A stretch of 64,000 nt of DNA from Geosiphon pyriformis uo1 (lineage: Eukaryota; Fungi; Glomeromycota). A model generated the notes under the pieces. The model was not told the DNA's origin and made no database searches. It was given only the letters and a program-made list of their open reading frames with translations. This document shows, piece after piece, positions 1 to 64,000 of the stretch (its first letter is position 1; every line of letters begins with the position of its first letter). A program made the position numbers and the translations under genes. The stretch is from the NCBI GenBank assembly GCA_016748015.1, contig JAAOMT010000591.1, forward strand, positions 605,050 through 669,049. Direction: 5' to 3'.

Positions 1-3000
1 ATGGAAACCCATGGAAGCTGCACTAAAGAGAATTAAGATGAACAATAGGTTTACTGAGCTGTTTGGCTTGATGCACAACAATAGAAGTAACAAGATAATA
101 ACTGAATTTGGGTTAAGTGATGAATATCAAGTACAGGATGGACTGGATCAGGGGGAAACAAGCTCACCCATTATGTGGAGAATTTTCTATGACCCCTTAC
201 TGTGTGAAGTAAAACAAGCCAATTATAGTCAGGGATACAAACTGACAGCAGCATGGAAAAAGTGGGATAATCAAGCGGATACACAATCTCTGTTGGTGTC
301 AGTGAATCACCTTGCCTTCATCAATGACACAGTGTGGATAGCTAACTCAAGACAAGAAATCCAAAGTATTTTGGACACAGCCAGCTTCTTTTTTAGAATG
401 GTAGATATTGAGATCAACTTAGGAAAGACTGAGACAATGGTGATCAGACCCTCCAAAAGGAGATCTTTGATGGTGGAGCCACTAAAATTTGGTCCAGACC
501 AACAAATTTTGAAATTGTTGGATCCATCTACGTGTACCTGATATTTGAGAGTGTGGATCAGAGCAGATGGTAAAAATGAGACTGTTCTAAAAATGATAGG
601 ATCTGACATTGAAGCAGTGTGTGCAGTCATCAGGAAAAAACACGTAACTGAGAAACAGGCCATCTAAATTTTTAACAGTATACTCAGTCCAGCTATTGAA
701 TTCAGATCTCAGTTGACTCATATTCCTAATAGCTGGGCTAGAAAATGGACTTCAAAGATTTTGGCCACTGTGAAGAAAAAAGCAAAACTCTCAGTAGACT
801 TTCCAGCCAGTGCCATGCATCACTCATCCTTGTATAACCTGTTCAAAATTGATGATATACAAGTAAAAAGCAAGATCACAGATTTGTTAATTAGATTGAA
901 CAGTGCTAATATTGCTAGAACGGCTACAAAAATCAGACTAGTGAACTTGCAGACACAGAGATGGTCAGCTCATAGTATACTTGAATATCCCACCAATGAA
1001 CAATCCAAGCCAGGGGTTAATCTTATAGCAAACATTATACAGATGATGGAAAAAAGAGACATCTCATTCAAGAGCAATGGTAACACACATGGGATACCTG
1101 AATCTTCAAGACCACAGACGTATTTAATTGAGTCTATCTTACCTTCAAATGAAACCTACATTAAAGTTAGAAGCTTACTGAGAAAGGAAAACTTGTTGTA
1201 CTTGCATCAGATACAGAACAATGATGAGTCATTGATGACATAGAGGGACTTCACAAGGAAGTACAGACAAAGCGATAGTGGTAGAATTCCCAGATGGTTT
1301 AAGATTTTAGAATCTACAATCATTATGGATGAGTACAGAAACATTGATGTAGCACAATATGAAACATTGGGTATGCACATACTGACTAACCAAATACCAG
1401 ATAATTTAGAAACAATGCAAAGAGACACTATTTATATCCATATCCCTGATACTTTACTATCACAATAGAAGTGTGTATGAGAGAAGTTAAAACTCAGGAA
1501 AGAGATAGAAATATCAACAGATGGCTCACTGGTAAAAGCTGGTTCTGAGGAAGCAAGAGGAGCAGCTGCTTTCATAACACATGAGATAGAGGCTGAATTT
1601 GGTATAGCAATTGATAGAACATTGTCATCAACAAAAGCAGAGGCGAAGGCTGTATTGCTAGCTTTGGAAGCAGTGCCTTACAGATGTAAACTAACAATAA
1701 ACATGGATAGTCAAGTGGTAATGGCAACAGCTCAAAGATGGTTGTCCAAAGATTCTCTTCTGTCTATCAGATATCAGCTCAAAACCTCAAACTGGCACAC
1801 ATGGAATGCAATCAGAGTGATAATAAGGGAAAAAAGGATTGACCTCAGCATGAACAAAGTAGCTGTACATGCTGGTACATTAGAAAATGAGAAGGCTAAC
1901 AAACTAGCCAAAGGATCTACTGCTTTTGATACAATGAGGTGGGCCTACAATGCTAAGGAGGCTGCATACGTTCCCATTTGTGAAGCAGTGGAATTGGATC
2001 TAAACATCAGGCATTTTCTGAACAAACAGGCTAGGCTTCAATCAGCTTTAGAGTGGATAGGCAACAACAAAGTCCAAGAGACAATAAGATCTTTAGACCA
2101 AGATATAGACTGGATATGTACAACCAAGATTTGGAACTGGGATAGTAAAATGTCATCAGGCTTCACCTCAGCTAGTTCTTCAGCAATGCACACATTTATT
2201 ATGAAATCATTTCACAACATGCTGCCAACAGCAGAGGTGCTATACAACAGACATCCTCATATATACTTGAATAATCTTTACAAGACATGTCACAGGGAAG
2301 TGGAAACCAACCGGCACTTTTGGGAATGCTCTTTGAATACCCAAAAGGGCAAGACACTGATTGATAATATAAAAAATAAGTGGATACAGTGCCTTACAGA
2401 GGCTGTGAGGGGGGAATGCAAAGCCCAAAACACTGATGAGAAGATTGTACTGTCTAATGAATACATCATGTCAACGTCTAACATAGATCTGCTATATAAA
2501 GGACTGGTCAGTAAGCAATTTGGAAGGGTCAATACTTTTTCTGACATCAACCTGAGGACTAGCAATAAAGTATTGATTAAGGTGTGTAAATGGGCAGTTA
2601 CTCAAGCAAGGAATAGATTGTGGGGAGAACATTGCAAACTGCAAACTGAATGGGAAAAAACAATGGGTATTGATAATAGAGTCAAGAGAAATCCAAATGG
2701 TGGCTCCAGTATAGATAGCATTTCAAGGAATAGTGGTAAAGTTAGTGGTGAACCCATAGTCAAAGTAGGTAATGTTTCCACACAGTGTAATGGTATACTG
2801 ACTGATGTTTTTTGTGGTAGGAGTATTATGTATGATAGTGTAATACCCCATAGATTTTTTGGTTATACTAGTGTGTAGTTAGGCATAACCACTTAGTGGT
2901 TAGCCACATCTTGTAATTTAGATTATTGGGTGAGTTGGCTTTATGAAAAGGTCATGCTTTGTAAGTGTGGCTAAACTAATAAAAGACTAGTGTGGCTACA

Positions 3001-3018
3001 CATTAACAAAAAAAAAAA
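1..3018 (+). mobile_element. Non-LTR retrotransposon (LINE family 1), copy 1; 3' part with RT, RNase H, C-terminal Cys/His region, 3' UTR and poly(A)
   Basis: RT motifs QGETSSP and HLAFINDTVWIA; RNase H motifs TDGS / SSTKAEAKA / MDSQ / HAG..NEKANKLAK; stop at 2878; AATAAA ~2978; A11 tail at 3008-3018. Confidence 0.93.
11..2878 (+). pseudogene. LINE ORF2 remnant (RT, RNase H ~1500-1920, zf-RVT-like KTC..ETNRHFWEC), broken by stops
   Basis: ORF pieces 11-541, 713-1243 and 1622-2878 are collinear; stops fall where the second copy has CGG (539) and TGG (1241). Confidence 0.9.
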
Positions 3019-6000
3019 GTCAGTATGTGCATACCCAATGTCTCACATTGTGCTACATCAATGTTTCTGTACTCATTCATAATGATTGTAGATTCTAAAA
3101 TCTTAAACCATCTGGAAATTCTACTATTGCTTTGTCTGTACCTTCTTGTGAAGTCCATCCATGTCATCAATGACTCATCTTTGTTCTGTATCTGATGTAA
3201 GTACAACATGTTTTCCTTTCTTAGTAAGCTTCTAACTTTAATGTAGGTTTCACTTGAAGGTAAGATAGACTCAATTAAATATGCCTGTGGTCTTAAAGAT
3301 TCAGGTACCCCATGTGTGTTACCATTGCTCTTGAATGAGATGTCTCTTTTTTCCATCATCTGTATAATGTTTGCTATAAGATTAACCCCTGGCTTAGATC
3401 ATTCATTGGTGGGATATTCAAGTATACTATGAGCTGACCATCTCTGTGTCTGCAAGTTTGCTAGTCTGATTTTTGTAGCCATTCTAGCAATATTAGCACT
3501 GTTCAATCTAATTAACAAATCTGTGATCTTGCTTTTTACTTGTATATCATCAATTTTGAACAGGTTATACAAGGATGAGTGATGCATGGCACTGGCTTGA
3601 AAATCTACTGAAAGTTTTGCTTTTTTCTTCACAGTGGCCAAAATCTTTGAAGTCCATTTTCTAGCCCAGCTATTAAGAATATGAGTCAACTGAGATCTGA
3701 ATTCAATAGCTGGACTGAGTATACTGTTAAAAATTTAGATGGCCTGTTTCTCAGTTATGTGTTTTTTCCTGATGACTGCACACACTGCTTCAATGTCAGA
3801 TCCTATCATTTTTAGAACAGTCTCATTTTTCCCATCTGCTCTGATCCATACCCCCAAATATCGGGTATATGTAGATGTATCCAACAATTTCAAGATTTGT
3901 TTGTCTGGACCAAATTTTAGTGGCTCCACCATCAAAGATCTCCCTTTGGAGGGTCTGACCACCATTGTCTCAGTCTTATCTAAGTTGACTCAATATCCAC
4001 CATTCTAAAAAAGAAGCTGGCTGTGTCCAAAATACTTTGCATTCCTTGTCTTGAGTTAGCTATCCACACTGTGTTATCGATGAAGGCTAGGTGATTCACT
4101 GACACCAACAGAGATTGTGTATTTGATTAATTATTCCACTTTTTCTATGCCACTGTTAATTTATATCTCTGACTATAATTGGCTTGTTTTACTTCACACA
4201 GTAAGGGGTCATAGAAAATTCTCCACATAATGGGTGAGCTTGTTTCTCCCTGATCCAGTCCATCTTGTACTTGATATTCATCACTTAACCCAAATTCAGT
4301 TATGATCCTGTTGCTTCTATTGTTGTGCATCAAGCCAAACAGCTCAGTAAACCTATTGTTCATCTTAATTCTCTTTAGTGCAGCTTCCATGGGTTTCCAT
4401 CCCACTGAATCATATGCCTTTTTCATGTCTTGAAATGTAAACCAAGCCTCCTTATCAAATTCTCTTGCATGTTCAGCTACAGCATTAATCACATGAATAG
4501 GCACTGCTGTGGAGGTATTCTTTAATACTGAGATATTGTAACCTTTTAGGACATTGTGGAGTTCACATGCTTTTGATATTCTCACAGTTAGAATCTTTGT
4601 TAAGATTTTTCTGGTGCTTTCAATGAGTGTGATCGGCCTGGTAATGTCAATATTGCCACCCCATTCTTTTGGTTTTGGAATCAGTATAACTTGTGCTACT
4701 CTTCACTCCTTAGGCATGTTTGCTGCTTTAATGCAAGCATTGAGCAACATTTTCAGTTTAGACTTGGTATTAGGCCCAGCCTTCCTCCAGAGTTCAGCTT
4801 GAATGCCTGATGGGCCAGGAGCTTTGTTATGAGGTGTGTGGCTTAATATGTGTTCAAATTCCTTATTTGTTAATTCATTCATTACACTATCAAAGGCATG
4901 GTCTGGAATGCTTTCAATCGGCTCAAATCTGTATTTCCAACTTTTCCATCTTTGGGCTTTTCTGTTTACTAGCTTTTTAATTTCATCAGGATCATCATGA
5001 AATTTGCCTTCTTCAATTACATGGTCTAGTACAATTCTTTGTCTTTTTCTGTTCATGATGCTTTTAATCATAGCTCCTTTGTTTAGATCAAAGTTTTGTT
5101 GTCTTTTGATGATATTGTCCACTATCTGTCTCTGCTGTTGTATCCTAATCTTAGCACGCAGTGTTGATCTGTATTCTTTCTTAATATTGAGTAATTCTGT
5201 AATAAGCTCATCCTTTGGGAAAGTCATCAGATATGCACTAACTGTCTCAGGTTTCAACTGTTTCCATTTAGCCAACAACTGCAAAACATTGTTATCATGC
5301 ATATCTGCATTGTTTACTCTTATTAGTTTGATTATATCAGCAACAATCTTAACAAGCTTGTGATCTATGCATTCTTTCTTTGTGTGTGCAGATCGGGCTC
5401 ACACTTTCCTTTTCAGTAGGCACTCAGCAGCTTGTAACACAGTCTCCTTGATTGTAAGCCACATCTGGTTTAGATCATCATTGTTGTTATCTATTGATTT
5501 TCTTTGTGCATCATCTGTTAGTTAATCAGTTTCTCTAGCATAAATTTCTCATTGGACTCCAGATGCCTTTTTAACATTAATCATAGTTGTGCTACACTTC
5601 TTTCTTCCAGATCTAGATTTTTTAGTGCCTGCCAAGATTCTATTAGATCGGATGATTGTTATTACTGCTTTGTGATCTGTGCTAAAAGATTCATTAACAT
5701 CAATCACCCCAATGTTTGTGACCAGTGAGGCTGTAACTGCATCAGTAAACACATAGTCCAATCTTTTTTGTACACCATTTGATGCCCATGTCTTTTCTGG
5801 ATTGTTTGTTGGATATGTCCCATGTGTATCCACTAAATTCATATGTTGTAATGTTGCAGCAGTTGGACAAGCTTTGGCCTTATTTGCAGCATATGCTTCC
5901 TCAAGTGACTTGGATGACAGATCTTCATTCAAATTGCCTGCAACTATGATAATCTCTTTGTTTTGTACAATGTCTCCCAAAAGTTTCCTGATTTCTTTAG

Positions 6001-6427
6001 TTACTGCTCCTTCAGTAGGCACTTTGGAAACAGGCATGTACAGTCCTACTATGTGCACACTGACTCTTCCTCTAAATTTCAACCCCAAATGCAATAACCT
6101 TCCATGAAACCCCTTGATTGTTTCTACATGGTGTATCCAACATTTTTTGACCAGTATATTAACACCAGTTTCTATTTGTTTCTCTGTACTTGATTCCCAA
6201 AAGGCATAATATTTATCAGAACCAAAAAATACACCCTTTTCTTTTGTTAAAGTCATTTTAGTTTCTGTAACAATCACAAAGTCAAATTGTTCTTCAATAA
6301 CCCAATGTAGCACCTCTTCAGTTTTACCAGGATTATTAAGCCCTCTAACATTAACAGTACCAATTTTCCAAGTGTCATTATTGGAATAGTTCTGTTCTAT
6401 ATTGGAATTAGGTGTGCTACACATCAT
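3019..6427 (-). pseudogene. LINE ORF2: APE endonuclease (5549-6427) and reverse transcriptase (~3735-4850)
   Basis: APE motifs IGTVNVRGL, VTETK, GLYMP, AGNLN, RLDYVF, STDHKAV; RT motifs KAPGPSGI, DMKKAYDSV, QGETSSP, AFIDNT. Confidence 0.92.
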
Positions 6428-8691
6428 CTGTTTCCATAGATTTAGATTTTCCAGCTGTAGAACTGCTCCAGCTACTCTGTTTTTTCACTTGCTTCAGTAA
6501 CTCCAAAATGAGTTCCAAAGTTTTTTTAATTTTTTTGATTTCCAATTCTGGGTTGTATGCCTCTTTTTTTTCTGCTGGGGTAGATTTCAATATAGTACTT
6601 TGGCTTGATAACCCAATTTCTACCACTTTTTTTTCTTTTGAGGTGGCACTTGGCTGTTAAGTAACTATTACTTTTTTACCTTTCTCTATTGTCACTCCAA
6701 GTTTGGCAGCAACTGCATTCAGCAGTTTTGCCATTTTATTAACCTGCTGTTGTAGTTCATCAATTTCACTCTTCCATGATTGGTTTACTTCTTTTTTTGA
6801 TTGTTCTTCCCTATTGTTCACTTGTGGACCAGGTTTCTAAGTATTGTTTAGATTGGTGTTGTTCCAGTTATGGGGCAGTCTGAGTGCAGCCATATCAGCA
6901 TATGATCTTCCACCAAAGGCCTTGATGTTTTCCTCTAGAACATTCCTCTTAACATACAGTTTTGCCAACCTGATATTGTTGGTAACTTTCTTGGTATTTC
7001 CTTCTTTTTTCTTATGCAGGGTTGGACATTTTGAGACCAAATGTCCTACCTGGTAACAGAAGTAGCACTCTTTAGCATCAGTAGGCACCCAGTGGACCAG
7101 TGTGTTACCAATTACCAAGGGCTTTTTAGTGGCATTGTTGCAGCTAGCTTCACTGTCAAATCCTATGTAAGCACAGCCTATCCTTGTGTAATTTTTACTA
7201 GTTCTTGGGATGAAGCAGGATCAGGCTCTGATTTGATCCAAAGTGGTGCTCAAATAATGAGCAGTATAGTTCTGTAATAGACCCACCAATTTAGCTTCCC
7301 AGGTTTTTCTCTGCTCAATGATCTTTTGGGTTCCAATCATTGGGTAAATTCTGACTGCATTTTTTCTGACTATGGTCAACCATTGATCTACAGCTTTTGT
7401 TGCTTCTTCTTGGTTGTTATATTCAACCACAGTTGATTGCCATTTGCCAGCCACTCTGATTTGGATTTTATTGACCTCACCAAATTCTTTCATAGCAGCC
7501 CTCATCTCTCTGTCAGAGATGCCCAAGAAGATATCTCTTACCAGAACTTTTTTTAACCAGCCATTTGGATGTTGACACCATCAGTAGCCATCAAAAATGA
7601 TTCAATTTCATTATTTGCCAGAATTTTTCTGGCTTGGTCTCTTCCAGCCACTTGGGAAAAATCAACTCTGATTTCTTGGTTTCTAGTTATTACAGCCCCC
7701 AAAAGGTACTTGACATCTCCCAAGAGATCATAGATCCACCCCACTTTCTCTCCCATGATTTTTTCAGGTATATCTAATGCTTGTACAAAAAGTACATGCC
7801 TTTTGGTCCCATAAACCACCGTTCTCCATCCTTCCTCCTGGTTTGCTTCCATAAGCATGGGTTTTTTCCAAGTAACCTACTACTGTATTGTCCTGGACTT
7901 GGACTAGCCATTCTGCTTGATAGGCTTGATTCAGAGTCTTCCATGTCTTCTGCAACATCATCTGCATTAGGCTTATCTCTGTTTGTGTCAAATGGATTGT
8001 CCATTTGTTTTTTAGTCTCTAATACAGACTTTCCTCTGTTGATCCTGTCCAAAATATTAGGATTGCACTTTCTCAGAGCTGCTTCTATTTGTGCAGCTCT
8101 GTCTCTGTCTTTTTTAGGTGCTTTGGATGGTCCATCCATTTTTTTCAGGGACTTTGAGACTCTCTTTTTACCAGTCCAAGCTTTTATTTGAAATTTGTTG
8201 TTATTTCCTCCTTTGTTGAACATTGGCTGTAAGACAAAGTTATCAGTTCGAACAGATGTGGTTTTGGATAAGTCTTCTTCAGATATTTGGGTGAATTTCT
8301 CAGTTAGCCCTTTTACACTTAATCTTCCAATGTGTCTGTATTTTTTGTTGGCTTTTTCCTCTAATCTGTTAGCTATTATTAGAAAAAAGTCTGCTGCTCT
8401 CCTATGTGGAGCTGTTCTTTTCAATGTGTTGGCTATTTTAAAAGGTGTATCATCTCCACTACTTGTGTTCACACTTCCAAATGGCCTATTGGTAGTTTCA
8501 AATCTAAATAGAGGTGTAATAGGTCTGGCAGTTTCCACAGTTAATGAATTTTGTGAATTAGTGTTAACGTCTTCTTCTCCATCAGTGGAAGTTATGTTTT
8601 TTTCTACTTGGTATTCACTATCAATAGTCTCTACACTTGTACTTCTTTGCATGACTGTTGTCACTTCACTGTTGACATTGTTATCAGACAC
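6417..8691 (-). pseudogene. LINE ORF1 (RRM-like region, CCHC knuckle, coiled-coil C-terminus), frameshifted
   Basis: GISDREMRAAMKEFGEVNKIQIRVAGKWQSTVVEY (RRM-like); CYFCYQVGHLVSKC = CX2CX4HX4C; lies directly upstream of APE. Confidence 0.82.
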
Positions 8692-8828
8692 TTTTAAGTC
8701 TGTTGTGATAGTAATAATAATATATTTCAGTTAAAGATTTCTTTGCAAAAACTTATTTTTCAAATTTGAGGCATAGTAAATTGTCTGGTAGCAGTCAAAG
8801 AGAGAAAAAAAGTTTTTGTCCACTTTTA

Positions 8829-9567
8829 TGTTACAGATTGGAGTAACAAACTAATGGATAGCAAAGGAGAACAGGATTGTAGGATAATGAAAAAGAATCA
8901 AAGAGAATTCAACTTTAAAAAGTGAATTGAATGAGTATGAATTCAATGTGTAAGATCAGTCTTATAAAATATCTCAGTCACTTTACTTTTCAAAAGATAA
9001 CCAGGAATCTGAAGGTAGAAAGATAGTCTGTACTGTTAACAAATAATCACACACTGGTATAATTTTATGCCTTATGTTGGTGCTTTTAAAATTCAATATC
9101 AAGTATCAAATGTACTCTTTAGTTACATTTTATTTAATAATCTTCAAATACTGCAATTACCCATTTCAGGAAAAGGATAAGAAATAATCAACAAGTAATT
9201 TTTTATCCCAAAATGTTCAGATATTTGAAAGTAGGGAAAGGGAAATTAGTGATAAGAGAATAATTGAGATGAAAGTTGTTATTTTATTTTATTTTATTTT
9301 TTGATTCTTATATGCTTTTTTATAGCTAAAAGATTTATCACTTATATAGCTATCAAAAGTGGTCAATGATTAGGTTAACAACTAAGTCAATGATTAGATC
9401 AATGATCAGGTCATTGATCAAGTCAATAATTAGGTCAATGATCAGGTCAATGATTAGGTTATTGATCAAATCAATGATTACTTTCTAAAAATAGAATGGT
9501 TAATTATATGACATTAGTGGCTAATACATGTAATAATTAATAAGAAGTATAAATTTCAACCATAATA
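8829..9567 (-). repeat. LTR family A (5'-type LTR; PBS truncated after TGG)
   Basis: Aligns by eye to 11364-12012 and the reverse complement of 30319-30971; followed on the minus strand by TAAAAGTGG like the other A 5' LTRs. Confidence 0.9.
9361..9480. repeat. Ten 12-bp tandem units (GGTCAATGATYA) in the LTR-A U3
   Basis: Counted directly; 3 units at 11889-11924 and 4 units at 30406-30453. Confidence 0.9.
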
Positions 9568-9930
9568 ATATTTTTATTATAAAATTAAATACAATAAATG
9601 TTTTATTATTATTATATAACAAGTGAAGTCCAAATACTACCTAGAACAATATATTAATAAATGATTTAAACTAAGTGTAAATCATGTTTTTTCTACACAT
9701 AACCAGCCATTCAGACTAATTAAGACAACACTAAACACCTATACAAACTGTAACCATGTTCTCTATACCCAAAAAAAATAAGCAAAAATTACACAGCCCA
9801 AAACTAGCACCAAATGCTTTAGCAATACCTAACAATTTGACTACACTAGCCAAAAACACTAAAAAAAACCCAGACACTAATATAAAAATAGATTCATCAT
9901 ATGGAATCAGCCCATTTTTTTCCATATAGG
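9568..9930 (-). mobile_element. 5'-truncated 3' stub of a second LINE-like family (ORF2 C-terminal peptide plus AT-rich 3' UTR)
   Basis: ORF 9731-9925 MEKNGLIP...VVKLLGIAKAFG..FGLC..CLFFLGI resembles LINE C-termini I recall from Glomeromycotina repeats; unverified. Confidence 0.55.
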
Positions 9931-10348
9931 CTGGTGGTTTCTGAAACCGAAAAATTTTTGGCGCATAATGCAGGCTTTACGGTCGTTATATACGCCGAGG
10001 AAACTGAGTACGTACGTCTGAGAAATAAAACGCGTCTCAAAATCTTTAATTGAGACTTTTTTTTGCCCCTTAATATATTAGCACTATAATAACAGGGGGA
10101 AGTGACTGCCTTGTTCGCATGTTTCCACCTGTTAAAGATGGCCATGTTTCGCCGCCTAAAAAAACTTTTGAACATCATGATGGGCCAATTCGTTGCGTCG
10201 CAGTATACGTATGCATTCTTGTTAAGCTGCAAAACACGTGTTTATTCAAGTTAAAATCCTCTTGTATCAATTTTCGACCAAAATAATTTAGAAAGGAAAA
10301 TTGGTTATCGCTTCTGATGATTGTCGCGTGACATTGTGTGATATTAAA
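9931..10348. promoter_or_regulatory. CpG-rich non-TE island with palindromic motifs; possible relic host regulatory DNA
   Basis: Many intact CpGs against near absence in the flanks; ACGCGT, AAACACGTGTTT, GTCGCGTGAC, GTCTCAA-n9-TTGAGAC. Confidence 0.45.
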
Positions 10349-12012
10349 AACAAAAAAATGTATTTTCTGCTCTTCTGTCCAATTTCTTCTAGAGTCTACC
10401 CATTTAATAAGTTTTCTTATTGCTTTGGCATATTCTGTCACAACCTCACCAGGGCCTTGAGTTCTTCTTTCTAATTCTATACACCATTTTAAGATTAAGA
10501 TGGGAGTTCTAAATTTTGTTTCAAACTGGGTAGTGAAAGAGGTGTTGTCTTTTCCAGCATTTGCCAGTGCCCATCTAATGATTTTTTGTTGAGCATTGGC
10601 ATTGGTTTCTTGTAAGAACCAAGTAGCAGAAGAGCCTTAGAGATAGCCACCAACAATTTGGAACTTGTATTCATTATTATATTGGTTTGCTGTGGCAGCT
10701 TTTTCAAAATCATCCAGTCATTTGATTGGATCTTGGACATCACCTCTGAATAATGGTAATGGGGTGTTGTTTTTTCGCCCTAAAACAGTCTGTATACCTT
10801 GGAGGGTGATCAGAATGTTTTGTTGTAAAGGGTTTTGAGCCATTGGTTCAGGTGTAACTGTTTGTGTGGAGTGTTCTGATTTACTTGAAAAGAGATAAAA
10901 AATGGGAGCAGTTTGATAGCTTTCTTCTTCTGTTTCAAGAAGAGTTTCTGTTGATTAATGGGTAGCAATCCAAATGTGGATTTAATGATTCAGATCTTCG
11001 AAATCAGGGGGCTGTTGTTCAAAGGTTGTAGAATATAAGAGCTAATTAATACTGTTGTTTCTTTCTTCAAAGTCATCTTCAAAATAAGCTTGGTCAAAGT
11101 AATAGGTTGTATAAGCTGTGTAGATTTCAGCTGAATGCTCATTCAGGAACCAGTTCCAAAAGTCTTGGAATTGTCTGCTAGATTGATCTTCAATGGGAAA
11201 GCAAATCAAGCAGGAGAGCAAAAAATTGAGTTCAATAAAGTCTAAATTGTTTTTGTTGTGTGCTTTAAAGTGTTTTTTTGATTGTTGTGGCAGGTATGAA
11301 TAATCACTCATACAATAAAAAACAAAGTATATTTTGACAACCTTACAGAAAGCACCACTTTTATGTTATGGGTTGGAGTAACAAGCTAACAGATAGCAAG
11401 GGAGAACAAGATTGTAGAAATAATCAAAGAGAATTCAACTTTAAAGAGTGAATTGAATAAGTATAAATTCAATGTGCAAGATCAGTCTCATAAAATATCT
11501 CAGTCGCTATACTTTTCAAAGATAACTGGGGAATTTGAAAGTAGAGAGATAGTCCATACTGTTAACAAATGATCACACTTGGTATAATTCTATGCCTTAC
11601 GTCAGTGCTTTTAGAATTCAATATCAAGTATCAGATGTGCTCTTCAGTCACATTTTATTCAATAATCTCCAAATGTTGCAATTACATGTTTCAGAAAAAG
11701 GATAAGGAATAACCAACAAGTGATCTTTTATCTTTTAAGATGTTCAAATACTTGAAAGTAGGGAAAGGGAAATTAGTGATAAGAGAAGAATTAAGATGAA
11801 AGTTGTTATTTTTATTTATTTGATTTCCTTGATTTCTTCATACTTTTCTACAACTAAGAGATTCATCACTTATATAGCTGTCAAAAATGGTCAATAATCA
11901 GGTCAATGACTAGGTCAATGATTACTTTTTAAAAATAGAGTGGCTAATTTATGTGATATCAGTGGCTAATACATGTGATAATTAATAAGAAGTATAAGTT
12001 TCAACCATAACA
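10349..12012 (-). mobile_element. Truncated Ty3/gypsy family A element: 5' LTR 11364-12012, PBS 11341-11357, 5' gag 10349-11311
   Basis: LTR with TGTTATGG..CCATAACA ends; PBS TGGTGCTTTCTGTAAGG; gag peptides MSDYSYLPQQ and YAKAIRKLIK..WTEEQKIH match the copy at 31024-31990. Confidence 0.92.
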
Positions 12013-12684
12013 GTATCTTTAGTTTACTGAAATTAGAGCAAAGAAAAAAGTGCAAATTCAAAGACCAGTACTACAACAAGTTGTATAAAAAAAGAGCTTT
12101 TCTTTTCAAGAAAATGTATCTTCTTATAGTATCTTACTATAGTATCTTATTTTAAATATCTTAATTGGAACAAATCACTTTTTTATACATTTCAAATAAA
12201 AATTAAATATTCAAAAAAACAAAATTCTTTGATTATTACACTTGAAATTTCTCTAAAACACAACTAACATTTTGAAATTGATTAGCTACCAATTTCAATA
12301 ATCTGTTAATGACTCCAGGCCTGGATAAAAAACATTTTCTATGTTAAAATTCTATTTTATTTTCTTATCATAATCATTGAGGTAGCCTACAGATAAGATT
12401 CTTGTAAAAGAGTTGACTTTTACAGCAAAGTAACTACACATTTTTAGTAAACTTTCAGACAAGCAATTTCTGGGAAAGAATTAATGTTTACTACAACATA
12501 ACTACACAAAATAACTGGCATGAAATTGGCTTTTTTATTTATAAGCCCAGCAGTTCAAATTATCTTCTATAATTTGAAAATAAATTCAGTTATTGAAGGT
12601 TCAACTGCTTTCAGAAAATGTGAAATTAGCAACAAACAAACATTAGCAACATTTAAGAAAAAAGACCAAAAACCTCTGGTAATA
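12013..12684 (+). repeat. 3' portion of a family B LTR, interrupted on the left by element A and inserted in the gag of outer element D
   Basis: Matches 55827-56497 and ~41410-42080; ends CCTCTGGTAATA (consensus ..GTAACA); D gag resumes with CCAG. Confidence 0.85.
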
Positions 12685-15600
12685 CCAGAAGTGCCATCAA
12701 TATTTTATCAACAGATATGTTCATATCAAATACAAAAATAGCATCAGCCCAACTTCCATTTCAAAGTAAACAAAAGAAAGCAGAGTTATTGGGAACCTAT
12801 AGCAATTATTTTGAAGGATTTAATTTATAATCACCAATGCCATCAGGATTTAATTACTGCCACTTCAGCCAGATTTTGGAACCATAAGTTTTTGGGAAGT
12901 AATGGAGTCAGAAAAAGAGAAAAATGAAAATCAGGAATTTAACTATTAAAACTCAATTCCAAAAAACCTGGAAATTCAAACTTTGATTGTGCCAACTTAG
13001 CAAAATCAGAACAATCCAAATCTTGATATTAATAATCAGCAAAACTTATCTTTAGTAATCATGATCAATGTACCACTAATTGCTACACCACCACAACTAC
13101 AACTTTAACAACAGCCACAACAACTAATAGTCTACACTCCAATCACAAGACTTGAAAAATTCACCAGTAAAAAGAATAATGCTCAAGTCTAATTGAATGA
13201 CATCACTAAAGCAATCATAGCAAATAACTGGAACAATGCCAGAACACTTTAAGCAATTCCATATTTTCTCTAAGATATTACTAATTCATAGTATTAGAAC
13301 TTTGTTAACAAATCACAAAACTTCAATGCATTTAAAACTGCATTTCTACAATATTTTAATGACAATAATAGTATTAACCACCTAGCCAATAGTTTTATCA
13401 CAATCAAACAAGGTGATACTGAAGCAGTTACCATCTATTTGGGACATTTCCACAAAAATCTGTGCCAAATACAAACAATTAAAGTTGACTATTTCACAAT
13501 GCCACAGATTCTGAATCAATTTATACACAGATTGTGCAACAGTTTGCTACAAAAAGTACATTTAATGCATTTAAATACACTCTAAAACACAGTCACACAT
13601 GTCCAAGATTTTGAATCAGCAGAATTAAAAGCCAATCACATCTAAGCCATTAATCTAGTAATAAATAAATTATCTAAATTAGATTCTAAGCTAAAATAAT
13701 ACAGTGATGCTATTAATCAGAAAATTGAGGAGTACTTAGCTAATAATAGCAATTAGGCAATTTATCAGCCACTACAATGTTGTGAAAATTCAGAAAATTC
13801 CAATTGATCCCAGAATCAGTCATGTCCATCTTTATTAAATCAACAGTAGTAACAAGAGATGTGTATCTGCCATTATTGTGATAAACAAAAACATGTAAGA
13901 ATAGATTGCCACCAAAGATTAAATAACCAATAATTGGGAAATCAATATTAAAATTCTAATTGCCAGTTTTAAATCCAAACTATGCCAATAATCAATTACC
14001 TGAACAATATTACTATCAATTTCATTACTCAACCATAACACAACCAATATACTTATTTTCAGTATATTAAACTCTAGCATCTGTAATATATTAGCCATAA
14101 CCACAAATAATATATCAACTTCAGCAAATTTAAGAGCCACCTTAAACTACTGTGCCAACTGAAAACCAAAGACAAAGAATCACACACACCCAACAAAATT
14201 GGAAATCAGCAATGGTAATGCACCAATTGATCTTCAATGTATCAAGTTAGCTATTAGAATTATGCCAGTAAAGTTTAGGAAACAGACATAATCATAACCC
14301 AAGTTTTCAGAACTACTTAAGTCTCCTGATTACTCTTGAAGACATCTTGTTCCACAATCTTGAACTCAGTTAAAAGCAGCTACTTACCAACAACATACCA
14401 TTTGCCACTATCACTAAAAACAAATTATTAAAAGCCATTTTTCCCTTTGAACTCAAAGAATCAACAACAACACCTTTATTTAGTGGAGCTGTTCTCAATG
14501 CCAAACTAATCATGATTATGTATACTGATGTAAAAGTTGATGGCCATCCTATCAAACTAATCTTTGATAGCAGTTCAACAGACAGCATTATCATTAAGCA
14601 ACTCATAGACCAATTAGGTTACTGAGTTAATTATGCTGCCAGCACCAGAATTATTACAGCTAATAAAGCAATTAAAACTCCTATTAACAAAATTAATGAC
14701 TTCTTGTTTGAAATTAGCAGTATCATCATGCCCATAAAAGTTCTTGTTATAGAAGCCACACAATACCAAGCATTAGTTGGTAATGACTGACTGTCCAAGA
14801 CCAATGCTGTGCTTAACTAGAACACCCAAGAGTTATAGGTCAGTCAAAACAGCCAACACACTAGAATACCAGCCACTTATGGTTATTTTAAGACTACCAT
14901 GCCAGCATCATTAATAGAATTTGAGGAAAAAGAAAGAAAATCTACCTAAAAAGCCTACCAAGTTTTGTGGATTAATATTGATTACAACAAATTATCTCTA
15001 ATACTCTCTTGAGACAATAAAAGAAAAAAGAAAGAAAAAGACAAGTCACAAGAAAATACTACTACCAGCAAAACCACCAGTGATTGGGAAAGATTTTATT
15101 CAACTAACACTAAACCAGAGCCACTATATATTCCACTCAAGTACAAAAACTGCAAGAAAAAGCTGTTCTCTATAGGAGCCTAAGTTGTGTTTAATGAAAA
15201 TTACTGGGCATGTACACACTATTATTGCAAGCTGTGTCACTATAAATGCTATAGTTACCCTAAATAACAAGGCAAGTAGAACAATAAATCATATTTTACT
15301 TGTAATAAACAGTTACTCAATAAAAGAATATAAAATAACATTCTTGGTCAAGAGAGAACATGTGATGCTTTGTGTCAATATATGATTCTTATAAGTAACT
15401 AAGTAAGTTGTAGCACATTTATCAATGCAGCATGGCAGCAAATAATCTTTCACTTAGATAACTACTCACATGATAAAGACAAAATTTGGTGAATAACCAC
15501 TGCCAAAGTCAAAAGTACATTACCCAGTGAAATTTTGGAAGTCAAAAACAATCTACTAAAACCAATTAAAACTGTTCTTATTTCCAATTTAAATGTATTT

Positions 15601-17707
15601 TTTGATATTGAAGTTGGCCCAAAAGAGTCCCATAAACACTATTAGAATTTAGTGCCAACCAGACAAGAACAAGAGCAACAATTAGAACAACTAAATATCC
15701 AACTTTGTGACTACTGTTTAATTCCATGTGGTTTTCATTTACAATCTACCACTATGCATAATTTACACAATTTTAAAAGAAAATGAACCAATCAGCAGCT
15801 GCACATTAGGATTGAAATCACTATTTAATTCCAATTCAAACTCCAACAATAATGATAATAATGATAAAAACAATGGTTTCAGCTTAATTCTAAATGACAA
15901 TAACAATAACAACAATTCAAACTTTGATTATAACCCCAAATAATACATTGTGTTACCTGATCTTTTCAAGAAGCAGGAACTAAAATAGTTCAGCAATAAC
16001 AATGAAGGTATTATTCCAGAATGCATGCATAATACTGATGCAAAATTTGATTTGAGATATCCAAAAAAGAATGTCATAAAATTGGAACCACATTTGCATA
16101 TCTACATTGATCTGAAAATAGCATTAAAAATTTTGGCAACAACTATAGTGCAATTAGTATCTAGATCTAGTTTAATGAAGAAAAAAATCAACATCAGAAG
16201 AGAAATAATTAATGCAGAATATATGAGAAATATCATTATAATGCTACAAAATAACTCAAAAAAAGAATATATTATTGAATCAAATAAAAAAATAGCACAA
16301 GCAATATTCTTACTTCTGGTGAAAATAGCTCAATTAGTGTCAATAAAAAAAAAAGAAAAATTAGAAATAACAGTAAGAGAAATAAGTGGATTTGGATCCA
16401 CAGGTAGAATAAACATACCAGTTAATATGGCAGAGGAAAAAATTATTGACAAAGGAAAAATTATCTCCACCCATTAAATAATTTCTATTTCACTATATAA
16501 TCAGTATTTAGTAGTTATAGAAAAGAGAGTAAAAAATCAGCCTCAAATTTTTAAAGCAAAAGCTACTATTTGTAAATTAGAAAAAATTATTATCACCAAT
16601 CTCTACATATTAGTTAAGAATAACAAACACATCAAAATTTCTATCTACAATATGACTGGAGATATTATCAAGATACCAAAAGGAACTATCATTAGATATA
16701 TAAGCACAGAAGTTAAGGATCAACCACCAAACTTCATTTCAAATTTTCCACAACTTTGTAAATATGTAGACATTATATCACAAACAATATATGGACAAGA
16801 AAAGTGTTATTTGCTCCAACCAAAACAATTGAATCAGATAAATCTGGGAAACTTAAACCCATTTTAACAAATGCAACTCAAAATATTACTTAATAATTTT
16901 ACTAATATCTTTATAAGTGAAAACAAATTTGGTAGAACTGACATCATCCAGCATTAGATCAAGACTGGAGATGCAATACCAATTAAACAAAAAGCATACA
17001 GAATACTACCAGCAAGCCATAAAATCATTTGACAGGAAATCAACTGGATGTTAGACAATAAATTAATTTAATCATCAATGAGTCTATAATTATTACCAAT
17101 GGTACTAATTTACAAGAAGAATGAAAAAATTTGCTTTTGTATAGATTATAAAAAGCTCAACAGTATTACTTGTGAAGACAGTTATCCAATTCCACAAATT
17201 CAGAAATTATTCAATGCTTTTGGAGAAAAGAAATGGTTTTCTACTTTAGATTTAGATAGTGATTACTGGCAAGTAGTCATAAAACTAAAAAACAAACAAA
17301 AAACTGCATTCATCACAAGAGAAGAGAATTTTGAATTTAAAGTAATGCTATTTGGCTTAACCAATACTTCAGCCACTTTCCAATGACTAATAAAAATTGT
17401 TTATACTAGACTGCTATGGAAATCAGTAGTTGTTTATTTGCATAACACCAATGTATTCTCAAAAACATTTAATGAGCATCTTTATTATTTACAGTAAGTG
17501 TTTGAAAGACTCTAAAAAGCCAAATTGAAACTAAATACAAATAAATATTTCTTCAGCAAAACAGAACTAAAATTCTTGAAGTGTGTTATAAGCAAAGATG
17601 AAACCAAGACAGATTCAGACAAGATTGAGATTATTAAAAACTTTTTAGTACCAACAAATCTTACAGAATTAAGAGCATTTTTGGAATTCACTGAATACTA
17701 TTATCAT
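12685..17707 (+). mobile_element. Outer Ty3/gypsy family D element, left segment (gag, PR, Cys-rich domain, dUTPase, RT N-half), heavily decayed
   Basis: Collinear with 19040-23635; LIFDSS protease site ~14555; dUTPase 16025-16410; RT peptides FCIDYKKLN and FSTLDLDSDYWQ; breaks in the YYRRF motif. Confidence 0.88.
16015..16410 (+). pseudogene. dUTPase domain in pol (outer D)
   Basis: DAKFDL, RSSL, IINAEY, IAQAIF, REISGFGSTG. Confidence 0.85.
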
Positions 17708-18551
17708 TGTTATTCATAGAAAAAGCATACAAAAAAATAATAAGAAAAACAGATAGACCAATAGGAAAATAGTAGTTAAACACATAAGCATATTGTTTAG
17801 CAATGTAGAGCAATGTCAGAAAATCATAATATATTGCTCAGCAATATGGAACAATGTTAGAAAATCATAACACATTGCTTAGCAATTTGAACATTGTTTA
17901 AGAAATTATAGCACATCATTTGAGAATGTAAGCAATCTTATAAAATCCAAATTATGTATATATAGCAAGAGCATTAGAAGCAGAAAAGACAGAACCAATA
18001 CCTAGATTACTCTGTTAAGACATATTAGTTAAAATTATCAATATTAATAAAATAATTATTACCTATTTAAATCATTTTCTCTACTATTAACACTTTATGT
18101 TAATAGTATTCAATACTTAATTACATTGGAATAATAGTTTTTGATTATGGCTATTAATGGGATACTAATTCTTTTTTGCCTTGGCTTATTTTTATTTTAT
18201 TTTATTTTTTTTATTTTTATTTTTTTGGTTTTGCTATTATTTACTAATTGATTAAAAATTAAATACACAGAGTTATTGACATTAAAGTGATTGGTAAAAA
18301 ACCCAAAAATAAGAGTAGAACACTCAAAAATTGAGAATAGCTTACCAGAAAGATTACTGGCCATCACACTAAGAAAAAAATTTGATGGAATTACAATTCT
18401 GAGAAGTGATAAATAAAACAACACTTGAATTTCTGTCCATTATACAAAAAACTCAACCAAAACTTTTGAATCATATCAATCATATCAGCTATTAAGCACC
18501 AAGTTATGGGTTTGTTATTTGATTTGAAATCTCAAATAATCATCTGTAATA
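17708..18551 (+). repeat. LTR family D (5' LTR)
   Basis: TGTTATTCATAG...CATCTGTAATA; ~38-bp repeats with ATTGCTTAGCAAT core at 17788-17940; TATATATA 17957; followed by PBS. Confidence 0.9.
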
Positions 18552-18553
18552 TT

Positions 18554-18570
18554 TGGTGCTCCCTGTGAAG
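18554..18570 (+). promoter_or_regulatory. Primer-binding site TGGTGCTCCCTGTGA(G/A)G
   Basis: Starts with TGG 2 nt after the LTR; same sequence at 24701, 30978 and 38677. Confidence 0.9.
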
Positions 18571-18613
18571 TATAATCTTACAGAGAACCAGCATCAAAAA
18601 CAACCATCCAAAA

Positions 18614-21600
18614 GTGGCAGAATCAGAAAGAATAAAGACAAACCATTTAGAATTTACCAAATTCTTATTTCAATACTACTGTCAATACTTGAAACTAATC
18701 AACAATTATCTATCAGCAGAATCAGCCTTTAATTTCTACATCAATGAAAAGATCTCATATTTTTTAAAAGCACTAATAAATATTAAATCAGTAAGAAGAA
18801 ATTTTTATAATGAATTAATTCAAAACACCAGCCTAGCAATAAATTATAATTTTGCATTAATTATCACTAAAATCAATAGAGAAATTGAAAATTACACTCA
18901 ACAAAAATATTCAATTATTTATGCAAACAAGAGCAAAAAAAACTATAAACACCAGCAGTAATACTTCAAAGAATACAACTACCTACTTAGAAGAAAACAA
19001 GAGTTGAATTACCAACTCATTTATTATATTACTATACACTTGGAAGTGCCATTAATATTTTATCAACAGGCATGTCCACATTAAATACAAAAACAGCATC
19101 AGCCCAATTTCTATTTTAAAGTAAACAAAAAAAAACAGAACCATTAAGAACCTACAATGATTATTTCAAAGAATTTAATTTGTGATCATCAACACCATCA
19201 GGATTTTGATTATCACTATCTTAGTCAGATTTCAGAACCACAAGTCCTTGGGAAGTAACAAAGTCAGAAGAAAAAACCAAAGATCAGAAATTCAACTATT
19301 AAAATCTGATCTTAGAAAACCCGGAAATTCAAACTCCAATTGTTCCAACTTAGCAAAATCAGAACAATCTGAACTCTGCCATTATTAATCAATCAAATTT
19401 ACCTCCAAAAATTGTAATTAATCTACCACTAATTGTACTAATTATTGCATAATTCCAACCACAGCCACAACTTTAACAACAACCAACCTATACACCAATC
19501 ACCAAACTGGAAAAATTTACTAGTGAAGAAGATGATATGCAAACATAACTAAATAATGTAAAAAAAGCCATTACAGCCAATGGATGAAACAATGCCAAAA
19601 CACTACAAGCCATCCCATATTTTTTTTAGAATACCACTAACTCATGATATTAAAGCTTGACAAATAAATCCCAAGATTTCAACACATTTAAACTTAAGTT
19701 CCTAAGATATTTTAGTAACAATAATAGCATTAACTGTCTAGCCAATATTTTCACCACCATTAAACAAAGAAATACTAAAGCAGTTACCATATATCTGGAA
19801 TGCTTCTACCAAACTTTGTGCCAAATTCAAGCAATTGATACAACCTACTTTATAGAACTGCAGATTTTGAACCAGTTCATTTATGGTCTGTGCAACAGCA
19901 TTCTACAATGCATATGTCCATTACATTCAGACAACCTTCAAGCCATTATTATATACATTAGAGACTTTGAATCAGCTAAACTTAAAGCCAACCACACTTA
20001 AGCCATTAATCTAGTAATAAATAGATCATTTGAATTAGATTCTAAGTTGAAACAATTCAGTGATTCCATTAATCAAAAGTTAGAGGAATACTTAGCTAAC
20101 AATTAGGCCATCTATTAACCTCCACAATAATACAATAATCAAGGAAACTTAAATTGGTTCTAAAATCAATCATGTTTTTTATTGTTAACCAATCAACTAT
20201 GGCAGCCAAAAACACATATCTGCCATAATTGTGGTAAACAAAGTTACATCAGAATTGACTACTATTATAATAGTAACTTACAATTAAAAAATCAATATCA
20301 AAACCCCAATTGCCAGTTTCAAATTCCAAATTATTCACCAAATTAAGATTACTATTAATCTCATTACCCACTTATGATACAACAAATATACTTACTTCTA
20401 ATATATCAAACTCCAATATCTGTAATATATCAGCCACAGCCACAAATAATCTATCAGTCCCAACCAATTCAAACACTACCACCAAACTCAGCTTAAATGT
20501 CATTCAAAAATCAAAGACTGAGAATCACACATACTCAACAAAACTGGAGATTGGTAATAGTAATACACTAATTGATTTCCAGTTTATTAAGTTAACCATC
20601 AGAATCTCACCAGTAAAGTTTAGAAACTAAGTACAACCAAAACCCAAATTCTTAAAACTATTTAAGTCTTTTGATTACTCCAGAAGATGCCAAACCTAGC
20701 AACCAGAAATCCAATCAAACCTAACTACTTACCAACAACATACTTCCAACAACTGTTACTAACAATAAATTACTAATCACAATATTTTTTTTTGAACTAG
20801 AAGAGCCAACAACAACACTTTTATTCAGTAGAACTGTTCTTAATATTAAACTCATTACTGTAATATATACTAATGCCAAAGTCAATAGTCAGTTCATTAA
20901 ACTAATTTTAAACAATAAATCAGCTGGAAACATCATTACATAACAATTTATGGACCAATTAGGTCACATACTGCTAGTGTCAGAATTATTACTGCTGATA
21001 GAGCAACAAAAATGTATATCAGTAAGATTGATGACTTCTTATTTGAAGTCAATGGCATCATTGTGCTTATAAAAGTCCTTGTTATGGAAGCCACACAGTA
21101 CTAAGCACTAGTTGGTAATAATTGGCTGTTTAAGACCAACACTGTATTCAACTAGAACACCCAAAAGTTACAACTTAGTTAAAACAATTAACACATCTGA
21201 ATACCAGCCACTTGTGATCACTTTAAGACTACTATCATACTAGTACTATTAATAAAATTTAAGGAAGAAGAAAAAAAACCTATCTGGAAAGCCTATTAAG
21301 TCTTGTAGACTGACACCAACCACAATAAGTTGTCACCAATCTTTTCTTAGGATGATAAGGGAAAAGAAAAAAAAGAAGATAAGCCACAAAAAGATACCAT
21401 TACCAGTGAAACCATCAGTAGTTGGAAAAGATTTTATTTAACCAACACCAAACCAGAGCCACTATATATTTTACTCAAGTGTAAGAACTGCAAGAAAAAG
21501 CTGTCTTCCATGGAAGTCTAAGTTGTATTTGACAAAGATTACTGAACATACATATACTATTACTGTAAGCCATACTACTGTGAATATCATGACTACCCAA

Positions 21601-23635
21601 AAAAACCAAGAAAGTAGAACAATGAACCATGTCTTATTTGTGGAGAAACTCTACTTAATAAAGAAATATGGAATAACATTCCTGGTTAAAAAGAAACATA
21701 TAATACATTATATTAATACATAATTCTCATAAATAACTAAGTGAGTTGTAAAATGTCTTTCAATACCACATAAAACCGAGTTTTGTTATGCTTAAACAGT
21801 TATTCACATGACAAAAACAAGATCTGAAGAATGGCAAAAACCAAAGTCAAAGGTGCTTTACCTAGCAATATTTTGGAAATAAAAAACAACCTACTGAAAC
21901 CAGTTGAAGTTGTTCTTATTTCCAATTTTGATGTATTTTTTAATATCAAAACAGGCACAGAAAAATTCCATGAAAATTACCAAAATCTAGCTTTCACCAA
22001 GAAAAAGCAAGAACAGTGTTTAGAATAGCTAAATACAAAACTGTATAGATATTGCCTAATTTCCAATAACTTTAAATATTGTAATAATTGTAATATTATT
22101 TACAATCTACCACCACAAATGATCTATTCAATCTCCAAAAAAGAAGAGCCAATTGGTAAGTGTGCAGTGGAATTGGAATTCAAGTTCAATTCTAATTCAA
22201 ACTTTGACAATGATAATAATAATAATAATAGTTTTAGCTTCATTTAATATGGCAATAACAACAATAAAAATTTAAACTCTAATTCAAACTCAGAACAATA
22301 TATTGCACTTTCTGATCTTTCAAAAAAGCAAAAATTTAAATGGTTTAGTGATAATAATGAAAGTATTATGCCAGAATGCATGCATAATACTAATACAGGG
22401 TTTGATTTGAGATATTTAAAAAAAAATACCATCAAATTAGAACCATATTTGCACACTTGCATTAATCTGAAATTAGTACTGGAAATTCCAGCAACAACAA
22501 TAGTTCAATTAGCATTAAGATCTAGTTTACCAAAAAAAGAAATCAACATCAGAGGAGAAATAATTGATGCAGAATATGTAAGAAATATTATTGCAATGCT
22601 ACAAAATGACTTGAAAAAAGAATATATTATTGAACCAAATAAAAAGATAGCACAGGCAATATTTTTACCTTTGGTGAAAATAGCCCAGTTAATATTAGTG
22701 AGAATAAGAGAAAAATTAGAGATTACAACTAAAGAGAAAAATGGATTTGGATCCATGAGAAGAATAAATATACCAATTAATATGGCAGAAAAAAAAGTTA
22801 TTAACAAGAAAGAAATTATTTTCACTCATCAATTAATTTCTATTCCACCATATAACCAGTCCATATTAACTATAGAAAGAAAAGTGAAAGATCAGACTCA
22901 AATTTTTGAAGTAGAAACTACAATTTGTGAATCAGGGAAAATTGGAATCACCAATTTTTACATACCAGCCAAGAGTTCTAAACACATTAAAATTCCTATC
23001 CACAATACAACAAAAGAGATTATTAAAATACCAAAAAGAATTATTATTAGATATTTAAGCACTGAAGTCAAAGACCAACCATCAAAAACCATTTCAGATT
23101 TTCTACAACTGTGTGGATATGTAGATATCACATCACAAACAATATATGGATAAAAAAAATATTATTTGTTTCAACTACAACAATTGGAACAAATGAACTT
23201 GGGAAACTTAGACACACTCCAACAAATGCAACTCAAAATGTTACTTAATAATTTTACTGATATCTTTGCCAATGAAAACAAATTTGGCCAAACTGATATT
23301 ATTTAGCATTAGATCAAGACTAAAAATACAATACCAATTAAACAGAAAGCATATCAAGTATTACCAGCCAGCCATGAGATCATTCAACAAAAAATTAACA
23401 GAATGTTGAACAATGGGTTAATTCAATCATCAATAAGTCCATGGTCATCACCAGTAGTACTAGTCCATAAGAAGAATAGAAAAATCTATTTTTGTGTGGA
23501 TTATAAAAAACTCAATAATATAACTCATGAAAACAGCTACTCCACTCCACAAATCTAAAAATTATTTAATGCTTTTAAAAGAAAGAAATAGTTCTTCACA
23601 TTAAACTTGAATTGTAATTACTGACAAATAGCCAT
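18614..23635 (+). pseudogene. Family D gag-pol: gag with CCHC knuckle, PR, Cys-rich domain, dUTPase 22368-22762, start of RT
   Basis: KLEKFTSEED, CHNCGKQ; dUTPase GFDL/RSSL/IIDAEY/IAQ/GFGS; SPWSSPVVLV; interrupted at 23636. Confidence 0.88.
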
Positions 23636-26600
23636 TGTTACCCAAGTAGAAAAACTGATCTGAAGTTAGAAAAAATGTGACCAAAACATGACATAACACA
23701 AAATAGCACACAATAATGTTGGATAATGCATTATAACTTAGAATAGTGCAGGATAATGCATTATAACATAGAATAATATATAATAACATCAGATAATGTG
23801 TTATAACAGAGAACAACACAGAATAACATGTAATAACACCAGATAACATATTATAATGTAGAATAACTGGGAATAATGTAAAAAAACAAAGCAATAACAG
23901 AAATAATAAAAGCAATAATTAGCAATAATAAAACAATTAGAAGCAATCCTGTAAAACCAAAAGAATGTATAAAAGCAAGTAGTTGTAAAAGGTAGAAACA
24001 AACAGACAAATAGATACAAATTCTTAAACAAGAATCAAATATTCTTACCTCTCCTTATTTATTATATTTCCATATTTATTTTCTGAAATAAATCAATTAT
24101 CAAAGAAATCAGAATCACAAATTTATGTTCTCGAACTGTGTGGGATTTATGTGAATTAACCATTGTTTTGTACTTTTGTTTTAGAACAGATGTTTTTAGC
24201 ATAACTGTCTTAGACTATTAATAATTTGGACCAATTGTTCTTGATCATGGTAATTGATAATACTAATTTATCTTTTTCTTTTTTTTCTTTTTTTTTCTTT
24301 CTTATTTTCTTTTGTGGAGCAGCAACATAGTAAAATTGACTATCTGAAAATAGACTTCGTGATAGCCTGGTAAAAGAGGGAGACTTTTCCTAGGTTTTAG
24401 ATATTAACGTTATCTTGTTAGCTTACCAGAAAGGCAAAAAGACACCACCAGACCCTAACAATTATGCTTGTTAGCTTGGAGAAGAAAGCTCATATTTACA
24501 GAAGATGTTACAATCAACAAAAAACAAACTCTATGCCTTATAATTAAAGAACTTAATGGGTAAATTCACATTCAGAAATAGACTTTCAGAGACTGATAAT
24601 CAAGACTAAGCCAACAAAATTATGTGGAAGATGCATCACCAATAATTGAGAGCACCAAACATTACTATCTCCATTACCCACCAAGTTTATCCATAACATT
24701 TGATGCTCCCTGTGAAGTTATAAATCCACAGAGACAAAGCACTTCAGAAATATCAGTAAAAACTGCTTATGCAAAAAGTGATTTTTGTAATTATATCAAC
24801 GCAAAAATTGACTGCTTATTAGGCCATACAACTGACACAAAAAGACTGGAAGAACAAATCCATCAAAGCTTATTAGAGTACTCAACAGCCATGACCACCC
24901 AAGCAATTGCTGAAACTCTGTACATAATTGATATAGACATTAAATATTATATAACAAAACAATTTTTTCAAGTACAACAACTAGTAGAATCTGATTCTGA
25001 GGAATATAAAAACGAATCCAACAACCCCATAACTGCTCAAGCCAAATTCATGGTCAACAAAAAACCAAGGTTTCTCTCCCCAACAACTTTATTATATCAT
25101 CAGACACCCCAAAGTAAAATTGTATTCAACTCACACCTGAAAACCCAGTTAGAAACACCATAAACTCCTGGAAATTCATACCCTTGGAATCAACATAGTT
25201 GGACCAAATCATTAGGAGAATATGGATCATTGTTTGGAAATCTCTCCCCAACACTTAACAAAACAGACAGAAATACGTTGACATGAGAACTACCACCAAC
25301 CCAACCATTGACCAAATCATCAACCATCTCCTCTGAAGAAACAGCTATCCTCCAGCTTATTGGGAAAATTAACAAAGAGAAACAACCAGAATTAGCACCA
25401 GGAGAACACTCTAGCACACAAACACCAAACCCCCCAGCATTAATTAGTAAGACTCCACCTACCTACCAAATTATGGCTTACCAAGATATCGCCAAATTAG
25501 AAAAATTCTTCAGTAAAGAAGATGACACATATATATGGATTGTGGAAGCTGAGAAAGCCATTACCGCTAACAATTAGAATAATGATAGAACCATTCAAGT
25601 GTTGCTATTCTTTCTGACTGGAACCACAGACTCATGGTATCAAAGTCTTGCAGAGAAACCAACCAACTTCACTGTCTTTAAACTTGTCTTTCTGCAATAC
25701 TTCTGTGACTCCAACACTCTTATCAGATTACAAAAGCAGTTCAGTATCATAAAACAAAAAAACCATGAAGCAGTAACCACTTATCTTGGACAATTCAACC
25801 AAATTCTTTGTTAAATCCAAGCCATTGAAAGGAATTACTACACTGTGGTGCAAATTCTTAACCAATTTGTCAAAGGATTAAAAAGCAGTCTCCTTCAATC
25901 CATAAGACCCCACCACCCAACAAACCTACAAGAAGCAGTTACTCTTGCTTGTGACTTTGAGTCAGCAAAACAAAAGGCTAACTATATTTAAGTTGTTAAC
26001 CTGGCTATCAATAGAACCTTCAATATCAACACAAAAATAACTTAATTAAGTGAGAAATTAACTCAGAAAATTAAGGGATTTTTAGCCACTATCATAGGAC
26101 CCTACCAACCACCACAACGAAGGAATAGTAATAACACCAAATACCAACAACAACAGAATCACTAGCAACAACAACAACCTTGGAGATCTGATCCTCACAA
26201 TTGTTACTATTGCCAGAAATCTGGACACATCATCCAGGACTACTGTAAGAAAGTAATAGACTAAAACCAAGGAAATTAATATTAGCACCCAAAATACTCT
26301 CAAAACATGGTATTTCAATACTCTATACCTCAATATCAACCACCTCAATACTCACAACAAATGTAGTATACTCAGCAACCACCTCAGGCCTACTACTAGT
26401 TTTTACAGCCAATGACTTAAGCAGCACCCCAGTACTAAAGCTCTGTTAATAACCAACCTAGACATCATGCAATTGATTACAACCAAAGATGGAAGAACTC
26501 CAGCAACAATCAAAGACCAACTAACAGTGTACTATTGTGATCTCTAAATTGTAGTAATGCCCCATTTCAACCAGTATCAACTGGATACCCTAACCAAGCC

Positions 26601-29307
26601 TCATATCTTGGTCTCACTAAAAATCAGAATTTTTATAGTTCTATACTTTTAGAAGGGAAGAATATAGAAGAGACTCCCATCTCTTTAAGGCAAAATCAAA
26701 TTAACAATACCATTCCACCCACCACCATTACTGAAGACACCACTTTTGCTGCCATATTTTCCTTTGATATTGACCACCTGAACACCACTAGTCTTTTCAG
26801 TAGAGCCATCATTAATCAGGATAAACCAATTACAGCTCTGTACACCGATGCTAGAATCGGGAACATAGATATTAAGTTAATTCTAAACAGTGGTTCAGTA
26901 GACAGTATAATAATAAAACAACTCATGGATTAATTAGGTTACTGAATAAATCGTGCTGCAACTGCCCGAATTATCACAGCAAATGGCAATACCAAGACTC
27001 CCATTAGAGAAATCAATAATTTTTCCTTTGAGATTAACAGAATCTAGATTTCTACTAAAGTCCTGATTATGGAAGCCACGCAATATTAAGCCCTTGTCAA
27101 AAATAACTGGTTGGCCAAAGCTCATGCCACTCTTGACTGGAACACACAGGAATTACAGATCATCTTTAATGAATGACATGCCTGAATCCTGGCTATGTGC
27201 AGACATTTCTAAGTCCAAAGCTCGGAGGAACCACTAATTGAATTCAAAAACACAACACCACCACCTACCATAGAAACCTATCAAGTTTTGTGGGTGGATG
27301 ATTTTCGAACAGAGTTACCCCCACCACTAACTTGGGAAGAAAAAAGAAAGAGAAAAGTAGAAAAACTACAATCGGCACTTGTAAGCTACTCTGCCCCAAG
27401 TTAAGGAAATCAATGGTATCAAACCCTGAAATTAAACTGTGTTGACTGTGGGAAAAAGTTATCCTTCATGGGCACGTGTATAGAAAATAATGAAGAATGG
27501 CCAACTGCCACAAAATACTATTGCAGACCATATGTAATGGAAAGATTTGGAAAACTGAAACAACAAGACAAATAGAACAGTACACCATATCTTGTCTGTG
27601 GCGAGATTCTGCCAGATAAAGAATTCTGGAATGATATACCTGGCAGAGGAGGAACATGTGATGAAGCATGTCAATATACTATCTTAATTAATGATTGGAT
27701 ATAAAAGGAAACTCCGATCAAGAATGCCTGGAGATAAGCACTCAATCGATTAAACAGTTACCTGCACAATGAGCACAAAATATGGAGAATGGCCAGTGCC
27801 AAAGCCAGAGGTGCCACATTCAGCAAAATACAAGAAATCAAAGAAAATCTATTTGTACTTGAATATGATGGACCCAATTACTTTATTAAAAATTTCTTTA
27901 TGGATGACCCAGACACATTTCAGAACTGTTACCAAGAATTGGCCCTAACTTGAAAAGAACAGGAACAGAGACTAGCTGACTTAAATACCAAACTGTGTGA
28001 TCATTGTTTAATCCCTTGTCACTTCCAGTACTGTGACAAATGTGATTTCATGTTCAATCCACCTCCAAGAATACTGTTTCCAATCACTGAACTACTTGAG
28101 CTTGAGGAAGAAGAGGAATTAACTGTTAAGAACATGTCATTTCAAGATCCAACTGAGGAGACCAAAACAGAACAGTATTTTGCATATTCTGACCTATCCA
28201 AAGAACTAGAGCTAAAATAGTACAGTGACAATGAAGAAGGAATTTGCCCTAAAAAAACACATGACACCAATACTGGTTTTGACCTATGATACCTTGGACA
28301 ATCACCTATTATTATAGCCCCACATTCCCTTGTAAAAATAAATTTTAAGATAGCATTAGAAATTCCTGTTAGTACAATGGTACAAGTTGCCTCTCGATCT
28401 AGTTTAGCCAAGAAAAGAGTCAACATAAAAGAAGGAATTATTGATGCCAGTTACATGGAAAACATCATTGTGATACTACAGAACAATTTGGACCAACCCT
28501 ATAAAATCGAATCACAAGAAAAGATTGTCCAAGCTATCTTCCTATTCCTAGTTAAAATACCCCAATTAATCCTGGTAACAACCCAAGTAGAATTAGACCT
28601 CACTGCCCAAAAAATCAATGGGTTTGGATCAAGTAGAAGAGGAAATGTACCAATCAACTTCACAGAGAAAGACAGTAACCAAGTAGAACTTATCTACACT
28701 AATACAGTCATCTCCATTCCCTCTTACTGACAATACCTCCTTAAGGTGAATTAAAAGATCCAAGATCAAGCCCTGTTATTTGAAGCCAATCCTGAAATCT
28801 GTTCTCTAGCCGATGTTGCTAATTTATACTTATTAGCCAAAGCCCATAAACACTTCAAAATCTCCATCCACAATCCCACAGAAGATGTGATTGAAATCTC
28901 TAAAAGAACCCTTATTGGTTCCATCTTACCAGACATTCAACATTCTGAAAAACCCCAGTCTATTCCAGATTTTGCACAGCTATTCCTATTTTGTGACATT
29001 ACCTCACAAGTATGGAATTTGCCAAAAGAAAGTTACTTGTTCACACCAGAGGAGATCCATAAATTGAATTTAGGAAACTTAAGTACACTACAACAAATGC
29101 AACTCAAAGTCCTTCTGAATCAATATGCCAATATCTTTGCCAGCAAAAATAAGTTCAGATGCACTGACATCATAAAGCATCAGATTAATACGGAAAATGC
29201 TCAACCTATTAAACAATGAGCTTACTGAGTACCTCCATCTGGTGACAACTTTATCAAACAAGAAGTCCAATGAATGCTCGACAATGGCCTGATCAAAGAA
29301 TCATTAA
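23636..29307 (+). mobile_element. Family C element copy 1 (5' LTR 23636-24698, PBS 24701-24717, gag, PR, Cys domain, dUTPase), 3'-deleted at the start of RT
   Basis: LTR matches 37584 and 47688; MAYQDIAKLEKF; CYYCQKSGHIIQD; dUTPase ~28240-28645 (RSSLAKK, GIIDASY, GFGS). Confidence 0.9.
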
Positions 29308-30318
29308 ACTGAAAAGTCTTTATTGTTATTGTCATCATTATCAATATCATCAACCATGTTGTCAACATCTAATCCATCTTTCAGGCAGGCCCATTCACAT
29401 ATTTTCTCAAGATGTATTATTCTTTTCTACATCATGGTAGCAACAGCAGCCAAATCTTTATTTTGCTTAACCAACTTATTCACACATTCCTTAACTGATG
29501 CATCTATAGCAGGTGAAGTAGACAGCAATTTGGTAACCAATGCAACCAGAGCACCAACAGGTTCAACCAAAAATTTTATCAGTAAAGACAGTTCGCCAAG
29601 ATGGGATTCCAGAAAAGCCAACCTAGCTTCAACAGCAATATTAAAAGCAGAGGGAGCAGCAGGCAACCTGAGTGTTGTAGTTGAAAGGAGGGGACTACTG
29701 AGATCCAAGTTTGTATCAGCAGCAGCAGCAACAAGAGGTACCATAATGACAGCAGTTTTGGCATAAGATTTGGATCCAGCAAATGAGGATTTGAAAACTT
29801 TGGAGCCACCAGAGAAGTTGGAAGAGACTTTGGGAGAGAGAAGTGGTAATATCTTGTACTTTAAAGCCAAATGATCCAAACCTTAACATCTATAGCAGCA
29901 GCAACATCCAGAAGTTTTTTACCAGATGCAGCAGTCACATAAGGTACCAGTTTTTGAAACAACAATGTTCAAAGATTTCAAGGAATCAAAGGTAACCACA
30001 GCAAAACATTGACGTTGGTATGACTCAAGAGAGCAAAGAATAAAACAGGTATGACCACCAACTTGAGAGACCAATTCACTAATCTCATAGGCAGTACAGC
30101 CAAAAGAAAGATTGACTAACTTGGCTTTAAAAGCATCTCTTGAAGAAATAACATTATTTTGGTTAACTAAAGGTAAAATCCTAATACTGTCTTTTTTTAC
30201 CAGCACAGACCAGTAAATAAGAGCAGCAGCAGCAGAAGAAATGTTTTGAAATAAACCACAGCATATTGCCATAAGCCAGCAGGCTTTAATTTAATAGAAG
30301 TAACAACACCAAAAATAC
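29308..30318 (-). pseudogene. Fragment of a LINE-like ORF1 from another family, truncated at both ends
   Basis: WSVLVKKDSIRILP..KAKLVNL..CTAYEIS resembles WLTIVRKNAVRIYP..EAKLVGL..YTAHYLS in the ORF1 at 7221-7526; degenerate knuckle near 29890. Confidence 0.75.
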
Positions 30319-31023
30319 TGTTATGGTTGAAACCCATAATTTTTATTAGTTATCACATGTATTAGCCACTGATATCATATAATTAGCCACTGTATTTTCA
30401 GATAGTGATCATTGACCTGATCATTGACCTGATCATTGACCTGGTCATTGACCACTTTCATTAGCTATATAAGCAATGAGTTTCTTAGCAGTAGAAAATC
30501 ATCTCTCAGACAAGAATCAAATAAATAAAAATAACAATTTCATCTCAATCACTCTCTTATCGCTAATTTCCCTTTTCTTACCTTCAAGTATCTGAACATC
30601 TTAGGATAAAAGATTACTTGTTGGTCTTTTCCTGATGTATATAATTGTAGCATTTGAAGATTATTTGAATAAACGTGACTGAAAAGCACAAGTTGATACC
30701 TGATATTGAATTCTAAGAGTGCCAACATGAGACATAGAATTATACTAGTGGTGATCAATTGTTGACAGTACAGACTATTCCTCTACCTTTAGATTTCCCA
30801 GTTACCTTTGAAAAGAATAGCGACTGAGATATTTTATAAAACTAATCTCACACATTGAATCCATACTTATTCAATTTACTCATTGAAGTTGAATTCTCTT
30901 TGATTATTTCCATCACCCTACAATTCTGTTCTCCCTTGCTATCCATTAGCTTGTTATTTCAACCCATAACATAAAAGTGGTGCTCCCTGTGAGGTTGTCA
31001 AAATTCACTTATTCCCTCATTGT

Positions 31024-32568
31024 ATGGGTGATTACTCATATCTGCCACAGCAATTAGAAGAACACTTTGCAGCACACAACAGAAACAACCTAGATTTCAT
31101 TGAACTTAATTCTCTGCCCTCCTGCTTGATCTGCTTTTCCATTGAAGAACAATCTAGCAGACAATGCCAAGACTTTTGGAACTGATTCCTGAATGAGCAT
31201 TTAGCTGAAACCTACACAACTTATACAACTTATTATTTTGATCAAGCTTATTTTGAAGACAACTTTGAAAAAAGAAACAACAGTATCAATCAGCTCTTAT
31301 ATTCTACAACCTTTGAACAACAGCCCCTTGATTTCGAATATCTGAATCATCAAATTCACATTTGGATTGCTGCCCATCAATCAATAGTAACTCCCCTTAA
31401 AACAGAAAAAGAAAGCTACCAAACAGCCCTTATTTTTGATCCCTTCTTAAGTGAATCAGAGCACTCCACACAAACAGTAACTCCTGAACCAATGGCCCAA
31501 GATTCAATGCAAGTAAACATTCTGGCCACCCTCCAAGGCATACAAACTGCTTTGGGATGAAGAAACAACACCCCACTATCCCTATTTAGAGATGATGCCC
31601 AAGATCCAATTGAATAGTTAAATGATTTTGAAAGAGCAGCCAGTGCAAACTAGTATGATGATGAATACAAGTTCCAAATCGTTGGTGGCTACCTCCAAGG
31701 CTCCCCTGCTACCTGGTTTTTACAAGAAACCAATGCTGGTGCTCAACAAAGAATTGTTAAATGGACCCCAGCAAATATTGAAAAAAACAATATTTCTTTC
31801 ACTACCCGATTTGAAAACAAATTCAGAACCCCTATCTTAATATCCAAATGGCATATGGAATTAGAAAAAAAAACCCAAGGTCCTGGTGAAATTGTGACCA
31901 AATATGCCAAAGCAATCAGAAAACTCATTAAGCGTATAGACTCTGGTAGAAACTGGACTGAAGAGCAAAAGATCCACTCCTTCACAAAAGAATTGAGAAC
32001 TGATTTATCATATGCTCTTTGGCCTCTCTTGGCTCTGAAAGACAACCCTACAATGAATATGGCTATTGAACTCGCCCAAAAGATTGAAGATAACCAAAGG
32101 ATGCATCTGGGATCCACACTTTTAATTTTTGCTTCTGCTCCTGTCATGGCCTCTGCTCCTCAAGTGGCTGCTACTTTTTTTGCTGCCCAAATCCAAGTCC
32201 CAAATGAACAATTGATAGATAGACTCACAGCTAACCTTGCCCGGTTATTAGAACCATTAACACAAGCAGTTAGAGATAACCAGCAACCACCAAGACCTAG
32301 ATATGAACCTCGTTTTGACCAGCCCCAGCAACCTCCCTATCAAAGACAGCAAAATCATGGCCCACCTGTGTGCTATTATTGTGGATTAACTGGACATTAT
32401 TCAAGAGATTGTAACAATTCTCCACTGCCTTCTCCAGCTCTCAGAAACAATGACAACCAAAACAACAGACCCAATAACAACAACAATGTCCCCAATCATG
32501 CCAACATCAATTTCTTTGAAGAGGATCCCTTAGTTGAAGCCACAGTTTATCAGCCTTTAAACTGGTAG
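31024..32568 (+). pseudogene. Family A gag with N-terminal extension, retrotransposon gag core and CCHC knuckle
   Basis: MGDYSYLPQ start; QGPGEIVTKYAKAIRKL; CYYCGLTGHYSRDC; several TGA/TAG decay stops. Confidence 0.88.
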
Positions 32569-32603
32569 GCACACTTCCAAAGGGTGAGAGTGCAAGCCAA
32601 CCA
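32556..32603 (+). promoter_or_regulatory. Putative -1 programmed ribosomal frameshift signal (U_UUA_AAC plus downstream stem-loop)
   Basis: Heptamer is correctly phased in gag two codons before the gag stop; the -1 frame is open into pol 32652-34796; GCAC..GTGC and TGGTAGGC..GCCAACCA pairings follow. Confidence 0.8.
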
Positions 32604-32651
32604 GAAGAAAACCTCTTTTACGCTTTTAACTTAACTGATGATGACCATGAC

Positions 32652-35600
32652 ATGGATGAACTAGCAATCAACACCTCAGAACCAACCAGAAAGAAGAAGA
32701 AAGCCAAGATTGATTTCGTTCTAGACCCCAACAAAGCCTCAACTTCTGCTGCTAATAACAATAAGCCACCAAAGGCTAAAGTTTTTAAGAATCCTCCAAA
32801 GTTGGAACCCCCAGAAATTGTACAAAAATCTGGACCCTATTCCATTGTCAAAGATCTTATGGAAACCCCAGCACATATTACCTTTGGCCAGTTAATGACC
32901 CACCTACAGTTCAGAAAAGATCTTCACAAATCCTTGATTCCAAAGAAGAAAACACCAAAAACCCACAAGCACTCTTGCCAAGTTGGACTTGCTGACAATA
33001 GCAATGTCACCCCTCTGATTTGTAAAGCCCAAATGGCTAAATACTTCATTGATTTAATTCTGGACAGCAGATCATCTGTTAGTGTCATTGCCAAACACTT
33101 TTTGGAAGCAATTGGTAGAAAAATTGATGAACCTTCCACTAGACCAATGACCAACGTACATGGTGACAAAAAGAAAGAACTGGGTATTGCCAAAGCTGTT
33201 CCTGTCTGCATCAATGGAATCAGCATTGAAACTGACATAGAAGTTTCTGAAGCCAAGGAATACACCATCATTGTTGGCAATAAATGGCTCAAGAAAGCAA
33301 AAGCTTTACTTGATTATGAACTTTGTGAATTAACCATCAGATGTGGTGAGAAACCCATTGTGGTTAAGTGTTACCATTGGACAACTTCTCCAATACCCAA
33401 ACAAAACCAAGAAGAAAAACAATCAGATGAATCAGATGATGAAGAAAGTGATGATGAAGAAGAACAAGAAGAGCAAGAAGAAACTGCTGAACTTACCTAT
33501 ACCACCTTCACCAGCAATGGCAAACCACTGGACAATGTTAAAGCAGACAAAAAAGGAATTATTGTAAATGACAAGCTAATTTGCTGGCCTTATTATGATA
33601 TTCTTAGAAGAACCTTTGAAAAAAAATCTGGCAAGAAAGCCAAATACAGTTTTTGGTGGCATGGTTCTTGTGCCCAGTGTTGGTGCAACAAACCCTTGTA
33701 TTCTCCAAGCGATAAATGCAAATCATGCCTGATCTATTACAGAGATTGGGAACCAATCAGTTTGATACCCAGAGAAGAATTGAAAGAAGTACAGAAGTCC
33801 TTTGAGAATGAACCACCTGAGATCCAATCACTAGTTGTAGAACAAAAAAAACCCTCCCCAGAAGAAAAAAAAATAGACATTGAAAATTTGCTGGCTAGAA
33901 ATAGCCCAGTTATTTCCAAAGAAGGTGATACCCCTGGATGTATCCATGTGATACAACACACTATCACCACCAGAGAAATTCGACCCATCCATTTGAAGCC
34001 TTATCAATCCAATCGGCACAATAATGAGTTTATCAAGAAAGAAATAAACCAGATGAAAGAACTTGGATTCATACAAGAAACCAAGAGTGAATGGGCTTTC
34101 CCAGTTGTAGTGGTATCCAAGAAAGGTGGAACACTACACTTCTGTGTCAACTACCGCCAGTTAAATGCTATCACTGAAAAAGACATGTACCCACTTCTCA
34201 AGATTGATGCAATGTTAGACCAATTCAAAGATGCTGCTTTCTTCTCAACCATTGACTTAACCACTGGATTCTGGCAAGTAGAGATGGATCCAGAAAGCAG
34301 AAAGAAAACTGCCTTCATTACCAAGTATGGCACTTATGAATTCACAGTCATGTCTTTTAGTCTCACCAATGCCCCTTCTATCTTTCAACACTTAATGAAT
34401 AAAGTATTTGAATCAGTCAAGGAAAACTTTGTTCTAGTCTATTTGGATGACATAATAGTATACTCAAAAACCTGGGATGAACACCTGGAACATTTGCAAA
34501 AAGTTTTTGACCTCCTCAGAAATGCTGGCCTCAAGATCAACCCAATCAAATCTTTCTTTAAAAGACAATCTACCCAGTTCCTTGGTCATCTTATTACAAA
34601 AGATGGAATCTTTCCTGACCCAGCCAAAGTTGAAAAAGTCCAAAACATCAAACAATTAATGAACATTCATGAACTATGCTCTTTTCTTGGTTTGGTCTCT
34701 TATTATTGCAAATTTGTCAAGGATTTCTCCAAAATTGTCTCTCCTCTCAATCAGCTACTTAAAAAAAATGTCAATTATTATTGGGAAACACATTAGCAAA
34801 AAGTCTTTGAAACTTTAAAGGAAAAACTGGTTATAAAACTCATCCTCAAGCAACCTGATCTAGATCGACCCTTTATCTTCCACACTGATGCATCTGGCTT
34901 TGAACTTGGTGCTGTTTTCTTCCAAAAAGATGAAAATGGCAAAAAACATGCCATAGCCTATGCCAGTAGAACTTTTTCCCCAGCAGAACAGAACTATTCA
35001 GTTACTGAACAAGAATGCTTAGCAGTAGTATGGTCCACCAGTTACTGGAGTAAGTACCTTCTTGATATGAAGTTTTTGGTGGTAACAGATCACCAAGCTT
35101 TGGTTTGGCTGCACAACAAAAAGAGGCTAAAACACAAATAAATAACTCACTGGATACTCCACTTGGATGAATTTGACTATGATATTCAACATCGCAAAGA
35201 AGCTAATCATCAAAACGCTGACACTCTCTTCAGACTTACCATCCAGTGACAGAACAACCCTCTTAAACCAAACCAACTTAATTATTAATAATTCCTCTTT
35301 TTGACAAACATGATAATGGACTTGGACAATTACTCTGTCTTAATAGAATTTTTGGGTAAAGAACAATACTCACCAAAATACACATGACAACAAAGAGAAC
35401 ATTTGCGCAAACAATCAAATTTCTATTTGATTCACCAGAACCAACTTTATAAAAAAAATAGAAAAAATTCTGACTGTTCCCAGAAAATCATCAGATTTGA
35501 AGAAAGAGAAATTGTGATCTACAATATGCACACTAATCCATTAGCTGGACACTTTGGAAAAACAAAAACAATTCAGAAAACTCTAGCTTGCTATTATTGG

Positions 35601-35887
35601 CCTACCTTGGGAAAAGACATTACTGAATATATCAAAACCTGTAATATCTGCCAAAGAAGAGAAAAACCCAATTGCAAAGAAAATATTCATTCAATCTCTG
35701 TTGGTCAACTCTTTGACAGAATTGGTATAGATGTTGTTGGATTTTTAACAATAACTCCTAATGGCAATAGATACATTATCACAGCTACCGACTATCTTAC
35801 AAAGTGGGTAGAAGCAAGAGCCACTTCAGACCAAACAGCAGCCTCAATAGCCAATTTCATTTATGAAGATATTTTTTGTCATCATGG
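32652..35887 (+). pseudogene. Family A pol: protease, acidic and short Cys region, RT, RNase H, integrase N-half; no dUTPase
   Basis: LILDSRS; FCVNYRQLN; VYLDDII; HTDASG; MH..PLAGHFG..C..C; FDRIGIDVVG; DYLTKWVEA. Confidence 0.93.
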
Positions 35888-36767
35888 TGTTACCAGACAA
35901 AATTAGAGATATTATTTAGCATAAAATTATCTTATAAATCCTATTATTAATTAGCATATATTATCATTTCAAATTATTACTTATTACATTAGCAAAATGT
36001 CCAAAATTATTATTTAATTAATAACCCAATTTGTACACAACACAAATGTAACCTAATTGTGATGATCAAATCATGCAATACCCCAAACTATGTAACATTT
36101 AAAAGTTCGCTGAAATTTGTAGAAATTTGCCGAAATAATTGATAGTTTACTGAAATATCTAATAGTTTGCTGAAATAACTTGTAGTTCGCCAAAATGTAT
36201 CTTTAGTTCAGTGAAATTGTAGAAAATAGCAAAGTTCAAGTTCATAGAATAATGTTACGACAAGTTGTATAAAAGAAGAGCATCTCTCTTCAAAAAAATG
36301 TATCTTACTTTAGTTTTATCACTTAGAACCATTCCTATACACACAAAAAGAAATAAATATCAAATAATTCGAAAAACCAAATTCTCTAATTATTTGCACT
36401 TAGAAAATCCCCAAGAACCCAACTAACATTTTGAAATTGATTAGCTACCAATTTCAGTAAACTGTTAGTGACTCCAGGCCTGGATAGAAAACGTTTTTCT
36501 TGACAAAATTCTATTTCTTTTACATTTCTTTTCTTTTTTTTCTTTTCTTTTCTCATTACAATCATTAAGGTAGCCTACAGACGAGATTCCTGTAAAAGAG
36601 TTGACTTTCACAGCAAAGTAACTATACATTTTAGTGAGCTTCCAAACAAGCAATTCCTGAGAAAGAGTTGACATTTACTACAACGTAACTACATAAAGTA
36701 ACTGGCAAGAAATTGGCCATTCTACTTATAAGCCCAGCAGTTCAAATTATAGAAGATAATTTGAAGA
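35888..36767 (+). repeat. Family B LTR, 3'-truncated by a deletion
   Basis: TGTTACCAGAC start; matches 41121-41977, then switches to family D RNaseH/IN sequence. Confidence 0.88.
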
Positions 36768-37583
36768 GAAAAAAAAATAGAAATGCTAATGGCTTGTCAT
36801 AAATAAGACAAATCTAAAAACATTTGAACCCAAAAATATAACAAAAAATAAATACACAAAAATATTAACAACTCCAATATTATATTAATACTCAACAGTT
36901 CAAGAAGAAATTATATCAAAAAGAACAAAACAATATAAAACAACAATCAAAATATTTTATTACTTACCAAAATACATTATATCAAAAAAACAAAAAAAAT
37001 CCAAGTCAATTACTCAGAGTAATCACAGAACTAAAGAAAGGAACAATACTATACAATATGCACTCAGATCTGACAACAAAATATTTTCATAAAGAAGCAA
37101 CCATAAAAAGAACCAAAAAAAGGTATTACTGGCCATTAATATATTCAAACATCATCCAATATGTTCAAAATTGTAATGCTTGTCAAAAAAAAGGAGGAAC
37201 AAAATCCAGTAAACCATTAAGACCAATTAAAGTGAGACAACTATTTAATAGAATTAGAATTGACTTAGTCAGATCATTAACAATAATCAGCAGAAGCAAC
37301 TATTATATAATAGTAGTTATAGACTATCTTACAAAATAGCCAGAGATGAAAGCAATTCAAAGAGCAGATGCAAAATCCATAGCTAAATTTGTTTATTAAG
37401 ATTTGGTTTGTTAACATAAATGTCAAAAAAAATTGTTATTAGATTAAGGAACTCACTTTGTAAACAGAACATTAGCAGAATTAAGCCAAAAATTTAGAAT
37501 CAAGAGACTATTTCATCATCATATTATTCACAAACAAATAGTTTAGTTGAAAAGTTCAACAGAATATTATGTAAAGCAATCGC
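36768..37583 (+). pseudogene. Inner D: end of RNase H and integrase N-half
   Basis: Collinear with 51360-52170; MHSDL..YYWP..CNACQ; DYLTK. Confidence 0.85.
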
Positions 37584-38736
37584 TGTTACCTGAGTAGAAA
37601 AACCGATCCAAAGTTATGAAAAAACGTGACCAAAATGTGACATAATACAGAATAATGCACAATAACATTGGATAACACGTTATAACATAGGATAACGTGT
37701 TATAACACAGGATAACACAGAATAGTGCACAATAACATAGGATAACGTGTTATAACGTAGGATAACACAGAATAACATGTAATAATATTAGATAACGTGT
37801 TATAACATAGGATAACTAACGATAACATAGAAAAACGAAGCAATAACAGAAACAACAAAGCAATAATTAGCAATAGCGAGACAATTGAAAGCAATCCTGT
37901 AAAACCAAAAGAATGTATAAAAGCAAGTAGTTGTAGAAGTGAGAAAAGACAGACAGATAGATACAAACCTCTAGACAAGAATTAAATATTCATACCTCTT
38001 CATCTTTTATTATCTTCCCTATTTCATCTTCTGAAATAAACCAATTATTAAAAAGATATCAGAATCACGAATTTATGTTCTCAAACTTCGTGGAATTTAT
38101 GTGAATTAACCCTTGTCTCGTACCTCTGTTCTAGGACAGATGTTTTTAGCATAACCACCTCGAACCTATTAACGATTTGGACCGATCGCTCTTGATCACG
38201 GTAATTGACAATACTAATTTATCTTTTCTCTCTTTCTTTTTTTTTTTCTTTTTTTTTTTCTTTTTTTTTTCTTTTTCTGTCTTATTTTTGTAGAGTGGCA
38301 ACATAGTAAAATTGACTGTTTGAGAATAGACTTCGTGATAGCCTGGTAAAAGAGAAAAGCTCCCTCTAAGTTTTGAATATTAACATTATCTTGTTAGTTT
38401 ACCAGAAGGGTGAAAAGACAACACTAGACCCTAATGACTGCACTCATTAGCTCGGAGAAGAAAGCTCACATTTACGAAAAACGTTGCAATCAATGAAAGA
38501 CAAACTCTGTGCCTTATAACCAAAGAACTCAATAGGTAAATTCACATCCAGAAATAGACCTTCAGAGACTGATAATCAAGACTAAGCCAACAGAATTACA
38601 TGGAAGACACATCATCCATAATTGAGAGCACCAAATGTTACCATTTTCTATATTTACCAAGTTTACCTGTAACATTTGGTGCTCCCTGTGAGGTTATAAA
38701 TCCACAGAGACAGAGCACCCCCAAAAATACATAAAA

Positions 38737-41700
38737 GTGGTGACTATTAGAACAATAGGAAAAGACCACTCCTTGTATGGAAAAGCACTATTTCAATACT
38801 TTTGAAAAGACCTAGGAATACCAGCAGAAATTACTTATGTAGAAAGTAATTTTTGTAACTATATCAATGCAAAAATTGACTGCTTATTAGGCCACACAAC
38901 TAATACAGGAAGACTTGGAGAACAAATCCATCAAAGCTTACTAGGGTACTCAACAGCCACAACTACCTGAGCAATCACTGAAACTCTGTGCATAATCGAT
39001 ACAGACATTAAATATTATGTGGTACAACAATTTCCTCAAGTACAACAACCAATGGAATCTGACCCTGAGGAATACAAAAACAAATCCAATAACCCCATAA
39101 CTGTCCAAGCCAAGTCTATGGTCAACAAGAAACCAAGGGTTTTCTTCCCAATAACTCCATCATACCATCAGACACCCCAGAGTAGAATTGTATTCAACCC
39201 ACCCCCAGAAACCCAGTCGAAAACACCATGAACTCCTGGAAATCCACACCCTTGGAATCAAGACAGTTGGACCAAATCACTAGGAGAATACGGATTGCTG
39301 TTTGGAAATCTTACCCTAGTAACTGGTCAAACATAAGGAAACCCATCAACTTGGGAACAGCCATCAGCACAAAACCTAGCAGAATCAGCATCTTTTCTGA
39401 CAGAAGAAACAGCTATCTTACAATCTATTGGTTCAAGCGACAAAGGAAAACAACCAGCATTAGTACCTGGAGAACACTCGAATATGTGGACACCAATTTC
39501 TTTAAACATAACCAGTAACATCCCACCCATTAACCAGATTATGGCTTACCAGGATATTGCTAAATTGGAAAAATTCTCTGGTGAAGAAGATAATGCATAT
39601 TCTTGGATCGCAGATGCTGAGAAAGCAATTACCACTAATGGTTGAAATAATGATCACACAATTCAGACACTGCTGTTCTTTCTGACCAGAACTGCCGATT
39701 TGTGGTACCAGAGCCTCACAGAGAAGCCTACCTCCTTTACCGAGTTTAAACTCGCATTTCTGCAATACTTCTGTGACCCCAATATGTTAATCCGATTACA
39801 GAATCAATTCAGCATAATTAAACAAAAAGATCATGAAGCAGTAACTACTTATCTCAAACGATTCAATCAAATCCTGCGTCAAATATTAGCTATCGAAAGG
39901 AACTACTACACCATGGCACAAGTTCTTAATCAATTCATTAAAAGATTGCGGAATGGTATTCTAAAATCCATAAGACCCTACTATCTGACCAGTTTACAAG
40001 ACACCGTCGCTCTCGCTTGCAATTTTGAGTCTGCAGAACAAGAAGCGAACCATACCCAAGCCGTTAATTTAGCCATTAATGGAACCTCTGACATCGACAC
40101 AAAAATAACCCAATTGAGTGAGAAATTAACTCAGAAAATTGAGGGATTTTTAGCCAGAACTACAGAAACTTATCAACCACCCCAACAGAGAGAAAATAAC
40201 AACAACAGCAGATACCCACAGCAACAGAACTGTCAGTAACAGCAACAACTTTGGAGATCCAATTCCCACAATTGTTACTACTACCAGAAACCTGAACACA
40301 TTGCCTGTGACTGCAGAAGGAAGATCATGGACCAAAATCAAGAAAACCCATACCAGCAACCCAGATATCAGCAAAACATGGTACTTCAATATTCCATACC
40401 TCAGAATCAACCACTTCTATATGCACAACAAGTCCTATACACTCAACCACTACTCCAGAATTATTATTAACTACTACCAATGACACAAGCAATCCCTCAC
40501 TATCAAACTTCCCCTTACAGCCTGTCTAGACTTCGAGCTATAGACTATAATCAGGAATGAAAGAATCCCAACAACAATCAGGTGCAAACCAACAGTGGAC
40601 TGTCTTGACCAATCCTTCGTGGTTCTGCCTAATCTCAACTAATACCAACTAGATACCCAAATCAAGCTTCCTATTTTGGTCTTATGGAAGACCAAAGTTT
40701 TAATAAATCTACACCTATAGAAAGGGGGGATATAAAACAAATCTCCCAACCTTCCAAGCAAACAAAAAGCAATATCCCACCAGCCACTATTACTGAAGAC
40801 ACCATCATATTTCCTTTTGACATCGATAATTTGAACACCCATAGCCTTTTTAGTGAAGCAGCCATCAATCAAGATAAACCAATAACGGCCCTATACACCA
40901 ATGCCAGAGTTGAAGGAATAGACATTAAATTAATTCTGGATAGTGGATCAGCCAGTAGCATAATCACGAAGCAGCTCATGAACCAACTAGATCGCCGAGT
41001 AGACCATGCTGCTACTGTCTGGATTATTACAGCAAATGGAAACACAAAAACCCCGATAGGAGAAATTGACAACTTTCCCTTCAAGATTAATGGAATCCAA
41101 ATCCCTACTAAAGTACTCGTTGTTACCAGATGAAATTAGAGATATCATTTAGCATGAAACTATCCTATAATTTCTATCATTAATTAGCATATATTATCGT
41201 TTCAAATTATTACTTATGACATTAGCAAAAAATGCCCAAAATTATCATTTAATTAATAACCCAAATTGTACACAACACAAATGTAACCTAATTGCGATGA
41301 TCAATCATGCAATACCCCGAACTATGTAACATTCAGAAGTTCGCCGAAATTTGTAGAAATTCACCGAAATAATTGATAGTTTACCGAAATATCTAATAGT
41401 TTGCCGAAATGTATCTTTAGTTCAGCAAAATTGTAGAAAATAGCAAAGTTTAAGTTCATAGAATAATGTTACAACAAGTTGTATAAAAGAAGAGCTTCTC
41501 TCTTCGAGAAAATGTATCTTACTTTAGATTTATCTCTTAAAACCGTTCCTATATACACAAAAAGAAATAAATATCAAATAATTTGAAAAACCAAATTCTT
41601 TAATTATTGTACTTGAAAAATCTCCAAAACCCAACTAACATTTCGAAATTGATTAGCTACCAATTTCAGTAAACTGTTAGTGACTCCAGGCCTGGATAGA

Positions 41701-44700
41701 AAACGTTTCCCTTGATAAAATTCTATTTCTTTTACATCTCTTTTATTTCCTTTTATTTTCTTATTATAATCATTAGGGTAATCTACAGATGAGATTCCTG
41801 TAGAAGAGTTGACTTTCACAGCAAAGTAACTACACATTTTTAGTGAGCTTCCAGACAAGCAATTCCTGGGAAAGAATTGACGTTTACTACAACGTAACTA
41901 CATAAAGCAACTGGCATGGAATTGGCCATTCCACTTATAAGCCCAACAAGTTCAAATTATAGGAGATAATTTGAAGATAAATTCAGTTACTGGAGGTTCA
42001 ACCACATCCAGAAAACGTGAATTCACAGCAAACAAGTATCAACAACATTACAGAAAAGAGACCAAAAACCTCCAGTAACATCATCATGAAAACTACTCAA
42101 TATTAAGCTCTAGTAGGAAACAATTGGTTGTCAAAAGCCAACACTACTCTCAACAGGAACACTTAAGAACTTCAACTCACATTCAATGGACAGCATGCCC
42201 AAGTCCCAGCTATGTGCGGATACTTTAAAACCCAATGTACCAAGGAACCCCTTATTGAATTCAAAGACACATCAATGTCACCAACCATTGAAACTTATCA
42301 GGTTTCATGGGCGGATGATTATCAAACTGAACTACCCCCACCACCAACCTGGGGAGAAAAAGAAAAAGACAAAGCCGAAAAAGAATCCCAATCATCATTA
42401 CTAGGATACATAACCTTAGACCAAAGAAACTTATTTTACCAACCCCCAAGACTAATATGTGTCAATTGTGGAAAAAAACTATCCACTATGAGCACATGTA
42501 TTAGAGACAACAAAAAATGGCCCACCGCCACCAAATACTATTGCAGACCTTGTTTACTGGAAAGATTTGGATGACCAAAATAACGAGACAAGTGGGACAA
42601 CATGCTGTGTCTTGCATGTGGCGAAATCCTGCCAGATGAAGGACTCTGGAATGATATGCCTGGCAAAGGAGGAACATGCAATGAGGCTTGTCAATACACC
42701 ATATTAATCAATGATTGGGTATGAAAGGAAACCCCCATCGAGGATGCTTGAAAACAAGCCCTCAACAGACTGGATGGTTATCCACACAATGACCATGAAA
42801 TCTGGAGAATGGCAAGTGCCAAGGCTGAAGGTGCCATGCCCAAAGAAATATGAGAAATTAAGGACAACTCTTGGACGCCCAAATATAATGAACCTGACTA
42901 TCCCAAGGATGATTTCTTCATAGATGATCCAGACGCATTTCAGAACTGATATCAGGAATTGGCCCTGACTCGCGAAGAACAGAAGCAAAAGTTGGCTGAT
43001 TTGAATACCAAACTGTGCAATCACTGTTTGATCCCCTGTCACTTCTAGTACTACGACAAATGTGATCTCATGTTCAATCCGTCTCCAAAAATACTGTTTC
43101 CAATTACTGAACTACCTGAGCCCAAAGAAGAGATATTGATCACAGAAAACATGTTGTTTCAAGATCCAACTAAGGATACTGAAACAGAACAGTATCTTGC
43201 ATATTCCGACCTATTCAAAGAACTAGAGCTAAAATGGTACAATGACAACGAGAAAAGAATCTGTCCCAAAAGAGCGCATGACACTGATGCCAGTTTTGAC
43301 CTATGATATCTCAGACAATTACCCATCATTATAGCCTCATATTCCCTCGTAAAAATAGATCTTAAGATAGTATTAGAAATTTTTGTTAGTACAATAGTAC
43401 AAGTTGTCTCTTAATCTAGTCTAGCCAAGAAAAAAATTGACGTAAAAGGAGGAATCATCAATGCCAGTTACACAGGAAACATCATTGTAATGCTACAGAA
43501 CAATTCGAACAGACCCTACAAAATAGAATCACAAGAAAAGATTGCCCAAACTATCTTCCTACCCCTAGTCAAAATACTCCAATTAACTCCAGTAACAACC
43601 TGAGAAGAGTTATGTCTCACTGCCCAAGGAATCAATGGGTTTGGATCAAGTGGAAGAGGAAACGTACCAGTTAATTTCATGGAAGAAAACAGTGACCAAG
43701 TAAAATTTATCAATACTGATATCGTCATCTCCATTCCCCCATATCAACAATACATCCTTAAGATAAATCGAAAGATCCAAGATCAAGCCTTGTTATTCGA
43801 AGCCAGTCCTGAAATCTGTTCTCTAGCCGATGTTGCTAATCTATACCTACTGGCCAAAGCCCATAAACACTTCAAAATCTCCATCCACAACCTGACAGAA
43901 AATGTCATTGAAATCCCTGAAGGGACTCTCATCGGTTCCATATCTGCAGATATTCAGAATTCTGAAAAACTCCAGTCCATTCCAGATTTTACACAATTAT
44001 TCTTATTCTGTGACATTACTTCACAAGTATGGAATTTGTCAAAAGAAAGTTACTTGTTCACACCAGAAGAGATCAATAAATTGAATTTAGGAAATTTAAG
44101 TACCCTGCAACAAATGCAACTCAAAGTCCTTCTGAATTAGTATGTTGATGTCTTTGCCAGCGAAAATGAGTTCAGACGCACTGACATTGTAAAACATCAG
44201 ATTGATACGAGAGACACTCGACCGATTAAGCAATGAGCTTACCACGTATCTCTATTTGACAATAACCTAATTAAGCAAGAAGTGCAACGGATGCTTGATA
44301 ACGGCCTAATCAAAAAATTGTTAAGCCTTTGGTTCTCTTCAGTAGTCTTGGTCACCAAGAAAAATAGAAAAGTGCAATTCTGCATAGATTATTGAAAACT
44401 AAATAGCATTACACGAGGAAATAGTTATTTTACTTCCCTTATTCAGAAAATTCTGGACAATCTAGGGAAAAAGAAATAGTTCTCGTCATTAGATTTAGCA
44501 AGTGGTTACTGGCAAGTTGAAATGGACCCCAAAGACAAAAAAAAAACAGCGTTTACCACTCGAGACGGAAACTTCAAGTTTAACATAATGCCTTTTGGAC
44601 TTTGTAATGCTCCTGCCACGTTTCAATGCCTGATGGATGTAGTATACAAAGGAATCCTTTGGAAATCAGTAGTAGTCTACCTAGATAACACAAACGTGTT

Positions 44701-46860
44701 CTCTGAAACATTCGATGACCATTTGCTTCACCTGCAACAAGTCTTTGAATGCCTTCATAGTGCCAAATTGAAACTCAATCCCAAGAAGTACTTCTTTGAA
44801 AAAACCAAGTTAAAATTCCTAGAACATGTAATCAGCAAGGACAGAGTTAAACCCAATTCAGATAAAGTACAAAAAGTCAAGAATTTTTCAGCTCCAATCA
44901 ACCTTAAAGAATTATGAGAATTTTTAGGATTGGCAGGATATTATTGTCAATTTGTCAAAGGTTTTTTGAACATCACAAAACCATTCCATCAATTGTTGTC
45001 CAAATACATACCGTACTTGTGGAAGGAAGATCAACAGAAAACATTTGACTATCTCAAGCAGTGATTGATCACATCTCCAATCTTGATTTACCCAGATTTC
45101 ACTAAACAGTTCATTGTCGCTACAGATGCCTCGAAAAATGCTCTAGGAGCAGTCTTATCACAAATAGGACCAGACAATAGAAAACACCTAGTTGCCTATG
45201 CTAGTCACAGCACTAGCCCAGCAGAAAAAAATTACAGCACAACAGATCTGGAATGTCTCACCATTTATTGGGTCTACAGACTTGGAAACATTACCTCAGT
45301 CAACCATTTGACCTATATACCGACCACAAAGAACTTATTTGGTTACTCAACAATCCACAACTAGAAGAAAAATATGCAAGATGGAGTACTTATCTGCAAC
45401 AATTCACATTCAAAGTCCATTACAAGGAAGGATCCAAGAACACCAATGCCGAAAGTTTGTTGAGAATACCACAAACCTAATCCCAGACTCATGGACACAC
45501 TCACTTATCAATGACTACATCAGTACCTATCGACACTACATTTCAAGGAGATATTATCTCAACAGGAACAAAGTACCATATAAAAACAAGCCCGAAATTA
45601 TTTTATTCAAGACAACCAACTATATTGATGAGAATGCCAAAACCACCCCAATCCACAATAACTAATCAAGAACAGTGAAAGAGAAACTATACTATATAGC
45701 GTGCACTCAGATCTGACTGCAGGACACTTTAACAAAGATGCTATCTTCAAAAGAACATTAAACTTATACTATTGGCCAATGATATACAAAGACATTTTCG
45801 AATACATGCTCAATTGTGACACATGTCAGCAAAGAGGAGGAGCAAGATCAACAGAACCACTTCAACCCATTCCAGTTGGAAATCTATTTGATAGAATCGG
45901 GATTGACTTGGTTGGATTTCTTTCAATTACATCCCAAGGAAATTGCTATATCACTGTAGCCATAGACTATCTTACAAAATGGCCAGAAGCCAGAGCAATC
46001 CAAGTGGCCAATGCCAAAACAGTAGCCAAATTTGTGCATCAAGACTTAATTTGCTGACATGGATGTTCGAAAGAATTATTATCTGATCAGGGAACACACT
46101 TTGTTAATAATACACTAACTAAACTAAGCCAATGGTTTGGAATAAAGAAACTCTTATCATCACCATACTACTCACAAACAAATGGACTGGTAGAACAATT
46201 TAACAGAACACTGTGCGAAGCACTAGCAAAAATAAGTCATGAAAACAAACAAAAATGGGACTTATTCATACTTTCTGTACTCTTTGCATACCAAACATTG
46301 AAACAAAATATGACTCAGTTCACACCGTTTGAACTAGTCTATGGAAAAAAAGCTACGTTACTGATTGAATGAGTAATACCGTCATACCTAACAGAAACAA
46401 TCAATGAAGAGAATTTTGAAGCTACCTTATACCAAAGAACGTATCAGCTAATGAAAACGTTGGAAAACAATCAAAGAACAGCAGCTGACAATATTAGTTA
46501 TGCTCAAGAATGACAAAAAGAAAGACATGATAAACACCTATCAGAACAACCAATGAAATTCAAGATTGGAGACCAAGTACTGTTATATCGTACAAAAGCT
46601 GAGAAACAATGGAGTGGAAAGTTTGACCCAAAGTGGAATGGTCCATTCCACATACACGAAGCATTAGAAAATGGAGCTTACAAATTACGATTGGAAGACA
46701 GAATTTTAAAAAAAGTAGCGCATAGAAATCGGTTAAAAATTTATCATGAAAAACAGGAATCATTGTCATCAGTACTTTAACTAGGAACACAAATTTCATT
46801 AATTAGACCAAAAGATATACCACAAGATTTGGAACCAATCATCATCATCGAAACATAGAC
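38737..46860 (+). pseudogene. Family C gag-pol: gag, PR (LILDSGS), Cys domain ~42435-43080, dUTPase ~43258-43660, RT, RNase H, integrase with GPF/SH3-like tail
   Basis: MPFGLCNAPATFQ, VYLDNT, VATDAS, MHSDLTAGHF, FDRIGIDLVG, KFKIGDQVLL..KFDPKWNGPF. Confidence 0.93.
41121..42080 (+). repeat. Solo LTR, family B, in the protease of element C (TSD TCGT/TCAT)
   Basis: TGTTACCAG...CCAGTAACA; removal restores KVLVM(E)(A)TQ; no PBS or PPT adjacent; TATAAAA 41482. Confidence 0.95.
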
Positions 46861-46938
46861 AACGGGCAGCAAATTAAATTGGAGAATTCAAATATATATA
46901 GCATCCAAAAAGCAGCAAGAAACGATAGAAATTTCAAC

Positions 46939-47673
46939 ATGGACTTTTCAGATCAAATTTTAAAATTATCTAAACAATTATTTGAAACAATTCAAAAATC
47001 GACATCTCAAATAGAAATAACAATTGATAAAAAAGAGATATGGTACAAAAATAAGAGCAAGAGAGGGGAGAATGAGAGTTCAATTAGAATTAAACATTTC
47101 TTTCCCTACCCACCACCCAAAAGGCAATGTTGGAGGAAAAATTGTCTTTGGACAGGAGGTGGAAAAAAAGAAGGCAAAAAACAAGAAAAAGGTTACAAAA
47201 AAAGATACTTGGTTCTCGAGCTTGAAGAAATAAAAGAAGCTTTAGCTTGTGGAACTGAACTCCCCGAAACAGGGGAGTAGACACCTGACAACGCCCAGAA
47301 ATGGAAAGAAAGACTTTTCCCAGCTTATTGGTTCTACAAAATTGGAGAACAGCTTGACTTGAAAACACCATACGAAGACCTCAGCCAGAAAACGTTCAAC
47401 AAAGAAGCAATACAACAAGTAGAAAAATTCATAGGGAAAAACAACCTGACTCTACATTACAAAGCAGCATACCAACTATATGCTGCCTTCCAACATTGCC
47501 CAAATGTGCTACTGAACGGATCTATGAAAACCATAACGGTTAACAACATAGGACGAATAACCAATCAACAGTTCAAAGACCTACAAAAGGCAATACTCGA
47601 GACAACAATCGAACATTACACAAACGAAGCCACGATAACAGATACATACAGTTTTGCAGAAGCTCAATTTTAA
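46939..47673 (+). pseudogene. Family C third ORF (ORF3) between integrase and PPT; unknown function
   Basis: MDFSDQILKLSKQLF..IEITID and KTFNKEAIQQVE..LHYKAAYQL..MKTITVN..AQF*; homologous peptides in families D and B. Confidence 0.75.
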
Positions 47674-48356
47674 AAAGAGAGGGATAATGTTACCCAAGTA
47701 GAAAAACCGATCCAAAGTTATGAAAAAACATGACCAAAATGTAACATAACACAGAATAATGCGCAATAACATTGGATAACACGTTATAACATAGGATAAC
47801 ATGTAATAACGCAGAATAACACAGAATAGTGTGCAATAATGTAGGATAATGTGTTATAACGCAGGATAACACAGAATAACATGTAATAACGTTAGATAAT
47901 GTGTTATAATATAGGATAACTAGCGATAATATAGAAAAATGAAGCAATAACAGAAACAACAAAGCAATAGCTAGCAATAGCGAGACAATTGAAAGCAATT
48001 CTGTAAAACCAAAAGAATGTATAAAAGCAAGTAGTTGTAGAAGTGAGAAAAGGCAGAGAAGAAAAAATAAATACAAACTTCTAGACCAGAAATTAAAATA
48101 TTCATATCCCTTCATCCTTTATTATCTTCCCTAGTTCATCTTCTGAAATAAATCAATTATTAAAAGAAATCAGAATCGCGAATTCATGTTCTCAAACTTC
48201 ATGAAATTTATGTGAATTAACTCTTGTTTTATACCTCTGTTCTAGAACAAATGCTCTTAAGATAACTGCCTCAAACCTATTAATGATTTGGACTGATTGC
48301 TTTTGATTATGGCAATTGACAATACTAATTTATTTTTTCTCTTTCTTTTTTTTTTC

Positions 48357-48399
<43 letters not shown>

Positions 48400-48797
48400 C
48401 TGTCTTATTTTTGTGGAGCAGCAACATAGTAAAATCGACTGTCTGGGAATAGACTTTGTGATAGCCTGGTAAAAGAGGAAAGCTCTTCCTAAGTTTTGGA
48501 TATTAACATTATCTTGTTAGCTTACCAGAAGGACAAAAAGACAATGCCAGACCCTAATGACTGCACTTGTTAGCTCGGAGAAGAAAGCTCACATTTATAA
48601 AAAACATTGTAATTGACAAAAGACAAACTCTGTGCCTTATAACCAAAGAACTCAATGAGTAAATTCACATCCAGGAATAGACCTTCAGAGACTGATAATC
48701 AAGACTAAGCCAACAGAATTATGTGGAAGATGCATCATCCATAATTGAGAGCACCAAACGTTACCATTTCTCATACCCACCAAGTTTACCCATAACA

Positions 48798-49450
48798 TCA
48801 CCAAAATCAGCCAAAAAAACTAGAATAAATGGGATTTGTTTATACTATTAGTATTATTTGCTTATTGAACAATAAAGCAAAATACTACACAAGCAATACC
48901 ATTTGAACTTGTTTATAGTAGAACTGTTATTTTACCAGTTGAGATAGAAATCAATATGTATCTAACTGAACCAATAACAGAAACCAACTTTCAAAAAACA
49001 TTTTTAAGAAGAATATACAACTTAATAAAAACATTAGAAAACAAAAGATAAAGAGCAGCTGATAATATTCAGAAGTCACAAGAAAAACAAAAAAAATGAC
49101 ATGATAATCAATTATCAGAGAAACCAGTAGAATTCAAGATTGAAGACAAAGTACTTTTGTATCATACCAAAGTAAAAAAACAATGAAGCAGAAAATTTGA
49201 CTTCAAATAGAACAGACTATTTTACATAGAAGAAATTTTAGGAAATAGAACTTATAAATTAAGATGAAACAACAAAATCTTAACCAAAGTAGCACATGGT
49301 GATTGACTAAAACCATATTACAATATAATATTATTATCTACCAGTAATATTGCACAATTAGGAATACAATGAATACTAGTCCAACCAAATAAGATCTCAC
49401 AAAATCTTGAACCAATTATAATTATTGATTCAAATACATCAAATTAATTG
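48798..49450 (+). pseudogene. Inner D integrase C-half
   Basis: Collinear with 52170-52810; PFELVY, EFKIEDKVLLY, KVAHGD. Confidence 0.85.
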
Positions 49451-49502
49451 ACCAAAAAAGTATATAAGGACATAATATATGTGACAAAAAAAACCAAAGA
49501 AA

Positions 49503-50134
49503 ATGAAAATACCAGATCATATTCACATTTTAGCTCAACAATTATTTCAGACCTTAAATCAACAACAATTGAACATAAAAATTACCATCAACCACCAAAC
49601 AACTATCAAAACATCAAACAAAAAAAAAAAAATACACCATACTAGAGACCACAGAACCAATCAAAAAGCTGGTTAGATAAAATAATAGAAAAAGTGAAGA
49701 ATACTTTTGGGAAAATATTTATTATAGTTCTAACAAAAGAAATGTTAAAAAAAAATTAGAAACAATGAATAGAACAACTTCTAATATTATACTACTACTA
49801 TTAGTTGAAACAAAAGTTGGATATTTAGAAATTATATTTTGATAAAACCAAGAGAATATTTAATCAAGAAATAATATAGAACATTGAAAACATTATTGAA
49901 AAGAAAACAAATTTGATACTATATATTAGAGCAATCTATTGACTACATACAATATTTTAAAACTACTTAGAAATATTGCTACACCCTAATATAAAGACAA
50001 TAATCATTAACCAGTGTGAAAGAATAAACAACTCACAAATTGAAAATATAAAAAGCAAAGTTAAACAAATAATATTAAAAAAAGAAGTTATGGACTTAAT
50101 TCAAAATGAAAATTTTAATAAAGCTCAATATTAA
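49503..50134 (+). pseudogene. Inner D ORF3
   Basis: MKIPDHIH..QLFQ..; ends KAQY* at the PPT; TATATAA at 49461. Confidence 0.7.
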
Positions 50135-50147
50135 AAGAAAAAAATAA

Positions 50148-50877
50148 TGTTACTCATAGAAAAAACATACAAAAAAATAATAGGAAAAACAGATAGACCA
50201 ATAGGAGAATAGTAGTTAAACACATAAACATATTGCTTGAAAAATTATAGCACATTGCTTGAAAATGTGAGCAATCTTATAAAACTCAAATTATGTATAT
50301 ATAGCAAGAATATTAGAAACAGAAAAGACAGAACCAATACTCAGATCACTTTGTTAAAACATCTTAGTTAAAATTATTAATATTAATAAAATAATTATTC
50401 ACTATCTAAATTACTTTCTTCACTATTAACACTTTATGTTGATAGTATCCAATACTTGATCATACTAGAACAATAGCTTTTAATCATGGCTATTAACAGA
50501 ATACTATCTCTTTTTTGTCTTGGCTTATTTTTTTATTTTTTTTATTTTTTTTGGTTTTGCTATTATTTACCAATTGATTAAAAATTAAACACATGAAGTT
50601 ATTAACATCAAAATGACTAGTAAAAGACCCAGGAATAAGGGTAGAATACTCAAAAATTGAGAATAGCTTACCAAAAAGATTACTGGCCATTACATTGAGA
50701 AAAAAATTTAACAGAATTGTGATTCTGGGAAATAATAAATAAAACAACACTTGAATCTCTGTTTATTATACAAAAAACTCAACCAAAACCTTTGGATTAT
50801 ATCAATCATATCAGCTATTAAGCACCAAGTTACAGGTTTGTTATTTAATCTGAGATCTTAAATAATCATTTGTAACA
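50148..50877 (+). repeat. LTR family D (3' LTR of inner element)
   Basis: TGTTACTCATAG...TGTAACA; matches 17708-18551 with fewer U3 repeats. Confidence 0.9.
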
Positions 50878-53800
50878 CCATTTTATCTAGAACTTTTCTA
50901 AACTGGTTCAACCACTTCACCAGCTCCAAGCCAAAAATATAAAATATGAATGGACAGAAACCCAACAAAAAGCTTTTGATATACTAAGAAGAAAGCTTAT
51001 TTAAGCATTAGTATTAATCTATCCAAATTATAGCAAGTCATTTATTATTATAACTAATATATCTGATCAAGCATTAGAAATAGTCCTATTGCAAAAAAGA
51101 CTGAATAGAAGAGAACATTCAGTAGTATATGCTAGTTACAGCTTAAGTCCAGCTGAAAAGAACTATAGAACACCAGCACTAAAACACTTAGCTATCTATT
51201 AAGCAATTATAAAATAGAAGAAATACTTAAGCCAGAAATTTGACATATACACTAATCACAAAAGATTAACATTAATCCAGAAACAAAAATTTGGAGATGA
51301 TTGTTATGTGAGATAAAAAATAAAACTTTTACTATTCAAATATACTATACATGATAAAAAAAAAAAAAAAAAACAGAAATGCTAAGAATAAAACAAATCT
51401 AAGAACATTTTGACCCAAAAATATAATAAAAAATAAACACACAAAAATATCAACAACTCTAATATTATATTAATACCTGACAGTTCCAAGAGAAATTATC
51501 TCAAGAGAAACAAAACAACATAAAACAACAATCCAAATATTTTATCACTTACCAAAATATACTATACCAAAAAAACAGAAAGAATCCAAATTAACTACTT
51601 AGAGTAATTACAGAATCAAAAAAAGAAACAATACTATACAACATGCACTCAGATTCAACAGCAGAACATTTTCATAAAAAAGCAACCATAGAAAGAACCA
51701 AAAAGAGATATTATTGGCCATTAATATATCTAAACATCATTCAATACATTTAAAGTTGTGATGCTTGTTAAAGAAGAAAAGAAACAAGATTCAGTAAACC
51801 ACTAAGACTAATTAAAGTGAAACAACTATTTGATAGAATTGGAATTAACTTAGTCAGACTATTAATGATAACCAATAAAAGCAACTATTATATAGCAGTA
51901 GTCATGAATTATTTTACAAAATAGCCAAAGATAAAAGCAATTCAAAAAGCAGATACAGAATCTGTAGCTGAATTCATTTACCAAAATTTGATTTGTTAAC
52001 ATGAATGCCCAAAAAAATTGCTATCAAATCAAAGAACTCACTTTGTAAACAGAACATTGGCAGAATTAAGTCAAAGATTTGGAATCAAGAGACTATTATC
52101 ATCATCATATCATCTATAAACAAATGGTTTAGTTGAAAGATTCGACAGAACATTGTGTAAAGCAATTACCAAAATCAGTCAAAAACCCAAAATGAATGGA
52201 ATTTGTTTATACCATCAGTACTATTTGCTTATTAGACAATGAAGCAAAATACCATACAAGCAACACTATTTGAACTTGTTTATAATAGAACAATAACATT
52301 ACCAGTTAAGATAAAAGTCAATATATATCCAACTGAACCAATTAACAAAACCAATTTCTAAAGAACATTACTAAAAAGAACATATAAACTAATAAAAACA
52401 TTAAAAAACAAAAAACAAAAAGCAGCTAATAATATTCAAAGATCACAAAAAAAACAAAAAGAAAGACATAATAACCAATTACCAAATAAACTAGTTAAAT
52501 TCAAAATTGGAAACAAAGTATTTTTGTATTGTACCAAAGTGAAAAAACAATAGAGTGAAAAATTTGACCCCAAATGGGACAGACCATTTCACATAGAAGA
52601 AATTCTAAGAAATGGAGCTTATAAATTAAGATGAGACAACAAAATTTTAACCAAAACAGCACATAGTGATCGGCTAAAACCATATTACAATATAGTACTA
52701 TTATTTACTAATAATATTTTACAACTAAAAGTACAATAAATACTAGTCCAACCAGATAAAATTTCACAAAATCTGGAACCAATATAATCATTGATTCAAA
52801 TGCATCAAATTGATCGACCAAAAGAGTATATAAGAACACAGTATACATGACAAAAAAACCAAAGAAAATGAAAATACCAGACCATATTTACACTTTAGTT
52901 TAACAATTATTTCAGGTTTTAAATCAACAACAATTGGACATAGAAATTACCATTAATCACCAACAATCTGTTATCAAAACACCAAACAAAAAAAAAGTAC
53001 ATCATATCAAAAACCACAAAATCAACCAAGAAACTAATCAGATAAAATAATAGAAAAAGTAAAGAACACTTTTGGGAAAATATCTATTATGGTTTTAACA
53101 AAAAAACTTTCCAAAAAAAATTGGAACAGTAGATAGAACAATTTTCAATACCATACTGCTACTATTAGTTGAGACAAAAATTGGATATTTAAAAGTTATA
53201 TCTTGATAAAACCAAGAGAATATTTAATCAAGAGATAATATAGAATATTGAAAACATTATTGAAAAAAAAACAAACCTGATACTACACATTAGAGCAATT
53301 TATCAATTACATACAATATTTCAAAATTACTCAGAAACATTGCTACATTCTAATATGAAAACAATAATCATTAACCAGTGGAAGAGAATGAACAACTTAT
53401 AAATCGAAAATATAAGAAGCAAAATTGAATAAACAATATTAGAGAGAGAAGTTATAGATCTAATTCAAAATAAAAAGTTTAATAAAGCTCAATATTAAAA
53501 GGAGGAAATAATATTACTTATAGAAAAAGCATACATTAAATAATAGAAAAAATAAATAAACCAATAAGAGAATAATAATTAACATGTAAGCACATTGCTT
53601 AGCAATATGAGCATTACTTAAGAAATTATAACACATTACTTGGAAATGTAAATAATCTTGTAGAACTCAAATTATGTATATATAGCAAAAGTATTAGAAG
53701 CAGAAAAAACAGAATTAATATCAAAATCTTCTAGTTAAAACATTTTAATTAGAATCTTTAATATTAATAAATAATTATTTACTATTTAAATTACTTTTCT

Positions 53801-54314
53801 CACTATTACCATTTTATATTGATAATATTCAATACTTAATTACACTGAAACAATAGTTTTTGATCATGGTTATTGATAGAATACTAACATAAATTGTCTT
53901 GGCTTAAAATTTCTTTATTTTTTTTTTCTTTATTTTTTTTGTTATTATTATATACTAATTAATTAAAGATTAAGTGCTGAGTTATTAATGTCAAGAATAG
54001 CTTGGTAAAAGACCCATAAAACAAGAATAGAACACTCAAAGATTGAGAATAACTTACCAGAAGGACATAACTGACAGAATAAACTGGCCATTATGTTGAA
54101 AAAAAAAATTCAACAGAATTGTAATTTCAGGAAGCTACAAATAAAACAACACTTAAATCTCTGTTTATTATACAAAAAACTCAACCAAAACTTTCAGATC
54201 AACCAAAACATTCAGATTATAAAAATCTTCAAATATTACCAATTGAATTTGCTATTAAGCACCAAATTACAGATTTGTTATTTGATTTGAGACCCCAAAT
54301 AATTATCTGTAACA
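50878..54314 (+). mobile_element. Outer family D element, right segment (RT end, RNase H, integrase, ORF3 52868-53498, PPT 53497-53508, 3' LTR 53512-54314)
   Basis: Continues the RT broken at 17707; YAS.SLSPAEKNY; AAAAGGAGGAAA PPT; D-type LTR ending TGTAACA. Confidence 0.88.
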
Positions 54315-55484
54315 ATAATAACAAGAAGAAAAGCCTGGACATAGCCAAAGCTGTTTTTATTTGTATCAATGACATCAGCATTAAAACTGACATAAAAGTA
54401 TTTAAAACAAAAGAGTACATTATAATTGTTGACAATAAGTGGCTCAAAAAAGCCAAAGCACTACTTGACTATGAATTTTGTGAGCTAACCATCAGATGTA
54501 GTAAGAAGCCCATTGTAGTTAAGTGTTATTATTAGACAACTTCTCCAGTACTCAAGCAGAATCAAGAAAATAAGCAATCAGATAAATCAGATGATGAAGA
54601 GAATGATAAAAAAAAAGATCAAGAAGAACAAGAAAAAACTGTTGAACTTGCTTATACTATCTTTACCAGCAATGACAAGCCACTAGATAATATTAAAGCT
54701 AATAAAAAAGAAATTATTGTAAATGGCAAACTGATTTGTTGGCCCTACTATAATATTCTTAGAAGAATTTTTAATAGAAAACCTGGTAAGAAAGCAAAAT
54801 ACAATTATGATGATATGGCTCTTATGTCTAGTACTGGTGTGATAAACCTTTGTATTCTCTTAATGATAAATACAAATTTTGCCTAATTTACTACAAAGAT
54901 TGAGAATTTATTAGCCTAATATCAAAAAAAAAACTAAGAAAAATACAAAAATTCTTTGAAAATGACTCACCTAAGATCTAATTACTTACAGTAGAACAAA
55001 GAGAATCTTTTTCTAAAAAAAAAAATAGACATTAAAAATCTGTTGCTAGAAATAGCCCAATTATATTAAAAGAAGATAATATTTTTGAATAAACTTATGT
55101 GATACAACACACTATTACTATCAGAGAAACTTGCCTCATTTATTTAAAGCCTTATTAATTCAATTAATACAATAATAAATTCATTAAAAAAGAAATAATC
55201 TGAATGAAAAATCTTAAATTCATATAAGAAACCAAAAGTAAATAGGTTTTTTCAGTTGTAATGGTATTTAAAAAAAATAGAACTCTATGCTTCTGTGTTA
55301 ATTATTACCAATTAAATACTATCATTATAAGAGATATGTATTTACTTTCCAAAATTGATACAATGCTAGACAAATTCAATAGTGCTGCTTTCTTCTCAAT
55401 TATTGATCTAACTGCTAGATTCTAACAAATAAAAATGAATCTGGAAAACAGAAAGAAAACTGCTTTCATCACCAAGTATAGCAC
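54315..55484 (+). pseudogene. Old family A pol remnant (protease C-half to RT N-part); probable host of outer D
   Basis: Collinear with 33160-34333 (KKKSLDIAKAV, KWLKKAKALLDYE, KTAFITKY). Confidence 0.88.
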
Positions 55485-56542
55485 TGTTACCAGTAGAATT
55501 TTAGCTATTAATTAGCATGAAAATTACCCTTATAATTCATATAATTTATTAGTATATTAATATCATTTCAAATTATCATTTATTATTTAATCAATTATCA
55601 CATATCACGATTTAATTAAAATAATCTAATTAGTATAACAGAAAGTAGGATGATCAAATTATACAATACCCTGAACTTTATAACATTCAAAAATTCGCCG
55701 AAATTTACAGAAATTCGCCGAAATTTATAAGAAATTCGCCGAAATTTACAGAAATTCACCGAAATTATGAATAGTTCACCCAAATTAATGAATAGTTTAG
55801 TGAAATAACTTGTAGTTCATCAAAATGTATCTTTAGTTTGCCGAAATTTGAGCAAAAAGAAAAAGTGCAAGTTCATAGACTAGTACTACAACAAGTGTAT
55901 AAAAGAAGAGCTTTTCTCTTCTGGAAAATGTATCTTATTTTAGATTTATCTCTTAAAACCGTTCCTATACACACAAAAAGAAATAAATATCAAATAATTC
56001 GAAAAAACCAAATTCTTTAATTATTGTACTTGGAAAATTCCCAAAACCCAACTAACATTTCGAAATTGATTAACTACCAATTTCAGTAAACTGTTAGTGA
56101 TCCCAGACCTGAATAGAAAACGTTTCTCTTGACAAAATTCTATTTCTTTTATATTTCTTTTATTTTCTTTTTCTTTTCTTATTACAATCATTAGGGTAGC
56201 CTATAGATGAGATTTTTGTAGAAGAGTTGACTTTCACAGCAAAGTAACTATACATTTTAGTGAGCTTCCAGATGAGCAATTTCTGGGAAAGAGTTGACGT
56301 TTACTACAACGTAACTACATAAAGTAACTGGCAAGGAATTGGCCATTTCACTCATAAGCCCAGCAAGTTCAAATTATAAGAGATAATTTGAAGATAAATT
56401 CAGTTACTAGAGGTCCAACTACTTCCTGAAAATGTGAATTCACAGCAAACAGGTATCAACAACATTTAAGAAAAGAGACCAAAAGCCTCCGGTAACATTT
56501 GGTGCTCTCCCACGGAAATAACACAGCAACAACAAATTCAAA

Positions 56543-59500
56543 GTGGCAACCACACCAGACACAGCAACTCTAGAGTATTACCAGTCAATTTACACCCACT
56601 GCAAGCAAAGATTCAACATTCCAGACGGAATTGAAGTTGTAAAGAAATCAGTATACTAATACATTGAAAACCATATCAACAATTATCTTTTTGGAAACTA
56701 CAACATTTCAGAAGTTAGAAGCAACCTTTACAATAATTTAGTGCACTATTCACAATTGGGAACAGAAGACCTAAACAGTGAAACACTTGCTACCTACTTT
56801 CAAGAACTTAATTTTAATATTATTAAGTATTGTGAAGAAAAATACCCAGTACAATCTAAATACTCTTTTGATTTTGAATCAGAGACAGAAACAAGCAACA
56901 AAGGCAAACAAAGATTGAAGCAATACTCAAGAACCACTCCAAACACTCCAACACTACAAAAGACAACTGCCAAACACTTGCAAACACCTGAACAAGGAAC
57001 CAGTGTCAAATTACCGCTTTCTATTACACCATTTCCAATTTCACTTGTTCAACTACAAACACCAAGTTTACCACTTAGCCGTTTCTCTAGACCAGAAAAT
57101 TTTCAGTCACCTAAAAATCTTACTCAACAGCAGGAACCAATATTAACAAGTGCCAATATCATTGATTACTTACAGGAAAATGAAAGTAATCACTCAGAAA
57201 GCTTGGAAAGTAAAGAAACTGAATCAGAACCAGAAGAAATTACAAAAAACGAGGAAGAAATAGCAACTGCTTACATTGCAAAAATCCCAGAATTCACTGG
57301 AGAAAACAATGATACCAGTCCTCAAGAATGGCTTGACAAGATTCAAAAAGCAGGAGATGCAAATGGTTGGATTGCAGCGAGAATGCTCAAAGCAATTCCC
57401 TACTTTCTTTAAGAACCATTCGAAAACTGGCAAGCATTCAAAGATGCTTTTCTACAACAATTCACCGACAACAATATCTCTATCACTCTCAGAAACTGCT
57501 TTCGCAATATCAAACAAAAAACATCTGAATCTGTTATGACCTACCTTAGAAGATTTAACAAACTTCTCAGACGAATCTGACAATTAGAAACCAATGACTA
57601 CTATTCTGATGCTCAAATCCTGGATCAGTTTATAGCAGGATTAAAAGACAAATTGATTAATAAAGTCCGTCCACATGCTCCAGCAGACTTAGCAACTGCT
57701 ATTAAACATGCAAAAAGCTATGAAATGGCAATGGAAGAAGCAAATCACACCAAGCTTGTAAACCTTGCAATTAGAAAAACCAGCTCAGCAGCTGAAAAAA
57801 AGATAGACCAACTCGCAAAAAAAGTTGAAAGCTATTTTATAAACCAGCAACAACAGCAGCAACAACCACAAAAATATCAACCACCACAACAACACAACCA
57901 AAACAATTTTGGATTAACATCCAACAACCAATCTCAAAATTGTCATTATTGTGGAATTCCAGGACACTGGAAACAAGATTGTAGGAAATTGCAAAGAGAC
58001 CAACAAAACAGAAGTAATCAACATTACTCTTCACTACAACAATCCTATTACCAATCTTCACTACCAACCTATTATTTACCAAGACCCCAAAATCAAAACT
58101 ACTATCCACCAGCTCCACAATCAATGCAGCAACAATATCAGCAACTTTTACCAATTCAGCCATATCAAACACCACCCACTCAACAATATCAAGTACCAGC
58201 AAGAAAATTGGTTCAACATAACCAATTTACACACCAAAATCAATTGCAAAATAACCACAACAGAATCAATCCAAATAGCCAGTTGGTTCCCCAAAATTCG
58301 GGCCAGCAAAGACCCAATTACTATTACACTCAACCCAGTTATCTTACAATACCAGAGGAATCGGATTTTCAACAAACTGCACTTTCTGAAGATGAAGTTG
58401 CAGCGCTAAGATCAAACCCGTCCAACCATACCATTCCACCAGCTCAAATTGCCCAAAATGCTAATCTGTCAGATATATTTCCATTTGAATTTGAAGCAAA
58501 TGAATCACCATTTCTGCTTAGTAATGCAGCAGTCAATGAACAGAAAACAATTACTGCCATGTACACAGAAACTATAGTGGAAGGAAAACCCATTCACTTA
58601 ATCTTAGATAGTGGATTAGCTGGAAGTATCATTACTTACCAGCTGATGCAACAACTCAAACAAAATGTAGACAGACCAGCTCAAACAGTTATTGTCACAG
58701 CTGATAGTATAAAGAAGACTCCAGTAGGAGAAATTGATGATTTTCTTTTTTCAATTGATGGAATCACCATTCCAGTTAAAGTTCTTGTTATGGATGCACC
58801 CTAATACTAAGCTCTAGTCAAAAATGATTGGCTTTTTAAGGCCAATGCAAACCTGAACTGGGAAACTCAAGAACTTAAAATCTCATACCAAGAACAATAT
58901 ACCATAGTACCTGCAACCTGTGGTACCTTTAACAAATGCTCAAAAAAAGCTCCAGTATTTGAATTTGAAGAGGAGAAAGAAATGCCACTTACTGAAACCT
59001 ACATGGCTCTTGGATTAACATCCAATTGGGCTGAAGAAACTGAACAAGAGATTTTTGAAGAATCAAGGGGATGGAAGAAAGTTAGATATTCTACACCAGA
59101 ACCATGGAAACAACCACCCTATATTCCACTCAAATGCAAAGATTGCAACAAAAAACTTTTATCAATGGGAACATGTATTTCTTCAGAAGAGGAATATGAA
59201 ACTTGTATCTGTTACTTTTGCAAAGCATGCCATAGAGAACGATTTGGATCTCCAAAAAGAAATGGAAAATGGGACAACACACCTTGTCTTACATGTGAAG
59301 AAATGCTACCAGAAGAATGCAATTGGATTGATGTAGCAATGAGAGAAGGAGTATGTGATCAAACCTGTCAATATGCTCTATCAATTTCGGAAAAAGTCAG
59401 AAGAGGAACACCATTTGATGCAGCATACAACAGTGCTTTCAATAAACTTTACCACTACCCTCATGATGCTAAAATGATTTTTGACCTAGCGATGGCATTA

Positions 59501-62500
59501 ATCAATGGAGCCACCCAAGAAAATGTCCACCAAATAAAAGAAGCTGAATATATTGAGTATACCATGGAATTAGCTGGATTTGATTATGAAGATGAAGTAG
59601 AAACCTACCACCAAATTGCAAGCCACACATATCTGACCAAAAAAGCTCAAATTCAACAATTAGAGCAAATAAACATTCAATTGTGTGAAGAATGTGTTAT
59701 GCCTTGTGATGACCAATAGTGTTTAGAATGTTATGCTCTTAGCATTCCTCTGCCGGAGGAGAATGATGAAAATGAAATCGAATTTGGAGTATCTGAACTA
59801 GTAAAAGAACTACCAACCACTTTCATCTATCTTCTTGAAAAGCAATCACCTCTACAACTTAAATATTTTGACAACCATGGCCAAGGAATTAGACCAGAAA
59901 AAGCACACGAAATTGATGCTGGATATGACCTAAGATACCCAGGAAAAGATACTTTGATTCTCCAACCCAAGTCTTTGACAAAAATCAATCTCAAAATTGC
60001 TCTTGAAATTCCACCAGGAGCAATGATTCAAATTGCCTCCAGATTATCATTGGCAAGCAAAGGAATCAATATTAGAGGAGGAGTTATAGATGCAGGATAC
60101 ACTGGAGACATTATCATCATATTACAGAATAAGATAAACAAACCATTCAAAATTGAACATGCTGAAAAAATTGCTCAAGCAATTTACTTACTCTTAATCA
60201 ACATTTCGGGTTTACAATCAGTAAACAACAGAGAACAATTGGGAAAAAGTGAAAGAGGAACTCAAGGTTTTGGTTCAACTGGATGATTTACAGTCCCAGT
60301 AAACATAACTCTTAATACACAAAATGAATCTCACCAGATTCTTCAACTTCCTCAGCCAATTACCATTTCACCTTTTGGAGAACATCACGAAATTTACACT
60401 TGCTCAAAACCCACCACTACACAACAAATCTTTAAATCCAATGAACAAATCTGTTTGAAGCATGAAATATCAATTCCAAACGTTTATATTCCCAAAGGAA
60501 TGAAAAAATTTCGAATTACATTCTACAACTCCAATAATTACTCTATTGTTTTATTAAACAAATTAGAAATTGGAATCATACACAGCAACATCTTGCAAGA
60601 TGAAAACCCTCAGATTGTCTCTAATTTCATCGAAATTGTAAAGCACACTCTACTTCCATATCTAAATATCATTTCCACTACTGAAAACTACCACTTGTTG
60701 GAAGAAAAACTCTCTTGAATCAATATGGGCCCCTTAGAACCTCAACAACAAAGACAATTGAAACAATTGATAGCTGAATTTGCAGATATATTTGCAAAAA
60801 ACAACAATGACTTGGGAAAAACAGACATTGTTCAACATCAGATTCATACAGAAGATACCCTACCAAAATGTCAATAAGCTTATTGAGTGCCACCTGCCAG
60901 CCACCAATTCATTAGAGAAGAGGTCCAAAGAATGCTCAATAACGGATTGATTCAACCATCAAGAAGTTCTTGGGCCTCACCAGTAGTTTTAGTTAAAAAG
61001 AAAAACGGAAAAATCAGATTTTGTGTTGATTATAGACAACTGAATAGTGTTATAATTGGAGATATCTACCCTCTTTCAAGAATTGATGACATGCTAGATG
61101 CTCTAGGAAAAGCCAAGTTCTTTTCAACTTTAGACCTGGAAAGTGGATACTGGCAAGTCGAAATGGACCCAAAAGATAGACCCAAAACAGCATTCACCAC
61201 TCAAGGAGAAAATTATGAGTTTAATATTATGCCTTTTGGACTCTGCAATATGCCAGCAACATTTCAGTGACTCATAGATGTTGTCTATGAAGGGCTCTTG
61301 TGGCAATCAGTAGTTGTTTATCTTGATGATACTGATGTATACTCACCAAGCTTTGAAGTCCATCTTATTCACCTGCGAAAAGTTTTTCAATGATTACGGA
61401 AAGCAGGATTAAAGTTAAATATTGAGAAATGTCACTTTGGAAAAACAAGCTTGATCTTTCTTGGACACATAGTTAGTAAAGATGGAATCAAACCAAATCC
61501 AGGAACAATCAGTGCTGTCAAAAACTTTCAAACCCTCAGAAATACTACAGAACTAAGAGGATTTGTGGGATTAGTCTCTTACTATCAAAAATTCATAAAA
61601 GAATTCTCAGAAATTGCCAAACCACTCAATTATCTTACCAACAAAAATGTACCATACAAATGGACTGAAGAACAACAAAAAGCTTTTGAAATTCTCAAAA
61701 CAAAATTGACAACAGCCCCAGTTCTTGTTTACTCAGACTTTAACAAATGATTCCAATAGCCACTGATGCTTCACACATAGCATTTAATGCTATCTTATCA
61801 CAATTGGATGAAAATGGCCAAGAACAAGTTATTGCCTATGCCAGTAGAACACTCAAGCCAACAGAACTCAAATATGGCTCAACTGAATTAGAAGCTGCTG
61901 CAGTTATTTGGGCTCTTAAACATTTTCAACAATATCTGAAGAATGGAAAAGAATTTGACATAATAACGGACAACATTGGCCTCAAATGGCTCAATAAAAA
62001 GAAAACTGAACAAAGTGCCAAACAGTCTCGATGGAATGACTTCTTAGCAGACTACAGATATATTGTACACCACAAACCAGGAAAACTACATACCAATGTT
62101 GATAGCCTCTCAAGAATGAGACAAGATTAATACCAACAACAATTCCACCACAACTTACCAACTTACTAACAAAATAACCAAACAAGAATAGATCTCAGAA
62201 ACTACAGCAATCTTAAAAATTATTTGGAGATTCTTACCATGTCAGAAAACTGGTCTCCAAGTGAAAAACACCACTTACAACACCAATTAAAACAATATTT
62301 CATACACCAAAACAAAATCTATTATAAAAATCACAGAAAACCAAACCAGCCACTCAGATTAGTACAAGAGAATAAAAAAGAAACAATTTTATACAACATG
62401 CACACAGATTCATCTTCAGCACACTTGGGAAAAGAGGGAACAATTCAAAAAACCCTTGAACATTATTTTTGGTCTTACATGCAAAAAGATATTCAATAAT

Positions 62501-63574
62501 ATGTAGAATCTTGTGATAATTGTCAAAGAAAAGGAGGAACTCACCTCACAGAACCTCTAAATCCAATCAAAGTTGGACAATCTTTTGACAGAGTTGGAAT
62601 TGATTTAGTCGGACCATTATTTATCACAACCCAAGGAAATTGTTATATTGCTGTTGCAGTGGATTATCTTACCAAATGGCCTAAAGCTAGAGCCATCCAA
62701 AGAGCAGATGCAAAATCAGTAGCAAATTTCATCTATGAAGACATTATCTGTAGACATGGATGCCCAATTGAACTCTTATCTGATCAAGAAACACATTTTG
62801 TAAACAACTTGATACAAAAAATTTGTGAACAATTCAATGTCAAAAGACCTCTATTATCACCTTACCATCTCCAAACAAATGGACTTGTAGAATGTTTCAA
62901 CAGAACATTGTGTGAATCTCTAGCCAAAGTCTCAACAGACTTTGAGCAGGAATGGGATATCTTTATTCCATCAGTGTTACTAGCATACAGAACACTAAAA
63001 CAAGATACTATGAAACACACACCATTTGATCTTACTTATGAAAGGACAGCAACATTACCAATTAATTTCACAGTGGAAACATACCCAGTGCAACCAATCA
63101 ATAAAGAAAACTTTCAAGAGACACTCCAAAGAAGAGCCTACACTCTTCTTAGTACACTGAAAGGAAAAAGAAAAATAGCAGCAACTTATATTGAACATTC
63201 CCAAGCTCAACAAAAAGAAAGACATGACAACAAATTACCACCTATTATCAACGAATTTAAAGTTGGAAATAAAAGTTCTCTTACACAGAACTAAGGCTAA
63301 AAAACAATGGAGTGGGAAATTTGAAAACAAATGGGATGGACTATTTTATATTCATGAAATTCTAGGCAATGGATCATATAAGTTAAGGCTTGATGACAAA
63401 ATATTAGCAAAAGTTGCACATGGAGACAGATTGAAACACTATTATTCCAGAAACAATCCTGAACCATTAATTCCACAAATTGGTACACATTTCTCTTTAA
63501 TTAATCCTAAAGATATTCTCCGAAATTTAGAACCAATAATTATAATAGAACAACAACCAAACTTGAACACTTAA
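56543..63574 (+). pseudogene. Family B gag-pol: gag with CCHC, PR, Cys domain ~59110-59740, dUTPase ~59890-60283, RT, RNase H, integrase
   Basis: CHYCGIPGHWKQDC and LILDSG lie in one frame; DAGYDL/GGVIDAGYTG/IAQ/RGTQGFGSTG; VYLDDT; ATDAS; DYLTKWP; FKVG.KVLL..KWDG. Confidence 0.94.
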
Positions 63575-63717
63575 AGCTTACAATAATTTTCTAATAAAAA
63601 CACAAAGACAAAAATAGTAAATAATTACAAAACACCCAAACCCAAAAACAAATAAAAATCCCATATCCAAAAAATAATTTTCTTTATTCTCTTTTTTCAT
63701 AATTAGTCAATTTTATC

Positions 63718-64000
63718 ATGATTATTTCTCGAAATATTCAACAAATATCCCAAAAATTAATGTTAGTCTTGAAAACACTTCCTGACTTATCCATAACAAT
63801 TAATGGAAGTCAAATTAATTACATTCAGAAAGAAACCACAGCCCCAGTAGCAAATTATTTACAGAATTATCACCTCTATAGAAGAAAAACAAGAAGTCGC
63901 TCTGAGAATAGATTACCAAGATTTTTGAAGCAAGCACTAGAAGAAAATTTTTTAATTGCTCCTATTGACATTTCACCAAATGCTACAATACAACAAAAAC
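63718..64000 (+). CDS. Family B ORF3, 5' part, open to the window end
   Basis: My translation MIISRNIQQISQKLMLVLKTLPDLSITINGSQINYIQK aligns with the ORF3 N-termini of C and D; no stop before 64000. Confidence 0.65.
   Translation, partial: MIISRNIQQISQKLMLVLKTLPDLSITINGSQINYIQKETTAPVANYLQNYHLYRRKTRSRSENRLPRFLKQALEENFLIAPIDISPNATIQQK

Follow-up and report, generated by a model that had tools for sequence, protein, structure and literature searches.

Several Ty3/gypsy elements of plants and of Botrytis possess extra ORFs that lie downstream of pol and ahead of the 3′ LTR; those of Athila and Bagy2 are described as sense and env-like, those of Grande (gene23), RIRE2, Retand and Boty as antisense, and gene23 of Grande as nuclear and endowed with its own promoter (PMC7264820). 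In other fungi, an "add. ORF" is indicated in Ty3/gypsy elements (PMC2864245), and the Juno, Vesta and TelKA elements of bdelloid rotifers carry, after pol, a lineage-specific non-env ORF3, together with a dUTPase between protease and reverse transcriptase (RT) (PMC5408684); the tas/bel2 genes of foamy viruses have an internal promoter (PMC7828637). Almost none of the extra ORFs known from LTR retrotransposons has a function; the one considered here represents an undescribed family.

A striking LTR expansion has been reported in Geosiphonaceae (PMC11952901), and the window analysed here, i.e. the whole 64,000-nt stretch of Geosiphon pyriformis DNA, is taken up by nested and decayed LTR retrotransposons (GC 24–40%, CpG observed/expected 0.19). 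In families C, D and B of these elements, homologous ORFs (hereafter ORF3) sit between integrase and polypurine tract; as judged from its sequence, ORF3 is a genuine accessory gene, maintained by selection, whose protein family is undescribed. No description of it was found in the mostly open-access literature searched, so that an earlier mention is possible. The initial annotation had placed a third ORF after the integrase stop in these three families, and the ATGs that it gave were borne out (Table 1).

Element C and its separate integrase frame

Element C (37584–48797) is complete, with two LTRs (88% identical, 5′ versus 3′), a primer-binding-like site, a polypurine tract and the target-site duplication TCGC/TCAC; these features, together with the domain order Gag, protease, RT, RNase H, integrase that it has in common with B (Pfam; tblastn map), are the marks of a Ty3/gypsy element (Metaviridae). 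It is nested inside the integrase of D copy 1 (D1; 36769–37583 and 48798 onward). The CpG observed/expected ratio is 0.44 in element C versus 0.06–0.23 in four other measured regions, and this higher value would fit C as the most recent insertion. An additional C-type LTR with its leader (23636–24742, 79–81% identical to the other C-type LTRs) splits an element at 19043–23635 and opens another C-type internal region. In five elements, a dUTPase is found between protease and RT (15962–16405, 22299–22754, 28134–28634, 43166–43654 and 59720–60283); the element at 31654–35906 gave no dUTPase match at this place. At the beginning of the window, a 1.39-kb inverted repeat, 95% identical (1–1387 versus 3018–4400), flanks an RNase H-bearing ORF (1481–2878) and is adjoined by an endonuclease ORF on the minus strand (5549–6484); it is likely either a fold-back or a pair of LINE copies in opposite orientation.

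Table 1. Coordinates, within the window, of element C and of the ORF3 regions of families C, D and B.
Feature	Position	Strand	Remarks
Target-site copy before 5′ LTR of C	37580–37583		TCGC
5′ LTR of full-length C element	37584–38674	+	TG...CA
Primer-binding-site-like sequence, 3′ of C 5′ LTR	38677–38693	+	starts TGG
Gag-protease-dUTPase-RT-RNase H region of C	39646–45480	+	decayed; Pfam, tblastn map
Family B LTR-type insertion	about 41121–42081		splits Gag-to-RNase H region of C
Terminal TAA, RNase H frame of C	45478–45480		
Integrase of C	45491–46858	+	own ORF; Pfam; stop TAG 46856–46858
TATA-box match, C integrase-ORF3 spacer (80 nt)	46893–46900	+	46 nt to ATG
ORF3 of C	46939–47673	+	ATG 46939; 244 codons, single frame; in-frame stop at codon 114
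Polypurine tract of C	47672–47687	+	overlaps ORF3 stop
3′ LTR of C	47688–48797	+	U3 tandem array 10/20/50-nt; TATA box at 48020
Target-site copy directly after 3′ LTR of C			TCAC
TATA-box match, D1 spacer	49461–49468	+	42 nt to ATG
ORF3 of D copy 1 (D1)	49503–50134	+	ATG 49503; broken: one frameshift, several stops; then purine tract, LTR from 50148
TATA-box match, D2 spacer	52827–52834	+	41 nt to ATG
ORF3 of D copy 2 (D2)	52868–53498	+	ATG 52868; broken: two frameshifts, several stops; then purine tract, LTR from 53512
Integrase-ORF3 spacer of B (143 nt)	63575–63717	+	no TATA box; T-rich tract, TAG 14 nt before ATG
ORF3 of B, first 94 codons	63718–64000	+	ATG 63718; ends at window end; intact relatives 235 aa

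The integrase ATG of C is found 10 nt past the RNase H stop and in a different frame. In B, D2 and E (62128–62190, 51400–51440 and 35247–35320; 45478–45493 in C), the corresponding position holds a Met or ATA codon, in agreement with the integrase starts of three metagenome loci (L004, L006 and L008). The splitting of the integrase from the Gag-RNase H frame is shown for C; in B, D2 and E it is only likely, because the intervening stops in B and E could be due to decay. A motif of about 16 nt, common to L004 (before 238), L006 (before 814) and L008 (before 122), lies 25–45 nt upstream of the integrase ATG and is possibly an RNA element for the translation of free integrase. In the integrase tree, only one of the nine inner branches is starred. 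The idea that ORF3 is generally fused to the integrase, through a frameshift or by read-through, was rejected, since C, D1, D2 and B differ in how the two frames relate, and in B the spacer carries stops in the ORF3 frame.

The ORF3 protein family

Intact copies of ORF3 occur among the gene models of G. pyriformis, with lengths of 244 (C), 235 (B), 239 (the sister family B2) and 209 aa (E); no intact full-length D ORF3 was found among the protein matches. At least seven sequence groups can be recognised, whose representatives are 21–68% pairwise identical, the D, F and additional C- and E-like groups being defined from fragments. The matches listed for the ORF3 of C (37 of 37) and for the B fragment (54 of 54) were all Geosiphon models; an ORF3 profile gave 277 matches and, among the matches listed, 120 of 120 belonged to Geosiphon, as did all 20 distant matches that were checked out of 35. 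A few hundred "hypothetical genes" of Geosiphon are therefore likely to be transposon ORF3 copies or chimeras. No ORF3 relatives were found in three viral-contig scans. The B profile aligns with the non-B profile over 194 columns (hhalign 97.7%, E 1.8e-12), and all 37 B models that come close to full length score 30–49 bits with the non-B HMM, versus at most 0.7 for their reversed sequences; length excluded the other 17 of the 54 matches.

The N-termini of C, D and B do align as quoted in the initial annotation, and the C-terminal block that it had reported for C and D (D2 is found from C by tblastn, E 1e-9) is present in B too, as seen in intact copies outside the window; also the position of the C and D stops, abutting the purine tract, was as noted. 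Its remark that it could not align the LTRs of the three families holds for B (and E), which show no match to the C or D LTRs, but not for C versus D, where two short patches align, one of them around the LTR TATA box (75% over 107 nt in the best patch, E 7e-15). ORF3 similarity begins at Met in every group with a start on record, and the family Met is the exact start in 55 of 244 stored proteins. Opposite codon 114 of C, the in-frame TAG, 17 of the 24 other rows of alignment A1 have W, and the remaining 7 have a gap. Contigs from the X1 DNA run were aligned on 45400–48900 of C (19,732 contigs over 3.5 kb) and on the B part (3,408): no indel at a share of at least 10% was seen inside the C ORF3, the sole one at this share falling in the LTR and none in 45400–48161, and none at a share of at least 25% inside the B part of ORF3; on C, transitions make up 608 of the 643 changes listed.

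Protein-level selection is indicated by the divergence between B and B2 (4 and 20 full-length models, respectively), which is uneven by region, identity dropping from 0.79 in the helical core to 0.46 in the linker, while the decay within each family is roughly even (0.77–0.91 in all seven regions). Codon-position identities between C and D2 are 0.49/0.69/0.43 in ORF3 and 0.63/0.83/0.54 in the integrase, i.e. in the same direction, from a protein-guided alignment of decayed copies which is biased toward position 2. ORF3 evolves faster than the integrase, between-family identity being 24–36% versus 53–57%. Overall, ORF3 is very probably a selected protein-coding gene; the accessory gene under protein-level constraint initially proposed is upheld by the regional B/B2 identities, the codon positions and the cross-family profiles.

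The ORF3 product is a soluble, mostly helical protein of 209–244 aa with no known family. In C it is predicted to consist of an N-terminal helix plus hairpin, a linker and a compact C-terminal helical domain (pLDDT 75.8, pTM 0.71), in which, over 20 rows, only F and L are invariant and one N nearly so; the linker contains basic stretches, which outside family C amount to only 4 K/R in 10. Signal peptide and membrane anchor are judged absent from hydropathy: no hydrophobic segment was found in eight of eight proteins (maximum 19-residue Kyte-Doolittle mean 0.27–1.18). No Pfam family exceeded the cut-off and Foldseek returned no match in PDB or BFVD at E ≤ 0.001; a Gag family was matched only weakly and in a single model, within its chimeric tail. 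With no membrane segment and no Pfam, PDB or viral fold match at these thresholds, ORF3 is most likely not an env, as the initial annotation had maintained. An enzyme of GDSL, DEDDy or AlkB type was also rejected, given no family profile match and no invariant catalytic residue, and so was a chromovirus-type chromodomain after the integrase, since the ORF3 proteins matched no chromodomain profile with E cut-offs of 1 and 0.5. In the Atlas, the C-terminal domain lies near unnamed Mucoromycota clusters (scores 0.92–0.94), the one lead for a possible likeness to an orphan helical family widespread among arbuscular mycorrhizal fungi; the full-length E protein gave no usable match there. For expression in yeast, the family combines a foldable protein with abundant elements of one fungal genome and natural intact copies, among them G9A89_015195, G9A89_009111 and G9A89_013590.

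Signals upstream of ORF3

A third cistron on a genomic RNA is unreachable by scanning; lying behind the Gag-protease-dUTPase-RT-RNase H frame and the separate integrase frame, ORF3 would thus need a separate message. The initial annotation had assigned to it a TATA box of its own in C and both D copies. In C and D the box is present at 41–46 nt from the ATG, as TATATA; nevertheless, dinucleotide shuffles of the spacers yield a TATA match in 5.4% (C), 10.1% (D1) and 5.5% (D2) of the trials, so that each box taken alone is near chance (p 0.05–0.10), and D1 and D2 represent one family. On the + strand of the window there are 31 TATAWAWR matches, 11 in LTRs, 3 in the ORF3 spacers of C, D1 and D2 and 17 elsewhere. 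The first 11 nt of the spacer TATA of C are identical to the D LTR TATA box; 3′ of the spacer TATA, the likeness to an LTR core promoter is non-significant versus shuffles (p 0.10–0.23). The B spacer has zero TATA matches versus a chance expectation of 18%, and among its 3,408 X1 contigs no TATA-creating variant reaches a share of 25%; the T-rich tract and TAG reported there in place of a TATA box were confirmed, and are splice-acceptor-like. The internal promoter originally suggested is thus plausible for C and D and is not supported for B.

The same spacers contain YAG trinucleotides before the ATG, at −13 and −26 in C, at −29 in D2 and, as TAG, at −14 in B, whereas in D1 no YAG remains 3′ of the TATA box; a diverged relative, seen on loose contig ends, has a T-rich tract with the same TAATTAG end. 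With YAGs so close to the ATG in C, D2 and B (13–29 nt), splicing fits as well, above all in B. On the whole, we incline slightly towards an own promoter for ORF3 in C and D; in B, expression likely depends on either splicing or a TATA-less promoter.

A scan of metagenome integrases (464 pattern matches) led to 10 loci, two of them distant. Among the eight nearer ones, two have a sense ORF3 (L003, 910–1320, and L005, 715–1134, with 137 and 140 aa, ending at the purine tract), four an antisense coiled-coil ORF and one no extra ORF, the last being cut. In L003 and L005 a TATA box is found 7–8 nt past the integrase stop (shuffle 0.012 and 0.038), followed by a T-rich leader with no YAG between box and ATG. 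The L005 protein belongs to an 11-member metagenome cluster without any Pfam match. Homology of this family (P0197–P0208) to the Geosiphon protein is non-significant: hhalign gives 0.4%, below several column shuffles, and the best HMM score is 8.8 bits versus 3.7 for reversed sequences, with the top matches mostly in one motif register. The two TATA boxes consequently bear on the layout only, and as such support a putative promoter between integrase and ORF3 in the wider lineage. In L002 the integrase runs directly into the purine tract and LTR, with no ORF3. The ORFs of L001, L004, L006 and L007, on the minus strand, encode coiled coils of 100–180 aa with basic N-termini. As such antisense ORFs fill the ORF3 slot in close relatives of sense-ORF3 elements, the slot appears to be exchangeable.

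Possible roles of ORF3 and comparison with known systems

The reading that we tentatively put forward, at somewhat under an even chance, is that ORF3 is a selected gene expressed in C and D from its own short, TATA-started transcript, and possibly a nuclear regulator boosting the LTR of its own element. A capped subgenomic RNA would start about 25–35 nt 3′ of the spacer TATA, with a 5′ leader of 10–20 nt, and would end in the 3′ LTR; the ORF3 product would then enter the nucleus and boost the element's own LTR, its C-terminal domain, speculatively, binding nucleic acid and counteracting host methylation at the tandem arrays of the LTR. The role of nuclear regulator, considered by itself, is a possibility to which we give a little over one third of the weight; it is suggested by the solubility of the protein, its basic linkers, its fast family-specific evolution, the U3 tandem arrays and the CpG-depleted host. 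An array is found near the 5′ end of each LTR family (37662–37830, 47746–47920, 55691–55797, 30406–30453 and 17783–17916), with periods of 10/20/50, 20, 12 and 41, and TEs of Rhizophagus are described as CG-methylated (10.1101/2021.03.30.436303). A more ambitious version, which we regard as doubtful, is a three-cistron plan comparable to that of a complex retrovirus, in which Gag-Pol lacks the integrase, the integrase is free and ORF3 has its own promoter, ORF3 being a family-specific DNA-binding anti-silencing factor or transactivator of undescribed fold which recognises its own LTR repeats; if true, it would help to explain the LTR expansion in Geosiphon. A promoter-driven regulator would also allow a direct test of LTR-element expansion in a CG-methylating host.

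Expression of a real ORF3 in the manner of env, from a spliced RNA begun in the 5′ LTR, with the TATA incidental in AT-rich spacers, is rather unlikely, yet it draws on the T-rich tract and TAG of B, with the TAATTAG kept by a diverged relative, on the YAGs of C and D2 and on the precedent of spliced sense extra ORFs, e.g. in Bagy2 (PMC7264820); against it stand the near-equal TATA distances in C and D and the absence of YAG from TATA box to ATG in D1, L003 and L005. Alternatively, ORF3 might be a particle or integration cofactor, bringing the free integrase into the particle or, as a substitute for a chromodomain, targeting it to chromatin. That ORF3 adjoins the integrase, which in C has its own ATG and in B, D2 and E a Met or ATA in the equivalent place, and that it is a soluble two-module protein would suit such a function; we nevertheless consider it unlikely, since some relatives do without a sense ORF3 (L002 has none, L001, L004, L006 and L007 have antisense ORFs), L004 and L006 combine an own integrase start with antisense ORFs, and ORF3 diverges much faster than the integrase.

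For a self-limiting factor which, like Ty1 p22, damps transposition at high copy number, there is precedent in an internally started restriction factor (PMC4599808, PMC8458377), and the copy number is indeed very high, as judged from the 19,732 X1 contigs; however, p22 is a piece of Gag, to which ORF3 shows just the one weak match in a chimeric tail, and the families are highly amplified rather than held back, which makes this role improbable. Least credible, and by our estimate very improbable, is the view of ORF3 as a functionless passenger, either a fragment captured from the host or a frame open by chance. Every ORF3 copy in the window is damaged or cut off and the Mucoromycota clusters near the C-terminal domain could be host genes, but start, position and end are common to families only 21–41% identical, the regional conservation implies an inter-family dN/dS well below 1, and many copies are open despite the prevalence of transitions among the listed changes.

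Returning to a selected accessory gene with its own transcript, its position, its many copies and its conservation are shared with the additional ORFs of plants and fungi (PMC7264820, PMC2864245); unlike these, the Geosiphon ORF3 is sense and without membrane segment, follows in C and D a spacer that contains a TATA box, extends to the purine tract and constitutes an unrelated protein family, the integrase being a separate ORF at least in C. As in Juno, Vesta and TelKA, a dUTPase lies between protease and RT and an ORF3 follows pol; in the rotifer elements it encodes a GDSL esterase, a DEDDy exonuclease or a membrane protein, whereas ORF3 of Geosiphon gave no such Pfam match. The analogy with foamy viruses drawn by the initial annotation survives as one of layout, i.e. 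a 3′ accessory gene, a putative promoter within the element and Pol parts expressed apart from Gag; it does not extend further, the Geosiphon element being a fungal one of Metaviridae type without env, and no sequence or fold link having been found. The VANC anti-silencing proteins of Arabidopsis VANDAL elements (PMC5735166, PMC10398659), which are fast-evolving, family-specific accessory proteins that act on their own element in a methylating host, provide a functional model for the more ambitious version; VANDAL elements are plant DNA transposons, and the likeness would be one of function. With p22, made from the internal Ty1i transcript (PMC4599808, PMC8458377), ORF3 would have in common a fungal LTR retrotransposon as its carrier, the nature of a small regulator and an internal start, p22 differing in that ORF3 is an independent gene after the integrase.
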